Part shown: piece by piece, positions 1 through 55,792 of the stretch | Layout: each line of letters opens with the position of its first letter | How positions within the stretch are numbered: position 1 is the stretch's first letter | Source of the DNA: a virus | Lineage: Duplodnaviria > Caudoviricetes | Virus record (IMG/VR): IMGVR_UViG_3300027373_000207 | Coordinates: 1 to 55,792 of that record | Reading direction: 5' to 3' (one strand) | DNA: 55,792 bases | Program-made: the position numbers and the translations under genes | The notes under the pieces: model-generated | Told to the model about the DNA's origin: nothing | The model's database searches: none | Seen by the model: the letters and a program-made list of their open reading frames with translations, nothing else

Positions 1-18
1 AGAAGATTGTCACCTCTT

Positions 19-1182
19 TTAATAAAAACTCGAAATTCTTAAATCACTAACAGTCCATGATGCATATTCAGCGTGAGCGGCAGCATTACTGCACAATAAT
101 GTTGGCGCATACAAGCCAGCGTATAAATTCCCTGCTATCGCATATACTTTTCTGGCAATTTCCGTTAATACTGGAACAGTGCCAATATAAGATAATTGAT
201 ATATACTATATCTTGCTATAACACCATCCCAAGTAAGCACCAATTTATATACTGTGTTAAGTGCAGCTGGAAGTGAAGGATATAGGTATGTGCCCGTATC
301 TTGCATCACACCATTTAAGAGAGTTTTCATCCTAGCTGCAATACCGTAAGATGCATTGTAACTGATATAGAAACCAGAACCAGAAACACTGCCATTATAG
401 CAAGAAAATAGCGCATTCCAGTTAGCGGTTGCAGTGTCCATTCTGCACCAAAGTTCAATCCTAATATCTGATCTTGCGGCAAATACTCCAGATACTGGCG
501 ATGTAAATTGAATATATGCATTAGAACCATTACCTTGCTGTGCATTTGTACTACCAGGCTTAATTCCATCAGTAATAATTGTATTATGAGAAGTAGCAAT
601 AAAAGCATTAGGTGATGTGTCTATCAAAGAAATGCCTTCTCCCTCTTCCATCGGGAGATAAACAAGCTTTTCACGAAAACTGGTGTTAATCCAAATTTTA
701 CTTGTATCTGTGGGTGCTGTATCAGAGAGTACAAAAGGAGCAGCATCACCTGTATCGCCTTTTACTCCTTGAGCACCTCGGGGAAGTGTAAAGTTTAATA
801 TAGGGGCAGTAGGTGTCCCAACATTTACAACTTCTGCAGGATCACCCGATGCGCCGGTTGTAGTTTCACCAATAGTAAGAGATACAAGCGTATCGCCCTG
901 GTCACCTTTTGGACCTGTGAGGCCCATAGCCCCTCTTGGAATTGTAAAATTTAGCACAGGCTCTGTAGTTGTACCTGAATTTGTAACCGCTGCCTCAGAA
1001 CCGGCAGCACCCGTTTTAGTTTCTCCCACTGTAACGCCTACTAGAGTGTCACCTTTTACGCCTTGTGGTCCTTGAGGTCCTACTAATGATTCGAGCCATT
1101 CTTCTACAGTTCCGGTATAGCCTTCGTGTACCGCAACTTCATATGCAGATAATCCCGGTGGGATGGATAAAGTTCCTCCCAT
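19..1182 (-). CDS. Tail fibre / receptor-binding-like protein with collagen-like GXY repeats and a C-terminal LamG/ConA-like domain
   Basis: GLSAYEVAV...EEWLESL motif, GPQGPQGVKGD repeats, two PVLNFTIPRG-type repeats, beta-rich C-terminus; distal position in the tail module. Confidence 0.75.
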   Translation of the reverse strand: MGGTLSIPPGLSAYEVAVHEGYTGTVEEWLESLVGPQGPQGVKGDTLVGVTVGETKTGAAGSEAAVTNSGTTTEPVLNFTIPRGAMGLTGPKGDQGDTLVSLTIGETTTGASGDPAEVVNVGTPTAPILNFTLPRGAQGVKGDTGDAAPFVLSDTAPTDTSKIWINTSFREKLVYLPMEEGEGISLIDTSPNAFIATSHNTIITDGIKPGSTNAQQGNGSNAYIQFTSPVSGVFAARSDIRIELWCRMDTATANWNALFSCYNGSVSGSGFYISYNASYGIAARMKTLLNGVMQDTGTYLYPSLPAALNTVYKLVLTWDGVIARYSIYQLSYIGTVPVLTEIARKVYAIAGNLYAGLYAPTLLCSNAAAHAEYASWTVSDLRISSFY

Positions 1183-1183
1183 A

Positions 1184-1507
1184 TTAACTCACTCCTTCCA
1201 AAATTTTAAACTGTGAGGGCCCAACGATCGTATCTTTGATGCCCCCTGATAGATCGACCCGAACATCATAGATATAGTTTCCTGGATCGATGTCCGTATC
1301 AGTAGATAAAAGCTCGATCTGAGCTGACCCATTTCTATTAAAAGTTGTAATTACTTTTTGAATTATTTTTTCAGTAGAAGCTAGTGATTTTTTTACTGTA
1401 AAATATACTGTATCACCATCAGCTAAGATATAATCTTCTATTGGCAAGTCAAATATACCGGTATCCCCGCGAGTTATAATGATCTTGGTCCCGCTGATCT
1501 TAAACAT
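1184..1507 (-). CDS. BppU-like baseplate upper protein N-terminal domain
   Basis: ITRGDT...VYFTVK...PGNYIYDV pattern; tail context. Confidence 0.65.
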   Translation of the reverse strand: MFKISGTKIIITRGDTGIFDLPIEDYILADGDTVYFTVKKSLASTEKIIQKVITTFNRNGSAQIELLSTDTDIDPGNYIYDVRVDLSGGIKDTIVGPSQFKILEGVS

Positions 1508-1519
1508 TTAAATGCCCCC

Positions 1520-1768
1520 TTAAACGATTTTTCCCAGTATTACATAACCGCCACCCACGCAGGCCATTATCACCCTATCTCCTGAGACAGGATTATAACT
1601 TGAGAGATACGGATAAGCCTTGCCACTGATCGTCGTCTCCCCGTCGAAAAGCACTTTAGGTCTCCCTAAAGTGTAAGCACTATCTATCGCCCCAAAGGCG
1701 AACACAGCCGCAGCCTGATCAGGTTTTAACATTTTCAAAAAGTCTTCAGCAGACGGTATTCCGCTCAT
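1520..1768 (-). CDS. Small phage tail/baseplate protein (start revised to 1768)
   Basis: ATGA overlap with the upstream stop, AAGGAG RBS; YPYLSSYNPVSGDRV motif. Confidence 0.65.
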   Translation of the reverse strand: MSGIPSAEDFLKMLKPDQAAAVFAFGAIDSAYTLGRPKVLFDGETTISGKAYPYLSSYNPVSGDRVIMACVGGGYVILGKIV

Positions 1769-2877
1769 ACGCTGATCAGCCTCCTTAATGAATGCTTCAT
1801 CCTTGCCCCGGCTTTTAACTGATAACTCCACCCGGTTTCGGTAAAGTTTTCAAATATGCTGTGTAAGGATGACTCTATCCGGACAATATTCCCGTGTTCA
1901 TGCATCGGCACAATAGCGGTCTCGCAGGTAATATAACCATAGACTTGGGATGCTTCACTCGCTATGCGCTCCGTGTACTCGTCAAGGGTCGTCTGATTAG
2001 CGATATCATCGACGGACTGTATGTCCAATATAGTCCTGCCTCTACTGACCGTGGATAACGGGCTATCGGCATTTGTATTAGTATAAACTGACCGCAAGCT
2101 CGTTGTTTCCGCATTGCTCGTGTAACGCACAAATTTATTAGGCACATTAAACAGATCCATTTTGTAAACAAGACTGTTGCATAAAATGCTGAGTTCATCA
2201 TCCGCATAGGTAATATCTATTGATCTATTTGCTGGAGCTATATATTTGCGAGAGGTGTAATAACCGTTGACATCGACATATAAAGAAATGAAGTTAATTT
2301 TCGATAATAACCAGTTAATCGCAGCAAGCTTAGTTGTCCCGGGATCAAATTCTTTATATGTGCTTAATGTCAAGGTTGAATTTTCGATATTAACCTTGGT
2401 TATTCCAGCGCCACTTAATATGGTTTTTATTGCGATCGTATAAGCTGTCCCTGAGGCTATAGTATAGCGGTCCTCAAATTTATCATCGATTAATACTTGA
2501 AGTCCGTCGTATGCCTCAACCTTATAAAATATCTCATCGTTACGGTCCTGTTGTTCCGGGGAAGATAATAAAAATATACCAACGGGCCACTCAACAAAAT
2601 TTTTGTCCGGCATACGCAAACGGACGAAGGCTTGAATCCGGTCAGAAACAAAGTCAATATCATCATCTTTCTTAAGCGAGAAAGAGGCGGTGCGCTTGAT
2701 ATCAGCAAGGGCATTATAAGCTATAGAAGAAGAATCCTCTACGCAATACAGGGCTTTCTTAAACTTTTCTGTGCTGTCTAGCAGGTCATAACGAAAGGCC
2801 AAGACTCGAGTTGCGGTCTTGGCCTTTAACGCTTCCATGATTCTATCCGGCGTGTATAAAATAGCGTTTGCTGCCAT
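1765..2877 (-). CDS. Phage tail/baseplate hub-like protein (start revised to 2877)
   Basis: GAGGTG RBS; position after the distal tail gene; VPNKFVRY...RGRTI pattern. Confidence 0.65.
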   Translation of the reverse strand: MAANAILYTPDRIMEALKAKTATRVLAFRYDLLDSTEKFKKALYCVEDSSSIAYNALADIKRTASFSLKKDDDIDFVSDRIQAFVRLRMPDKNFVEWPVGIFLLSSPEQQDRNDEIFYKVEAYDGLQVLIDDKFEDRYTIASGTAYTIAIKTILSGAGITKVNIENSTLTLSTYKEFDPGTTKLAAINWLLSKINFISLYVDVNGYYTSRKYIAPANRSIDITYADDELSILCNSLVYKMDLFNVPNKFVRYTSNAETTSLRSVYTNTNADSPLSTVSRGRTILDIQSVDDIANQTTLDEYTERIASEASQVYGYITCETAIVPMHEHGNIVRIESSLHSIFENFTETGWSYQLKAGARMKHSLRRLISV

Positions 2878-2878
2878 T

Positions 2879-4666
2879 TCACACCACCTCGCTATAATAA
2901 GTACGGTCAAGGGTAAAAGAAACAACATAATAACCCGGGCGAAATTGATCATTTGCGCCAAAGGAGCCGACTGTCACAAATTCCCGCCGACCCCGCTGAT
3001 CACGATATAAAAGAATGTCTTTTTCTTCAAACATTTCTCTTAAGGTCTGCACATCTGCCGCCGTTTTTACCGTAAAACTCAAAGGTAAATTAACATCGGT
3101 CTGAACTTCAAACTCTGCGACTGCAGTCTCTCTTCCGGCGTACTTTGTTAAAGTACGGTTATAATTACTGTTATCGGCGCGGCTGGCATTATAGACCAGA
3201 GGAATGTATTGATTATAGTCGGAGACAAGCGCTAATTGTGAATTCTTAATAGTTATAGATTGCCTGCTGGCAGCCGAATCTTTATAACCTTCGTTTTCTC
3301 CCACGGCACGGACTAAATAATCATAGGCGACGCCGCTTGCGGGCGTGTAATCTGTAAACGATCCGCCGGAGGCAATATTCGTGGCTATCCTGGTATATGT
3401 ACTCTCGCTGGATTTTTTTCGGTAGATGCTGTTATAGTCAAGGGCAGGCTGCGCGCCTGTAGGCGTGGGGTTAGTAATAGTTAGTGTTATGCTGCCTCTT
3501 GTTGTGTCCGTTGTTACTGCAATTGTAGGCGTAGGAGGAGGGGTATATGTTACAGTAAAAGTCCTCGTTACTGCTGCACTGGCAACATTCTTATCATCCC
3601 ATGTAGTCACTCTGACTTTATAATCGGTTGAGGTTTCTAATAAATAGGCAAAGTCATGATATTTATTAGAGCTCGTCGTTATGCCGCTGTTTTCTAAGAC
3701 TATATCAAAGGCATCTAATAACTCTGCCTTATATGCGCTTTGAGTGCCATCATCCGTAAATGTCCATGTTGTTCTCAAAGAAGAAGTCCCGACTATATCA
3801 GCATCAACGGCAGGATAAGTGATTGTTTGAACAGGTTTAGCGGAAGAATAAAAAGTCGCTAAAGAAGAATAGGGACCAACCTGATCATCAGAATCCCACG
3901 TTCTTACTTTCCATTGATATTGTTTGCCATTAACAAGGGTATTGGCAGCCATTTCATTAGCTGAAATATTACTTATTGTCTTCCCGGTGTCATAATCAAG
4001 AGAGTTATCAGACGCATCATAAGCCAATAACTGGTATGCGCTTTGAGTATCTCCCGCCATCGGGTCGTTAAAAGTCCAAGTTAATGTATTCGCTTCCGTG
4101 GCATCTAAATTAGCTCTAGTCAACCCTGTCGGAGTTGTTGGCGCAGGATTATCGTAATAAACTTTAATCGCCATGCTATCCACATAAGCGTTTTGCGTGT
4201 AGTTATTGGAAACCAAATTTGCTTGAAAAGCTGCGCCAAAGTTTGCGCTGTTAATCTCTGCCCCTGTCCAAGTCGTTCCCCACAAATCAGTTGAACCACC
4301 ATAAACAACAGCAGTGTTTGTCAACTCCCAATGGGCAGCCTTCGCTGCACTAGTGCCAACAGCAGCGCCGTTTTTTACTAGCTTTACCGATTGGTCATTA
4401 GTATATTGGCCAGAACTGTCGCGATTAGCGTATCTATATACGGTTAATTCAATTCCTGTTATGGTTGCTCCAAGAGGAATAGAAAAGCCATAACCCGTAG
4501 CTTTTGCGTAATAGGTAGTTTCGGCATCATGTGCAGATATATGCACATTTGCATATTGATTATCCTGCGCTTTAACATTATCGACAGAAGACCACGGATA
4601 GTCGTTGCCAACTGAACTGTCGTTAGCCGCTACAGTAGGTAAATATGGACCTTGAGAATATGTCAT
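2879..4666 (-). CDS. Minor/distal tail protein with fibronectin-III/Ig-like repeats
   Basis: Follows the tape measure gene; YQWKVRTWD, YKVRVTTWD and YDYLVRAV FN3-like strands. Confidence 0.7.
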   Translation of the reverse strand: MTYSQGPYLPTVAANDSSVGNDYPWSSVDNVKAQDNQYANVHISAHDAETTYYAKATGYGFSIPLGATITGIELTVYRYANRDSSGQYTNDQSVKLVKNGAAVGTSAAKAAHWELTNTAVVYGGSTDLWGTTWTGAEINSANFGAAFQANLVSNNYTQNAYVDSMAIKVYYDNPAPTTPTGLTRANLDATEANTLTWTFNDPMAGDTQSAYQLLAYDASDNSLDYDTGKTISNISANEMAANTLVNGKQYQWKVRTWDSDDQVGPYSSLATFYSSAKPVQTITYPAVDADIVGTSSLRTTWTFTDDGTQSAYKAELLDAFDIVLENSGITTSSNKYHDFAYLLETSTDYKVRVTTWDDKNVASAAVTRTFTVTYTPPPTPTIAVTTDTTRGSITLTITNPTPTGAQPALDYNSIYRKKSSESTYTRIATNIASGGSFTDYTPASGVAYDYLVRAVGENEGYKDSAASRQSITIKNSQLALVSDYNQYIPLVYNASRADNSNYNRTLTKYAGRETAVAEFEVQTDVNLPLSFTVKTAADVQTLREMFEEKDILLYRDQRGRREFVTVGSFGANDQFRPGYYVVSFTLDRTYYSEVV

Positions 4667-6708
4667 ACTGTTACCACCTGCCTTCTAGCCTGCTGTAATC
4701 CATTAAACAGGTCATAGACTTTAGAAAGCTCTTTATCGGCGTAGATATTAATTACTGTTGGGCTTGACGAAGCTGCCGCGGTTGTCTGCTGCTTGCTCGC
4801 CGCTGAATTAACATTATAAACGCCGCTCATTTCTATATTTGTCGGTATGCTGCGATTAATTAGATTAGATACTTGGCCCATCTGGGCAGTAAAGCCTTCG
4901 CCGATTCCTTGAGCCATAAACCCGCCTATCTCAGTAAATACCTTCGATGGCGAAGCAATTCCGAGCGTTTCTTTTACTGCGTTAACTATGGACTTGAAGA
5001 AGTTCTTCACGTTCGCCACAAACCTGGCCCTTGCCGCCTGTATGCCCGCCCATACACCGTCGACAATCGCTTGGCCTATATCGCTAAAGCCGTTTATCCA
5101 TTCCTTAAACTTAGCAAGCAGCCCGCTGACCCATTGTTTAAATTTAGGAATAAGTTTATCAAGGACTTTTATAGCCACGGAAAAAGGATTTGTTATTAAA
5201 GTCAAAAGGACTTGCCAATTTTCCTTAACAAAATTAAGAACAGTGTTGAATGCCCCCGGAATCTTAACCGTGAAAATATCCTTTACCGTTGTAAATAAAT
5301 CCATTGCTGTTTCTTTTATTTTTGTCCAAGCACCGGTAACAGCATTCCTAAAGCCTTCGTTTGTGTTCCATAAAACTATGATAGCCGCTACTGCCGCTGC
5401 AATTAGAGCAATTATAATACCGATCGGGTTTGCTAACATAGCAATATTAAGCCCGGTCTGAGCGGCTCTTGCCGCAGTAATAGCAGTACTTAACCCCTGA
5501 AAAGCGGTTATTAATGAGCTAATAAAAGATGCTACTTTAAACATCGCCAGGCCTACGCCGATCGCTACTACCCCTGCGGCTATTCCGCTTGCATGATCTA
5601 AAACCCAGCTTAGTCCATCAACGAGAGGCTTAATGTCTATGTTTTTGATTTTCTCCGCAAAATCGGCAAACTTTTGAGCGAGTCCGGCATCGGCAAAAGC
5701 CTGCCCAAATTTACCTATTACGGCAGTTTTTAAATTTTCCAAAGCGTCCCCGAAAGCATCTAATCCGGCAATTGCTTCATTAGACATGACCGCTCCGCTT
5801 GCACGGGCCTCTTTGGCATATCTGTTCAACTCATCACCGCCTGCTTTGATAAGAGGGTTTAATTCCATAGCAGACTTGCCGAATAGCTGCATTGCCAGGG
5901 CATCCCGTTCAGTTTCGTTGCCCACTCCATTGAGCGCAGTGAAAGCCTCCGACATAACGACTTTGGCATCTCGAAGTTGACCATTGCCATCTACTACAGA
6001 TATGCCTAACGCCCTAAAGGCCTCTGCCTGCGCGCCGGTACCAGCCTCCGCTGCGAACATGGCTTTAGTTAATTTTGCTTGAGCGCCGGTAATAGTATCT
6101 AGCTCGACACCTAAATTATTACCAATATATTGCAGCTCCTGCAGCCTTTCAGCGGATAATCCTGTGACATCGGCTTGCTTTTGGATCTCGTCGGCGTTTT
6201 TTACTGCCGCCATAGTTAAAGCACCAATACTAGCCAGTGCCGCTACGGCAGCCATCTTAACAACATTTAAGGATGCTTTGAGCTTATCCTGTGCTGCGCT
6301 GAATTCCTTGCTATTAAGAGCCGCCTTTACTTGTTCCTGCCCATATTCTTTGATTGCTGTTTCGTTTTGCTTTAACTTAGTTTTTGTATTCGCAAGCTGA
6401 GTTTCGGCTTTATTGAGTTGTAATTGCCAGTTTTTTACCTGAGTGGAATTTTCGCCATACTCTTTCTTAGAGTTCTCCAGTGCGGTTTTCAGGGTTTCAA
6501 CCTTTTGCTTTTGCGCATCTATTTGTTTATTAAAGACCTCTGTCTTTGATTTAAGGGCATCCATGCTATTAGCGTTCCGGCCAAACTCGGCTGTCACTTT
6601 TGACATTTCGGAGGCCAGGACGGAGATATCCTGATTAATACCTGTTACAGCCTTTTTGAATTCCTTTTCGCCCTCTAATACTATGACAGCACCGATACTA
6701 TCCGTCAT
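4663..6708 (-). CDS. Tail tape measure protein
   Basis: LEGEKEFKKA start, coiled-coil N-terminus, ANPIGIII, LGIASPSKVF motifs. Confidence 0.92.
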   Translation of the reverse strand: MTDSIGAVIVLEGEKEFKKAVTGINQDISVLASEMSKVTAEFGRNANSMDALKSKTEVFNKQIDAQKQKVETLKTALENSKKEYGENSTQVKNWQLQLNKAETQLANTKTKLKQNETAIKEYGQEQVKAALNSKEFSAAQDKLKASLNVVKMAAVAALASIGALTMAAVKNADEIQKQADVTGLSAERLQELQYIGNNLGVELDTITGAQAKLTKAMFAAEAGTGAQAEAFRALGISVVDGNGQLRDAKVVMSEAFTALNGVGNETERDALAMQLFGKSAMELNPLIKAGGDELNRYAKEARASGAVMSNEAIAGLDAFGDALENLKTAVIGKFGQAFADAGLAQKFADFAEKIKNIDIKPLVDGLSWVLDHASGIAAGVVAIGVGLAMFKVASFISSLITAFQGLSTAITAARAAQTGLNIAMLANPIGIIIALIAAAVAAIIVLWNTNEGFRNAVTGAWTKIKETAMDLFTTVKDIFTVKIPGAFNTVLNFVKENWQVLLTLITNPFSVAIKVLDKLIPKFKQWVSGLLAKFKEWINGFSDIGQAIVDGVWAGIQAARARFVANVKNFFKSIVNAVKETLGIASPSKVFTEIGGFMAQGIGEGFTAQMGQVSNLINRSIPTNIEMSGVYNVNSAASKQQTTAAASSSPTVINIYADKELSKVYDLFNGLQQARRQVVTV

Positions 6709-6914
6709 TAGATCACCCCCTCCGGTATTGCTTCATCAAGTGTTAAGGATTCCTGATATTGCCCATGTTCTTTTAGATACTCAACATAAAGCAACATCAG
6801 CTTCCGCATTGTCATATGCCAGACTTCCTTCTCGGAATATCCTAAAAGAGTCTTGCCTATAAAAAGACAGCGAGCAACATTTAATCGTTCTGCTGCTCGC
6901 TCGTCGCGTTTGGG
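6708..6914 (-). CDS. -1 frameshift extension of the tail assembly chaperone (gpGT-like)
   Basis: Slippery heptamer C CCA AAC at 6914-6908; the -1 frame is open (RDERAAERLNVARCLFIGKTLLGYSEKEVWHMTMRKL...EGVI*) to a TAATG overlap with the tape measure start. Confidence 0.85.
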   Translation of the reverse strand, partial: PKRDERAAERLNVARCLFIGKTLLGYSEKEVWHMTMRKLMLLYVEYLKEHGQYQESLTLDEAIPEGVI

Positions 6915-7279
6915 GCATCTTCCTCCGGTTCGGGAGTTCCCGCCGCAAATGATTTATAAATTGAAGTTGTCATTTCATTCATATTTTCAGCGCTTATGTA
7001 TCTGCCGACATATCGTTCGTCAACATGTAGCAATCGGGGTTTTTCGCCCCGCTCTAATGCCTCATCGTTTTGGCAATCAATATCTTCATTGATCAGTACA
7101 GCCAATAGATACCTAAGGTTTTTTATTGCGTTTTTTTCATCCTTAAACAGTTTTTCCATTTCTTCGATTGGGATATTAAAATGATCTTGAATATCGTCTA
7201 TAACATTGAGAGTAAACCTTAAAGCGTACTCATTTTTACCAAGTCTTATTTTAGTCCCTGTCGGTTTTAGATCGCTCAT
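6881..7279 (-). CDS. Tail assembly chaperone (gpG-like)
   Basis: Lies between major tail and tape measure genes; GGAGGT RBS; EYALRFTLN motif. Confidence 0.85.
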   Translation of the reverse strand: MSDLKPTGTKIRLGKNEYALRFTLNVIDDIQDHFNIPIEEMEKLFKDEKNAIKNLRYLLAVLINEDIDCQNDEALERGEKPRLLHVDERYVGRYISAENMNEMTTSIYKSFAAGTPEPEEDAPNATSEQQND

Positions 7280-7289
7280 ATTTACCTCC

Positions 7290-7321
7290 AAAAAGATAGG
7301 GGAGCAGGTAACCGCTCCCCC
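7290..7321 (-). terminator. Hairpin / intrinsic terminator after the major tail gene
   Basis: GGGGAGC...GCTCCCC stem followed by TATCTTTTT on the minus strand. Confidence 0.6.
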
Positions 7322-7333
7322 TTAATTAGGTAA

Positions 7334-8218
7334 TTACGCAGTTTTGATTGCAACGATTTCTGTCACTTGCGGTGTCTTGCCGGCTTCTTGGGCAATGAGC
7401 TTTACTTTCTTTGAGCCAACAGAAGCCATAGCTATTGCTGCAGAAGCGGAGCCGCTTACAACAGTTTGAACGAATACATCATCAACATAAAGCGAAATAG
7501 TGTGATTTGCAGCGGTGGGAGTCACGGTAAAGCTTGTTCCTGTCAAGCCATTAAAAGCATAAGACCGTATAGCTGTACCAAAAGCCGGTGACAATGTTCC
7601 GCCGGTACCTGTCAAGGCCAATGCAGTCAAGCCGCCTGATGCAGTAACAGGTATGGTCGCTTTCCCTTCAAGCCATAATTTAGCATTTGCTTCAGTAGAG
7701 AATGTGCCTTCTTCTTTCCACTTGCCGTCGGCAGCTACCATGATCGCGCCTTCCAAAGTAGGTGTTTGGAACTCAGGGCTTTCTCCTTTGGTTTTATTAT
7801 TATCATCAGGCTCAGTAAACTGGACTTTTTTCAGCCAAATGGCGCGCCAGCGAGTTACACCGGCAACAATTTTTTTACCATAGAAGCCAAAGCCGACATA
7901 CCCGGGGGTTACATTGCCTAAAGCACTAATTTCTTTAGTGCCGATGGATGCATCAACGGTCGCACCCTCTACATTACCAAGTAAGGCAATCTTTACTGCA
8001 TCTGTTAAATCATCGGTATCTACAGTAATAGAGCCATCTTTGAAAGAACGATCAATTTCGGCGAGGCCATCATCAGCAAAAAGCTTTACATCATTTGAAT
8101 TAATTTTAATATCTGCTTTTATGCCCTTGCCAAGTACAGCGCCATTAGCATAACTAATAGCCGATGCAGTTTCTGTAGCCAGGGCATAAACAGGATATTT
8201 TAATCCGATCTTTACCAT
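7334..8218 (-). CDS. Major tail protein (phi13-like) with a C-terminal cadherin-like beta-sandwich
   Basis: KIGLKYPVYA, LFADD, TKGESPEFQTPTLEG motifs; C-terminal TLSPAF Ig-like domain. Confidence 0.88.
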   Translation of the reverse strand: MVKIGLKYPVYALATETASAISYANGAVLGKGIKADIKINSNDVKLFADDGLAEIDRSFKDGSITVDTDDLTDAVKIALLGNVEGATVDASIGTKEISALGNVTPGYVGFGFYGKKIVAGVTRWRAIWLKKVQFTEPDDNNKTKGESPEFQTPTLEGAIMVAADGKWKEEGTFSTEANAKLWLEGKATIPVTASGGLTALALTGTGGTLSPAFGTAIRSYAFNGLTGTSFTVTPTAANHTISLYVDDVFVQTVVSGSASAAIAMASVGSKKVKLIAQEAGKTPQVTEIVAIKTA

Positions 8219-8242
8219 TTCTTACCCCCTAATCTTTAATAG

Positions 8243-8290
8243 AAAAGCCACTCGCGCGGGTTAAACCGGCGAATGGCTTTTTTGTTTTTT
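8243..8290. terminator. Bidirectional terminator-like hairpin upstream of the major tail gene
   Basis: AAAAGCCA...TGGCTTTT stem with A/T runs on both sides. Confidence 0.55.
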
Positions 8291-8320
8291 CGGGCTGCTT
8301 AGCATGAAACAGCTCATTAT

Positions 8321-8746
8321 CTATAACCCTAGTTTTTTTATCTCTTCATCTACAACTCGCGCCATTTCTTCCTTCGCTTTATTGCGCACCTGGGGTATCG
8401 CCGGACGGACGAAAGGCTTTTTCTTTTGCTTGCTTGAGCCGCTTTCCATTACTCGAGCTTTAAGCTGGTTAGCCACGCCTTTACTGTCATAGCTATCAAA
8501 GCCGACCTTTGAATTTATATTGCCTTCTGAGTCTATCTTCGGTGATGTAATGCCCAGGCTATCCAGTAGATCACCTTGGCTATATTTCGAACCGGCAAGA
8601 TTCTTTTCCAGGTTTTTTCTGATTTGATCAGCTACTATTCCCGCACCAACATATATGGCTTTTTTTGCTATCTCCGTAGATTGGCCCTCCAGTTTTGACA
8701 GTTTTAAAGCGATCTCATCAATGCCTTTTAAGGTTATCTTAGCCAA
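8321..8746 (-). CDS. HK97 gp10-like tail component (TTG start at 8746)
   Basis: ESGSSKQKKKPFVRPA motif; GAGGTG RBS. Confidence 0.85.
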   Translation of the reverse strand: MAKITLKGIDEIALKLSKLEGQSTEIAKKAIYVGAGIVADQIRKNLEKNLAGSKYSQGDLLDSLGITSPKIDSEGNINSKVGFDSYDSKGVANQLKARVMESGSSKQKKKPFVRPAIPQVRNKAKEEMARVVDEEIKKLGL

Positions 8747-9068
8747 TAGGCAGCACCACCTCAAAGACCCATTCATAGTGGATATACTTTGTGTCATCCT
8801 CATATTGGATTGAATTTAAGCGCCATCCGATGCCCAAGTTATTTATTGCTGTTTGGATAGCTTCGAAATTCGGATCGTTTTCCACTTTGGTGTAATAATC
8901 GATGGTCCCGGTCAATCCCTGATCCGTCATTTTATCGTCAGCATGAAAGGCACCAAACTGTCCGTCTTCCGCCCAAACGATATATTGGTCGGTTTTTTGA
9001 AATACTTCAAAATGTCCCACGTTGGAGGTAACGGTAAGCAAAGCAGTTTCGAGATCATTCAATGTCAT
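8739..9068 (-). CDS. Tail terminator/completion protein
   Basis: YEDDTKYIHY C-terminal motif; neck module position. Confidence 0.7.
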   Translation of the reverse strand: MTLNDLETALLTVTSNVGHFEVFQKTDQYIVWAEDGQFGAFHADDKMTDQGLTGTIDYYTKVENDPNFEAIQTAINNLGIGWRLNSIQYEDDTKYIHYEWVFEVVLPIG

Positions 9069-9408
9069 ACTTTGCCGCCACCTCCTCGAGAGTTAGATCC
9101 ATCACCGGCGGGTCAATGTCCTCCGGATATTGTACCTGCTTGATATGATACTGTTTGCCATCGTTAGGAATAGCGACATCCTGACTTGAAACTTCACGAA
9201 GACGAGGACACCGCAGAACATATTGCACTATAACATTAGCCTGTTTGGCCGCATAATATCGCGACAGTCCTACTGTGCGTTCATGGTAACGAAGCGATCT
9301 TTTGAGCGTTAAAACTTCCTTGGGCTTTGCCCCAGATGGGGCAGTATTGCTAACCTCGTAGATCGAGACTACCCCGTCATTAAACGTTTGTGCTTTACTC
9401 TGGGGCAT
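9055..9408 (-). CDS. Head closure (head-tail adaptor) protein
   Basis: Synteny; DGKQYHIKQVQ motif. Confidence 0.75.
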   Translation of the reverse strand: MPQSKAQTFNDGVVSIYEVSNTAPSGAKPKEVLTLKRSLRYHERTVGLSRYYAAKQANVIVQYVLRCPRLREVSSQDVAIPNDGKQYHIKQVQYPEDIDPPVMDLTLEEVAAKYDIE

Positions 9409-9688
9409 ACAGCAACACCTCCACGGATATTTGCAGGCTCATAAGCTCATGCAGATAATTTGTTTGGAATTCATCCAAAGCATTAGACCTGGCATACCTG
9501 CAATACTCCATCAATAACTCACGGGGTTTATCCTCAATGGTATAATCCTGCGGAAGCCCTGCGGTAGTATCGATATAAGCTATGCCACGAGCAATGATGC
9601 CGGAGAGTTTCTTGTCCCCGGCATCATCATTCCACGTTATATCAAGATGGTTTTTGACATCTTCTAATAATCCATTAGGAAGAGCCAT
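9395..9688 (-). CDS. Head-tail connector (gp6-like)
   Basis: LLEDVKNHLDITW..D..L motif directly after the capsid gene. Confidence 0.8.
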   Translation of the reverse strand: MALPNGLLEDVKNHLDITWNDDAGDKKLSGIIARGIAYIDTTAGLPQDYTIEDKPRELLMEYCRYARSNALDEFQTNYLHELMSLQISVEVLLYAPE

Positions 9689-9702
9689 TTAGGCCACCTC
9701 CC

Positions 9703-11175
9703 TTATGACTTGGTGACAGTTACAGTATATCTTTCGGTTTCGTCACCGATAGTTACGTCAATGGTTACGATATTGGCACCTTCAGCCCAGGTTGCAGAAG
9801 CACCATTAGCAACCGTGGTTTCACCGTTCTTAATAACGATTTCCGCTTCACCGTCTTTCGCAACTGCAGTAATGGTATTGGTTGCGTTAGTTGTGGCGGT
9901 TGTATAGACAAATACAGATTTATTGAAGGTAGGGGAGAGAGTAAGGCTGCCGATTGTCAAGCTTGCCAAATGCGCATCAGCAACACCGAGAACATTCAGC
10001 GGATCATTAGTAACATGAACCTGCCATGGAGTGGCCGTAAGCTTGGAAATATCCAGCCGGATAAAAGAGGATGAGTCAAGAGGCTTGCCGTCGCCATACA
10101 ACTTAGTGAGATACATCCTTTCGTCTTCGAGGAAGTGATACTCATCGGAGTATTCGATCTTCCCTCCCTTACCGGTTCCAAGGCCCATGAAGTAGCGCTT
10201 TCCGATCCCGATGATCGCTTCACCGGCCGGCACAAAGACCGACTGTATCAGTTTTGTAGGGAAGGGAAAAATGTCGTTGTTGTAGACACCGTCCGGCTGC
10301 CGATAACTGGTTGCCGGGAAAATCTTTGTGAAGTAGTCTGAAGGCGAAACCACAAAGATGACTTCCTTGATGTTCCTTTGAAGTCCGGTAGGGGCTACCG
10401 ATAGGGAGGCAAGCAGCGCGCCATAGGTTTGCGGAGTAATTTCTGAGAGTGCCACCAAGGGCTGAGGAGCATAACCGGTAACGGGATCCAAGGCTGAACT
10501 GGGATTTCTTCGAATTCCGACAGGTTCGTCAACGCCGCTGCCGTCAATAATCGCTCCTTCAAGGCCGTTGTAGATCGCTTCTGAAAGCTGCGCTCTAACA
10601 TAGCGGTCGAGCCATACCGGACCTAGGTCCAGCATCGCTTTGCATAGCGGCAGGAATGCGGATAGCTTTTTCTGGGCGAGATTAATTGTCGTGAAACCGG
10701 CGGAGAGCTCTTTAATGATCTCGTCACACAGCTTGCCCCACTCAGCCATCTGTCGCCCGTCCATTGTGGAGACCAGGATTTCCACCAGTGCGCCCGTTGG
10801 TTGGAAATTGATCACATCAAGCAGGGGGTGGGACTCAGCGATGTCTTCGAAAACCGCGTCAATCACAGTTTCCGGAAGAACAACGTTGAAGTCCGCAAGA
10901 GCCTGCTTGGGATTGGACGCTTTCATTGCGCCGATCAGCTCACTGTAATATTCCGTTTCTTTGCTGGTCAGGGCACGGGCACCGCGGCCGGCAAGCACAT
11001 GATTGTCCGCGGCCTGTACCAGACCTTTTGCCTCAGCCATGACTGCCTCCTGCAAGAGATCAGTGAAAGCGGTAAATGCCTGAGAAAACGCCTCCTCGTC
11101 GCCGTCCTTCACAGCGGCGTTGATGCGCTGAAGAATCTCTGTCTTTTCCTTCTGCATGGTATCCAGATTTTTCAT
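9703..11175 (-). CDS. HK97-family major capsid protein with a C-terminal cadherin-like Ig domain
   Basis: Coiled-coil delta domain, PETVIDAVFEDI..HPLL, IDGSGVDEPVGI; C-terminal LSPTFN...YTVTVTK. Confidence 0.92.
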   Translation of the reverse strand: MKNLDTMQKEKTEILQRINAAVKDGDEEAFSQAFTAFTDLLQEAVMAEAKGLVQAADNHVLAGRGARALTSKETEYYSELIGAMKASNPKQALADFNVVLPETVIDAVFEDIAESHPLLDVINFQPTGALVEILVSTMDGRQMAEWGKLCDEIIKELSAGFTTINLAQKKLSAFLPLCKAMLDLGPVWLDRYVRAQLSEAIYNGLEGAIIDGSGVDEPVGIRRNPSSALDPVTGYAPQPLVALSEITPQTYGALLASLSVAPTGLQRNIKEVIFVVSPSDYFTKIFPATSYRQPDGVYNNDIFPFPTKLIQSVFVPAGEAIIGIGKRYFMGLGTGKGGKIEYSDEYHFLEDERMYLTKLYGDGKPLDSSSFIRLDISKLTATPWQVHVTNDPLNVLGVADAHLASLTIGSLTLSPTFNKSVFVYTTATTNATNTITAVAKDGEAEIVIKNGETTVANGASATWAEGANIVTIDVTIGDETERYTVTVTKS

Positions 11176-11179
11176 AGGA

Positions 11180-11953
11180 TTAGTCCTTTCCGCCCATGAG
11201 GGCATTCAAATATTTAAGGGTTTTGTTTTCCTGGGGAACTGGTTCAGGCTCGGGATCTGACCTGGGCTCCACAAGCGGTGGGTCTTCAACTTCGGACAGC
11301 GCTTCTGCTGCGGGATTGTCCGGCTTAGGTTCCTCGGCAGGCGCCATTTGCACCGCGTTTTTAACTAAAGAAAAAAGCGCCTTGTGAGCGCTTGCCGCTG
11401 CCTTATTGCTTTGTGCCGCGCCGATTATCGCGGTCGCGAAGCCCATCTCAAGGGCATCTTCGGGAAGAATCCATGTCTCCGCACCCAGCATTTCCCGAAG
11501 GGTTTCTTCCGGAATATTGGCTAAAGCCATATACGCGGCAAAGGCTCCCTGGGATATTACATCAAGGTCGTCCGCTTCTTTTCGAAGCTGCTGGGCGTTC
11601 CCGACCGCCATGGTCCACGCATTGTGGATAAACAGCAGGGAAGCGCTGTTCATGATACGTTCGTCGCCGGCCATAAATATGACCGATGCGATGGAGCATG
11701 CAAAGCCATCGCAGACCGTCCTGACCTTTGCCTTGTGGTTGCGAAGCATGTTGTAGATGGCGAGTCCTTCCGCTACCTCTCCACCGTAGGAATTGATGTG
11801 GACGTTGATCCGATCCACATCCAACATCTGCAGCTCTTTGGACAAAGTATAACTGGATACATCATTCTCAAAGTACTCCCAGGAGGTAATGTCTCCGAAA
11901 ATATAGATGTCCGCCTCGCTGCTATTCGTTTCTAATGAATAATACTTTTTCAT
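11180..11953 (-). CDS. ClpP-like prohead protease
   Basis: HINSYGGEV, ACSIASVI, FIHNAW, ETW motifs. Confidence 0.92.
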   Translation of the reverse strand: MKKYYSLETNSSEADIYIFGDITSWEYFENDVSSYTLSKELQMLDVDRINVHINSYGGEVAEGLAIYNMLRNHKAKVRTVCDGFACSIASVIFMAGDERIMNSASLLFIHNAWTMAVGNAQQLRKEADDLDVISQGAFAAYMALANIPEETLREMLGAETWILPEDALEMGFATAIIGAAQSNKAAASAHKALFSLVKNAVQMAPAEEPKPDNPAAEALSEVEDPPLVEPRSDPEPEPVPQENKTLKYLNALMGGKD

Positions 11954-13131
11954 GTGTCACCTCCGTTCGGCGAGGCCAGCGCCTCTTCAAATGGCATATA
12001 GTTTTTCGTAATGTAGTGCTCCCAGGCCCAGGGTTCGTCAATGACCGGCTCGCCGCAGAGCTCGCGGATATCGTTGACGCAGAAGGCGCCGGAGCCGATC
12101 AACTTATCGATAGCGGTGCTGACTGATAGTACATCCACATGCCGGACCTGCTTCGTGTCGATCTTCAGGTAGTTCCCGGTTAAAAACCCACCGTATCCGT
12201 TCCGTTTCCGGTTAATTTCCTCGGACAACATATCCGTCAGTGGGTCGATGCAGAAGGTCAGAAAGTTATCCAGAGCGTCCTTTGTGCCCTGGACATCTCC
12301 GCGCAGCAGTGCCGGCGGTATGCCGAACGCTTTAGCCGTGAAGTCTGAAATATCGTCGACCTGCGCCCGGATGTCCCGCGTGCTCTCTGACGAGTAGGTT
12401 TTATGTGTTAGTTCTTCGACGTCCTGACCTCTGCCCAAGGGAAGAGCCGCATTATCTCCAGTCAGCCATTTCGCGATTTTCTCGTTAACAAGCATATCGA
12501 AAAGACGTCGCTCCTCGGTGCCCGCGACGGGCAGCGTATCATATTTGAACTTCACCTTCGTGCCCCGGCTGCGCTGGTAGGCTTTTATGCTGTATTCGAT
12601 CAGCTTGGAGTAGCTCCCGTACAGCGCGTTGGTCACCTTGCGCATATCGCATTCTGAGAGCTTGAAATACAGAACCTCGGACTGATTGAAGGAGCGGTTA
12701 AAAACAAAATCCCCTACGGTAACCTGCGTAAACAGATCGTCATAGAGGGCGTACGGAGTTCGTATAAAGCTGTCCGCCACTAAGAGCTGCTCATTTTGTT
12801 CAATGATAAGCGCCTCGTTCTTCCGGCACAGCTGAGAAATCCACTTATGGATAAAGGCACTTGAGTTTTGGTTTCGGTTTGGCTCGATATTCCAAAGGTA
12901 ATATTCACGGCTTTTCTTTTCCTTCCCGTCAATATAGGTTTTGAACTCACACTTGGAAACGGCATTCGCGATCAGGTTTGTCGCCGACCAGAATGCCATT
13001 TCACGAAAGTAGATATCGCCGACTGTAGCGGCGTATTCTTCAGCGTAGACGGACAGATCGGCTCCGGACAGCGGAATAGGGTCGCTTCCGAATAGAGATT
13101 TCAGCCATGTTATGAATCCAATATTAATCAC
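11950..13131 (-). CDS. Portal protein (HK97 family)
   Basis: WNIEPNRNQNSSAF, AFGIPPALL, VNDIRE motifs. Confidence 0.92.
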   Translation of the reverse strand: MINIGFITWLKSLFGSDPIPLSGADLSVYAEEYAATVGDIYFREMAFWSATNLIANAVSKCEFKTYIDGKEKKSREYYLWNIEPNRNQNSSAFIHKWISQLCRKNEALIIEQNEQLLVADSFIRTPYALYDDLFTQVTVGDFVFNRSFNQSEVLYFKLSECDMRKVTNALYGSYSKLIEYSIKAYQRSRGTKVKFKYDTLPVAGTEERRLFDMLVNEKIAKWLTGDNAALPLGRGQDVEELTHKTYSSESTRDIRAQVDDISDFTAKAFGIPPALLRGDVQGTKDALDNFLTFCIDPLTDMLSEEINRKRNGYGGFLTGNYLKIDTKQVRHVDVLSVSTAIDKLIGSGAFCVNDIRELCGEPVIDEPWAWEHYITKNYMPFEEALASPNGGDT

Positions 13132-13137
13132 CTCCTA

Positions 13138-14808
13138 TCAGCAGACGATTACGGGCAGATCATCAAAGGTTGCCTCGCCGGTACCCAGCTCGTCCTCAAT
13201 CGAGACCGAATGGACAAGTGCCATAAACGGGTCTGTCTTTCGGCTCTTTGCCTCAATTTTTGCGTAGTAGAAGTTTCCGGTATCCGATCCGGCGGTGCGA
13301 CTGGAGCGGACCAGCTTTGTATTGTTCGTCGCCCAGCGCAAAACGGGATAATCTCCCCAGATAAAATTATGATTGTTAAATATACTATCCATCACAGGCT
13401 GGACGATCATGATGTCCGATGGTCTAATGAGCTTGACATTTTTGTAGTCCATCGCGTCAAAGCCAATCTTTTTGAGACTCTTCGAAACAAGGGCATATCT
13501 GTGATGGTCTAGGGCCAGTTTCTTAATCTGGTACTTCTTGGCATGTTCCATTATCCAGTCACAAAGCAAATCCGGATGGATCTCCACATCATCGACCAGG
13601 GTGATATATCCGGCCTCAGCCCATTCCCGCCAGGGTACCGTCAGCCTCCACAAGTCCTTAGACTGCAAGCACAGCCAAGAGTGATTGATATCATAGCGAA
13701 AATCACCTTTCCGGAAGTGTAGGTTAACAGAGGCGAAGTCCGAGACGCTGGCATAGTCGATCCCGCAGGTGCAACCCCAGCCGGTCAAATCCGGCAACTC
13801 CCGGCTTGTCGCCGCGATGTTCTCCCAATCCGTGACTACGATCTCTGTATCGCTCTGCGGCCGGTTCATGCGCTTAGTCATAAAATCCGCATTGGCGACG
13901 GGATTGTTTTTCCAGTCGATGTATTCCTTGCCAATGGTTTCGCGTAGGTCAGGAAGATACAGAAGAGAAGGGTTTGCTTTAACCCACTTAGCTGGATCGT
14001 TGGCCTCTTCTTTTTCATCCAGGCGGCAGACGAACGGCAGCAGGCCATTGTCGCCAATCTCACCGTTTAAAATCTGCTCGGCTTGGCGCAGCAGATCGTC
14101 TAGAGGCCCCTCACGCACGTCTCCGTTTGTGGTTGCGTACAATCTGCGGGGGTGCTTTTTCTTCCCGAGCCCGGTGATGAACACTTTGATGTTCTTATAG
14201 TTCTCATACTGGTGGACTTCGTTGAACACAACGATCCCGGAGCGCATGCCGTCTTTGGATTTCGGGTTGTTCGTGCGGCCTCGGATGGTTCCCCGGTACT
14301 TTAGCCCTCTCACTTTCTCTTTGGTCCATTCGAAATGCTTTTTCATCTTCGATCGGTATCTGGTGTTTTCAAGCACCTCCAGAATGTCGTTGACAGGCCG
14401 CATCGCCACATCCTCAGCGGTAGCACAGATGTCCACGTCATAAGCCCGTATGCGGTGATAGGGGGAGACGAGGCACATGGATTCCATGGCAATAAATCCG
14501 TCTTTGCCGGCACCCCGGCCAATCAGCAGAAGCAGGTCAGGCCAGCGGGGCTGCCCGGTTTTTCGCCAATAGGTGCACAGGTGAAGGGCAATACAAAACG
14601 CCTCCCATTCAAAGAGGCGGTCAAAAGGAAAGTATTTAGCTAGCCCTAAGTATTTCTCCAACTGCTCATCGTCTGTATAAATATCCTCGCTTTCAAAGCA
14701 TCGGCGGATATATGCACATAATAGATGCTGGTCATTACAGGCTTCGATTTCTCCGGTTTCCACCATCAGGAGGTAACGCTGAATATGCTTATTTATCTCA
14801 CAGTTCAT
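13138..14808 (-). CDS. terL: Terminase large subunit (start approximate)
   Basis: Walker A GRGAGKD, Walker B-like VVFNEVH, nuclease GID, KTDPFMA. Confidence 0.93.
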   Translation of the reverse strand: MNCEINKHIQRYLLMVETGEIEACNDQHLLCAYIRRCFESEDIYTDDEQLEKYLGLAKYFPFDRLFEWEAFCIALHLCTYWRKTGQPRWPDLLLLIGRGAGKDGFIAMESMCLVSPYHRIRAYDVDICATAEDVAMRPVNDILEVLENTRYRSKMKKHFEWTKEKVRGLKYRGTIRGRTNNPKSKDGMRSGIVVFNEVHQYENYKNIKVFITGLGKKKHPRRLYATTNGDVREGPLDDLLRQAEQILNGEIGDNGLLPFVCRLDEKEEANDPAKWVKANPSLLYLPDLRETIGKEYIDWKNNPVANADFMTKRMNRPQSDTEIVVTDWENIAATSRELPDLTGWGCTCGIDYASVSDFASVNLHFRKGDFRYDINHSWLCLQSKDLWRLTVPWREWAEAGYITLVDDVEIHPDLLCDWIMEHAKKYQIKKLALDHHRYALVSKSLKKIGFDAMDYKNVKLIRPSDIMIVQPVMDSIFNNHNFIWGDYPVLRWATNNTKLVRSSRTAGSDTGNFYYAKIEAKSRKTDPFMALVHSVSIEDELGTGEATFDDLPVIVC

Positions 14809-15133
14809 CATCCTCACATTCGACATTCATACTCACATCCTTCAGCGATGTGATGATCCGCATCAGGGTTGACGCCGTTCTGTTGGCACTGTCGGCCGTT
14901 TTGTTATACGCGTTTATGGCTGGGTGGGAGTAGATGTTCTGACGGCCTTTCACATATTCCTTTGTGACCAGAATCCCGGTATCATTCAGCTCCCGTTCAA
15001 GGTCTGACAGCATTTTTAGTTGTACCTGATAGCGCTTAAACGTTGTTACGAACAAGAAATTCTGTTCTACACCACTTTTCTGAGCAGCCTCAAGAATCTT
15101 ATTTGCCTGTTCGTTTAGATTTATTTTTGCCAT
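14798..15133 (-). CDS. terS: Terminase small subunit (P27 family)
   Basis: EYVKGRQNIYSHPAI motif; directly upstream of terL. Confidence 0.85.
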   Translation of the reverse strand: MAKINLNEQANKILEAAQKSGVEQNFLFVTTFKRYQVQLKMLSDLERELNDTGILVTKEYVKGRQNIYSHPAINAYNKTADSANRTASTLMRIITSLKDVSMNVECEDDEL

Positions 15134-15245
15134 ATGGCTTCTCCTTGGTCATTACAAGAAACAGAGCCGTTTGGGGCCCTGTCCTCAGTATGAAGTTAAG
15201 TTCTACATATCCGAGCAAAACAGTGTATATATTATGACTCACCGG

Positions 15246-15488
15246 TCAAGATGAAATGGGTCTGTCATCGTCGCACCTCCGACAAAGGTCTTCTCCATAG
15301 ACCACGTTCAGTCCGCTGCCGTTATCCCAATTAACCATCACGCTTGCTGTGTCGTCCACACCGGTTACAGTGCCCTTGCTACCGATGGGCGGAGCCTGCA
15401 CGTCATCCATGTGAAGAAGCTCCACTCGGCAACCAACCGGATATTGGCGGCGGATACGCTCAACTATTTCTTTACTCGGAAATCTCAT
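15246..15488 (-). CDS. DUF4314-like protein
   Basis: YPVGCRVEL..MDD..APPIGSKGTV..VDD...V.WDNGS.L pattern. Confidence 0.8.
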   Translation of the reverse strand: MRFPSKEIVERIRRQYPVGCRVELLHMDDVQAPPIGSKGTVTGVDDTASVMVNWDNGSGLNVVYGEDLCRRCDDDRPISS

Positions 15489-16431
15489 CGTTAGCCGCCT
15501 CCTCTTTGTTCAAATTGGCACCGGAGCGAAACGCGGCGCTGCCGGTCAGATTCCGAAGGAGAGTCCGACGCGTTTCCTTATGCTCATTACCGATGAAGCC
15601 GAGGCGGAGCAGAAAGCAGCGGAAAGCGTACTTCTCATTGTCCGTTTCCTTTTCCTTTGCGGTCACGCGGTTCTGTTTCTGTGCTACTGTGCAGAGTGCG
15701 CTGATAAAGCTGGAATAGGCAAAAACCTCCGCCGGCTGAAGGTTGAACTCAAACCATGGGAACCGGAGCGTTGTTTCTGTGCGCTCAATCGGAAGGGAAT
15801 CAATACCGAGCGCTTTTTTGATGAGGATTGCTTTGCTTGCAATCAGCTTTTCCAGATTAGAAATCACTTCATCGGTAAAGAAAGAAAGTGGCATTTCAAT
15901 GGTCAGTTGATCAGGTTCATCCGGTTCGGGAACATCGCTGGCTTGCATGCCATTTTTGCCCTGCCAGTTCTCACGGCGAGTGCGTCCCAGTCCAAGTTCC
16001 TCACGCCCGTCCATCCGTAAATCCTCAAAGGCGGGAATATCATCGCCGCCGTATTGTCCGCGATTCGAGTAGTCGGGGACGTTTGTGTTTTCTAGGTTCA
16101 GTCGGCGCATTTCGCGTTCAGCCCAAACCTCTGCTTCGTCATTTAACTCTTCAATTGAGGGTGTTGCACCCATGCCGCCAAGCCCGCTTTCGTAGCTATC
16201 AGGTTCGTCGTATTCGCGCTCCGAAGCGTCAAAACCCTTTTGATGAAGGGCATCTTCCAAGTCCAGATTGTCCTTGCCTGTAACCATACCGTTCTTGTCG
16301 ATGTGATAGCCGCCTACCTCGTAGGCGAAGGTGGGGGCTCCGAGGTAATTGGTCGGTACATTCAGTTCCTGACTGATCGCGGCTACCAGTGCTTTTCGTT
16401 CCGGACCCGTTATGTTGTAGTTGATTCTCAT
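15472..16431 (-). CDS. Conserved phage-associated protein (often annotated virulence-related)
   Basis: YLGAPTFAYEVG N-terminus and NEKYAFRCFLLRLGFIG C-terminus. Confidence 0.65.
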   Translation of the reverse strand: MRINYNITGPERKALVAAISQELNVPTNYLGAPTFAYEVGGYHIDKNGMVTGKDNLDLEDALHQKGFDASEREYDEPDSYESGLGGMGATPSIEELNDEAEVWAEREMRRLNLENTNVPDYSNRGQYGGDDIPAFEDLRMDGREELGLGRTRRENWQGKNGMQASDVPEPDEPDQLTIEMPLSFFTDEVISNLEKLIASKAILIKKALGIDSLPIERTETTLRFPWFEFNLQPAEVFAYSSFISALCTVAQKQNRVTAKEKETDNEKYAFRCFLLRLGFIGNEHKETRRTLLRNLTGSAAFRSGANLNKEEAANDEISE

Positions 16432-16550
16432 GGTGTAAACCTCCGATTCATCTTGATTCCGAAGGCTTCGATTGCCTTCCGGTGATTACATATATCACTC
16501 GAAGAGGCTGTAATAGCAAGTCTTTTATGTAGTTTTCGGTGCATAATTGC

Positions 16551-17810
16551 CTACTCACGGCTGGCAACCTGTTTCACCAAATCAGCATATTTAAGCGTTT
16601 CACCGCCGCGCTGGCAGGTGATATCCGTACCACCGTTCTGCTTGAATTCGGCATACCGACGCAGGATGACAGAAGCGTACTTTTCATCAATCTCGAGCAT
16701 GAAACAGGTGCGATCAAGCTGCTCGCAGGCGATGAGCGTCGAGCCGCTCCCACCAAAGGTGTCCAGCACGATGGCGTTTGCCTGGCTGCTGTTTGTAATA
16801 GGATAGGCAAGCAGGTCAATTGGTTTTGAGGTCGGGTGATCGGCGTTCTTTTTTGGCTTGTCGAAGTTCCAAATCGTGGTTTGCTTGCGGTCGGAGTACC
16901 ACTTGTGCTTGGCCGTGTCTTTAAATGCGTACAGCACCGGTTCATGCATCTGCTGATAATCACCGCGCCCAAGTACAAGGGCGTTCTTCACCCAAATGCA
17001 GGTAGTCGAGTAATGGAATCTCGCATCAACGCAGGCGCGAAAGAAGTTGACCTTCTCCGAGTCTGAGTGGAAGCAGTAAAAAGCCCCGCCATCGGTGAGG
17101 TTTTCGTAGAAGTTCTTAAACGCAGAAAGTAGGAAGTTGTAGAATTGCTCCGCTTTCATGCTATCGTTCTTTATTTTCAGTCCACTGGCAGATTCAAACG
17201 ATACGTTGTAAGGAGGGTCTGTCAGGACAAGATTCGCCTTGCGGCCATCCATCAGTTTCTTGACCGTGTCGGCATCTGTAGCGTCACCGCAGATAAGCCG
17301 GTGCCGGCCGAGTGTCCACACGTCACCGGGCATAACGAAAGCCGCCTCTTCCAAAGCGGCTGTTAGATCGAAATTGTCATCCTCGGCTTCCTTGCTGTCC
17401 ATATCCTCAAGCAACATGGTAATCTCTTCATTCTCGAATCCGGTTAGGTCAAGATCAAAATCCAAATCCCGTAGTTCCTCAAGTTCGACACGCAGCATAT
17501 CCATATCCCAACCGGCGTTCAGCGCGATTTTGTTATCCGCCAGTATGTACGCGCGCTTTTGTGCCTCCGTCAGATGGCCCACAAAAACACATGGCACTTC
17601 TTTGATTCCCTCCGCTCGGGCCGCCATAATCCTGCCATGGCCGGCGAGGACATTGAATTTGTCGTCTATTAGAACCGGATTAACAAAACCGAATTCCCGA
17701 ATACTGGCTTGCAGCTGAAGTATTTGTTCCGGGGAATGGGTCCTGGCATTACGCGCATACGGGACTAATTTGTCTACATCTACAAGCCTGTAGTGTTCTT
17801 TTTCAGCCAT
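16551..17810 (-). CDS. ParB-N-terminal domain fused to an N4C/N6A DNA methyltransferase (orphan phage MTase)
   Basis: PYARNARTH and AGHGR ParB motifs; TDPPY, HPTSKP, LDTFGGSGST. Confidence 0.9.
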   Translation of the reverse strand: MAEKEHYRLVDVDKLVPYARNARTHSPEQILQLQASIREFGFVNPVLIDDKFNVLAGHGRIMAARAEGIKEVPCVFVGHLTEAQKRAYILADNKIALNAGWDMDMLRVELEELRDLDFDLDLTGFENEEITMLLEDMDSKEAEDDNFDLTAALEEAAFVMPGDVWTLGRHRLICGDATDADTVKKLMDGRKANLVLTDPPYNVSFESASGLKIKNDSMKAEQFYNFLLSAFKNFYENLTDGGAFYCFHSDSEKVNFFRACVDARFHYSTTCIWVKNALVLGRGDYQQMHEPVLYAFKDTAKHKWYSDRKQTTIWNFDKPKKNADHPTSKPIDLLAYPITNSSQANAIVLDTFGGSGSTLIACEQLDRTCFMLEIDEKYASVILRRYAEFKQNGGTDITCQRGGETLKYADLVKQVASRE

Positions 17811-17835
17811 TTCATGACCGTCCTTTTCCAAAAAA

Positions 17836-17922
17836 ATTCATGCGCGCGCGAAGCGGCACAGTCCTACACCCACCCGAGTAACGCCCCGCCGAATTAATCT
17901 GCGTTTATTCTGACCGGGGGGA
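17836..17922 (-). other. Putative cos / packaging-initiation region
   Basis: CCCCCCGG immediately after the HNH stop and a GCGCGCGCG tract in an intergenic gap; HNH + P27 terS + HK97 head context. Confidence 0.45.
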
Positions 17923-18273
17923 TTACCACCGCTCATCGTTCAGCGGTTTCTTTGTATGACGCAACCGTTCCGGGTGGCAAATCATCTCATGACAGTCCTT
18001 GCAAACAGAGATCAGGTTGCGCTTTTTGTTTCCGTTGTCATCTTTGTAATATTTCTCAAGCCCGAGCTCTGGATGCTTTTCCAGATGATTTACATGATGG
18101 ACAGTTGTTGCCTTTGTATATATTCCTTTTGTTTTACAGAGCTGGCATTCGAACTTATCTGCTTTCAGAACTTCTCGTCTGAGATGTCGCCACTCTTTTG
18201 AAAGATAAAACGGATTTGTTTTGTGAAATATGAAACCACAACCCTTGAATAAGCCGGCCGCACTTGGGCACAA
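17923..18273 (-). CDS. Packaging-associated HNH endonuclease (start uncertain)
   Basis: FYLSKEWR, CQLC, VHH, NLISVCKDCH. Confidence 0.85.
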   Translation of the reverse strand: MCPSAAGLFKGCGFIFHKTNPFYLSKEWRHLRREVLKADKFECQLCKTKGIYTKATTVHHVNHLEKHPELGLEKYYKDDNGNKKRNLISVCKDCHEMICHPERLRHTKKPLNDERW

Positions 18274-18274
18274 A

Positions 18275-18310
18275 GAAAGCCCTCACAGGATTTGCTCCCA
18301 TGAAGGCTTC
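18275..18310 (-). terminator. Terminator-like hairpin just downstream of the late promoter
   Basis: GAAGCCTTCATGGGA-GCAAA-TCCTGTGAGGGCTTTCTTT. Confidence 0.55.
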
Positions 18311-18329
18311 GTCTTATTATATTTTGCTG

Positions 18330-18376
18330 ATTGTATCATAACATAAAGCCCATAGTGCAAAACAGTGCAAAAGTGT
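18330..18376 (-). promoter_or_regulatory. Putative late promoter with activator direct repeats
   Basis: TTTTGCACT direct repeats, then extended -10 TGATACAAT with no -35; lies directly after the ArpU/RinA-like gene. Confidence 0.6.
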
Positions 18377-18377
18377 G

Positions 18378-18788
18378 TCAAGTTTCAGGAACGATGATTT
18401 TTTCCAGTGCTTCTTTATGAATGATGTGCACGTTCCTTACACGATAGCCCATGTCAACCGCTATCTGCTCCCATGTCTTGAAGCAAAGGTATCGCAGTTC
18501 CAGAAGCGTCTGGTATTCCGTGTTCTCCACGGCTTTGATAAGTTTAACCATCTCTCCCTTTAGATCAACGAGGCGTTCCATGTCGCGGTTGATTTCCGCT
18601 TGCAGAGCAACAATTTTCGCCACAACGTCAGCCATCGTAGAGGTTCCGTGGTTCGGATTCCGCGGCATGCCAGTGAGGGTTGATGTGCATTTTGCCGACA
18701 GCGCATTTAAAGACGTAACCTGCTCCAGCTTAGAATTGATGCGCTGATCAAGACGGTAAGCCTGTCTGAGATATTCTTTTGCCGTCAT
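18378..18788 (-). CDS. DUF1492 / ArpU-RinA-like late transcriptional activator
   Basis: MTAKEYLRQAY, LLELRYL..KTWEQIAVDMGY HTH. Confidence 0.85.
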   Translation of the reverse strand: MTAKEYLRQAYRLDQRINSKLEQVTSLNALSAKCTSTLTGMPRNPNHGTSTMADVVAKIVALQAEINRDMERLVDLKGEMVKLIKAVENTEYQTLLELRYLCFKTWEQIAVDMGYRVRNVHIIHKEALEKIIVPET

Positions 18789-18789
18789 A

Positions 18790-19008
18790 TCACGCCACCT
18801 CCTCGTTCAGACGTTTGATAAGTAGTTCAGGGTCGAGTTTGGTGAGGACACCGAACCAGCCGGAGCGGAAGAACCGCTCAATTGACTCCTTATCCTGTCT
18901 GTAAGTATCTTTCTCCCGATGCAGGTTATATCTGCATAGAGCCTCGCGATAATCCTTGACTGCCTGTACAATAATTGCGTTTGCTAGATTTTCATAAGGT
19001 GTGTTCAT
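18790..19008 (-). CDS. Conserved phage hypothetical protein
   Basis: PYENLANAIIVQAVKDYR...ERFFRSGWF; GGAGGT RBS. Confidence 0.7.
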   Translation of the reverse strand: MNTPYENLANAIIVQAVKDYREALCRYNLHREKDTYRQDKESIERFFRSGWFGVLTKLDPELLIKRLNEEVA

Positions 19009-19066
19009 ACTCGTACCTCCGAATTAAAATATTCACTCGGATTGGCGCGGATTGTCGTTGATTGTC

Positions 19067-20431
19067 TCAGATTTGCAGGTCTGCTTTAACGGCATCGATC
19101 AAGGCGGCTTGGGTGCTGTCCTTCTTGGATAACACCTTCAGAATCCGCTCGTCGATGGTACCCTTCGCCACGATGTGCTGCACCACAACCGTTTCGGCAT
19201 CTTGCCCTTGCCGCCAAAGGCGGGCGTTGGTCTGCTGATACAGTTCCAGCGACCAGGTCAACCCAAACCAGACGATACAGGAACCGCCGCTTTGAAGGTT
19301 CAGCCCGTGACCGGCAGAGGCGGGGTGGATAAGCGCCACGGGCAGCTCGCCGGTGTTCCACCTTCGGATGCTATCGGCGCTGTCCAGCTTGGAGAAGGGG
19401 ACATGGAGTTTATGTAGTCGCTCCGTGATGCGGGCAAGGTCATGCTTGAACCAGTAGGCAACAAGAATCGGCTTTCCGGCAGCTGCTTCGATGATATCCT
19501 CTAGTGCGTCCAGTTTTCGGTCATGGATGGTGATGATGTCACCGTCGTCGGTGTATATAGCTCCATTTGCCATCTGGCATAACTTACCGGTGAGCGCGGC
19601 GGCGTTTGCGGCGGTGATGTCGCCGTCCGGGATTTGCAATACGAGGTCTTGCTTCAACTCGTCGTAACGTTTGCCCTCATCATCGGATAAACGGACAGTG
19701 TATTCGCTGCTGACCAGTTCCGGCATTTTCAGCAGGTCGGTTGATCGCATAGAGATGGTGATGTCGGAGATTTTGTCATAGATCCGCTGCTCTGCTCCTG
19801 GAAGGGGTTTGTAGCTGAAGATGACCTGCCCATTTCGTTTGTCTGGCATGAAGTAGTCAAGCCGGTACTGACCGATAAACCGGCCGAGCCGTTTGCCCAT
19901 ATCCAGCAGCCTGAATTCAGCCCATAAATCCATGAGGCCATTTGCGGAAGGAGTACCTGTGAGACCGATGATGCGCTTGACTGTAGGTCGCACCTTCATT
20001 AGTGCTCTGAACCGCTTTGCTTGGTAGTTCTTAAAGGAGGACAGCTCGTCAACCACGACAGTGTCGAAGTTGAACGGTAGCTTGCTTTCCTCAACGAGCC
20101 ACTGGACGTTCTCACGGTTGATAATGTAAATGTCGGCGGGCTTTATAAGAGCGGCACGGCGCTCTGCTTCGGTGCCGACCGCCAAGGAGCAGATGAGGTT
20201 CTGGAGATGATCCCACTTATCTGTTTCAGCAGGCCATGTATCCCGTGCCACTCGCAGCGGAGCGATAACCAGAATACGGTGCGCTTCGAAGCTGTCAAAG
20301 AGAAGGTCGTTCAGAGCCGTCAGCGTGATGCTCGTTTTGCCAAGGCCCATATCCAGCAGGATAGCGGAGATGGGATGTGCCCCAATATAATCGATGGCAT
20401 ATTTCTGGTAGTTATGTGGTTTGTATTTCAT
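19067..20431 (-). CDS. SNF2-family phage helicase
   Basis: DMGLGKT, VVDELS, LTGTP, HGLNLQ, ARLWRQGQ. Confidence 0.92.
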   Translation of the reverse strand: MKYKPHNYQKYAIDYIGAHPISAILLDMGLGKTSITLTALNDLLFDSFEAHRILVIAPLRVARDTWPAETDKWDHLQNLICSLAVGTEAERRAALIKPADIYIINRENVQWLVEESKLPFNFDTVVVDELSSFKNYQAKRFRALMKVRPTVKRIIGLTGTPSANGLMDLWAEFRLLDMGKRLGRFIGQYRLDYFMPDKRNGQVIFSYKPLPGAEQRIYDKISDITISMRSTDLLKMPELVSSEYTVRLSDDEGKRYDELKQDLVLQIPDGDITAANAAALTGKLCQMANGAIYTDDGDIITIHDRKLDALEDIIEAAAGKPILVAYWFKHDLARITERLHKLHVPFSKLDSADSIRRWNTGELPVALIHPASAGHGLNLQSGGSCIVWFGLTWSLELYQQTNARLWRQGQDAETVVVQHIVAKGTIDERILKVLSKKDSTQAALIDAVKADLQI

Positions 20432-20708
20432 CAAGAAGCCCTCCAATCTGTTGCTCGTCATCAAGAACATAAACCTTGAAGCCAAGCCTGCGAATTAATC
20501 TGTGCCTTGCCAGCTGAAGTAGTCGCGGCTTTTCGCCGGGAGCCTTAACCTCCACGAAAGCCATGTGACCACCCGGTAGAAGCACGATGCGATCTGGCAT
20601 ACCGTCAAAGCTAGGACTCGTGAATTTCGGCGCGATGCCTCCAGCAGCTTTGACTGCCAGTAACAGCTTTTTTTCAATCGCTTTTTCTCTCACATTCTCA
20701 CGCTCCAT
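20412..20708 (-). CDS. VRR-NUC domain nuclease
   Basis: GMPDRIVL...FVEVKAPGEKPR..Q. Confidence 0.9.
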   Translation of the reverse strand: MERENVREKAIEKKLLLAVKAAGGIAPKFTSPSFDGMPDRIVLLPGGHMAFVEVKAPGEKPRLLQLARHRLIRRLGFKVYVLDDEQQIGGLLDEIQTT

Positions 20709-20726
20709 CAGGGATTTTAAGGGAGA

Positions 20727-20825
20727 GGGTTAACCTCGATGCAGGTCGTTTCTAAGACTTTTTCTTATAGTGTTTTTTTCTCTCTTAAGAGACTTTTTGT
20801 ATATGACCTTTATCGAGGTTAACCC
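20727..20825. repeat. Long inverted repeat around an AT-rich core; candidate replication origin
   Basis: GGGTTAACCTCGAT / ATCGAGGTTAACCC perfect 14-bp arms plus inner AGGTC/GACCT; directly downstream of the primase gene. Confidence 0.7.
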
Positions 20826-20834
20826 ATAGTGCCA

Positions 20835-23108
20835 TTAGCCTAAAAATTCCTCAAAATCTCCGTCATCAGTTTTTAACTGCAGCCCTGTAAAGAACCGCTT
20901 GTTTTTGACTTTGATACGGCTATGCCCGGCAGCCTCCAGTGCGGAATAGAAGTCTGTAGTACTGCGAATATACTCATTTGTGTCAACACAGTAATTGCGA
21001 TACGCTCGATAAAGTGAACTGGAACTCTCTCGGAAGCTCGCATCAAGCTCGCATTTATCCTCAAGGAAATGAGCGAACCAATTGTTTTGTGCTCGGTACT
21101 CTGCGATAGCTTTCTGTACACATTCTGGTACGGGAATCTTGTAGTCCAGCGAAATGACCTTCTTGGCTCCCTCGATCAACCATGCAAGAATGCTTTCACC
21201 GGCGTTCTGATAGAGGTACTCGCCGTAGTTCTTTATATCGCTGCTGCCCTCAATTTTTGCATCGAAGGGTATGACGATCAGCCTGCGCCAGATACCATCA
21301 TCAGAGGCGCTGACCTTTGGAAGGTGGTTTGTATAGAGCACCAGTGTGTGGCAGGGGGTGAAGCTGAACGGATCTTTGTACTTCTTTTCGGCGAACACAT
21401 CGTCGGTGGAGCACAGTTGCTTGACAATGGAATCGTTGAGTCGAGCGCCTTCTTGCATTTCAGCTGCAATAAGAAGTCGTTTACCTTTGACCTCGGCCAT
21501 TTCTGGTTTGATGTTTCGACGGCACCCAACCGTCAGGGTATCTGCGGAGATATTGCCGCTATACAGACCGAGCACACGGGAGATAGCATTCCAGAAGGTG
21601 GATTTACCGTTGCGCCCGCCACCATAGGCGATGATTAGGGCTTCCACATAGACCTTGCCGATGGCTGCGAGACCGCATATCATTTGGACATAGTCGATAA
21701 GCTCCTGATTGCCGCAGAAGATGAGTTTCAAACTGTTCTGCCAGAGCTGTTCACCCTTGGCGCTGGGAGAAACGGATGTCATTTTTGTAATGAAATCTTC
21801 CGGCGAGTGTTCGCTGGCTCCAGCCATGCCTTCCCGCAAATTGTAAGTAGCGGCGGGCGTACAAAGAAGAAAGCAGTCCGCATCGAGATCTCGCGGTGAG
21901 ATTTCCAGCATAGGACGGGACTCCTTTAGCGTCGCGGTGATATTCTTTGAATCCCGGCGGCGAATGGTAAAGGACTGGTATGCCTTGGCTGCGAGGAATT
22001 CTCTGTACGCTTCGAGCTGCGCGTCGTTCATGAGCGACTCGGCTTTCGCCTTTGATGCGTTTTCAAGAATTTCCTGACCGCCGTTTTCTGTAAGTAACTT
22101 CATCGCTGACTGCAGCTCCTTTGTGGCTTCCTCCAATTGGCGGCGGGTCAGCTCATGAGCGACGGCTTGTGCGCCGGGTTCGCTTTCCTGCCAGTAATGG
22201 CTGCAGTAACGGATGAAATGCGTAGCTGGAGAATAACGCAATTCGCCGGAGAAGTATTTTGCCAGCACCTCTGCCTGTCCCACGTCGGAGTAATCACCGG
22301 GCTTATACGATGTCTGGTCGTTGTAGACATCGGGAGGAACATAGCCGTCCTGCTGCTGCAACTTAGCGAAGAAACGCTGGGCGCTGTGCCAGATGGTCCT
22401 AAGCTCAGCTTCATCAAGCGGAGGTGAGCATTTTGCGGCTTCTTCCAGAAAGCATAGATATGCTGCATCACCGTCGCCATACTTCTTGATAACACGACCG
22501 GCGAAGCGGGATAAGGTGGCGTTGCGGCTTCCTTCCGGTATGACTTGAGTGGAGCGATGGCCACCGGTCATATCCGCATCGAAATCATTGCCCTCCAGAA
22601 ACTCGCTCAAGTTTATGCTGCCTTCGTAAATCTCAACCTCCGGCGAATTGGTGCCGTAGAAGAAACGAGCTGCATCCAGCGCCTTGGTATCAAAATACGG
22701 AAAGATGGCGTTGACCAGCCTCTTCATATCGCTATAGCAAGCCGCGTCTGTAACGTGGTCAATAGGAAACAAGACATGAAACTTTGGCCGAGCAGGTTTG
22801 CCGTTTTTCTCGCGCATATTCGATCGGCTGTAATGAACGGCAAAGGTTACGCCGGGAAACGCTTCCATAACATCAGTGGGCAGCACCCAATCTTGCTGGT
22901 TTTCAGAATGGTCGTTGTCGCAGTCAACTGGCAAGCAATCGCTGCCGATGAAGTTGTCGCCATTGCGGTAGTTATTCTTATACTCCGCACACACATAGTC
23001 ATGACCAACTGCAGCATTCAGGGATGCCGAATCTGTAATCTCCACTTTGTGCGGATAGGAACAGTTGCCAGGGTTCCCGTTGAAATTGGAGTGATAAACG
23101 GTGAACAT
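20835..23108 (-). CDS. P4/D5-family primase-helicase
   Basis: DCDNDH and KFH primase motifs, EGSRNATL (PriCT), GGGRNGKST, TNHLP, WRRL. Confidence 0.92.
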   Translation of the reverse strand: MFTVYHSNFNGNPGNCSYPHKVEITDSASLNAAVGHDYVCAEYKNNYRNGDNFIGSDCLPVDCDNDHSENQQDWVLPTDVMEAFPGVTFAVHYSRSNMREKNGKPARPKFHVLFPIDHVTDAACYSDMKRLVNAIFPYFDTKALDAARFFYGTNSPEVEIYEGSINLSEFLEGNDFDADMTGGHRSTQVIPEGSRNATLSRFAGRVIKKYGDGDAAYLCFLEEAAKCSPPLDEAELRTIWHSAQRFFAKLQQQDGYVPPDVYNDQTSYKPGDYSDVGQAEVLAKYFSGELRYSPATHFIRYCSHYWQESEPGAQAVAHELTRRQLEEATKELQSAMKLLTENGGQEILENASKAKAESLMNDAQLEAYREFLAAKAYQSFTIRRRDSKNITATLKESRPMLEISPRDLDADCFLLCTPAATYNLREGMAGASEHSPEDFITKMTSVSPSAKGEQLWQNSLKLIFCGNQELIDYVQMICGLAAIGKVYVEALIIAYGGGRNGKSTFWNAISRVLGLYSGNISADTLTVGCRRNIKPEMAEVKGKRLLIAAEMQEGARLNDSIVKQLCSTDDVFAEKKYKDPFSFTPCHTLVLYTNHLPKVSASDDGIWRRLIVIPFDAKIEGSSDIKNYGEYLYQNAGESILAWLIEGAKKVISLDYKIPVPECVQKAIAEYRAQNNWFAHFLEDKCELDASFRESSSSLYRAYRNYCVDTNEYIRSTTDFYSALEAAGHSRIKVKNKRFFTGLQLKTDDGDFEEFLG

Positions 23109-23431
23109 CAGTCGTTCACCTCCGTTGCGCCATCCTCCAGCACTTTGGTGATGAATTTGAGTGCGGTAATAATTGTTTCAAGCTCGCAGTCACCGCCGAG
23201 AAAAACCTCTATGCCATCTGTGCCATACGGCCCTATCAGATGCGCTTCAATGTCAGTGCCTCCGGCATTCTCTATGCGAAAGTAAGTACGGCTGCCGTGG
23301 CCGGTATCTCCACCCTTATAGCCGTTGGTGCCGGCCTCGACTTCGAGAACATTCGCGTTGTATATGTCGCGGCTAAAGGTTGTGATAGTGATGCCGTCGA
23401 TATTTCTTTCCTTTTCTGTAATAGCGTACAT
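23108..23431 (-). CDS. Conserved phage hypothetical protein
   Basis: EAGTNGYKGGDTGHGSRT; coupled to the primase gene. Confidence 0.7.
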   Translation of the reverse strand: MYAITEKERNIDGITITTFSRDIYNANVLEVEAGTNGYKGGDTGHGSRTYFRIENAGGTDIEAHLIGPYGTDGIEVFLGGDCELETIITALKFITKVLEDGATEVND

Positions 23432-23434
23432 GAT

Positions 23435-23854
23435 TTAAACCTCCTCGCAGTCTTCATTAAAGTAGCGCAAGCGGTAATTTTTCCACTTGGCTCTCTTGAT
23501 TTCAGCCTCCATACCGGCTGAGATTGTGTTGCCGAACACCCAAACTTCCGAGCACTTGCTCATCAGGGCGTTGCCGAAAAACAGCCCAAGATGGCGCTCG
23601 GTAGGGTCATTTTCATTTAGAAATTGTGGGAACAGCAGATGTGGCGCGATGGGAATGTATCCCTTCTCCACAGCATATCGGCTGTAACCCTGCGCGGCTT
23701 TCACGTTTTTCTCTATCTCTCCGGCATAGGGAGAGCAGATATACACGATTGGCCGGAATGCCCGAAGCACCTGTTCTTCTTTTTCTATAACGGACATTGC
23801 TTCAAAGGCGGTCGGGTCGTAATAACCCTCGTTGTTGTACTTGTCTATACTCAT
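23435..23854 (-). CDS. DUF4406/DUF7768-like (nucleoside deoxyribosyltransferase-fold) protein
   Basis: VYICSPYAG, PIAPHL, CSEVWVFG, SAGMEAE. Confidence 0.75.
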   Translation of the reverse strand: MSIDKYNNEGYYDPTAFEAMSVIEKEEQVLRAFRPIVYICSPYAGEIEKNVKAAQGYSRYAVEKGYIPIAPHLLFPQFLNENDPTERHLGLFFGNALMSKCSEVWVFGNTISAGMEAEIKRAKWKNYRLRYFNEDCEEV

Positions 23855-23894
23855 GTCGACCTCCCATCCGGATGGGCTTTTCGTCCATCTCTAA

Positions 23895-23929
23895 AACTCA
23901 CTGGAATAAAAAGCCCATTTTGGACGAAA
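23895..23929 (-). promoter_or_regulatory. Repeated 35-bp element, copy 2 (putative phage-sigma promoter)
   Basis: TTTCGTCCAAAATGGGCTTTTTATTCCAGTGAGTT; near-identical to 28849-28883. Confidence 0.65.
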
Positions 23930-23933
23930 TCTT

Positions 23934-25883
23934 TTAATCTTTTTTATAAAAATCCGTTTCATAGCCATCGGCACGGAGCAGCAGTCCTTTAGCCCACGAT
24001 GGCGTCCTGCCCATCTGCTCACAAACCGCTTTAAGCGACATTCGTTGATTGGCTTCAATAACAATCTCATCATGGATGTGCATAACTATGGAACAGCACC
24101 GGAGTGTCTGCATAGCGTAGGAAAGAATGTCACGAGAGGTGGCCTGTACGATGTTTTCCACGAACTTTGGCCCGTAGGAATCCAGCCGCTCCCACTTTTT
24201 TGTACCACCGATACCCTCATAGGTGATGCACTGCCCGCCGAACTTGTTTTCACTGATACGCGGTTTCACATAGGCGAGCTGTCTGCCGGAAGGGAGCGTC
24301 ATAAACAGCATCCCACTTTGACAGGAGAAGGTGATACCATGCGTCGAGTTGGTGCGCTTATTGCGGACAGCCTCCATAGCGGCACGGTCTACGTCCCACC
24401 AGAATTTCACGATGTGCGGATTGGATTGCCGCCACGCATCAACCAGCGACGGGAGCTCGTCCTCATCAAGCCCCATGTCGAGCGCACCCATTGCTTTGAG
24501 CGCACCAACAGAGCCGCCATAGCCGAGCGCCAATTCTGCGATTTTGCCCTTTTGCCGTAGGTGAGTATTGACACCGTGCTTCACAACTGGAACCTTGAAC
24601 ATCTGAATGGCTGAAGCGCAGTAGATATCGCCGTCCTTGGCGAACACATCCTGTCGCCATTGCTCACCGGCAAGCCACGCGATTACGCGGGCTTCGATGG
24701 CACTGAAGTCAGAAACTATAAACTTGGCACCGGCTCTCGGAATAAAAGCTGTGCGAATGAGCTGCGACAGCGTATCCGGTACATCCTCATAGAGCATTTC
24801 CAGAGCTTCAAAATCTCCGCATCGCACAAGGGAACGGGCTTCAGCCAAGTCCTCTAGATGGTTTTGAGGTAGGTTTTGCATTTGAATAAGCCTTCCTGCC
24901 CAGCGTCCAGTTCGATTGGCACCATAAAATTGAAACATCCCACGGGCGCGACCGTCAGCGCAGACTGTATTTTCCATTGCCTGATACTTCCGCACCGATG
25001 ACTTGGCAAGCTGCTGCCGAAGCGTAAGGACGTCTGCAAGTTCCGGTGGTGCTGTTTTGAGTAACTCGACGACAGCCTTTTTACTGAGCGTGTCGGTTTC
25101 CATGCCATTTTCGGCAAGCCACAGTTTCATCTGCTGTACCGAATTTGGATTATCCAGCTCGGTCAGGCACTTTATAGCGGCAGTGAGCTCCGAGCGGGAG
25201 CGACTGTCCATGTTAATGGCCTCCTGAACCAGCGTCATATCGAGAGACACACCACGGTCGTTGATTTCTTGATCGAGGTGGTACTCGTCCCATACGCTGT
25301 CCGGCACCTGGAATTTGGCGAGCTTCTCCTGAATGGACATCTCCGTCTCCACATCACGGGCATTATACTTTTTAAACATGGACCACTTGTCTGGTGCGTG
25401 ATATGGGTAATTGCGAGTACGCTGGCCGTTAGATTTTGTCGGCGCACAGGGCTGGCAGAAATATTTGATGAGGTCCTTTCCCTCGGTCAGTTTCTGCTTG
25501 TCCAGCTTGAGCACAGAGCCGACGCCTTCTAGTGAAAGCGGCAGTCCCATCGTCGCCGCCCACACCATTGAGCACTTCCACGAGGCAGGGGAGAGGTACG
25601 CGCCGATGGGATAGCCAAGAAAGCGCGACAGACAGATCCGTTCAAAGTTGGCGTTGAAAGCCCATTTTGTCACCGTTTCATCTGTGAGCGCAGCAATAAT
25701 CGTATTGGGTATCTTCTCGCCACAGGCAAGATCGACGACCTGCACTTCGCCGCCGTCCACGCTGTAGCTGAACAGCAGGATCTCAAAATCCGGCGACTCG
25801 ACATAGCGGTACACACCGGATTTGGCGAGATTGACGCTAGAAAACGTTTCGATGTCGCAACTTAAGGTCTTTATTTCAGCCAT
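23934..25883 (-). CDS. Phage family A DNA polymerase
   Basis: CDIET 3'-5' exonuclease motif, RTGRW, SDFSAIEARV, RQKGKIAELALGYG, HIHDE. Confidence 0.93.
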   Translation of the reverse strand: MAEIKTLSCDIETFSSVNLAKSGVYRYVESPDFEILLFSYSVDGGEVQVVDLACGEKIPNTIIAALTDETVTKWAFNANFERICLSRFLGYPIGAYLSPASWKCSMVWAATMGLPLSLEGVGSVLKLDKQKLTEGKDLIKYFCQPCAPTKSNGQRTRNYPYHAPDKWSMFKKYNARDVETEMSIQEKLAKFQVPDSVWDEYHLDQEINDRGVSLDMTLVQEAINMDSRSRSELTAAIKCLTELDNPNSVQQMKLWLAENGMETDTLSKKAVVELLKTAPPELADVLTLRQQLAKSSVRKYQAMENTVCADGRARGMFQFYGANRTGRWAGRLIQMQNLPQNHLEDLAEARSLVRCGDFEALEMLYEDVPDTLSQLIRTAFIPRAGAKFIVSDFSAIEARVIAWLAGEQWRQDVFAKDGDIYCASAIQMFKVPVVKHGVNTHLRQKGKIAELALGYGGSVGALKAMGALDMGLDEDELPSLVDAWRQSNPHIVKFWWDVDRAAMEAVRNKRTNSTHGITFSCQSGMLFMTLPSGRQLAYVKPRISENKFGGQCITYEGIGGTKKWERLDSYGPKFVENIVQATSRDILSYAMQTLRCCSIVMHIHDEIVIEANQRMSLKAVCEQMGRTPSWAKGLLLRADGYETDFYKKD

Positions 25884-26404
25884 GCAAAAGACCTCCCGCA
25901 CTTAATCTTGCTGATAACCTGTGATGAAATATCGAACATGCTTGCGAGCTCACAACCTTTTATTCCGCAACACAGTCCAAAGCGGATAGCCTCAACATCA
26001 TCCAATGAGAGTTTTCTCCAGCGCCCACCTTGCCGATAAACATCAAGAATGTTTTCGGTTCTGGTACCATAGCGAAGATTTGATAAACGGTTATCAGTTG
26101 GTACACCATTTAAATGAAGAACCTCCATACCTTCAGGAGGTTCTCCGACAAAAGTTTTCATAACTAGCTGGTGCACAGGCTTGCCGTTAGTACCTTTACG
26201 AAGAATCACAGAAATATGACCACATTTACAATAGCGACCAGGTTTTAGAATCCGTTCTGGAATAGTGCGGTAAAATGGTTTTCCTGTATACCAATTCTTA
26301 CTGATGGCCATGCGCTCAAGACTTTTTATACGTCCCAGCGTACTGGCTTGATATTTACCTTCGTAGCCGGGTATGTCTTTCCATGTTTCTTCCATATATA
26401 CCAA
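25871..26404 (-). CDS. NUMOD4-HNH homing endonuclease
   Basis: ETWKDIPGYEGKYQAS..GRIKS; VHQLV..F, HLNG...DNRLSNL. Confidence 0.9.
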   Translation of the reverse strand: MVYMEETWKDIPGYEGKYQASTLGRIKSLERMAISKNWYTGKPFYRTIPERILKPGRYCKCGHISVILRKGTNGKPVHQLVMKTFVGEPPEGMEVLHLNGVPTDNRLSNLRYGTRTENILDVYRQGGRWRKLSLDDVEAIRFGLCCGIKGCELASMFDISSQVISKIKCGRSFAWLK

Positions 26405-26421
26405 TCCTTTCTCATAGCCCT

Positions 26422-26450
26422 AAGGGTGGCAGAATTGCTCCCGCCACCCT
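26422..26450 (-). terminator. GC-rich hairpin
   Basis: AGGGTGGC...GCCACCCT stem; weak T tail. Confidence 0.4.
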
Positions 26451-26464
26451 CCATCCACAGGTTC

Positions 26465-26638
26465 TTATTTGAAATCCCTCATACGCTTTTCGTGATATTC
26501 TTTATCACGAACCTCGCGTTCTGCATTGCGCTTAGCACTCTTGCGGTCGTTACGAATGCTCTGAATCATTGAGATCAAGAACGCTACGCACAGGATGGAA
26601 TATAAACCCAAAAGGATATTTACTAATACAGTTGTCAT
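26465..26638 (-). CDS. 57-aa single-pass membrane protein (missing from the ORF track)
   Basis: MTTVLVNILLGLYSILCVAFLISMIQSIRNDRK...RMRDFK*; GAAAGGA RBS. Confidence 0.7.
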   Translation of the reverse strand: MTTVLVNILLGLYSILCVAFLISMIQSIRNDRKSAKRNAEREVRDKEYHEKRMRDFK

Positions 26639-26655
26639 CGTTTTACCGTCCTTTC

Positions 26656-27231
26656 TTAAGACAAAAAGTCATCATTATCTTCAGTTGCAAAATCGGAATC
26701 AGCACTGGCTTTACCGCCGAGAGGTTCACCGTCGCGCACCTTCTGCAGGTTGTTCAGTCCACAAGCGATGCCTTTGTTGCCATTGCTGTTAAAGGCATAG
26801 AAGCTGATGCTGGCTCTGCCATACACGCCGGAGTACACCTCGGAGCGAGTCAGAATGGGATTGCGGTCAGCGTCCACGATACCGGGGGCAGTAGCAGAAT
26901 TTGCGTTGATAAAGTAGGCGTTTGTGTAAGCAGGATCATCCGGACGCTCAGAGTCCCCATCTCTGAGGGGAGTTTTAATCACTGCCATCGGAGGCACGGA
27001 TTTGCCGTTGCCCTTGAGCTTTGACTCACCGTCGTGATAGGCTGCTTCGATAGCGGCCTTGATCTTGGCAACAGTCTTGGTGTCGGATTTGGGGACAATG
27101 AGTGAAACAGAGAATTTCGGAGTGCCACCATTGATACTCTTGGCTTCCCAGACATTTGCGTAGCTCCAGCGGGTTTCGGGACCGGTGATAACCTTCATCG
27201 GGTTGTTGGCTTTATTTGTGTTGTTATTCAT
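26656..27231 (-). CDS. DUF2815 family (T7 gp2.5-like) ssDNA-binding protein
   Basis: RWSYANVW, PLRDGD, GLNNLQK..DGEPLGG, acidic tail. Confidence 0.88.
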   Translation of the reverse strand: MNNNTNKANNPMKVITGPETRWSYANVWEAKSINGGTPKFSVSLIVPKSDTKTVAKIKAAIEAAYHDGESKLKGNGKSVPPMAVIKTPLRDGDSERPDDPAYTNAYFINANSATAPGIVDADRNPILTRSEVYSGVYGRASISFYAFNSNGNKGIACGLNNLQKVRDGEPLGGKASADSDFATEDNDDFLS

Positions 27232-28363
27232 AATCGTTTTCCTCCATAAAATCATTTTTGGCTGTGTTCATGGCCGGACGTTTATCGCTCTCCGGTACAA
27301 GCGTTGGTTTACCTTGAGGCTTTTCGATATACTCCGCGAGGAGTTCGTCAAAGCGGGATTTTCCTAGTAGCTTCTGCATGGCAGTGACGCCGAGGACTTT
27401 TCGTTCATATGGGTCGAAGCCTGCTTTGCTGACTGCTTCAGTAACCTCCGAATCGTTTGTGTACTTGCGGTTTGAGCGCCCTTCGACCAGTTTCCAGCCA
27501 TTCCATGCCTTTCCGCTAATTGCTTGCTGCAGGGCGTATTCCTTTATATCCGTAGCCCAAGAAATAAGGTCATCGATACGCGCGAGGATTTCTTCTACTT
27601 CTACATCCTCCAGCAGAGGGGGTAACTTGAAATCATACCGGGCAAGCTCCATATTGGCCTCAGCTCTGGCACGGCAATCATGCTTAGCTTTGCAAAAACC
27701 GCACCACTCGCCGCAGAGAAAGTTGCCATCACCGGCGAAAGCAAGATCGGCGGTAGGCTTAAGCACATCGTCAGCCCAACGATAGAGCTCATCCTTCTGA
27801 AGATCGTAGATGCTGACGTTATCTCGACGCGGCTGGTAAATAGTCATCCTGACATGGTCGATGTCGTAAATACCGTCGAACAGTTCAAGAGCCCCGAGGG
27901 CGTAGCACATCATCTGTGGGTTCTTATCGGCGCTTACGAGGACACCAATCCCATGCTTGTAATCGCATATCTGCAAGGTGCCGTCTGCGATAATGATGCA
28001 GTCGGCGGTTCCAAAACCGGACTCAACCCAGCGGGAGAAATCCACGCGCTGCTCGATCAGAATAACAGGATCAGCGCAGGTTTGCTTTGCGGCTTCCACT
28101 TGTTCAAGCACATAGGCGGCGTAGCCAGAAGCGCAGTCGTCCATTTCCTCGTTGAACCAGGTAAGGTTTTTGGTCGGGTCTTTGGCCTCCATACCAAGCA
28201 CCCGACGGAGCTTGTACTCACAGAGCGCATGGGCGTCGGTGCCTTCGGCGGCGTAATCGCTGCCCTTGTCGTCGTAGCTCTCACTGAGCCGAGCAGAGGG
28301 CGGACAATGGAGCCAGCGGTCGGAGCTAGAGGCGGAGAGAACAGCATGTCCTTTAGTTGGCAT
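27224..28363 (-). CDS. DUF2800 PD-(D/E)xK (Cas4-like) nuclease
   Basis: HAVLSASS...CPPS, FGTAD, DYKHG, QPRR, CGFC. Confidence 0.88.
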   Translation of the reverse strand: MPTKGHAVLSASSSDRWLHCPPSARLSESYDDKGSDYAAEGTDAHALCEYKLRRVLGMEAKDPTKNLTWFNEEMDDCASGYAAYVLEQVEAAKQTCADPVILIEQRVDFSRWVESGFGTADCIIIADGTLQICDYKHGIGVLVSADKNPQMMCYALGALELFDGIYDIDHVRMTIYQPRRDNVSIYDLQKDELYRWADDVLKPTADLAFAGDGNFLCGEWCGFCKAKHDCRARAEANMELARYDFKLPPLLEDVEVEEILARIDDLISWATDIKEYALQQAISGKAWNGWKLVEGRSNRKYTNDSEVTEAVSKAGFDPYERKVLGVTAMQKLLGKSRFDELLAEYIEKPQGKPTLVPESDKRPAMNTAKNDFMEENDYE

Positions 28364-28652
28364 TAGTTAGTCCCTCCACATCGGTGAGCAGTGCCTTGTA
28401 ATTAGAGGGGTCTATACCCGACAGCTTATCTGAACCGTATTTCTGGAGCAGAGAGCGAATCTGAGCGGTGAAGCCCGCACGAGACTTGTCTGCCAGGACA
28501 GCTCTGACCGCTTCCAGTGTAAGTACCAGTTCAACGGGAACAGGCTCATCGCCGCTAAACTGCTCCGCTAGCCAATTGGCGGCCTCGTTAATAGTGGTAG
28601 CGCATCTGCGCAGGTCTTCGATGGTTGCGGCAATTTCGCTCATTTTGCTCAT
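28353..28652 (-). CDS. Conserved phage replication-module protein
   Basis: TLEAVRAVLADKSRAG...YGSDKLS; GGAGGA RBS. Confidence 0.7.
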   Translation of the reverse strand: MSKMSEIAATIEDLRRCATTINEAANWLAEQFSGDEPVPVELVLTLEAVRAVLADKSRAGFTAQIRSLLQKYGSDKLSGIDPSNYKALLTDVEGLTNAN

Positions 28653-28803
28653 CTGTTTTTCCTCCTTCCGTAGATTGTCTTTGTCCGGCAAGCAAGGTCA
28701 GTTTTCTTGCCAGCCGCATGGATACGATGCTGATTGCGGTGAGAATGTTAACGAGCTCATCGTCCGCAGTGCAGCTCTGGGGTTTTGTTTGGGGCTGATA
28801 CAT
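28588..28803 (-). CDS. Small hypothetical protein
   Basis: GGAGGTG RBS; first gene after the repeated promoter element. Confidence 0.55.
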   Translation of the reverse strand: MYQPQTKPQSCTADDELVNILTAISIVSMRLARKLTLLAGQRQSTEGGKTDEQNERNCRNHRRPAQMRYHY

Positions 28804-28848
28804 TCCGTTTCACCTCCGTTCTGAAAGCCGGTTGTGTATCGCTTTCAC

Positions 28849-28883
28849 AACTCACTGGAACGAAAAGGCCCATTTGGACGAAA
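28849..28883 (-). promoter_or_regulatory. Repeated 35-bp element, copy 1 (putative phage-sigma promoter)
   Basis: TTTCGTCCAAATGGGCCTTTTCGTTCCAGTGAGTT, just downstream of the sigma gene. Confidence 0.65.
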
Positions 28884-28948
28884 AACAGAAAAACTTTTTT
28901 GAAAAAATCTCCGACCACCGTATAAGGGAGGCCGGAGATCATGTCTAA

Positions 28949-29452
28949 TTAAATGATGTTACCATAATCCTCTCGGAGCAGAGCTTCAACTTTTTCAAGA
29001 CGTGACCTGAAGGTGCTGCGGGGTATTCCGACAAGGTCGGCGATGTCGCGGTCTGATACACCTTCCATGCGAAGCTCTCCGATACGACGAGCTTCGGGAA
29101 AGAGCTTGTCCAGACGATTGAAAAGCTGATCCAGCACCAGCTTGTCCGCAACAACGGATTCGATATCGGCGCTGGGATCCTCTCGCTTGTCCCCCATGAG
29201 CTCCTGCTCGTACTCAAGCGACCAAACATTTCCTGGCGCATGATACGAGCAATCGAGGCAGCAGCCGTCGCAGCGCCATAACTTGCTTCTGGAGCACATA
29301 CACTGGCCGTTTTTCTGTGCTTCTTTCTGAGTGCGCCAGATGGGACGGTAGTATTCATAGTAGAATTCCTTCGTCACCGGGACGAACTGGTGGGTGCTGG
29401 GTATGTAGACCTTGTACTCGCGGTTTTGGTTTTGATTGGCGTTGTTTGACAT
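28949..29452 (-). CDS. ECF-like sigma-70 region 4 protein with a Cys cluster
   Basis: EGVSDRDIADLVGIPRSTFRSR HTH; CMC...CDGCCLDC. Confidence 0.8.
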   Translation of the reverse strand: MSNNANQNQNREYKVYIPSTHQFVPVTKEFYYEYYRPIWRTQKEAQKNGQCMCSRSKLWRCDGCCLDCSYHAPGNVWSLEYEQELMGDKREDPSADIESVVADKLVLDQLFNRLDKLFPEARRIGELRMEGVSDRDIADLVGIPRSTFRSRLEKVEALLREDYGNII

Positions 29453-29498
29453 AAATTATCCTTTCCGCCTGTGTGCGGGTCGGGCGGCAAGGACACAT

Positions 29499-29527
29499 AA
29501 AAAGCCGGTGCTTCGATGTACACCGGC
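29499..29527 (-). terminator. Intrinsic terminator inside the sigma-gene leader
   Basis: GCCGGTG-N10-CACCGGC-TTTTTAT, ending ~45 nt before the ATG. Confidence 0.7.
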
Positions 29528-29694
29528 CACAGTTGCATAAAATGGGCATGGCAAGGCACGGTGGGCACATCTGAGGCTTCAAACACGGCTTCTGCCGTGC
29601 TTGGAACTTCCTATGTATCCCGCCGCCTTAATGCGCATCTCAGGCTTTGAGATTTATTACATTTTCATATTAGCACTGAAATTTTTTGCATAAC

Positions 29695-29709
29695 GGACAC
29701 GTCATGTCC
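29695..29709. promoter_or_regulatory. Palindromic operator-like site GGACA-N5-TGTCC (copy 1)
   Basis: GGACACGTCATGTCC; 14/15 match to the reverse complement of 31264-31278. Confidence 0.6.
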
Positions 29710-29730
29710 AACCAAAATCCGTGAAAATAG

Positions 29731-29785
29731 AAAAAGCCAGAGTTATCTATTTATGCCTTTTATAGGCTTAGTAGATAACTCCGGC
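29731..29785 (-). terminator. Long hairpin terminator after the 62-aa gene
   Basis: GAGTTATCTA...TAGATAACTC stem with a T run on the minus strand. Confidence 0.55.
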
Positions 29786-29831
29786 GGTTTGCTCCTCGAT
29801 TGGTTACGGGGCAGATGGCGGTAGTTTCTGT

Positions 29832-30020
29832 TTATTCGTTAACGGCTATATTCTTTGCTGCTTCTACCTGGTATACTACATCGTCCCAGGAAATCTTTTC
29901 ATACTTGTTCTTATCGGACTTCTTTTCAAGGAAGACCTGGTCTCCTTCGACTATTACGTCACAGAAACGGGGTTGTGTCGCCTTACAGCTGTGGAGGTCA
30001 CGGATCGGGCGTTTTACCAT
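29832..30020 (-). CDS. Small hypothetical protein
   Basis: GAGGGGGTG RBS; co-transcribed with the DUF6076-like gene. Confidence 0.6.
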   Translation of the reverse strand: MVKRPIRDLHSCKATQPRFCDVIVEGDQVFLEKKSDKNKYEKISWDDVVYQVEAAKNIAVNE

Positions 30021-30032
30021 TTAGCCACCCCC

Positions 30033-31085
30033 TCAAAACTGATTGAGCCACTCAAGGAATTCCTCTGTTGTGGCTAACCCGTGCGCCAGCTTATTTCTCC
30101 AGGTTTTTATTTCGGTTGTCAGCTGGTCGAGTTTTGCAGCGGCGTCTGAATCCTCAGGATGTCTGTTCGTCATCATCTTATAGCGCATATACACTTTGCG
30201 GTATTCCTTCGTAGCAGTATCGTTTTTTTCTTTGGTTGCTCTGGTAATTTGGGCTCCGACATCCTTGCAGGTCTTTTCCTTGTTGTCACGCAGAGGGAAA
30301 GAGCAATACACCGAATCCGACCTTCCTTCCGGAACGAAGTAATGACCACAGTTCTTGCACTTGACGATAAGGGCTTCAGTATTGATGCATTGAGCCATTT
30401 CAAAAAGCAGGAGGGAAATGGATGTTTTGATTGTATACAACGATTCAAAGCTGTTTTCGATTCTGATTATTCTGTAGTCGATGTGCTGCGCATCCATAAA
30501 GCTGCCATACATTGCAGATATGAGTTCTATGCTTCGGTCGTGAGTTTCATTCCCGATTTCATTGCTTTCCATTATCTGCGTAAACATATGCTTTGTGATG
30601 ACATAAATGCTTGCGAAATTCAAGTAGCAGGTCAGCAGAAGCTGAAGAACAGTTTCTCCACCAATCTCCGAATAACCCGTGTTCTCAAAAATAAATTCCT
30701 TTACGCTATCATATGTGTTTGTTACAACGTGTTTCTTGTATTCTTCAACTCGGTCAGTCCTTACTGCATTAAACCAGTCTTCAGAGGTATTCATAAATTC
30801 CACGGCTACCATAGTTCCGATTACCGGTGGCAGATTGTCAGTCATCTTTTCTTGAAGCTGCATGAAGGTTTCAACGAAGTTGTCAACTGTTGCCGGTTTA
30901 TCCAAGCTTTCACACGCCATAATAAGGTCCTTCAGTTCCGTGGGAGCCAACCTTGTGTACTCGCAGATGAGACCGCCTATTGGATATTCATCCTGGCATT
31001 TCGGCATCACCATTACATATTTCTTACCATCAAAGGTTACGTGCAGGCCAAAATCAATGTTAGGTTCGTCTTCTCTTGTTATCAT
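30033..31085 (-). CDS. DUF6076-like protein with a C-terminal zinc ribbon
   Basis: KCKNCGHYF...YC...TC..GA; EFLEWL end. Confidence 0.7.
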   Translation of the reverse strand: MITREDEPNIDFGLHVTFDGKKYVMVMPKCQDEYPIGGLICEYTRLAPTELKDLIMACESLDKPATVDNFVETFMQLQEKMTDNLPPVIGTMVAVEFMNTSEDWFNAVRTDRVEEYKKHVVTNTYDSVKEFIFENTGYSEIGGETVLQLLLTCYLNFASIYVITKHMFTQIMESNEIGNETHDRSIELISAMYGSFMDAQHIDYRIIRIENSFESLYTIKTSISLLLFEMAQCINTEALIVKCKNCGHYFVPEGRSDSVYCSFPLRDNKEKTCKDVGAQITRATKEKNDTATKEYRKVYMRYKMMTNRHPEDSDAAAKLDQLTTEIKTWRNKLAHGLATTEEFLEWLNQF

Positions 31086-31153
31086 TTTCTTTTCTCCCCT
31101 TGAAAAAAACTATTGTTAACAATCGGTATCATTTATTTTTGATTGCTAACACT

Positions 31154-31182
31154 AGTATATTACGTAACCACTGTTATGTCAA
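31154..31182 (-). promoter_or_regulatory. Sigma-A promoter for the DUF6076-like gene
   Basis: TTGACA-17 bp-TATACT. Confidence 0.8.
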
Positions 31183-31263
31183 CAATGTTTATGATTTTTT
31201 ATAATTGTTAACATCTGCTCAAAAAAAACACCCACCACGGTTTGTGATGAGTGTGTTCTGACC

Positions 31264-31278
31264 GGACATGCCGTGTCC
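31264..31278. promoter_or_regulatory. Palindromic operator-like site GGACA-N5-TGTCC (copy 2)
   Basis: GGACATGCCGTGTCC, 20 bp after the stop of the peptidase-HTH gene. Confidence 0.6.
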
Positions 31279-31298
31279 GTTTTTTGCCCAAAAAATTT

Positions 31299-33188
31299 TT
31301 AAATTTCTACTCCGTACGGCTCTAAATATTCCCGGACTACCCATATCGGCTCCGGATATTTGATGTACAGAGCCTCGTTTATCCATTGATGGTCGGGATA
31401 CATCATGGGGTTCAGCTTGCAGCCGAGGACCTCTATCAGCTTGAAACTGATCGTAGGAGGGAGGTGGAGTCCGAAGCATATAAGGGCTGCTGTCTCGACA
31501 GTCGGCTTCGTTGTTCCCTTTACTGTCCGACTGATGGTCTTCGGATCACGATCAATTTCAAGGCCAAGATCTGTGTAATTCATGCCGCGCCATTCAAGTA
31601 GAAGTTCCATGCATTGTTCCGGGTCATCGGTCATTTTTTTACGAATCTCCAATTCCTCGGCTTGCACTTTCTTCCGCATAGCCACTTGGCGTTCTTGAGG
31701 AGCATTTTGGTATCCGTTGTGGAATGTGAGTTCAAAAGTAATATCACTCGGCTCACGATTCAAGAAGCACGCTGTATAGTATTCTTCGCCAACATTGCTT
31801 TTTATGTTCATGTCAAAGACGAGGCAGCACTCATCCATATGGGAACGAGCATAATCCGTTAATTCCATCTTGCCGTTTGTATTGTAATTCACATACAGCG
31901 GAGTGTTAAAGACAAAATGGCTGTCTATATACAGATAATCGCCGTTTTCTGTTAGTGAGCGAAGCACAGGATTTTTAAAGCGCTCAATGGCTGCATCCTG
32001 TGCGCCGATAGAAAAGGTCTGATTAATTTTGATAGCGCCTTTTTTGAAACTGTGCGCCTTCACATAGCGGCCATCAATATATGTAAACGTGCCAATGGCT
32101 TCTTCGAAACCGAGCTCAACGAGGCGGATTTTGGTGGCCTGTTTGGAAACGCCGAAGTCCATCATCAAAGCGGTAATGACCATCTCCATTACATCTATGG
32201 AGTGAGGAGCGCGCGTTTCACGCATGAACTTTGCGATATACTCTTTGGCTTTCGCCCTAAATGGACCGGCCGGCATCTGAATTCTTGGAGTCAGTTGATT
32301 TGCTTGCCGTTCCATGTATTCCGTGGCCTTTTTCGCCATTTCGGATTTTGCACCACCGACAACTTCGCAGTTGATGCTAGAGGCTTTGTTATTATATAGT
32401 TTTTCCAGTTCAAAAACCTTACGGTGCATTACCCAATGGACGCATTCATGGACTATGGTGTTGTTCACAGATCCAAGATTACGGAGGAGGTACATCTCCG
32501 GATCTACAACGATTGTTTTTGCATCTACATGGACCCTCTTTGTCGCACAAGTACGAACGTCAAACATTTCGGTGTCACTGTCAACGAAGAAAATCTGTCC
32601 AAATACAGACGCATCCTCTTTGATGCGATGCGTGCTTATTGTCAATCCAAGCCTATTTGCCAGGATGGCAGGGTCAACGTATACTGGCGGCTGACCGCTT
32701 CGTTGAATTTGGAGCGCCTCCGGATAATTATCTTCGAGGAAAGCAGTAGCTACTTCCTCCAATTTATCCTTGGGGATATATGGTACGAGTGCATCTGAAA
32801 GCGAGTTCTCCGGGGCATTATTTTTGCTATACGGCTCAATGTTTGTAATATTCCAATCATCGAGAGCTTGGGACAAGTCTCCCTCGCAGGAGATCCGTAC
32901 CCAAGAGAAACATTCATCGGAGTAGTCGTTGTGGCGGTTCGCCTCAGATACCTCTACTTCAAGTTCCACAGCAATATCAAAGGCAACACGCATTCTAGGA
33001 AGGTCGCTAATATATACACGCTGAATTGTCGCATCTACAAATTCGGCATTTTCAATGTGCTGTACCCGGTTGGAATACAAGTCAAGCCGTTGCCAATTTT
33101 CTTTGACGTATTGAGCAGCGGCGTCGCAAAGGCCGTTATAGCATTTACTTTTTACATATTCAGCAAAAGAACGTCCGGTAGACACCAT
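31299..33188 (-). CDS. ImmA/IrrE-like metallopeptidase fused to a C-terminal XRE-like HTH
   Basis: HECVH...H and ERQAN motifs; C-terminal YTDLGLEIDRDPKTISR HTH; start revised using the promoter position. Confidence 0.78.
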   Translation of the reverse strand: MVSTGRSFAEYVKSKCYNGLCDAAAQYVKENWQRLDLYSNRVQHIENAEFVDATIQRVYISDLPRMRVAFDIAVELEVEVSEANRHNDYSDECFSWVRISCEGDLSQALDDWNITNIEPYSKNNAPENSLSDALVPYIPKDKLEEVATAFLEDNYPEALQIQRSGQPPVYVDPAILANRLGLTISTHRIKEDASVFGQIFFVDSDTEMFDVRTCATKRVHVDAKTIVVDPEMYLLRNLGSVNNTIVHECVHWVMHRKVFELEKLYNNKASSINCEVVGGAKSEMAKKATEYMERQANQLTPRIQMPAGPFRAKAKEYIAKFMRETRAPHSIDVMEMVITALMMDFGVSKQATKIRLVELGFEEAIGTFTYIDGRYVKAHSFKKGAIKINQTFSIGAQDAAIERFKNPVLRSLTENGDYLYIDSHFVFNTPLYVNYNTNGKMELTDYARSHMDECCLVFDMNIKSNVGEEYYTACFLNREPSDITFELTFHNGYQNAPQERQVAMRKKVQAEELEIRKKMTDDPEQCMELLLEWRGMNYTDLGLEIDRDPKTISRTVKGTTKPTVETAALICFGLHLPPTISFKLIEVLGCKLNPMMYPDHQWINEALYIKYPEPIWVVREYLEPYGVEI

Positions 33189-33219
33189 ATTGCAGCCCTT
33201 CCAGTACAAGATGTATAAC

Positions 33220-33318
33220 ATTATAGCACTTAGAAGAGAAAAAATCAATAATTAGCATCAAAATTTCATGCGTTCGTAAAGAAAAAGCATTGAATTTAAT
33301 ACTAGTTTGTGGTATATT
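33220..33318. promoter_or_regulatory. Divergent sigma-A promoter pair
   Basis: Minus: TTGATT-17-TATAAT (33248-33220); plus: TTGAAT-17-TATATT (33290-33318); both have TG extensions. Confidence 0.7.
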
Positions 33319-33362
33319 TATTTAGACCTTATTATGACCACCATTGGGGAGAGGTGATTACG

Positions 33363-33578
33363 ATGGCTATAAGTTATAAAAAACTCTGGAAATTGTTAAT
33401 TGACAAAGACATGAAGAAAAAGGATCTGCAAAAGCTTGCAGGTGTCAGTTCTGCATCAATTACTAAACTTGGAAAAAGTGAGAATGTAAATACGGATGTT
33501 TTGGTTAAAATTTGCCGAGCGTTGGACTGTGACGTGTCAGATATTATGGAAATCGTTTCAGATGATGAAGAGAAGTAA
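33363..33578 (+). CDS. Cro/C1-type HTH regulator (HTH_26-like)
   Basis: ISYKKLWKLLIDKDM...KICRALDC..SDIME. Confidence 0.88.
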   Translation: MAISYKKLWKLLIDKDMKKKDLQKLAGVSSASITKLGKSENVNTDVLVKICRALDCDVSDIMEIVSDDEEK

Positions 33579-33621
33579 GATAAATATAGCGGCATAAGCC
33601 GTTGGATTGGTGATTAAAACA

Positions 33622-35430
33622 ATGAACAAACTTGACACATTTTTTATATCGAAAGAGCAACCTTGGGTAAAACTCTATAACATGGATTTACCGTCAACTA
33701 GGGGTGGCTTTTTTTATAATACATTTGCTTACCCAACAAAAATCTCTCCAGAATCCATAGCTATCTATATAGCTGCACATACAAAGCCAGGTGATACGGT
33801 TTTGGATGTATTTGGAGGTAGTGGTTCTACTGGAATAGCGGCTCTTATGTGTGAGCATCCAACGGAATCCATGAAGATACTGGCGAAGAAATTCAACTTT
33901 CAGCCCGAATGGGGCGCAAGGAATGCTCTCGTCTATGAGATTGGAAAATATGGAGCATTTGCCTCACAAGTAATGGCAAACCCACCTGAACAGAAGTTGT
34001 TTACTAAAGCTGTAAAAAATTTGTTGGATACAATGGAAGATGAGTTGCCAAATTATAATACAAAAGATGAAGAAGGAAATAGGGGCGTTATTCGCCATAT
34101 AATCTATTCGGATATAGTTCTGTGCTCTCACTGTGGTAAGGAGTTTACATATTATGCAGGAATGGTACGTTATGACCCGCTTAGAATAGACGGTGATGGC
34201 ATATGCCCTCTCTGTGGGCACAAAGGTAAAGCATCTGACTTTGAATATGTTACAGAAGAAATATATGATAACTTACTTGATAAATCGATAACACGAAGAA
34301 AACGTGTACCGGTTAGAGTTTACGGGCAGACTGGTCGGAATAAGTGGGTACGGGAGGCCAACGAAACTGATATCGAACAATTCAAAGCCGCAGAGGCTTT
34401 GGAATACCCACGTTCATATGAAGCTCAAAAGATTGTGTGGGGAGAATTGTACCGCTCTGGTTACCATACAGGTATCTCGCACTTGCACCATTTCTACACC
34501 AAGAGGAACTTCCTTGTCATGTATTTGTTGTGGGAAAAGGCAGATGAGTTTGAACCTAAGATACGCAATGCAATTAGATTGCTTCTTCTGAGTTACAATG
34601 CCTCACATGCGACTTTAATGACGCGGGTTGTTGTCAAGAAGAATTCTAAGGACTTTGTATTGACCAGTGCGCAAAGCGGGGTTCTTTATATTAGTAGTTT
34701 ACCAGTTGAAAAGAACATTCTCACGGGTGTCAGGCGTAAGCTTAAATCTTTTGAAGATGCCTTCACTTATTTGAATCACTGTACTGGACATTTTGATGTG
34801 ATCAACAAAAGCAGTCAGCACTTAACTCAGCCAGATGAATCCATAGACTATGTGTTTACTGACCCACCATTCGGTGACTTTATCCCATATGCTGAAGTGA
34901 ATCAAATTAACGAGCTATGGATTGGAGAACCAACCAACCGTGCAGATGAGATTATCATAAGTCAGTCCCAGAAAAAAGATGTACCTTGCTATCGGAAGAT
35001 GATGACTGAGGTTTTTGGTGAAATGAAGCGGGTTCTGAAAGACGATGCATTTGCGACTGTCGTGTTCCATTCGTCGAAGGCGGTAGTCTGGAACGCACTA
35101 TGTACAGCTTATTCTGACGCTGGCTTCTCCGTTGAAGCTACGACTTCGCTGGATAAATGTCAGGCAAGTTTCAAACAAGTTGTTTCAGAGGGATCTGTCC
35201 AAGGTGACCCGTTAATTCTTTTATCAAAGGGTAAAGGCATACATTCGTCTTTGCATTCACAAGCAATACTTGATGAAGTCATTGAAAATGATGATTCAGA
35301 CACTGCAAAGAACGAGCGGCAGATTTATGCAAAATATATTGGAAAATGCCTGAAGCGTGGTATAGAAGTAGAATTTGATGCAAAAACCGCCTATGACTAT
35401 ATAGCGCGTAAAATGGAGGCGGTCAAATGA
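33622..35430 (+). CDS. Amino-DNA methyltransferase with a Zn-finger insert
   Basis: YPTKISP, LDVFGGSGSTG (SAM), CSHC/CPLC, VFTDPPF (catalytic). Confidence 0.85.
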   Translation: MNKLDTFFISKEQPWVKLYNMDLPSTRGGFFYNTFAYPTKISPESIAIYIAAHTKPGDTVLDVFGGSGSTGIAALMCEHPTESMKILAKKFNFQPEWGARNALVYEIGKYGAFASQVMANPPEQKLFTKAVKNLLDTMEDELPNYNTKDEEGNRGVIRHIIYSDIVLCSHCGKEFTYYAGMVRYDPLRIDGDGICPLCGHKGKASDFEYVTEEIYDNLLDKSITRRKRVPVRVYGQTGRNKWVREANETDIEQFKAAEALEYPRSYEAQKIVWGELYRSGYHTGISHLHHFYTKRNFLVMYLLWEKADEFEPKIRNAIRLLLLSYNASHATLMTRVVVKKNSKDFVLTSAQSGVLYISSLPVEKNILTGVRRKLKSFEDAFTYLNHCTGHFDVINKSSQHLTQPDESIDYVFTDPPFGDFIPYAEVNQINELWIGEPTNRADEIIISQSQKKDVPCYRKMMTEVFGEMKRVLKDDAFATVVFHSSKAVVWNALCTAYSDAGFSVEATTSLDKCQASFKQVVSEGSVQGDPLILLSKGKGIHSSLHSQAILDEVIENDDSDTAKNERQIYAKYIGKCLKRGIEVEFDAKTAYDYIARKMEAVK

Positions 35431-37406
35431 CGGATGCTATAACGAAAAAACGTCTTGGACAGTACTTTTCAGGCAACAAGGTAGCCAACCTGCTGATCAA
35501 CCTCTGTTCATTGACAGGCGGAGAGTTTGTCATTGACCCGATGGCCGGGGTTGGAGATATGCTCACTGCAGCTATTCAATCAGGGATACCGACCGAGAAG
35601 ATAAGCGGAATTGAGATCGATCCTGATGCCGGAAGTCTGTGCATGAAAAGAATTGCTCCGGGCAATGTTTATATAGGAGATGCTTTTTCAACCGAACCTT
35701 ACTTAGCCTTGAGACGCATGGCTTGGGATTTGGTAATCACCAACCCACCATATGTTCGTTATCAGTCCATGGGTAGATTTGAAAGTGATGGCATTTGTCT
35801 GAAAAGCGCAAAAGAAACGCGTCGGAGCCTCAGCGAGCTGGTGGATGAGATAAGCCATCTTGATGACGATGAAAAGGTATGTTTTCAGCAGATCATTCAA
35901 AACTACTCTGGGTTGTCCGATCTTGCGGTTCCCGCGTGGATTCTTTGTTCAGCATTAGCGCAAGTAGGTGGACGGATTGCTATGGTTGTGCCAGAGTCTT
36001 GGATCAGCCGTGATTATGCGTTGTCCATAAAATATATGTTGTTGAAGTTCTTTGATATTGAGTATATCGTTGAAGATTTGAATTCGGTGTGGTTTCCCGA
36101 TGCACTGGTTAAAACGAATCTTTTTGTCGCAAAACGAGTGCCTTACAAAGAAAGCCTTAATGAAATTGGGGATTCAGTATATAAGCATATCAGGCTCGGT
36201 GCCGGATTGATTGGTGAGGATAGCCTGGTTCAGAAGTTATCGATTAACGGGAAAGAAGGATATGCAGCGCTCGATAACCTTCTGCATTCCAATTGTGATG
36301 TTTCCGGAGAAGACTTTGAAATCAGACAGATTCACCTCGGTACCTTCCTTTCGGAAATGTCTACTTCGAAAGTCTATGAGAAGTTGTTAACAAAACTGGA
36401 GCCTAACACAAAAAATTTGACAAAGACATGCATTCCCAAGGAACTGCAAGAGGTAATCGGGGGCGACATTCCTTCGACCAACCTAACAGAACTTGGAGCT
36501 TGGGGTTTTCAGGTCGGACAGGGTTTAAGAACAGGTGCAAATAAGTTCTTTTACACAGAGCATTCAAGGAGTGAGGGGTCTGTTGATTATCTTGTTGCAG
36601 ACAAGGTTTTTAAAGAAAGAATCGTTCCAGTTGCACAGAAGTACTTGTTACCTGCTTTTCGTTATCAGAGCGATGCTCGCGATGGATTAGTGATTTCAAA
36701 ATCCATGCTTCCTCATAGGTTGCTTTATATTCAGGAGGATATTTATAACACTAATGGCCATATACAGGATGACGCAGATGCACCGTTAGCTGAACATATC
36801 TCCATTGCTGAGAATACCCCTATCGAGAGTAAAGGACAGCGTACATCCTTTCCTGAATTAAGTGCTGTGAAGCCGAACATACGGAATACCGAGACCCCAG
36901 GAGGTATAATGCGCCGTCATTGGTTTATGATTCCTGTTCTTACTAATAGGCATATGCCGCAACTTTGCATCTCACGCGTGAACTATAAAAATGCCAGATG
37001 CTGTTTGATTGCTGATGAGGGCATCGTTGTAGATGCAAACTTTTCGACGCTTTGGGTGGTAACAGGAGGTAAGCAACAAGTATATGCGATGTTTGCGCTC
37101 CTGAATTCAACCTGGACTCTAAGTTATTTGGAAACAATCGCCACGGAGATGGGCGGAGGCGCACTGAAGGTGGAGGCGTCACACATTCGAAAGCTACTGT
37201 TGCCTCTTCCGACAGATGAGTTGATTTCATCATTATCCCATCTCGGGAAACGCCTTGCCGAAGGGAACTCTCCCGAGAATAGCAATACTATAGCCGAAAT
37301 TGATTACGCAGTATTAAGTTCGTTGTTAGGTAGTTCAAATTCCCATGAAAAGTGTGTTGCATTACGAATCTATCTGCAGTCAAAGGTTAATTCTCGGCAA
37401 CGCTAA
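35427..37406 (+). CDS. Gamma-class N6-adenine DNA methyltransferase with TRD
   Basis: LGQYFS, IDPMAGVG, ITNPPY, GGGALK. Confidence 0.85.
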   Translation: MTDAITKKRLGQYFSGNKVANLLINLCSLTGGEFVIDPMAGVGDMLTAAIQSGIPTEKISGIEIDPDAGSLCMKRIAPGNVYIGDAFSTEPYLALRRMAWDLVITNPPYVRYQSMGRFESDGICLKSAKETRRSLSELVDEISHLDDDEKVCFQQIIQNYSGLSDLAVPAWILCSALAQVGGRIAMVVPESWISRDYALSIKYMLLKFFDIEYIVEDLNSVWFPDALVKTNLFVAKRVPYKESLNEIGDSVYKHIRLGAGLIGEDSLVQKLSINGKEGYAALDNLLHSNCDVSGEDFEIRQIHLGTFLSEMSTSKVYEKLLTKLEPNTKNLTKTCIPKELQEVIGGDIPSTNLTELGAWGFQVGQGLRTGANKFFYTEHSRSEGSVDYLVADKVFKERIVPVAQKYLLPAFRYQSDARDGLVISKSMLPHRLLYIQEDIYNTNGHIQDDADAPLAEHISIAENTPIESKGQRTSFPELSAVKPNIRNTETPGGIMRRHWFMIPVLTNRHMPQLCISRVNYKNARCCLIADEGIVVDANFSTLWVVTGGKQQVYAMFALLNSTWTLSYLETIATEMGGGALKVEASHIRKLLLPLPTDELISSLSHLGKRLAEGNSPENSNTIAEIDYAVLSSLLGSSNSHEKCVALRIYLQSKVNSRQR

Positions 37407-37426
37407 TGGATTAAGGAGGAAGCGTT

Positions 37427-40400
37427 ATGGTTCAAATTAATTTACATACCGCCAGAGCATTTGCTGCAGAAGCTACCGCTCAGATGCGCGCAGGGGTGCC
37501 AGAAGATGTGCTTCGGCATCTGCTTTCTGCCAATTTTCCGCAGATGTTTCCCGAAAACCCATGGTGGATTCGGGAGCATAGCACAGGTGCAGAAGCTAAT
37601 GTACACTACATAGATGCAGCGGGTTTGAGAAGGAATGGCTTTATAGATTCGCTTGTTGGAATGACGGCAATTGAATATGAGAGGAATCTGACAGTCAGAG
37701 CAATCTACGCTGAAGGATACCATCAGGTTGAAGAGTATTGCTCAGCCTTATTGAATCAGGGCATTGCCTGCGATAACATCATTGGTGTATTATCAGATAC
37801 CGTTCATTGGGTTGCTTACCGCGTCCAAATCACACGGCAGCCAGTACCAGGAATGGAGTACGGTCCAGATAACATTACACTTCATGAAATCGACGCGGTA
37901 AACCTTGAAGACCATACGGACGATAATTTAACACGGTTTGGCCTGTTTATTAATCGATATCTTGGACGTGAAGGGTCACGTCGTCTTAGTGCTTTGGCAT
38001 TAGCAACAGATATGGGATTTGACAGTGTGTTCTGTTATCAGAATATTAATGGGTTTCGGGATGTTGTAGATGCTGCGTTTGCCGGAAGACCGCAATATGG
38101 CAATATGATTGCGTCTCTTTGGCAGAACTTTGTCAGCCACCTTGAGAACAACGGAAGGCAGCCGTTTAACCGGAATATCTATGTAAACGAATTGTATATG
38201 ATCACGCTTGCTAAATTACTATGCGCCAATATCCTGAACGGATCGGTTGTACGAGACGAAGGAGATAATCTGCGGAACATCCTGAATGGTCAATGGTTCA
38301 GGGCTATGGGGTTTGTGAATCTGGTTGAATATGACTATTTTGGATGGTTGAACGAAGCCCCACACGTCAATCAGATTGTAACGATTGCAAGGCAGATGCA
38401 AAATGACTTGGCAGCATATGATTACAGCATTATAGCAACGGAAGATTTGTTCGGGCCTTTGGTCGCGCAATTGGCAGATAGGGATCGTCGTTTACTCTTG
38501 GGGCAAGAATATACTCCACAGTGGTTGGCTCAGAAAATGGTATCTCATGCTATCGAATTGCTCCCTCAGTCAGACTTCCCTAGCTTTGTTGATATGTGCT
38601 GCGGCTCGGGTGTTTTTGTCGTTGAGACAATCAATCAAACGATTGCCCGATACCATATCGTTCCTGATAACTGTCCAACAAATTTGCTGCGTCAACTTAC
38701 AAACAGTGTAGTTGGATTTGATATTGACCCGTTGGCTGTTTTATTGTCAAAACTTAACTGGGCTATGGCTATGCGATCATTTGTACCGCATGCGGTAGCA
38801 GACTTGGTGATACCTATATACCATGCTGACTCTCTATTCACAGCTGCTCCGATTACTACTTTAATTGAGGGCAATTATGAGGAACAAGACCTGCGGATGG
38901 TTTTCGATGGCGAACAGGTTACTTTACCCGGATTCCTAATAACTCCAACGAATAGAAGACTGTTCGATTCTTTAATCCATAAGTGTTATGAAACCGCGAA
39001 AGCCAGGGCTCGTAATACTACAGAAGACTATACTCGCTCCCAAGCCGAGGCGCTTGTAGCAACGTTAATACGCGATGCAGGCGTTTATATTGAAGAAGAG
39101 CAACAAGAAGCTATAATAACGAGTTGTTATGCCTTGATTCCCACACTGGAAAGGCTTCAACGAGAAGGTCGCAATGGTATATGGCCTTTCCTTCTTGGTA
39201 ATAGCTATCGCCCTGGTCTGGTTAGAGGACAGTTCAATGCTATCGTGTCCAATCCGCCTTGGATGGCCATGAGCAAACTGGCTGACAATCCGTACAAAAC
39301 AGTTCTAGTTTCAAGAGCTGAACGGTACGGAATCAAACCAGCTGGTAGTTCGCATCTTCACGTTGAGCTTGCGACGGTCTTTTTCCTGAATTCAGTAGAT
39401 AAGTATCTGCAGGAAAACGCATTGTGCAGCATCATTATGCCAGATACACTATTGAATGGATATCATCACGAACCGTTCAGAAATCAGCAGTTTCTCCGTT
39501 CTGATTGGCAAGTTCATCTGCGGGTCAATGAGATTTGGGATGTTCCTACTGATACATTCAAGAATAAAGCAATTGTAGTATTTGGGCAGAAACTGAACAG
39601 CGCAAACCCCAACCCTATTATCGGACGGCGTGTACGTAGCGATTTACAAGATGAACCATGTGAATTTCGATTGTTACGGCAGGGGAGGCGCTCAGCTTGG
39701 TCCTCTAACCCAAATGCGCATGATATTACTGAAGGCGTCTTAGAACGAATTCCGTTTTTACAAGGCGCTGATATCATGCCAAGGACGCTGGTGTTTCATA
39801 ATGCTATGCGGCAACCTAACGGGCGATGGTCGGTTCGGCCTATCCCACGTCAGAATGATGACCTCTCATATCTTGTTAGTGACGCCAAACGCTACAGAGA
39901 TTTTTCGTTGAATGTACGTAATATGGACGATCAGTTTATCTACGACTGTTATATGTCAAATCACATTCTGCCGTTTTACGCCTGCGATGCAGCAAAGGCT
40001 CTTCTACCGATGAGGAAGGAAGATGGACGTTGGATGGTGGTAGACGAGGCCGACTTGGTACAGTATGGGGCAGGTGCATCAACTGCGTTCCAAAGTATTT
40101 TTGCTGAGTCCGGCGAATCTGCACATCAGTACTTTGATCGGATTAACTATCGAAACAAACTAAACCCACAGGTGTTTGATGCAATTAATGACGAAAAGCA
40201 AATTGTAATGGTGGGTGCCGGAGGCGGATACACATGCGCATGTTTTGTATCGTTCGATCAAATCGACAAAGCGAAGACTATTATTGACCAAACTATCTAT
40301 TGGTATATCGCTGACTCGGAAGAGGAAGCGCTCTATATAACAGGGATGCTCAACAGCATGGCATTGGATACCATTATAGCAGATTTTCAACCAGAAGGAG

Positions 40401-40669
40401 CTATGGGCAGACGTCATGTACACAAGCTACCGTATGCCGTTACACCACCATTTGATGTTGAAAATACTGCTCATATGCTTGTAGTTGAAAAAACACAAGC
40501 TTTAATAAACAGTATTGCGGTTGCTTTGCCAGGTTCGGAGGCCATTGGGTATTGTGCTCCATCGAGCAGCACCCTTGCAGTGCGCAGACGTAAGTTCCGT
40601 CTGTTCATTCATGAATTGCCCGAGATTAGGGACTATGAAGAGGCATGTCGTGAGGTCTATAATGTCTAA
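37427..40669 (+). CDS. Type IIG-like fused endonuclease-methyltransferase
   Basis: N-terminal ID...IEYE and QVEEY nuclease-like motifs; GQEYTP, DMCCGSG, SNPPW. Confidence 0.75.
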   Translation: MVQINLHTARAFAAEATAQMRAGVPEDVLRHLLSANFPQMFPENPWWIREHSTGAEANVHYIDAAGLRRNGFIDSLVGMTAIEYERNLTVRAIYAEGYHQVEEYCSALLNQGIACDNIIGVLSDTVHWVAYRVQITRQPVPGMEYGPDNITLHEIDAVNLEDHTDDNLTRFGLFINRYLGREGSRRLSALALATDMGFDSVFCYQNINGFRDVVDAAFAGRPQYGNMIASLWQNFVSHLENNGRQPFNRNIYVNELYMITLAKLLCANILNGSVVRDEGDNLRNILNGQWFRAMGFVNLVEYDYFGWLNEAPHVNQIVTIARQMQNDLAAYDYSIIATEDLFGPLVAQLADRDRRLLLGQEYTPQWLAQKMVSHAIELLPQSDFPSFVDMCCGSGVFVVETINQTIARYHIVPDNCPTNLLRQLTNSVVGFDIDPLAVLLSKLNWAMAMRSFVPHAVADLVIPIYHADSLFTAAPITTLIEGNYEEQDLRMVFDGEQVTLPGFLITPTNRRLFDSLIHKCYETAKARARNTTEDYTRSQAEALVATLIRDAGVYIEEEQQEAIITSCYALIPTLERLQREGRNGIWPFLLGNSYRPGLVRGQFNAIVSNPPWMAMSKLADNPYKTVLVSRAERYGIKPAGSSHLHVELATVFFLNSVDKYLQENALCSIIMPDTLLNGYHHEPFRNQQFLRSDWQVHLRVNEIWDVPTDTFKNKAIVVFGQKLNSANPNPIIGRRVRSDLQDEPCEFRLLRQGRRSAWSSNPNAHDITEGVLERIPFLQGADIMPRTLVFHNAMRQPNGRWSVRPIPRQNDDLSYLVSDAKRYRDFSLNVRNMDDQFIYDCYMSNHILPFYACDAAKALLPMRKEDGRWMVVDEADLVQYGAGASTAFQSIFAESGESAHQYFDRINYRNKLNPQVFDAINDEKQIVMVGAGGGYTCACFVSFDQIDKAKTIIDQTIYWYIADSEEEALYITGMLNSMALDTIIADFQPEGAMGRRHVHKLPYAVTPPFDVENTAHMLVVEKTQALINSIAVALPGSEAIGYCAPSSSTLAVRRRKFRLFIHELPEIRDYEEACREVYNV

Positions 40670-40830
40670 CGGTTAAAAAGCTGAGGTAAATAGGTTACCT
40701 GGGTTTGACGGTAAGGATGTTCATAAGAAATGTAAAAGCCTGTGAGGGCCGGCAAAAGGGTATCTCAGCCTCGCTTCCGCATGATGATGGGCGAGATATA
40801 GAATAATCGCCATAGGTGGAGGGAACAGTT

Positions 40831-43086
40831 ATGGAAAACGCATTCCAATGGGTGCCGTTTTACGAGGCACTTGCAGACAAGCTACTTACATACAGTAACA
40901 AACGAAGCGAACTCTTCGAATTGATAAAAAAGGTCACTTCGGAGCAGCCGCTTATGAAGTATCTCCATTTTGAGCGGGAGGACTGGTGGGGACCGCGCAA
41001 CCATCAAATTGACCCGTTTTCTGTGATCGGGGTTATGAATCGTGGTACAACGGACGCGAACCGCACAGTGCTGGCAAAAGTTCTTGCTGTAACGTTTGAT
41101 ATCAAGCTTTCCGCACCCACTCAGTTTGAGGGCATTCCAGTTCTAAATAATATGAACTCATTCTTCAATGGGGTGGATGAAGTTTGGGATTTATTTCTGC
41201 TAGCCATGAAAGCCGCTGAAACTAATGATTTCACCGCCGAATTCAAGGTGGCTTTTGAAAAAGCAATTGCAGTCAACGGTAACGGGCTTGCCTATATCAC
41301 AATGGGGTTGTATTGGATACGCCCCAATATATTTATGCCGCTTGATGGTAACTCCCGCTCATATGTTTCTACTAAGTACGGGGTAACCGCTCCGAGCGGT
41401 AATTGCTCCGGGAATGAATATATAGCTTTTCTTGATACTCTCAAATCGAAAGTGGCTGAACAAACACCCGGTATTACGCTCCCTGAAATTTCCTATGCTG
41501 CTTGGACAGAAAAAAGAGATTCGACCCCAGAAAGTAGTAATGCAAATACTAAGTTAGATGGAGTTGTATCTCCGTTTAGCGCCCCCACAGGACAAACCAG
41601 CGGAAATAAAATTCCTAGAAACCTTATCCTTTTCGGAACGCCCGGCACTGGTAAGACCTATAGTTCAATGCAGTATGCTGTTGCCATCATTGAAGAGAAA
41701 CCATTAGCCGATGTGAAAGCTGAGGATTATGAAACAGTATTTGCTCGGTATCTAAAGTATAAAGAAGATGGGCTTGTTGCATTTACGACATTCCACCAGT
41801 CATTCGGATATGAGGAATTCATTGAAGGTATTCGTCCTGTTGTCTCATCGGAGGATAAAGCTGAGTCTGGGCATGAAATCGAATATGAGGTGCACGATGG
41901 AATTTTCAAGGCTTTCTGTGACAAGGCAGGAACACCTATTGGGAGCGGTGCGAGCGTCGACTTAGGGATTGGCAAGAATCCGACTGTATGGAAAGTTTCA
42001 CTTGAAGGCACAGGAGATAATCCTACTCGAACCGAGTGCTTTGCAAATAGTCACATCCGTATCGGTTATGATAGCTACGGCGAAACCCTACCAGACACTT
42101 ATGAAAAGGGTGATAATGGGAGGAATATTCTAAACGCTTTCTACTACAAAATGCAAATCGGCGATATTGTTCTGTCGTGTTACTCAAACAAAACAATAGA
42201 TGCTATCGGTGTTATCACGGGTGAGCCAGAATGGCACGATGAATATCCTCACTACAAAAGGCTTCGCAAAGTAAAATGGCTTGTAACAGGCATCAACGAA
42301 GATATCTACGAGCTTAACTCCGGAAAATTAATGATGCAGCCATCAGTGTATAAGTTGTCAATCTCCGTTTCAGACGCCCTTCAGCTAATAAAAGGACTTA
42401 AGCCGTCCCTATTAACGCAAAAGGTGAAAATCCCGAATCGTGTCTTCATAATCGATGAGATTAACAGAGGAAATATATCGAAAATATTCGGTGAACTGAT
42501 AACGCTTATTGAGCCGACGAAGCGTATTGGGGCAAGCGAGCAATTGAGAGCCTCTTTACCGTACTCAGGACAAAACTTTGGTGTGCCTGACAATGTATAT
42601 CTTATAGGTACGATGAATACCGCTGATCGTTCTATTGCTCGAATCGACGCGGCACTACGCCGCCGGTTCAATTTTGTTGAGATGCAGCCAGAATCGACGA
42701 CACTCAAGGATATTCTTGTCGATGGCATCGACATAGCCAAAATGCTCGATACCCTCAACAAGCGAATCACCGTGCTACTCGATCGTGAGCATACCATTGG
42801 TCATTCATATTTTCTACAACCACTGAAAGCTGACCCGAGCATTGACCGTCTTGCAACGATCTTTGAGAATGAGATAATTCCGCTCCTGCAGGAATACTTC
42901 TACGACGATTACGAGAAGATCCAACTTGTGTTGGGTGATAACCAGAAGCCTGATGACAGCACTCGCTTTATAGTGAAAAAGACCGATGCCGTGAAGTTAT
43001 TCGGGAATGCCGATATTGACTTTCCTGAATACTACGAGATAAACAGTTCGGCGTTCAGGGAGGTCGACGCCTATGCGTTTATCTAA
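40831..43086 (+). CDS. mcrB: McrB-family GTPase of a modification-dependent restriction system
   Basis: GTPGTGKT, FTTFHQSFGYEEF, IIDEINRGN, MNTADRS, LRRRF. Confidence 0.93.
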   Translation: MENAFQWVPFYEALADKLLTYSNKRSELFELIKKVTSEQPLMKYLHFEREDWWGPRNHQIDPFSVIGVMNRGTTDANRTVLAKVLAVTFDIKLSAPTQFEGIPVLNNMNSFFNGVDEVWDLFLLAMKAAETNDFTAEFKVAFEKAIAVNGNGLAYITMGLYWIRPNIFMPLDGNSRSYVSTKYGVTAPSGNCSGNEYIAFLDTLKSKVAEQTPGITLPEISYAAWTEKRDSTPESSNANTKLDGVVSPFSAPTGQTSGNKIPRNLILFGTPGTGKTYSSMQYAVAIIEEKPLADVKAEDYETVFARYLKYKEDGLVAFTTFHQSFGYEEFIEGIRPVVSSEDKAESGHEIEYEVHDGIFKAFCDKAGTPIGSGASVDLGIGKNPTVWKVSLEGTGDNPTRTECFANSHIRIGYDSYGETLPDTYEKGDNGRNILNAFYYKMQIGDIVLSCYSNKTIDAIGVITGEPEWHDEYPHYKRLRKVKWLVTGINEDIYELNSGKLMMQPSVYKLSISVSDALQLIKGLKPSLLTQKVKIPNRVFIIDEINRGNISKIFGELITLIEPTKRIGASEQLRASLPYSGQNFGVPDNVYLIGTMNTADRSIARIDAALRRRFNFVEMQPESTTLKDILVDGIDIAKMLDTLNKRITVLLDREHTIGHSYFLQPLKADPSIDRLATIFENEIIPLLQEYFYDDYEKIQLVLGDNQKPDDSTRFIVKKTDAVKLFGNADIDFPEYYEINSSAFREVDAYAFI

Positions 43087-44350
43087 TAAGACCTATACCA
43101 TAACTGAATACGGCGGTTTTACGCGAGGCGCATCGCTTAGTGGATATCAGAGTTTACCCGAGAGAACCTTCGATGCGCTTGAAAATTTTATACTCGCTAA
43201 TACCTCCGGCACAGAAACAGAGGCGATCGAACTACTATCCTTGTCCGCTCGCCGCGGCATTGGTAAAATTATCACTGCTCGCAACTATGTCGGGCTGATA
43301 ACGATGACAGATGGGACAGTTATAGAGATATTGCCGAAGATAGCGGGCGGCGACCTTTCCGAGGGTGATACGAAGCGGATTTTTCTTGAGATGCTAAAAA
43401 CGCTGAAAGATGTGACATTCAAGGACTTTAACGTTTCGCACTTGCATGCCGACAAATTGAGTCTCCTTGAAATATTCATCAAGATGTTTCTCGATGAGGT
43501 GTCTGTTCTGACTAAGCAAGGGTTGAAAGCTGCATATATGCCTGTTGAGGCTAACGAACGGTTCTACAAAGGGAAACTGCTAGCTTCGCAGAACATTAAG
43601 CACAATCTGATGAACTATGAGCGATTCTTTGTTCGCTACGACGATTTCAGCTTTAACCGACCCGAAAATCGCCTGATTAAGTCCACGCTCCGCTTCCTGT
43701 TGAAACAGACTGCAGATAGCCGCAACCGTCAAAACGCCGCCCGATTGCTCGCATTTTTTGTAAGTGTGGATTTTTCAGAAAGCTACGAAGCTGACTTTTC
43801 AAAGTGCATTAGCGACCGCAGCATGAGCCACTACGACAAAGCGCTTTCGTGGTGCCGCGTTTTCCTCCGGGGCAACAGTTTTACTGCCTTTGCCGGAAGT
43901 GAGGTTGCTCTGGCGCTTCTATTCCCGATGGAAAAAGTTTTCGAGAGTTTTGTTGCAGCCAAGTTTCGCAAGCACCTTGTGAGTGGTATCAGCCTTCGGA
44001 CGCAAGACACCAGATATAGTCTATTTGATAGCCCGACCCGTGCCTTTGCCCTTAGACCAGACCTTGTTTTAGAATCTGGCGAACGTACGGTCGTTTTGGA
44101 CACAAAGTGGAAACTGCTCTCTGATAATGCAAGGAACAACGGGATTTCGCAATCCGATATGTACCAGATGTACGCTTACAGCAAGAAGTATGATGCAAAA
44201 GGGATAGTCCTACTGTATCCGCATTCCGATGCTGTAAGTAAAACAGACATAAGGTATGTATCTGACGACAGCGTCAATGTCCGAGTTTCGTTTGTTGATC
44301 TTAGAAATATGGACGGTAGTATTTCTAAGTTGTTATCGGAGGTGTGCTAA
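43073..44350 (+). CDS. mcrC: McrC-family nuclease subunit
   Basis: IEILPK, LFPMEKVFE, RPD...LDTKWK, DMYQMYAY. Confidence 0.92.
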   Translation: MRLSNKTYTITEYGGFTRGASLSGYQSLPERTFDALENFILANTSGTETEAIELLSLSARRGIGKIITARNYVGLITMTDGTVIEILPKIAGGDLSEGDTKRIFLEMLKTLKDVTFKDFNVSHLHADKLSLLEIFIKMFLDEVSVLTKQGLKAAYMPVEANERFYKGKLLASQNIKHNLMNYERFFVRYDDFSFNRPENRLIKSTLRFLLKQTADSRNRQNAARLLAFFVSVDFSESYEADFSKCISDRSMSHYDKALSWCRVFLRGNSFTAFAGSEVALALLFPMEKVFESFVAAKFRKHLVSGISLRTQDTRYSLFDSPTRAFALRPDLVLESGERTVVLDTKWKLLSDNARNNGISQSDMYQMYAYSKKYDAKGIVLLYPHSDAVSKTDIRYVSDDSVNVRVSFVDLRNMDGSISKLLSEVC

Positions 44351-45360
44351 TGCCCTTTACCATAGTCCGGCAGGACCTCATGAAAATGAAGGTTGACGCA
44401 ATCGTCAATGCTGCAAACACCAAGCTCCAGATGGGTGGCGGCATTTGCGAGGCCATATTTAAGGCAGCGGGAGCGTCCGAACTGCAAGCCGCCTGTAAAA
44501 AACTCGCGCCTATTAAAACAGGTGACGCGATCATTACTTCGGGGTTCGGGCTACCCGCCAAGTTTGTTGTCCACGCAGCTGGACCAGTTTATCGTGGCGG
44601 CAAGAACGGTGAGGAAGAGCAACTGCGCCTTTGCTACCTAAACAGCCTGAAAAGAGCAGTGGAGAACAAGTGTAAAAGCATAGCATTTCCACTAATTTCA
44701 AGCGGCATTTATGGTTACCCGAAAGACGAAGCCCTACGTGTCGCCACGACAGCGATTCAGGATTTCCTCATAGAACACGAATTGGAAGTGTATCTCGCCG
44801 TATTCGACAAGGAAGCGTTCGCTGTCAGCGAGAAGTTACTTGGCGAAATCGAGAGTTATATTGATGAGCATTACTTCGTAGAACACAAGTATAATCGGCG
44901 TGAGTTGCTTGATGTCGAGCGTGAAGTCCTTGAGGAAGCCGACCTTATCAGCAATAATATGCCGTCACCCATGCAAGAACCGATTGTCGGCGCAGGTATT
45001 GACGAGCTGGTAGGCAGACTGGACGAGCCATTCTCGGAGACACTCTTGCGGTTGATTGACGCTAAGGGCAAGACAGACGTGGAAATCTACAAACGTGCCA
45101 ACCTTGACCGAAAGTTGTTTTCCAAAATCAGAACTGGTAAAGGTTATACACCAAGCAAGCGTACTGCCATTGCCCTTGCAGTGGCGTTGGAGTTGTCGCT
45201 CGATGAAACGGATGACCTTTTAGAACGGGCTGGATATGCTCTGTCCCACAGCCAGATGTTCGATGTTATTGTAGAATACTTCATTGTCAGCGGGAAGTAC
45301 GACGTTTTTGAGATTAACGAGGTGCTGTTCAAATACGACCAACCGTTGTTGGGAGGGTGA
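44350..45360 (+). CDS. Macro domain (ADP-ribose binding/hydrolase) fused to a C-terminal HTH
   Basis: DAIVNAAN..L..GGG, VHAAGP, SIAFPLISSGIYGYP; C-terminal YKRANLDRKLFSKIR HTH. Confidence 0.9.
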   Translation: MPFTIVRQDLMKMKVDAIVNAANTKLQMGGGICEAIFKAAGASELQAACKKLAPIKTGDAIITSGFGLPAKFVVHAAGPVYRGGKNGEEEQLRLCYLNSLKRAVENKCKSIAFPLISSGIYGYPKDEALRVATTAIQDFLIEHELEVYLAVFDKEAFAVSEKLLGEIESYIDEHYFVEHKYNRRELLDVEREVLEEADLISNNMPSPMQEPIVGAGIDELVGRLDEPFSETLLRLIDAKGKTDVEIYKRANLDRKLFSKIRTGKGYTPSKRTAIALAVALELSLDETDDLLERAGYALSHSQMFDVIVEYFIVSGKYDVFEINEVLFKYDQPLLGG

Positions 45361-46085
45361 GCATGCAAAATAGGTATGCCGGAGACGTTGGGGATTTTGG
45401 GAAAATTGGTTTGCTTAGGCAAATCAAAAGGTCAGAACTTGGCATCGGCGTAAATTGGTATTTGGCGCCAGATGAGAACCATAATGCCGATGGTAAACAT
45501 ATCGGATACATAACAGACACGCGATATAATGGATGTGATGACTCGCTGAGAAATTCACTAAAAGAAATAGTCAATGGTCAACGTAGCGTTTCTGCTTTGG
45601 AAACTATGAATCTTATCCCAAGCGCTGTTTATTATCACGAAGTGCTTCATTCACCCTTGCGGACTTTCTCCCGCAGGGATTGGCATAATAAAGCATTAGA
45701 AGTGCTTAGATATGCGGACATTGTTTTTCTCGACCCTGATAATGGTTTGCTAGTAAAAAGCGTATCTGCCGGGTACGCAAAAAGTAATAAATATGTGATC
45801 CCGAGCGAGATTGCCGACTATTTTGCCGCCGGAAAAAGCGTAATCATCTACAACCACCGCTGCCGAGAGCAAGAATCTGTCTATTTGCAGCGTTTTGAAT
45901 GGATGCATGAAGATTCAATCCTAAAGAATGCAGTTATCACTGGCGTGACGTTTAAGCGAGGTACAGTTCGAGACTACATATTTGCATTGCAACCAAGCCA
46001 TGCTGCAAGAATTATGGAATGCGTAGATAATATGCTCCAAAGCCCATGGAGAGACCACTTCGTAAAACTTAACATATCCCTCTGA
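45357..46085 (+). CDS. Uncharacterised protein, possibly RlmJ-like SAM-MTase fold
   Basis: RYAGDVGDFGK N-terminus and DIVFLDPDNG motif. Confidence 0.5.
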   Translation: MSMQNRYAGDVGDFGKIGLLRQIKRSELGIGVNWYLAPDENHNADGKHIGYITDTRYNGCDDSLRNSLKEIVNGQRSVSALETMNLIPSAVYYHEVLHSPLRTFSRRDWHNKALEVLRYADIVFLDPDNGLLVKSVSAGYAKSNKYVIPSEIADYFAAGKSVIIYNHRCREQESVYLQRFEWMHEDSILKNAVITGVTFKRGTVRDYIFALQPSHAARIMECVDNMLQSPWRDHFVKLNISL

Positions 46086-46088
46086 TAT

Positions 46089-46105
46089 GTCGCTTGAAAA
46101 GCGAC
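46089..46105. promoter_or_regulatory. Palindrome GTCGC-N7-GCGAC upstream of the vWA gene
   Basis: Perfect 5-bp arms upstream of a TGTTATCCT extended -10-like box. Confidence 0.45.
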
Positions 46106-46159
46106 CGGCTGCCCTGCCGAAATTGTTATCCTTAAGTCACAATAAAACTTAAGGAGGAA

Positions 46160-46819
46160 ATGGCAATGAAAAAAGGATTAACTGAATTGGTATTTATATT
46201 GGACAAAAGCGGCTCGATGGGTGGCTTGGAAACTGACACTATAGGTGGTTACAACTCAATGCTTGCCAAACAACAGACGGTTGAGGGTGAATGCCATATC
46301 ACTACCGTGTTGTTTGATAACAACCACGAGCTGCTCCACGACCGCATCGATATCAAGGCAGTCAGCCCAATTACCGAAAAGGAGTACCAGGTCGGCGGTT
46401 CAACCGCGCTCCTTGATGCCATCGGTAGGACAATCCATAAAATCGGTAATGCCCAGAAGCATACCGCCAACGATTATCAAGCCGAAAAGGTAATGTTTGT
46501 TATCATTACAGATGGAGAAGAGAATTCCAGTCGCGAATATTCGGCCGAGAAGGTCAAGGCGCAGATCGAGCGGCAAAAGAAAAATTATGGGTGGGAGTTT
46601 ATCTTTCTCGGCGCAAACATCGACGCGGTTGAGACGGCGGGTCGGTTCGGCATTTCCGCAGACCGTGCCCAGAACTACCACGCAGACAGTGAAGGTGTTG
46701 AACTGAATTTCCGTGTAATGAGTGAAGCGGTTGCAACATTCCGCGAATGCGCCTCAATGCCGGAGGGCTGGAGTGACGATATTCAAAAGGACTACAAGCG
46801 CCGAGGTGGTCGTAAATAA
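46160..46819 (+). CDS. von Willebrand factor A domain protein
   Basis: MIDAS DKSGS, TALLDAIG, ITDGEEN. Confidence 0.9.
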   Translation: MAMKKGLTELVFILDKSGSMGGLETDTIGGYNSMLAKQQTVEGECHITTVLFDNNHELLHDRIDIKAVSPITEKEYQVGGSTALLDAIGRTIHKIGNAQKHTANDYQAEKVMFVIITDGEENSSREYSAEKVKAQIERQKKNYGWEFIFLGANIDAVETAGRFGISADRAQNYHADSEGVELNFRVMSEAVATFRECASMPEGWSDDIQKDYKRRGGRK

Positions 46820-46902
46820 TGCTTGGAGCAATCATCGGCGACATCGTAGGCTCTGTCTACGAGTGGCATAATATTAATTCAATTTATGAATTTAAAGGAT
46901 AG
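46819..46902 (+). pseudogene. Truncated ADP-ribosylglycohydrolase (ARH/DraG) N-terminus
   Basis: MLGAIIGDIVGSVYEWHNI; TAATG-coupled to vWA; breaks where AT-rich DNA begins. Confidence 0.8.
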
Positions 46903-47556
46903 GTGCTGATGATGGGTAAGAAAGAAAAAGAACTCGTTAGTATTATCACAAAAAATGGGATTTTCAAAACAAGCGATATGCTAATTCCGGCGTTTATGGA
47001 CAAACTTTTATTTGGAAGCCTAAAAGAAGAAATATTAGATGTCTACAGAAAGCTTGGCGGCATGGAAGGAGAATGTGCTTTCAGGGGGAAATGGGATATC
47101 GTTACTGAAAAATGTATAATTGAATTAGATGAGCAACTGCATTTTAATGATTATAGATTAACTACTTTGGAATCGCCTTTATATGATGCAATTAGAACAT
47201 TTCCACTGGAAACATATAGAGACTATTGCAGGAGATATAAAGATAATTGTTTGAAAGCTGGTTCTTTCGGCGGAAAATGGACTAATGACAGTTGCGAGAA
47301 GATGTTTGGACCTGCTCAAAAAAACGGTGATTTGGCCGGAAATGGCAGTCCAAGATGGAAACAAAGAGCTTTTTATGACTTTTTCAAGGATATGTCTTAT
47401 CTAGTAACAAATATTCCGATTGTGAGACTCTCTATTTATGACGTGATAGATTATCGTGGGCGAAAATATGCACTGGGGGATTTGCTTGAAAGTGATTACA
47501 CAATAAGCGAAGATGCTGCTGTTGGAATTCAGGAGCTTATTAATAAGCGTATATAA
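46903..47556 (+). CDS. Putative Vsr-like / PD-(D/E)xK nuclease (DUF7255-like)
   Basis: WD...IELDEQLHF and QRAFYD..KD motifs. Confidence 0.55.
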   Translation: MLMMGKKEKELVSIITKNGIFKTSDMLIPAFMDKLLFGSLKEEILDVYRKLGGMEGECAFRGKWDIVTEKCIIELDEQLHFNDYRLTTLESPLYDAIRTFPLETYRDYCRRYKDNCLKAGSFGGKWTNDSCEKMFGPAQKNGDLAGNGSPRWKQRAFYDFFKDMSYLVTNIPIVRLSIYDVIDYRGRKYALGDLLESDYTISEDAAVGIQELINKRI

Positions 47557-47710
47557 TTACAGTAAGAAACATTTCAAATTATATGTTGATATTTTTCCTT
47601 GCATGGATAATACCCATAAATAGCTTAGCAATTATGCTAAATGAAAAGATGGATTCATGTTAATGGGAGATTAAGCTGGTCAATTTGAATTTAAAAGGAG
47701 ATGTTAACAA

Positions 47711-47926
47711 ATGGGGCGTTACAATGTAGAATTTAAAGCATTTAAAACAGGAGAGTGGTACACTAAAACGTCAACCGATAACATTGGAAGTGCATACTCT
47801 GTGGCAGATTGTAACAGCTATGGACGAGCATATAGAGTGACGGATACAGATACAGGTAGTATTTTAAAAGAAGCAGACGAAGATGCAGGAATGAAAGAAT
47901 ATATGACGGATCCAAAAAAAATTTAA
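47711..47926 (+). CDS. Small hypothetical protein
   Basis: AAAGGAG RBS; 71-aa ORF. Confidence 0.55.
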   Translation: MGRYNVEFKAFKTGEWYTKTSTDNIGSAYSVADCNSYGRAYRVTDTDTGSILKEADEDAGMKEYMTDPKKI

Positions 47927-48032
47927 GAGTCAGAATAAAATTATATTCACATATTATAAATCAAAATGTCGATTTATTGTTGTGATTATAAGCATCCCAT
48001 AATATAACAAATCTAAATTTTGGAGGTGACTT

Positions 48033-48134
48033 ATGGAAGGTAATAAAAGAATACATTTTCTTACTCCAAAGCCTCCGAAAAGAGAAAAGAAGGTTGAAAT
48101 CTATTGTCGTGTCAGTTCGAACAGTGCAGATTAG
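48033..48134 (+). pseudogene. Serine recombinase N-terminal relic
   Basis: GGAGGTG RBS; MEGNKRIHFLTPKPPKREKKVEIYCRVSSNSAD*, with TAG where the usual Q falls. Confidence 0.75.
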
Positions 48135-48264
48135 CTGAAAAATTGAAAGATTAGTGAAAGCAATAGCTTATTTCAAATACATATATACTTGATTTAAGTG
48201 AATGCTACCGAAGGACCGCTTTGTTGCGATACTCACAGGTTGTTTTTTGGGAGGAAGAGGATAA

Positions 48265-49458
48265 ATGTTTGAAGAGCTAAAAGAAACAGCAAAGATTTCA
48301 TATGATAATAAGGATTATGAAAAGGCTCTTGAATTATATGAAGAGCTAAAAAATCTTGATGAAGATAAATTTGAGAAGCAGTGCATATTTGCATATATGT
48401 GGTGTTTATTTCGAGTTAAAATTAACTCAGAAGAAGCATTCAATGATAATAATGTAAATGAAACCAGGTTAATCGTTAAATATATATTGGATCATCAGAG
48501 TAATAAAGACTTGCTCTTCCAGTTAACTGTTTTCAGGGTTCTAAAAGATTTTGAAAGAAGACAAAATTTTGATGCAAAAAAGGTTAATCTCTGGGTAGAT
48601 AAGCTCGATCCCAGTTCTCTATCTGAAGATACCCATACCTCAGAATATGATGGAAAGCAAGTTGAGTTTATGTCAAATAAGGAAAAGTGGTATACACTGA
48701 AAAGTAAATCATGTGAAAAGCTTGAAATATATGACGAATGCATACGTATCTCAAAGGAAGCACTTGATAGTATCAATAATCTACATAACAATAATGATAT
48801 TTGGTTTAAAAGAAGGATTGCCATCTCGATGGCAAAACTGGGGCAGCAAGATGAAGCAATAAATACTATAGGGGACATTCTCAAAATAAAGAAAGATTGG
48901 TTTTTATATCAAGATATGGGGGATATTTATTTAGCACAAAGTAATTACAAAGTTGCTTTAGAGAATTACTTAAATGCGATATTGGCTCCTGGCGACGATA
49001 ACATGAAGATAAAATTATTCTGGCAAACGGGGAATGCTCTTATAAATTTAGGTGATGCAGAAGGAGAGACTTTATTAAAGTCTTATTCGATAAAGATAAG
49101 AACTGAGCATGAATGGAAGCTTAACGCAGAAGAAAAGGATTTTTCTATACGATGCAAAGAATATATTGAGTCAAGTGAGGCTAGAGTGTTAAAAAGAAAA
49201 ATAAACGAGCTAGCCCAAAAATACAAATGGCAAGATTCTATAAAGCTGGAAGGTACTATATCAAAAATTTTACCCGATGGTAAGGCAGGATTTATTCGAA
49301 CAAGTGATAGTTCTTTCTATTTTAGGATGAATCAAATCAGAAGTCGTGGTGTAAATGCTCAGATTGGTTCAAAGGTAAGTTTCTATCTAGAAAAAGGGTT
49401 TGACAAGAAGAAAGGGTTAGAAACCGATAATGCAGTTAATATAAGTTTTCTTGAGTAG
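48265..49458 (+). CDS. TPR-repeat protein with a C-terminal cold-shock (OB) domain
   Basis: Helical TPR-like repeats; C-terminal GTI..I...GKAGFI...SFYF...G.KVSF...D.KK....NAVNI. Confidence 0.75.
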   Translation: MFEELKETAKISYDNKDYEKALELYEELKNLDEDKFEKQCIFAYMWCLFRVKINSEEAFNDNNVNETRLIVKYILDHQSNKDLLFQLTVFRVLKDFERRQNFDAKKVNLWVDKLDPSSLSEDTHTSEYDGKQVEFMSNKEKWYTLKSKSCEKLEIYDECIRISKEALDSINNLHNNNDIWFKRRIAISMAKLGQQDEAINTIGDILKIKKDWFLYQDMGDIYLAQSNYKVALENYLNAILAPGDDNMKIKLFWQTGNALINLGDAEGETLLKSYSIKIRTEHEWKLNAEEKDFSIRCKEYIESSEARVLKRKINELAQKYKWQDSIKLEGTISKILPDGKAGFIRTSDSSFYFRMNQIRSRGVNAQIGSKVSFYLEKGFDKKKGLETDNAVNISFLE

Positions 49459-49466
49459 GTGCGCAT

Positions 49467-50897
49467 ATGTTAAGTTTGAAAAACATACCTATTGATTTTA
49501 ACACAGTAGCAGAAAAGTTGGATAATTTTTCTAATGCTAAAGGTCTTACCATGGTAATAGAGACAAAAAATGGGTTTGTCGAGCTTAAGTTTTATAGCAG
49601 TATGCCCCCAGGTTTGTTAAGACTGTATAATACAAAAAAAGGCCTTACGATTGATGGTAGCACTGGTAAAAATCCAGACCTTAATAAGGAATTAATGGAA
49701 TTTATCAATGAAATAATTGCGGTTAAAAAAAATGATGAGCAAAGAATAACTTTCAAAAATGTTTCAAAGGATGATTTTGAAGGAATTATAAAGCGAATCA
49801 GTCTTTTTTCTGATGGAGAAAGGTCATATCAGATAGAGGACAAGGCAGTGAAAAATACACTCGAAGAAAAGCACTTGATTATAAAAGATATTAAATCAAA
49901 AGAAGAACTGAATCTCAAGTATTACACGAATGGGACGTTATATATATATGGATTTATGTGGGACCTTGGTGAAGAAATCGCCAACATTGCTCATAAGGTC
50001 TTGGGAAGGCAGAGACAAACACATGTCGATTATTTAAATGAAATTATCCATGCTTGCAATGAAAAATATATAACTTTCAATGTTGAAGAATGTATAGAGT
50101 GCGATAATCCATGCAATGGAAACTGTAGCAGTTTCTTACAAGACATCCATTACGGAGAAAAGAAAAGATATTCATGTGAAAAAGTAATTAACTATTATCT
50201 GCCCAAATATGCATACAGATATGCTTTTGAGATAGAACAGTTACTTAAGTTACATATTGATCAAATCAGAAACTTTGATAGTCTTAATATATTGTCAATA
50301 GGGTGTGGGCCTTGTACGGAACTGCTGGGAATAACAAATCTAAGTAGTATGATTAAGAAGCCTATCTCATACAACGGTATTGATCTAAATGAAAAATGGG
50401 AAAAAGTTCATTCGATAATTAAAGAGAAGTTATCGAAAAGAGTTACATTAAAATACCATTACAAAGATATTTTTGATTTTCTTAGTAGCATTACTCCGAT
50501 GAAAAAAGTGATTCAATCAAATATACTTATTTTTCAATATGTAATTTCCGATATTATAAAGTATAAATCTACTGAGGAAGTGCACTCTTTTATGCAGAGC
50601 CTATTTGGTGAGGTGGTTGAGTATTTGCCGAAGAATGCAATAATTATATTTAATGATATAAACCACAAGCAGAAAGCACGAGATACTTTTGATTTCTTTG
50701 CATCGTTGCTACCAGAGAATAAATATAAAATCCATAAATATTACTTTAAAGGAAAGACAGAAGAAGAATATTTTATTTACGGAGAAGAGATAAAAGAAAC
50801 CGAAGTCCCATATTGGATTCCAGATTACATAGAAAACAAATACAATCCCTGGTGTATTTGTAAAAGTGCGGCTTTGGTAATTGGAAAGGTAGAATAG
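49467..50897 (+). CDS. RnlA-like N-terminal domains fused to a class I SAM-methyltransferase-like domain
   Basis: LKNIPID...LRLYNTKKGLTIDGSTGKNPDLNKEL (RnlA-NTD-like, from memory); ILSIGCGP, GID, FQYVISD. Confidence 0.6.
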   Translation: MLSLKNIPIDFNTVAEKLDNFSNAKGLTMVIETKNGFVELKFYSSMPPGLLRLYNTKKGLTIDGSTGKNPDLNKELMEFINEIIAVKKNDEQRITFKNVSKDDFEGIIKRISLFSDGERSYQIEDKAVKNTLEEKHLIIKDIKSKEELNLKYYTNGTLYIYGFMWDLGEEIANIAHKVLGRQRQTHVDYLNEIIHACNEKYITFNVEECIECDNPCNGNCSSFLQDIHYGEKKRYSCEKVINYYLPKYAYRYAFEIEQLLKLHIDQIRNFDSLNILSIGCGPCTELLGITNLSSMIKKPISYNGIDLNEKWEKVHSIIKEKLSKRVTLKYHYKDIFDFLSSITPMKKVIQSNILIFQYVISDIIKYKSTEEVHSFMQSLFGEVVEYLPKNAIIIFNDINHKQKARDTFDFFASLLPENKYKIHKYYFKGKTEEEYFIYGEEIKETEVPYWIPDYIENKYNPWCICKSAALVIGKVE

Positions 50898-50898
50898 A

Positions 50899-51837
50899 AT
50901 GATATTGAGTGTTAGCAGAAGAACAGATATACCGGCATTTTATTCGGATTGGTTTATTAAACGACTGAAAGAAGGCTACGTTTGTGTTAGAAATCCTATG
51001 TATCCAAAACAGGTGAGTCGAATAGAATTGAATCCAGATACAGTAGATTGCATCGTATTTTGGACCAAAAATCCAAAAGCGATGCTGTCAAAACTCGATG
51101 CTCTGAGTGAATATGAATTCTATTTTCAATATACGCTTAATCCTTATGGTAAAGATATTGAGACTAATTTGCCTTTAATTGAAGATAGAATCCAGACATT
51201 TATTGATTTATCTGAACAAATAGGCAAGGAACGTGTCATATGGAGATATGATCCTATATTAATTACTAACGAAATTGGACTGCAGTATCATATCGAAATG
51301 TTCGATAAAATAGCAAGTGCATTAAAAAACCATACAACTTCAGTAGTTATAAGTATCCTGGACAATTACCGGAAAATAAGAAAAAGAATGAAAGCAATAA
51401 ATAGTCTCGACATTACTCCATCAGAGATAGAACAAATAGCAGTTACCTTCAAAAAATTATCATATATTTATGGATTAAGGATTTCAAGTTGTGCAGAGGA
51501 TATAGACTTAAGACCCTTCGGCATCAATCCGGGTAAGTGCATTGACGATCAATTAATATCAAAATTATTAGGGCAGGAGATTACAATTCCAAAAGACAAG
51601 AACCAAAGAGGGGTATGTAGTTGTGTTGAAAGTATAGAGGTTGGGATGTATAATACATGCTTACATAACTGCAAATATTGTTATGCTAATTATGATGAAG
51701 AAACTGTGGCAGAACGATATCATCAGCACGATGTTAATTCACCATTTCTATACGGGAATGCTTCCAGTGACGATAAAATAACTGAAAGAAAATTTAAAAT
51801 TTATAAATCAGAAACTAGCCAAATGACTCTCTTCTGA
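50899..51837 (+). CDS. DUF1848 family (radical-SAM/SPL-like Fe-S) protein
   Basis: MILSVSRRTDIPAFY, FWTKNP, WRYDPI, CID, YNTCLHNCKYCYAN. Confidence 0.88.
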   Translation: MILSVSRRTDIPAFYSDWFIKRLKEGYVCVRNPMYPKQVSRIELNPDTVDCIVFWTKNPKAMLSKLDALSEYEFYFQYTLNPYGKDIETNLPLIEDRIQTFIDLSEQIGKERVIWRYDPILITNEIGLQYHIEMFDKIASALKNHTTSVVISILDNYRKIRKRMKAINSLDITPSEIEQIAVTFKKLSYIYGLRISSCAEDIDLRPFGINPGKCIDDQLISKLLGQEITIPKDKNQRGVCSCVESIEVGMYNTCLHNCKYCYANYDEETVAERYHQHDVNSPFLYGNASSDDKITERKFKIYKSETSQMTLF

Positions 51838-51850
51838 TAATTCATGAATG

Positions 51851-52095
51851 TAGACATCAATATGAACGGTTTGAGCCATTTTACATATGGAAAAACATCC
51901 ATATTGACCACTCGAGATATTGTATGAAATATTCCCTTGAACGGGCATATTTAGTTGACATATTCCCGCGAACGTGCAAAGTATGTAAAACAGCGTTGAC
52001 GTATTTCCTTCGACGGATATATGCTAAACTACAGTCTAGACATCAAAATGAACGGTTCGTTCCATGTGGAGACGTGCGTACTTTTGTCCCACAAG
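51851..52095 (+). repeat. Cluster of degenerate attachment half-sites resembling the rlmD/rumA 3' end
   Basis: 29-bp direct repeat at 51851/52037; three ~25-bp copies at 51923, 51954 (VDIFPRT) and 51995 (VDVFPST); HVETCVLLSHK coded at 52063. Confidence 0.7.
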
Positions 52096-53711
52096 AAATC
52101 ACAAGCATCTTCACCGTCTTTATAAACAGGGAAATTAAACAAAATAGACTTTAGGGGCAGCTCAGCCTCGTCACATGGAAAAATCTCTATTTCTTTGATT
52201 AACGAAGATATTAGGGATTTTTTCTCTTCATCGCTGATTTTGTCGTACACCTTGTCGAAGTTTGCTAACAGGGTATAGATGTTTTCCAAAGTAATTGCAT
52301 CCTGCTCTACGGCTTTGCGGCGCAGCAGAACATCTTCAATTTTCTCTTCAAGCTCTACGATAATGTCATATAGTCCATCAAGCCTGAGGGTCATATCATG
52401 GATTTTACGCTCTCTGAAACGAGTATCCTCAGGCAGGCTGTCGATTTCATTTTCAAGCCGAGTTTTATTCAATTCTGTCTCTTTTAGTTTGGATTCGTAA
52501 TTTTTCAGCTCCCTGTTCAAGGTGGAGGTATCAATTTCTTTCCCAATCCTTGATTTAATTTCTCCTGCAAAATCCTGATTTTGAATCAGCTCTCGGATCG
52601 CTTCAATGACTAACGGCTCGATGTCGGTTTTCTTGAGCATGGTTGTATACTCGCAGGTTTTTCCTCTGGCTGCACGAGCTTTGCTGCACACATAATAATA
52701 AACCTCTTTATAGGTACCATCTTTGTTCGTCCATGCGTGCTTGTTGGTATACATTGGGCCACCGCATTTAGGACACTTTAAAATACCGCTTAACAAATGC
52801 GCTCTGTCCCGACCTATTTTGGAAGGTGACTTAACGCCTGTCAGCTCTCTTCTTTCATGTGCAGCATTCCACAGCTCTTCGCTTATAATTGCTTCATGTT
52901 GACCTTCGGCTATGATGTAATCTTCCTGCGGGACTTGCTTATATTCATTCTTACTCCCTTTTACTTTTTCACGGACACGCCTGCCATAAGAGATTTTGCC
53001 GCAGTATACAGGATTATCAATAATCATCCTGATAAAATGTGTTCCCCAGAGTGAAAGGGTGCCGTTATTTCGCTGTACTTTCTGAATACCTTGCAGGTTG
53101 AGGTAATTGGCGATTTTATGAAATCCCATATTTCCATTCAGATATTTATCAAAGATAATGCGTACAGCTTCAGCCTCATCTTCTTGAATAAAAAGCTGTT
53201 TGTCTTTGAGGAAGTAACCGTAAGGAGCAAAACCACCGTTCCAGCCGCCCTGACGAGCTTTTTCCTTTCGTCCGTTCATTGTCTGCTCGATGATATTTTC
53301 ACGCTCTATTTCAGCAACGGCAGATAGAACGGAAATCAAAAGCTTTCCGCTTGTTTGCGATGAATCAATGCCTTCCTCAATACAGATTAAATTCACGCCA
53401 AAAGCTTGAATATGCTCCAAGGAGTTCAGAATATCAGCTGCATTTCTGCCAAAGCGAGACAGCTTGTACACCAATATATAATCAATCTCTAAACCATTTT
53501 CAATATCAAGCAGCATTTGCTTAAAGGCAGGTCTGCCCTCGATGGATTTACCGGATTTACCGGCATCTTCGTAGATGTTTACAATCTCCATTTCTTCTCT
53601 ATCAGCAAAACGCCTTAAGTTGCTTTTCTGCCCATCCAAGCTGAAACCATCTACTTGCATTTCAGTGCTGACACGGGGATAAAGCACACATTTTTTTCCA
53701 CTCCTATTCAT
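52029..53711 (-). CDS. Large serine recombinase (integrase)
   Basis: YPRVST catalytic Ser, KLSRFGR, recombinase domain, CPKC...C zinc ribbon, coiled coil. Confidence 0.95.
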   Translation of the reverse strand: MNRSGKKCVLYPRVSTEMQVDGFSLDGQKSNLRRFADREEMEIVNIYEDAGKSGKSIEGRPAFKQMLLDIENGLEIDYILVYKLSRFGRNAADILNSLEHIQAFGVNLICIEEGIDSSQTSGKLLISVLSAVAEIERENIIEQTMNGRKEKARQGGWNGGFAPYGYFLKDKQLFIQEDEAEAVRIIFDKYLNGNMGFHKIANYLNLQGIQKVQRNNGTLSLWGTHFIRMIIDNPVYCGKISYGRRVREKVKGSKNEYKQVPQEDYIIAEGQHEAIISEELWNAAHERRELTGVKSPSKIGRDRAHLLSGILKCPKCGGPMYTNKHAWTNKDGTYKEVYYYVCSKARAARGKTCEYTTMLKKTDIEPLVIEAIRELIQNQDFAGEIKSRIGKEIDTSTLNRELKNYESKLKETELNKTRLENEIDSLPEDTRFRERKIHDMTLRLDGLYDIIVELEEKIEDVLLRRKAVEQDAITLENIYTLLANFDKVYDKISDEEKKSLISSLIKEIEIFPCDEAELPLKSILFNFPVYKDGEDACDFLWDKSTHVSTWNEPFILMSRL

Positions 53712-53764
53712 AATCATACCTCCAATATAATATTGGAAAATATCTATATCTCAAATACAGCCAT

Positions 53765-53932
53765 TTACTCAACACGGTTTATTTCATCCAGCACATCGGC
53801 ACCATGCTTTTCTATAATCTGCGAAAGCACCTTTATAAAATCCTGAAATGATTTTGATGTCCTTGCTGCATACAGTTCTTGAGGCAGGGCAACTTCGACC
53901 GTGGTTTCGGGTAAGCTTTTGATATTTTCCAT
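53765..53932 (-). CDS. 55-aa protein upstream of the recombinase (possible directionality factor; missing from the ORF track)
   Basis: MENIKSLPETT...FIKVLSQIIEKHGADVLDEINRVE*; GGAGGTG RBS. Confidence 0.65.
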   Translation of the reverse strand: MENIKSLPETTVEVALPQELYAARTSKSFQDFIKVLSQIIEKHGADVLDEINRVE

Positions 53933-54069
53933 TTACAATCACCTCCAAGTGAGGTGCTTATTTTGATTATAAGCACTTATTATCTTTTTGAGAAGTTTGT
54001 CGCTTCAGCAATAGAAGCACACCACAAATTGCACTGTGTAGAAATATGGTGTGCCTTGTCTTTATGTTC

Positions 54070-54404
54070 ATGTGCCTTATTTGCCACGCACCCCGGCAAG
54101 GGGGATATTTTGAGCTGTCATTGGCTTGACATCATAGCCCCGCAATACTGATCAGCCTTGTCCCTTCAAGAGGCCGCAAATATCGCAGGAACTCCCCCTC
54201 AAGTCTGTGGGAGGTCGTGAGAAAGTATCATTATTCCTGATGTGTGTCGTCGCATCAACCGTGCCAATGGTTGGTCTAATGGCTGCATTTATCGCTCCGA
54301 CTGTGCAATGCACTGTCATCATGGCGCTGCCCATTATGTCGCTTTGCCTTTCAGCCACATAGGATTTGTACTCAAAATACCGTATATTTAATTGTCAAAG
54401 AACA
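54070..54404 (-). ncRNA. Candidate long structured RNA/leader with a boxA-like 5' end
   Basis: TGTTCTTTGACAA; long-range helix 54331-54340/54128-54137; internal hairpins; no convincing ORF. Confidence 0.55.
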
Positions 54405-54792
54405 AAAAATCATATGACGCTAAACTCGTCTTACTAATCAGGACAAAAAACGGGTGAAAGTAAGGGGTGTAAAAGAAACTTTTTAAAAATATTTAAAAAA
54501 TTTCTGTTCAGGGGATTGTGTAGCGGACGAATATTTAGGCACAACAAAAAACACCTGCAACTCTTGGAAAAAATGCAAGTACTTAAGGTGCTGGAATTTA
54601 TCTCAAACATGAATTAAATCGTATCGATGAGCTATTTCAAGGCAAACAAGCGTTGATTTTGCTCTCGATTTTCATATAAATATTTCATAATTTTGCTGGC
54701 ACGAATGTAGTATCGCCAATAAAATGTTACTTATTGTATGTTGACTCATTGTATTCAAAGTATTAAAATAAATGTTGAGGTGAATATGCGTT

Positions 54793-55020
54793 ATGGATAT
54801 TGTGAAAGTCTTTGCAAGTAATGTAAAAAAATATAGAAATAGAATAGGCATATCTCAGGAATCTTTTGCAGAGAAAGCTGGACTGCATAGAACGTATATT
54901 AGTGCCTTGGAATGCGAGAAGAGAAGTATTTCACTAGATAATGTACAAAAAATTGCGGATGCTTTAGGTGTAGAAACATATTTGTTATTTATTGAAGATA
55001 ATAAAGATAATAAGGGATAA
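54793..55020 (+). CDS. XRE-family HTH regulator (C-protein-like)
   Basis: GISQESFAEKAGLHRTYISALE...ISL.N..KIA.AL. Confidence 0.9.
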   Translation: MDIVKVFASNVKKYRNRIGISQESFAEKAGLHRTYISALECEKRSISLDNVQKIADALGVETYLLFIEDNKDNKG

Positions 55021-55039
55021 TTTGAAAGGGGGTGCATGC

Positions 55040-55792
55040 ATGAATCGGACACATTATTATAATTATATAGAAACAAAGCTTGGGGAACTTGCATATCGTA
55101 TAAATATTCGTGGAAAAATAAACATACTTGATTTGAATATTCACTCTGAAACATTTTTTGCCGATTTATGCAACGTGCTATTAAACCTCCATTTGACTAA
55201 TATAAATGAGCTTAGACAAAATGTTGAAAGTATAGATCTTTTGGATGATGAAAACAAAGTTATTGTTCAAGTATCTGCGACATGTACGAAGCAAAAGATT
55301 GAAGACTCTTTAAGCAAAGAGATTCTAGCTTCTTATTCAGGGTACAGGTATAAATTTATTGCTATTTCGAAAGATGCTTCAACACTAAGGGGAACAAGCT
55401 TTAAAAATCCATACAATATATTATTTGAGCCAGCAACTGATATTATTGATAATGCTTCAATACTCCGGTCTATCATCAATAAAGAAATTGTAAAACAGAA
55501 AGAAATTTATGAATTAGTCAAGAATGAACTAGGAAATGAAATTGATATAGTTAAAGTCGATACCAATTTAGCTACCATTATTAATATTTTGGCTGCTGAG
55601 AACTTATCTGAGAATATTGATTCGCCTGAAATAAACGTGTTCGAAATTGATAAGAAGATAGAGTTTAATGATTTGACTGGTGTTAAGTGTACTATTGACG
55701 ACTATAAAATTTACTATCATAAAATTGATGAGAAGTACTCGGAATTTGATAAAGAAGGATCTAACAAGAGTTTTTCGGTTTGTTTATTGTAA
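55040..55792 (+). CDS. SMEK-domain protein (ABC-three-component / Lamassu-associated effector-like); possibly truncated
   Basis: LDLNIHSETFF, SIDLLD, IVQVSAT..KQKIE motifs. Confidence 0.65.
   Translation: MNRTHYYNYIETKLGELAYRINIRGKINILDLNIHSETFFADLCNVLLNLHLTNINELRQNVESIDLLDDENKVIVQVSATCTKQKIEDSLSKEILASYSGYRYKFIAISKDASTLRGTSFKNPYNILFEPATDIIDNASILRSIINKEIVKQKEIYELVKNELGNEIDIVKVDTNLATIINILAAENLSENIDSPEINVFEIDKKIEFNDLTGVKCTIDDYKIYYHKIDEKYSEFDKEGSNKSFSVCLL

Follow-up and report, generated by a model that had tools for sequence, protein, structure and literature searches.

The window analysed here is the whole of a 55,792-nucleotide record of a tailed virus. The record consists of the window only, does not contain rlmD itself and, when checked for a circular form, showed no terminal repeat. 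Near its right end lies a gene for a large serine recombinase, LSR-Y (52029–53717, minus strand), with Resolvase, Recombinase and zinc-ribbon (Zn_ribbon_recom) domains. Its best NCBIfam matches are CcrB, CcrC and CcrA, every one below its cut-off, and a BLAST search of a phage collection returned distant integrase matches only, Streptococcus ‘rum’ phages among them. The 3' end of the gene contains the hexamer GAGACG (52069–52074, plus strand), a crossover core common to two elements that join within it; the recombinase gene adjoins and overlaps this attachment-site junction. To the right is the P' arm (52075–52125, plus strand) of the element whose integrase is LSR-Y, which supplies a replacement RlmD tail, ..CVLLSHKKSQASSPSL*. 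To the left, a functional-type P arm (52036–52068, plus strand) belongs to a prophage; the final 12 codons of the recombinase ORF, with its stop, are read from the minus strand of this arm. An array of short repeats leads up to this arm.

Serine-recombinase ICEs and prophages that bring resistance and defence genes are known to settle at the 3' end of rlmD (rumA). To locate LSR-Y with respect to this gene, we collected 38 loci encoding a recombinase at least 87% identical to it, 37 of which were informative in that they include the gene's 3' end. At 23 of these 37 the recombinase gene sits at the same point of rlmD, directly against a long ORF whose end reads ...VDMFPxTxHVE, and at the other 14 rlmD is not directly adjacent. 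The initial annotation had given this motif as the C-terminus of RlmD, and such ORFs from two relatives indeed scored 435 and 529 bits against TIGR00479 (RlmD, cut-off 183.55). In one genome, G006, rlmD is found upstream of the junction and in the same orientation, at a distance of 63 kb; the interval contains another five serine-recombinase ORFs, of which one is partial. In an ICE in G002, attL and attR share a 23-bp identity block and the native tail reads HVETCVLLENTLK*. This is the only clean attR that we recovered for LSR-Y elements: none lay within 6 kb at any of the loci, or within 100 kb of LSR-Y in G001, G003 and G004. LSR-Y targets the GAGACG core in the 3' end of rlmD.

Homology between the window and its relatives breaks at this core. 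The relative L092 is 99% identical to the window from 52069 rightwards and unrelated on the left. Its BLAST match spans 52039–55792 at 99%, yet its P arm is only 53% identical to that of the window, against full identity (100%) over the 420 nt that start at 52069. Conversely, G013 shares the left side, with homology extending to 52074. Over 15 junctions, identity of the P arm and identity of the recombinase side were uncorrelated (rho = 0.11, p = 0.27). Contigs from four (X1, X2, X10, X15) of 22 listed sequencing runs show the right-hand element joined at 52062–52063 to four different left flanks: native rlmD arms (X1 record 2 and X10), the window array (X1 record 1), an arm like that of L092 (X15) and a further sequence (X2); the X1 contigs had depths of 23, 11.6 and 41.1. 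In the run of the source sample, one contig starts at 52069 and another joins an rlmD arm to the window's P' arm. There is a live-looking polymorphism within one sample, in which one element is joined either to rlmD or to the prophage end. Dyad symmetry did not fix the exact central dinucleotide of the crossover. On these comparisons 52069–52074 is a tandem junction between a prophage terminus and a separate LSR-Y element at the rlmD hotspot, and the proposal that two elements meet here is borne out by the right-side homology of L092, the left-side homology of G013 and the contigs of the four runs. We rejected an intact attP with LSR-Y as the phage's own integrase because a 99%-identical copy has another left flank, the two sides have uncorrelated histories and the contigs hold alternative joints.

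The left side of the junction is the right terminus of a prophage. Its right-end cargo (33607–51837, plus strand) includes methyltransferases, McrBC, Macro, VWA and DUF7255 genes in partial synteny with G013 and G005. G013 has in common with the window the replication module (82%), Macro (71%), VWA (80%) and the array (51954–52074, 88%). Its array joins GAGACG and then HVETVVLMSRKDK*, the native rlmD tail, making a simple attR. Absent from G013 is a block of about 5 kb (about 46.8–51.9 kb) just upstream of the array, whose left end has neither a P' arm nor a core. An isolated rlmD-like unit reading VDIFPCM (47585–47608, plus strand) and a relic of a serine-recombinase N-terminus, 33 codons with ..VEIYCRVSS.. 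(48033–48134, plus strand), precede TPR/DUF7017, RnlA-like and DUF1848 cargo genes on the same strand. Recombinases of the relic's type precede arrays in related proviruses; its best blastp-short match, a weak one, is a G006 recombinase (57% over 14 residues, E = 9e-4). The relic is all that the window prophage has of an integrase, and since it has no intact one of its own the array may be idle here. We saw no conserved att motifs directly 3' of phage-type recombinase genes. The cargo adjoining arrays varies among relatives. By eye, the spacer of the unit at 47585 resembles the middle-unit spacers in the arrays of G017 and L004.

The array itself (51850–52068) comprises six units on the plus strand, three of them copies of the rlmD codons V-D-x-F-P-x-T and three of them P-type arms. 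From the left, P-a (51850–51879) is a P-type arm copy that is 25/29 identical to 52037–52065 and itself runs on into non-core sequence. P-b (51892–51920; AACATCCAT...CTCGAG) is degenerate and retains the internal spacing of the P-arm consensus. Three mimics of the rlmD arm follow. B-2 (51923–51947) is degenerate, with 3 mismatches to the 20-nt pattern, and corresponds to the first unit of G013; B-3 (51954–51978, VDIFPRT) matches the degenerate rlmD pattern exactly, and B-4 (51995–52019, VDVFPST) matches a looser pattern exactly, both within the 88% block shared with G013. The functional-type arm, P-c (52036–52068; GACATCAAA...CATGTG), carries GACATCAA and is identical to an arm in L198/G013 that adjoins a native rlmD tail. 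The frame through 52063 reads LDIKMNGSF-HVETCVLLSHKKSQASSPSL* and shares its sequence with the 3' end of the recombinase ORF on the minus strand. The unit spacings are 41, 32, 31, 41 and 41. B-2, B-3, B-4 and P-c stand 31–41 nt apart with zero genes between them, and a module is bracketed only by the 47585 unit and P-a. The sequence GAGACGTGCGTAC occurs once in the window, and the array units stop short of CAYGTNGAGACG.

A repeat search recovered all the repeats that the initial annotation had described: the 29-nt pair at 51851–51879 and 52037–52065 (86%, 25/29), with a weaker third copy at 51892–51920 (62%), and a family of three of about 23 nt at 51925–51947, 51956–51978 and 51997–52019, with 83% and 70% identity to the reference copy. 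Translation agrees with the two peptide readings, VDIFPRT and VDVFPST, that had been given. The degenerate rlmD pattern TNGAYNTNTTYCCNNNNAC is matched exactly at 2 places in the window, which lie 41 nt from each other; 0.02 matches would be expected, and none of 100 shuffles reached 2. Looser matching brought in the 47585 unit, missing from the earlier list, as a third match, a count that is not significant alone either with at most 2 mismatches (1.26 expected; 13/100 shuffles reach 3) or with at most 1 (1.0 expected; 7/100). Scans for promoters and structured RNA gave 2 promoter-like sites where 2.2 were expected, nothing in Rfam with E below 0.98, and an RNA fold z-score of −0.55, with 56 of 200 shuffles folding equally well.

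We then looked for such units in other termini. The P-arm pattern found 58 viral loci, 52 of the rlmD type and the other 6 an unrelated gene. Among 53 distinct related termini, 44 carry at least one unit (1–4 units), 40 carry at least two and 9 carry none. In a strand and side control over 41 loci, matches fell upstream on the plus strand (88) and downstream on the minus strand (27), with 9 upstream on the minus strand and 4 downstream on the plus strand. In 102 unit copies from 48 distinct termini, T(-2), A(+15) and C(+16), positions that the search pattern leaves free, are conserved in 80, 88 and 83 copies, respectively, and the spacers are not conserved. Between the window and G013, about half of the B-3/B-4 spacer has changed, while the units have changed at degenerate positions only.

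Spacings between units cluster at 20–21, 30–31, 40–43, 50–53, 59–63, 71, 93 and 104, consistent with helical phasing (R = 0.66, n = 106). When each cluster contributed a single terminus (32 clusters, 48 spacings), R was 0.69 at a period of 10.25–10.5, the best in a scan from 6 to 20, and 0 of 20,000 uniform nulls reached it, although even these samples are not fully independent because related arrays share ancestry. Inverted units occur downstream of the core, with 10 matches at +130 to +134 and 8 at +115 to +119, 3 of the latter at +119 inside the LSR-Y gene. They are also present in the attL-type loci L215, L218 and L223 (+131 to +133) and in G006 (about +131). The array is inherited, its units are conserved and helically phased, and inverted units stand on the P' side. 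Conserved motif copies beside the core, set against diverging spacers, and helical phasing are two features expected of an arm-type array, in which the copies would also be bound by the recombinase or a cofactor and affect the reaction.

Taken together, these observations suggest, with somewhat better than even confidence on our part, that the array forms the P-side terminal region (flank of attP/attR) in a family of temperate phages which use the 3' end of rlmD as their integration site. The P arm at 52036–52068 is preceded by same-strand mimics of the outer host attB left arm (codons V-D-M-F-P-x-T), set whole numbers of helical turns apart. Measured in a real attB arm, the units reach outwards to about 27–30 bp from GAGACG, beyond the 25-bp half-site of the A118-type structure, which counts against this reading. 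The prophage terminus is joined within GAGACG to the P' arm of the LSR-Y element instead of to the displaced rlmD tail. Since this P' arm mimics the rlmD tail, the phage most likely integrated into a pre-existing rlmD::LSR-Y junction (attL), an order of arrival that we infer. The regular spacing hints that the units help the recombination machinery, and they are probably accessory binding sites, putatively for the phage serine recombinase(s) or a partner protein, that would build or regulate a higher-order attP/attR complex. They are dispensable for at least some relatives, namely the 9 of 53 termini and six ‘group 2’ P arms without units. More tentatively, and as a possibility that we would not yet favour, a large family of rlmD phages may have a complex attP, in which a row of mimics on one helical face of the P arm, together with inverted copies some 130 bp from the core on the P' side, recruits extra recombinase subunits or a directionality factor.

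A non-functional duplication is the first alternative to weigh: part of the attB arm could have been taken up or copied by an ancestral terminus, after which copies drifted neutrally and owed their phasing to shared ancestry. The unit consensus extends beyond the rlmD-coding pattern (..GAAC GGAT..), which suggests descent from one ancestral unit, and decayed copies such as B-2 and P-b, together with the 9 of 53 termini without units, would fit drift. Drift does not explain why motif positions are kept while spacers diverge between the window and G013, why many different spacings across 32 clusters are all multiples of about 10.4 bp, or why the other arm has an inverted unit at a constant distance, and we regard a duplication of this kind as unlikely.

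The units might instead be spare or decoy landing sites, attB-arm mimics that draw rlmD-specific recombinases and thereby bring additional elements, defence islands for example, to the phage end. LSR-Y elements do adjoin such arrays in the window, L092, G009, G010, both G005 copies, L019 and L045, the cargo beside arrays differs among relatives, and the 5-kb block absent from G013 is bracketed by the 47585 unit and P-a. However, every joint observed falls at the canonical GAGACG and none at a unit. Neither a right half-site nor a core can be recognised in the units, no P' arm or core is seen where the 5-kb block begins on the left, and LSR-Y is equally found beside P arms without units (6 of 15 junctions examined, the ‘group 2’ arms). 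Use of the units as landing sites is quite improbable in our view.

The initial annotation read the repeats either as such landing sites or as scars of repeated tandem integration and excision; on the scar reading, each would be left by a separate element that had integrated and then been excised or had decayed at the locus. It was right that the sequences mimic the rlmD 3' end, that recombinases of the adjacent family go to exactly this point of rlmD (23 of 37 informative relatives) and that two elements meet here; its account of the three VDxFPxT repeats as local scars was not supported. Stacking does happen at this hotspot, as the 14 of 37 loci without directly adjacent rlmD and the recombinase-rich 63 kb of G006 attest, and in L124 the array is preceded by two GTTGAGACG cores that are relics. 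In the window, P-a and P-b (51850–51920), the 47585 unit and the 48033 recombinase relic may likewise be relics of earlier elements. Against this reading, the three VDxFPxT units contain no crossover core and have only 17–20 nt between them, with no modules there, and conservative serine recombination leaves no scar. Equal units in equal order and spacing stand at the simple attR of G013, and phased arrays of this type recur in dozens of other termini (44 of 53), where helical phasing would be unexpected of scars. Local scarring is largely refuted for B-2 to B-4, and for the array as a whole we hold it to be very doubtful.

A related arrangement is that of SCCmec-type composite islands at rlmH (orfX), in which an integration-site repeat with its crossover core lies at each element boundary. 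The two are alike in using large serine recombinases, in targeting the 3' end of an rRNA methyltransferase gene, in restoring the gene end and in stacking newcomers beside the gene. Whereas SCCmec boundary repeats bear the core, the units here are core-less, follow one another at 30–40 bp, have nothing in between and are passed on en bloc; B-2, B-3, B-4 and P-c do not delimit separate modules. Also comparable are the composite ICE-prophage arrangements described at the 3' end of rumA/rlmD, a hotspot for serine-recombinase ICEs and prophages in Firmicutes, which are alike in target gene, recombinase class and tandem order (PMC11578063; PMC7168690). The excerpts of these reports available to us describe insertion sites and element-delimiting direct repeats, whereas the locus here has a phased row of attB-arm mimics inside a phage terminus.

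Multiple phased repeats that flank a crossover on both arms recall the arm-type and accessory sites of other recombination systems, lambda attP arm sites and Xis arrays among them, with the difference that binding here is putative. We know of no arm-type accessory sites for large serine recombinases. Resolvase res sites II and III are likewise accessory sites (PMC2475636). According to one account, serine integrases need no auxiliary DNA sequences, which counts against accessory units, and act on sites of 40–50 bp; the A118-type structure has a 25-bp half-site, and for LI integrase the motif common to P and B arms is shifted by 5 bp (PMC3783163). The sites of A118/LI, phiC31 and Bxb1 share such a shifted motif with the present locus, where GAYAT lies 27 nt (B) versus 30 nt (P) from GAGACG. 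Those sites are simple, whereas the rlmD phages have 1–4 extra arm-like units about 60–190 bp from the core and inverted units on the other side.

The core GAGACG is now fixed for two widespread element families, and the attachment region of these phages is shown to hold a conserved, helically phased row of target-site mimics. Should recombinase bind the units, the sites of serine integrases would not always be ‘simple’, with bearing on the control of direction and partner choice, on how tandem islands are built and moved, and on integrases as tools. A complex attP, if real, would give large serine recombinases their first example of an ‘arm-type’ accessory architecture, and as a by-product the row may help to keep rlmD-specific elements in tandem stacks rich in defence genes. 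Apart from the units, we noticed by eye a CCCAYAAA similarity between the spacers and P' arms, which raised the idea of deleted P' arms.

Homology on its two sides bears out the initial annotation's reading of this site as the junction of two elements. To the right, window 52039-55792 matches L092, a locus in a relative, at 99% identity by BLAST, with 100% identity over the 420 nt from 52069 and just 53% between the P arms, left of the core (52036-52068 in the window). On the left side, the window's phage has a syntenic relative in G013 (the record of L198), with identities of 82% in the replication module, 71% in Macro, 80% in VWA and 88% in the array (51954-52074). There the core GAGACG follows the array and an identical P arm and leads into HVETVVLMSRKDK up to a stop codon, an rlmD tail followed by a hairpin (identified by eye) and one minus-strand ORF. 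GAGACG (52069-52074) is the only stretch common to both homologies, so we place the crossover within this core. Across 15 such junctions, left-arm and recombinase-side similarity were uncorrelated (rho = 0.11, p = 0.27).

Public sequencing runs allowed the proposed comparison of empty and filled sites. The whole stretch was found in one run, 0.49 of its sampled words in seventeen and 0.26-0.40 in four. In contigs of four runs, the sequences attached to the left of the right-hand element part ways at 52062-52063 and are of four kinds: an arm of native rlmD (ending GTAGATATGTTCCCGCAGACAGGG in X1 record 2, with another native arm in X10), the window's array (X1 record 1), an L092-type arm (X15) and another sequence (X2). 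The same element is joined to an rlmD arm or to the array. Depths of the X1 contigs were 23 on the array side, 11.6 on the rlmD side and 41.1 in the element, contigs reporting presence rather than cell proportions; X1 may be the source sample. These joints fit a scenario in which the phage entered between rlmD and an LSR-Y element already in place, an order of arrival that we infer.

The target of LSR-Y, the large serine recombinase at 52029-53717 (-), was examined in a scan of species genomes, which gave 80 loci with relatives of the gene. Those of at least 87% identity (n = 38) were taken as one group, 37 being informative and one lacking the gene's 3' end. The left neighbor was a long ORF ending in VDMFPxTxHVE, followed by an element-encoded CVLLSHK tail, at 23 of the 37; a 'P-type' left arm unrelated to rlmD at nine; a convergent recombinase ORF extending into the core at four; and a truncated rlmD arm beside another recombinase at one. 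Two of the long ORFs were identified as RlmD by TIGR00479 (435 and 529 bits, cut-off 183.55). The HVE motif is absent from the 3' end of the group of relatives at 70-76% identity. In the genome G002, the LSR-Y element is an ICE of ~59 kb, a 23-bp block is common to attL and attR, and the displaced native rlmD tail reads HVETCVLLENTLK to its stop. That the rumA/rlmD 3' end is a hotspot where elements stack is known biology; the accessible text of two reports describes it as one for serine-recombinase ICEs and prophages, composites included (PMC11578063, PMC7168690).

The last LSR-Y codons (52029-52068 in the window, and at related loci) come from sequence left of the core, so that the C-terminal tail varies with the junction partner: WNEPFILMSRL before the stop in the window, CLVLGNISTGVRGPA in G002 via the rlmD arm, and a reading that continues for ~50 residues through the array in L004. 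In L012, L017, L018 and L033, further serine recombinase genes lie on the strand of rlmD and extend into this core; in L032 such a gene instead meets the VDMFP motif in its middle. Genes ending at different points in this way suggest more than one crossover point at the rlmD 3' end, and the elements occur in both gene orientations. In L225, a viral contig locus, rlmD is present only as its last ~55 codons, preceded by unrelated sequence, which suggests another element class with an insertion point ~170 bp before the stop codon of rlmD.

The repeats themselves are real and exceed chance. A repeat search of the window recovered the reported 29-nt pair (25/29 identical), with a weaker third copy, and three repeats of ~23 nt, two of which do translate as VDIFPRT and VDVFPST. 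The frame through 52063, on the strand opposite the LSR-Y 3' end, reads HVETCVLLSHKKSQASSPSL to a stop. A degenerate rlmD pattern had two exact matches in the window against 0.02 expected, a number reached in 0/100 shuffles. Looser matching gave a count without significance in the window and a further rlmD-like unit at 47585. The window's six units are spaced by 41, 32, 31, 41 and 41 nt. Examining the repeats as a promoter or an RNA gave nothing. A small palindrome with a terminator-like score (GAACGAACCGTTC; 52050-52062, minus strand) lies inside the P arm, just beyond the recombinase's conserved end.

The initial annotation had read the repeats as scars of repeated tandem integration and excision, or else as spare landing sites. 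G013 and dozens of other termini speak against local scars: the array belongs to the phage terminus and is inherited with it. Scanning viral contigs with a P-arm pattern gave 58 loci, six of which, an unrelated gene, were set aside. The LSR-Y P' arm follows the P arm in 3 of the remaining 52; in 49 it is followed by other sequences that begin HVET, mostly short rlmD tails such as HVETVVLMSRVEDK with its stop, some being longer open tails. Adding the window and the examples from genomes brought the number of distinct termini to 53, which carry within 200 nt no units (nine), one (four), two (20), three (18) or four (two). Where the flanks were complete (41 loci), motif counts upstream were 88 on the plus and nine on the minus strand, against four and 27, respectively, downstream. 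Positions not required by the search are conserved, namely T(-2) in 80, A(+15) in 88 and C(+16) in 83 of 102 copies; the spacers between units show no conservation. Local scars may account only for the 33-codon serine-recombinase relic at 48033, the unit at 47585 and the additional P-type copies at 51850-51920; with a ~5-kb block absent from G013, these are possible remains of other termini. As for the proposal that the units are landing pads for further elements, such use is conceivable, but all joints seen lie at the core and none at a unit.

The inherited units are also helically phased. Start-to-start distances, counting the P arm's own GAC as well, cluster at 20-21, 30-31, 40-43, 50-53, 59-63, 71, 93 and 104. 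When each cluster was represented by a single terminus (32 clusters, 48 spacings), the circular resultant was 0.69 at 10.25-10.5 bp, the best period in a scan from 6 to 20, and 0/20,000 uniform nulls reached it. Some termini carry inverted units downstream of the core, with ten matches at +130 to +134 and eight at +115 to +119, three of the latter at +119 inside the LSR-Y gene. Inverted units also occur at +131 to +133 in the attL-type loci L215, L218 and L223, and the genome G006 has an inverted rlmD-arm copy ~130 nt past the core (about +131, computed from positions).

We infer from the sequences that the units, whose identity, position, inheritance, conservation and phasing are observed, bind protein. 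The natural candidate would be whichever domain recognizes this motif in the attB arm of rlmD, which would point to the phage's own serine recombinases. In G006, G008, G009 and G021 a pair of these precedes the array; the window retains them only as the 33-codon relic. Against binding, units are absent from 9/53 termini and from 6/6 'group 2' arms, and the accessible text of PMC3783163 states that serine integrases require no auxiliary DNA and gives the LI half-site as 25 bp. Literature searches on large serine recombinase accessory sites and att structure at rumA, as far as text was accessible, gave no paper describing such arrays. In the attachment region of the phage, the phased row of attB-arm mimics thus appears to represent a new variant.

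The genome G005 has the array and recombinase twice in inverted orientation, with rlmD on another contig; homology between the copies begins 152 nt before CAT, approximately at the outermost unit (-139 to -149 by scan). These copies (contig C44, L085/L086, ~52.6-64.9 kb) are 94-96% identical, and ~9 kb separates the two recombinase genes. In L124/G010, two relic GTTGAGACG core copies lie upstream of the array, ~160-190 nt from its core, and of the adjoining LSR-Y gene there remain just the last ~150 codons, split over two frames. In G006 (L087-L090; flipped coordinates 1450-67700), rlmD and LSR-Y are separated by a 63-kb stack that holds a prophage along with restriction-modification and nucleotidyltransferase genes and five additional serine-recombinase ORFs, one of them partial.

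The window record is a single virus contig of 55,792 bases, with nothing beyond its ends and no terminal repeat. Pfam scanning placed phage structural and replication genes at 19-33248 (-). An 18-kb cargo block with defense-type domains follows at the prophage end (33607-51837, +): three large methyltransferase-type genes (N6/Eco57I-type), McrBC (McrB-like AAA and McrC), Macro, VWA and DUF7255 at 33607-47556, the recombinase relic, and then TPR/DUF7017, an RnlA-like protein and DUF1848 at 48265-51837. G005 also has the McrBC-Macro-VWA part, and G013 the Macro-VWA part. Beyond the repeats (51850-52068, +) and LSR-Y, an HTH gene (54793-55020, +) and a SMEK/CTD10 gene of ABC-3C type (54992-55792, +), truncated by the contig end, belong to the LSR-Y element; the G002 ICE has a 67%-similar copy in its distal part.

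Follow-up and report, generated by a model that had tools for sequence, protein, structure and literature searches.

A covarying leader RNA ahead of a serine recombinase gene and its apparent kinship with the Tn916 antiterminator canT

The window (the whole stretch of 55,792 nucleotides analysed here, from the IMG/VR virus record IMGVR_UViG_3300027373_000207) encodes on its minus strand a folded leader RNA of ~330 nt (54404-54068), with a 55-aa ORF and then the gene of a large serine recombinase downstream (Table 1). The G+C content of the RNA region is 45-50%, against ~30-35% in its flanks. Beyond the recombinase gene lie convergent plus-strand genes, and in the integrated state no long-range target operon can be seen. 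Elsewhere, the window contains a minus-strand prophage at 19-33248, with capsid, portal, terminase, and polymerase, and a defence island on the plus strand. A preliminary description of the locus, made from the sequence, had proposed a structured RNA of this size with a boxA-like 5' motif; all the motifs that it quoted were located on the minus strand, and the boxA-like one is conserved and resembles the boxA of rrn spacers (see below).

Table 1. Positions of the leader RNA elements and of the genes that follow them in the window
Feature	Position	Strand	Basis or remark
Motif TGTTCTTTGACAA of the preliminary description	54404-54392	-	sequence check
Motif GACATAATGG of the preliminary description	54340-54331	-	sequence check
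Motif CTATGATGTC of the preliminary description	54137-54128	-	9/10 pairs with GACATAATGG, counted by hand
Motifs GGCAGCGCCATGA and GGGGGAGTTCC of the preliminary description		-	sequence check; found in the region
Motif AATAATGATACT of the preliminary description	54235-54224	-	sequence check
boxA-like 5' box TGTTCTTTGACAAT	54391..54404	-	sequence; start of homology to all relatives
Conserved box TTGACAATTAAATATAC, family consensus TTGAmAAyTGAATAyAC	54382..54398	-	directly 5' of P1
Closing helix P1, 5' strand GGUAUUUUGAGU	54370..54381	-	covarying helix 1
Closing helix P1, 3' strand GCUCAAAAUAUC	54104..54115	-	covarying helix 1
5' domain	54235..54363	-	P2, P3, P4, invariant CGC/GCG pairs, P5 hairpin, UGGCA-loop hairpin
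P2	54363-54356 with 54244-54235	-	7/8 pairs with double changes
P5 hairpin	54317-54299	-	within 5' domain
UGGCA-loop hairpin (CAACC/GGUUG)	54273-54256	-	within 5' domain
AUAAUGAUACUU, most conserved motif	54223..54234	-	first AUA is the counterpart of the Tn916 canT(S3) mutation site
3' domain, divergent version of the Rfam pemK core	54117..54218	-	sub-threshold cmscan alignment to RF02913
Hairpin CCUCCC/GGGGGAG	54214-54192	-	within 3' domain
Long hairpin	54187-54141	-	within 3' domain; covaries
CUAUGA	54137-54132	-	within 3' domain
Short hairpin GUCA/UGAC	54130-54117	-	within 3' domain; covaries
3' hairpin UUGCC/GGCA, 17-nt loop GGGGUGCGUGGCAAAUA	54072..54099	-	stem covaries, helix 11
Terminator-like hairpin GGCACACCAU/GUGGUGUGC, then UUCUAUUG	54009..54054	-	hairpin scan, -13.9 kcal/mol
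Conserved 55-aa ORF, no Pfam family	53765..53932	-	between RNA and recombinase gene
Large serine recombinase, 562 aa	52029..53717	-	Pfam Resolvase, Recombinase, Zn_ribbon_recom

Searches by sequence similarity revealed a large set of relatives. Among plasmids, blastn matched one Enterococcus group only (33 records, 68.5% identity over 54405-53930 of the window), and the non-coding stretch had no blastn match in a collection of phages. In E. faecium NZ_CP032307, the homologous stretch lies between a gene of the sigma-70 family and a small ORF. The pairwise alignment of the window with the Enterococcus sequence shows conserved blocks with compensatory stems between them, and a 17-mer conserved in this alignment served as a search word. 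It occurs at 58 loci (42 distinct) in viral contigs and in at least 120 stretches of one-genome-per-species contigs; the stretches listed for the 17-mer come mostly from Lachnospiraceae, Oscillospiraceae, and other Clostridia, plus Enterococcus cecorum. A profile search with nhmmer gave 151 matches, of which 94 were full length with more than 100 bits and were grouped in 32 clusters at 92% identity. Close homologues are found in strains of Clostridium minihomine, Oscillibacter ruminantium, and Vallitalea maricola (L138, L178, and L194). These searches point to a subgroup, outside the reach of Rfam, of more than 100 loci in Clostridia and Enterococcus, placed before serine and tyrosine recombinases.

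Several word matches were discarded. Chance matches of the 17-mer in unrelated phyla (e.g., L132, L164, L169, L172, and L175) were not matched by R1, a covariance model described below, and became controls. Two other loci, L028 and L040, contain the 17-mer, gave no R1 match, and were left out of the family. Scanning the viral contigs with the 15-mer GAAAGGCAAAGCGAC produced 67 loci, among which the blastn query matched only a near-identical contig (L103). The others look like chance matches: the nhmmer profile matched none of L062-L128 (L103 left out).

The comparison of the homologues shows that the stretch encodes a real structured RNA of ~330 nt. We aligned 32 homologue representatives (alignment A2) and computed their consensus fold with RNAalifold. 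The fold comprises 61 pairs, with 93.2% of the cells paired, and compensatory changes on both sides occur in 44 of these pairs. Its covariation score of 0.520 compares with 0.246 in shuffles (0/500 as high) and at most 0.126 when partners are slid; this last control is the fairer one, because the consensus fold was taken from the very alignment in which the pairs were counted. In P1 (helix 1, UAUUUUGAG/CUCAAAAUA), 11 of the 12 pairs are changed on both sides and 97.9% of cells are paired. Double changes were also found in 7 of the 8 pairs of P4 and in 4 of the 6 pairs of the stem of the 3' hairpin (helix 11), and covariation was likewise seen in P2 and the UGGCA-loop hairpin, which with P4 are among helices 2-7 of the 5' domain, and in helices 9 and 10 of the 3' domain. 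The conserved box TTGACAATTAAATATAC corresponds to columns 1-17 of A2, several of which are invariant or nearly so. The loop GGGGUGCGUGGCAAAUA is invariant among the matches by construction, because it served as the search word. G-U pairs are frequent at several positions (e.g., column 29/476 has 14 UG, 10 CG, and 8 UA), which is compatible with an RNA of the minus strand. The folding of the single window sequence is unremarkable (z = -1.04); the case for the RNA is built on comparative data, not on thermodynamic stability.

The detailed pairing scheme proposed earlier fared less well than the motifs themselves, all of which are present. The long-range helix GACAUAAUGG/CUAUGAUGUC is not conserved: it is paired in 53.0% of cells against 53.6% in shuffles, 420 of the 500 shuffles being as good, and P1 is the true closing helix. 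The proposed hairpin CAGCC..CCAA/UUGG..GGUUG is not conserved either, CAGCC being the 3' strand of P4 and UUGG lying in the UGGCA loop of the CAACC/GGUUG hairpin. The other proposed hairpin, GACAGUGC/GCACAGUC, is supported, having a compensatory version (GCGGUA/UACCGC) in the Enterococcus homologue. An unconstrained duplex search recovered P1 in the window, in Tn916, and in a divergent locus of the Tn916 family (L259). The expected helix was the best one in 14 of 19 sequences, with a shuffle control that was not discriminating, and the best duplex lay elsewhere in L129, L033, L039, L131, and partly L165.

We then surveyed the gene context of 126 loci in 40 clusters. Downstream of the RNA, the 32 clusters with enough flank encode a large serine recombinase (18), a tyrosine integrase (13), or a helicase (1), and the tyrosine integrases are usually preceded by an excisionase of the HTH_17/Tn916-Xis type. 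The suggestion that one RNA is common to serine- and tyrosine-recombinase elements is thus borne out. Upstream, a gene resembling sigma region 4 is present in 32 of the 38 clusters with enough flank; there is none upstream of the window copy. Twelve of 18 upstream proteins scanned with Pfam matched Sigma70_r4 or Sigma70_r4_2, some of them below the curated cut-off. The genes upstream in Tn916 are reported to encode a split sigma factor (bioRxiv 10.64898/2026.10.01.756105).

The RNA, the 55-aa ORF, and the recombinase gene form a cassette; between 54404 and 52063 it shows homology, as a single block, to five relatives (~79% identity). The ORF shows 55-66% identity to six relatives, with an invariant C-terminal core, QDFI.VLS.IIEKHGA. 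The homology of the cassette ends ~35 nt before the stop codon of the recombinase gene; one reading is that the end of the owning element may lie at 52063, with the recombinase gene reading outward like int in Tn916.

The preliminary description had also pointed to similar motifs, ordered alike, upstream of xis-int in elements of the Tn916 family. We fetched Tn916-type loci via the Tn916-Xis Pfam family in Enterococcaceae genomes. One of them, L256, encodes orf7, orf8, an 83-codon antisense orf5, xis, and int; we take it to be of the Tn916 type, its ORFs agreeing with the map of Tn916 and with the description of the locus in the paper on canT. The motifs are indeed present in L256 in the order of the window (TGTTCTTTGAAAACTGAATA, CCGCCATGA, GAGCGAT, an AGCA-loop hairpin, GCAACGAC, and GATAATGATACT), together with a 12-bp closing helix. 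The sequence similarity between the window RNA and Tn916 is too low for blastn, and nhmmer with the window family reached only E = 5e-4 against Tn916. We built the covariance model R1 from the 5' domain only, using 29 window-type sequences (alignment A3) and no Tn916 sequence. R1 gave full-model matches in the Tn916-type loci L255-L258 and L260 (~41 bits, E ~5e-8, a rough value), with a match at 1183-1325 in L256 (41.1 bits, E ~6e-8). It gave 24.8 bits in L259, 30-40 bits in the PemK-linked and helicase-linked subgroups, and no match in the 13 control loci.

The region matched in Tn916 is the published canT. This conjugation-associated antiterminator RNA lies between orf8 and xis, and is described as acting processively, in cis, and in an orientation-specific manner, overcoming heterologous terminators without any other Tn916 gene (PMC11658703, PLoS Genet 2024). 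The published active fragment is 452 nt long and begins 126 nt after the orf8 stop; reporter expression is reported to fall below 5% with either the S3 mutation (ATA to TGC, 283 nt after the orf8 stop) or a 162-nt deletion (PMC11658703). Its authors state that they did not pursue sequence or structural analysis (PMC11658703). The alignment of L256 to our family profile starts at 1155, which is the start of the 452-nt fragment. The S3 position maps to L256 1311-1313, i.e., to the AUA of GAUAAUGAUACU, whose counterpart in the window is ATAATGATACTT (54234-54223), with a conserved AUA at 54234-54232. P1 and P2 are both common to the window and Tn916. In Tn916, P1 (GUAAUCGAA/UUCGAUUGC) has a wholly different sequence at the equivalent place, and the same is true of L259 (GCAGACAGA/UCUGUCUGC).

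The two RNAs are alike in the order of their elements (boxA-like box, P1, P2-P4 domain, GAUAAUGAUACU, and hairpin cluster) and in having recombination genes downstream on the same strand, which in Tn916 are those of excision and integration. They differ in that the window RNA is followed by the 55-aa ORF and a serine recombinase instead of xis-int, and in that a sigma gene is missing upstream of it. In addition, the first hairpin of its 3' core is lost, the third is expanded, and a further 3' hairpin, with the loop GGGGUGCGUGGCAAAUA, is present that Tn916 lacks. From these sequence and model comparisons, we place the window RNA in one family with Tn916 canT, as a divergent member. The antitermination role that had been raised as a possibility would fit this kinship, since the homologous Tn916 region is canT.

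The 3' part of the RNA leads to a family already present in Rfam. At gathering thresholds, the whole window matched no Rfam family. The search with cmscan proposed in the preliminary description did find the pemK RNA (RF02913), at 54132-54234, with only 19.5 bits (E = 1.9) for a gathering score of 34.8; the sub-threshold match includes an exact AUAAUGAUACUU. The same model gave 55.0 bits on L256 (1311-1411), in a match that begins at the AUA changed in canT(S3), and 42.5 bits on L259. The PemK-linked members L153, L165, and L182 scored 61.7, 59.5, and 62.5 bits, and L207 and L039 scored 30.0 and 25.9 bits. The pemK RNA resembles the window RNA in its AUAAUGAUACUU start, the subsequent hairpins, and the closing AUGA; however, the model covers ~60 (61 positions) of the ~330 nt, without P1, the 5' domain, or the boxA-like box, and in the window there is no pemK gene downstream, the 55-aa ORF and the serine recombinase being there instead. 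The scores on the Tn916 and PemK-linked loci and the R1 matches together indicate that the pemK motif is the 3' core of canT. The Rfam pemK RNA, a family with no function assigned, thereby corresponds to part of an antiterminator. The low score of the window copy, below the pemK threshold, and its loss and gain of hairpins relative to Tn916 imply that its function could have diverged.

The pemK motif reportedly came from a 2017 survey of 224 candidate RNAs. The main text of the 2017 survey (PMC5737381) does not contain pemK. Another Rfam family, the dinG RNA, gave one weak match overlapping pemK in L165 (27.5 bits for a gathering score of 46.9), and was dropped, since dinG was not matched in the helicase-linked loci L186 and L197.

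We compared the window RNA with other antiterminators that consist of RNA. The conAn2 RNA is described as part of conAn, a bipartite antitermination system of pLS20 and other conjugative plasmids of Gram-positives (PMC8191782). It is a cis-acting antiterminator of 260-600 nt, encoded like the window RNA in the leader of a mobile-element operon; it is found directly after a small protein gene and works on heterologous terminators (PMC8191782). It is also closed by a long inverted repeat, of 20 bp in pLS20, which is visible in the sequence of the plasmid. Yet action at a distance requires the ConAn1 protein in the case of conAn2, while canT works without any protein of its element. R1 did not match positions 1-50000 of pLS20, nor did the pemK model match positions 2000-5000, both with E up to 10, and no Rfam family is shared. 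Kinship with conAn2 was thus rejected, as there is no detectable homology to the RNA between genes 28 and 29 of pLS20. The authors of the canT study liken it to the put RNAs of HK022 and the EAR RNAs of Bacillus (PMC11658703). These are likewise processive antiterminators that act in cis as RNA only; they are much smaller, and we noticed no sequence or structure match between them and the window RNA.

The signals around the RNA were scanned as well. No convincing promoter was found beside it. A sigma-70 promoter with the conserved TTGACA was considered and rejected: its -10 would have to lie within the strand of P1, which covaries, and no site of this kind came out of the scan. Short contigs from three of four metatranscriptome runs cover 54181-54451; their strand and ends are not shown and they may derive from DNA, which makes them a weak hint of expression of the region. 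Of the RNA-library data, X15 also covers the flank at 54422-54761; stretches that lack coverage carry no information.

By homology with canT, we propose that the window RNA, as a divergent leader of the canT family, probably exerts processive antitermination in cis. The nascent minus-strand RNA would fold and stay attached to the RNA polymerase that made it, and the polymerase carrying it would become resistant to intrinsic terminators. Transcription that begins at 54405 or further upstream would then continue past the hairpin at 54054-54009, the 55-aa ORF, and the gene of the serine recombinase; it might also cross the end of the element after excision and circularisation. Antitermination by the window copy, the start of its transcription, and what lies downstream in the excised element are all points that we infer.

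The 5' box raises a variant of this explanation, in which the signal would depend on Nus factors as in rrn operons. NusB/S10 would be recruited by the box, with the folded RNA taking the place of the other parts of the rrn or nut signal, and the element would in this way borrow the ribosomal antitermination complex of its host. The homology among relatives starts exactly at the box, TGyTCyTTGAmAAy, the blastn alignments beginning at 54403-54405. The window box matches the Tn916 box (TGTTCTTTGAAAAC) at 12 of 14 bases, and 21 of the 36 family sequences have at most three mismatches to the latter. The 16S-23S spacer is the expected place of the rrn boxA, and the 5' box also resembles the boxA consensus of E. 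coli. In Enterococcus genomes, this spacer holds a box with one mismatch to that of Tn916, followed by CTGGATA, in 3/3 rrn loci examined; the boxes compared are those of the rrn spacer (TGTTCATTGAAAACTGGATA), Tn916 (TGTTCTTTGAAAACTGAATA), and the window (TGTTCTTTGACAATTAAATA). By its sequence, the 5' box resembles the boxA of rrn operon spacers. However, boxA in rrn and in lambda nut is followed by boxB/boxC, and the window box by ~300 nt of folded RNA. The box is poorly kept in 8 of the 36 sequences, with at least six mismatches. The 452-nt canT fragment, reported to be active (PMC11658703), starts at L256 1154 and lacks the first six bases of the box (TGTTCT), which speaks against the box being essential. 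The canT paper names no Nus factor and contains no occurrence of boxA, NusB, or NusG (PMC11658703). We therefore see the rrn-type signal as a conceivable but rather unlikely form of the canT-like mechanism.

A leader that senses a ligand or a factor in the manner of a riboswitch seems less likely still. Its aptamer-like fold would gate a terminator and control the small ORF and the recombinase locally, with no processive change of the polymerase. A large, conserved, multi-helix RNA with invariant loops, placed as a 5' leader before recombinase genes, is what one would expect of it, and a hairpin with a U-rich tail is found directly downstream, within 280 nt, in 29 of the 36 clusters. Such hairpins occur in 12/36 shuffled sequences and in 27/36 reverse complements of the real ones, and because the latter control is nearly equal to the observed count the terminator call is weak. 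In an unsystematic look, we noticed no alternative pairing between the 3' strand of P1 and the terminator stem. Also against such a leader, the homologous canT is reported to act processively on several unrelated terminators placed downstream (PMC11658703).

It is very improbable that the region codes for a protein, be it by the 68-aa ORF at 54152-54358 or by an ORF on the opposite strand, or that it acts at the level of DNA, for instance as a promoter or a site of recombination. The recombinase gene does adjoin the region, stop-free frames of 60-128 codons occur on one or the other strand in 32/32 homologues, and an antisense orf5 is annotated at the same place in Tn916. Yet the strand and frame of the longest open frames vary among relatives, and the variation in helices is compensatory, not codon-like. 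Coding-type conservation of the 68-aa ORF had been named beforehand as evidence against an RNA, and the ORF is not conserved in the 31 relatives: in 20 of them the number of nucleotides in the homologous segment is not divisible by three, and the anchored frame has at least two stops in 18 and none in only 3. In Tn916, canT overlaps orf5, which is reported to be non-functional, as neither a start-codon nor a stop-codon mutation in it alters conjugation (PMC11658703). Finally, a small RNA acting in trans, or an RNA antitoxin of PemK-type toxins as the Rfam name might suggest, is hardly credible: a PemK/MazF gene lies directly downstream, with no antitoxin gene between, in some loci (L153-type, L165, L182, L039, and L157), but a PemK gene comes first after the RNA in only 3 of the 32 clusters, and not in the window, and canT supplied in trans is reported not to complement a canT mutant (PMC11658703).

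Overall, the observations of the preliminary description are partly confirmed and its interpretation, a structured RNA shared with Tn916-family elements that may act in antitermination, is supported. A literature search found no published account of the covariation-supported fold, of pemK as a part of canT, of such RNAs ahead of serine recombinases, or of the likeness to boxA; the supplement of the 2017 survey, where the pemK motif should be described, may bear on this novelty. A broader proposal, which we hold to be unlikely as a whole, is that the canT and pemK-motif RNAs make one large superfamily of mobile-element antiterminators that mimic the rrn signal of the host, with the boxA copy recruiting NusB/S10 and the folded body, together with the loop GGGGUGCGUGGCAAAUA in window-type RNAs, docking on RNA polymerase. 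If it were true, conjugative transposons, serine-recombinase elements, and prophage-linked cassettes of Firmicutes would all borrow the rrn antitermination complex, and this complex would couple excision to read-through into transfer or late genes.

canT had previously been defined genetically in a single element, and our analysis adds an architecture supported by covariation, with concrete positions that can be tested: P1, the AUA, the box, and the 17-nt loop (54094-54078). These results are relevant to the question of how RNA polymerase can be made to pass terminators by an RNA alone. They also concern the coupling of gene expression to excision in mobile elements, among which carriers of resistance genes are many.

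The canT-like leader RNA, ORF55 (a small ORF encoding a 55-aa protein) and the large serine recombinase gene form a cassette, whose homology to five relatives has sharp borders at positions 52063 and 54405 of the window. The right border falls within the recombinase gene, approximately 35 nt short of its 3' end, and may mark the site of an element end or of an attachment site. The window also encodes a dense island of defence and accessory genes (see table), including DNA methylases, McrBC, a Macro-domain protein, an RnlA-like protein and DUF1848. From this island, a pair formed by an HTH gene and SMEK/ABC-3C is found immediately upstream of the RNA. The homologue of the serine recombinase gene in an E. 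faecium plasmid (L002, 6681-9704) adjoins bacitracin resistance genes and is interrupted by a gene for an IS3-family transposase.

ORF55 is a candidate recombination directionality factor. In Tn916, its place between the RNA and the recombinase gene is occupied by Xis. The protein is conserved, and the core at its C-terminus (QDFI.VLS.IIEKHGA) does not vary among the seven aligned relatives; we found no Pfam family for the protein. In Anaerovirgula multivorans (L167, 2671-2889), most of the recombinase gene has been deleted, which leaves the small ORF fused to the recombinase's C-terminal portion.

Some motifs of the RNA vary within the family or occur apart from it. The loop of the P5 hairpin, in the 5' domain, carries GGAGGUG in 22 of the 32 aligned homologues (alignment columns about 110-120), a motif with complementarity to the 16S rRNA 3' end that is absent from the loop of the window copy. 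An exact copy of the boxA-like 5' box of canT, the Tn916 antiterminator RNA, followed by CTGAATA, was identified in an Enterococcaceae genome (L266, about 1495-1520, minus strand), upstream of a gene for a large secreted protein. The search at this copy with the covariance model of the 5' domain, built from 29 window-type sequences, did not find the RNA. Boxes of the Tn916 type may mark other long operons.

Features in the window and in related loci
Feature	Location	Strand	Position or context	Score (bits)
ORF55	window 53765-53932	-	between RNA and serine recombinase gene	
Defence and accessory island	window 33607-51837 and 54793-55792	+		
c-di-GMP-I riboswitch	L207 3775-3863	-		74.9 (gathering score 35)
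RF03532, sub-threshold	L256 1-91		Tn916, upstream of sigma-like genes	63.7
RF03532, sub-threshold	L138 3675-3867		window-type, upstream of sigma-like genes	47.0
RF03532, sub-threshold	L131 1132-1348		window-type, upstream of sigma-like genes	37.2

Other RNA motifs or motif candidates were identified near the sigma-like genes. In a Christensenellaceae contig (L207), a c-di-GMP-I riboswitch lies upstream of the sigma-region-4 gene, which itself precedes the RNA; this hints that the regulatory module of this element is under c-di-GMP control. The Rfam family RF03532 (SQ2397, described as 'cis-regulator of HTH transcription factor') gave three matches below its gathering score of 100, one in Tn916 and two in window-type elements, and these may represent a second RNA motif in the same regulatory region.
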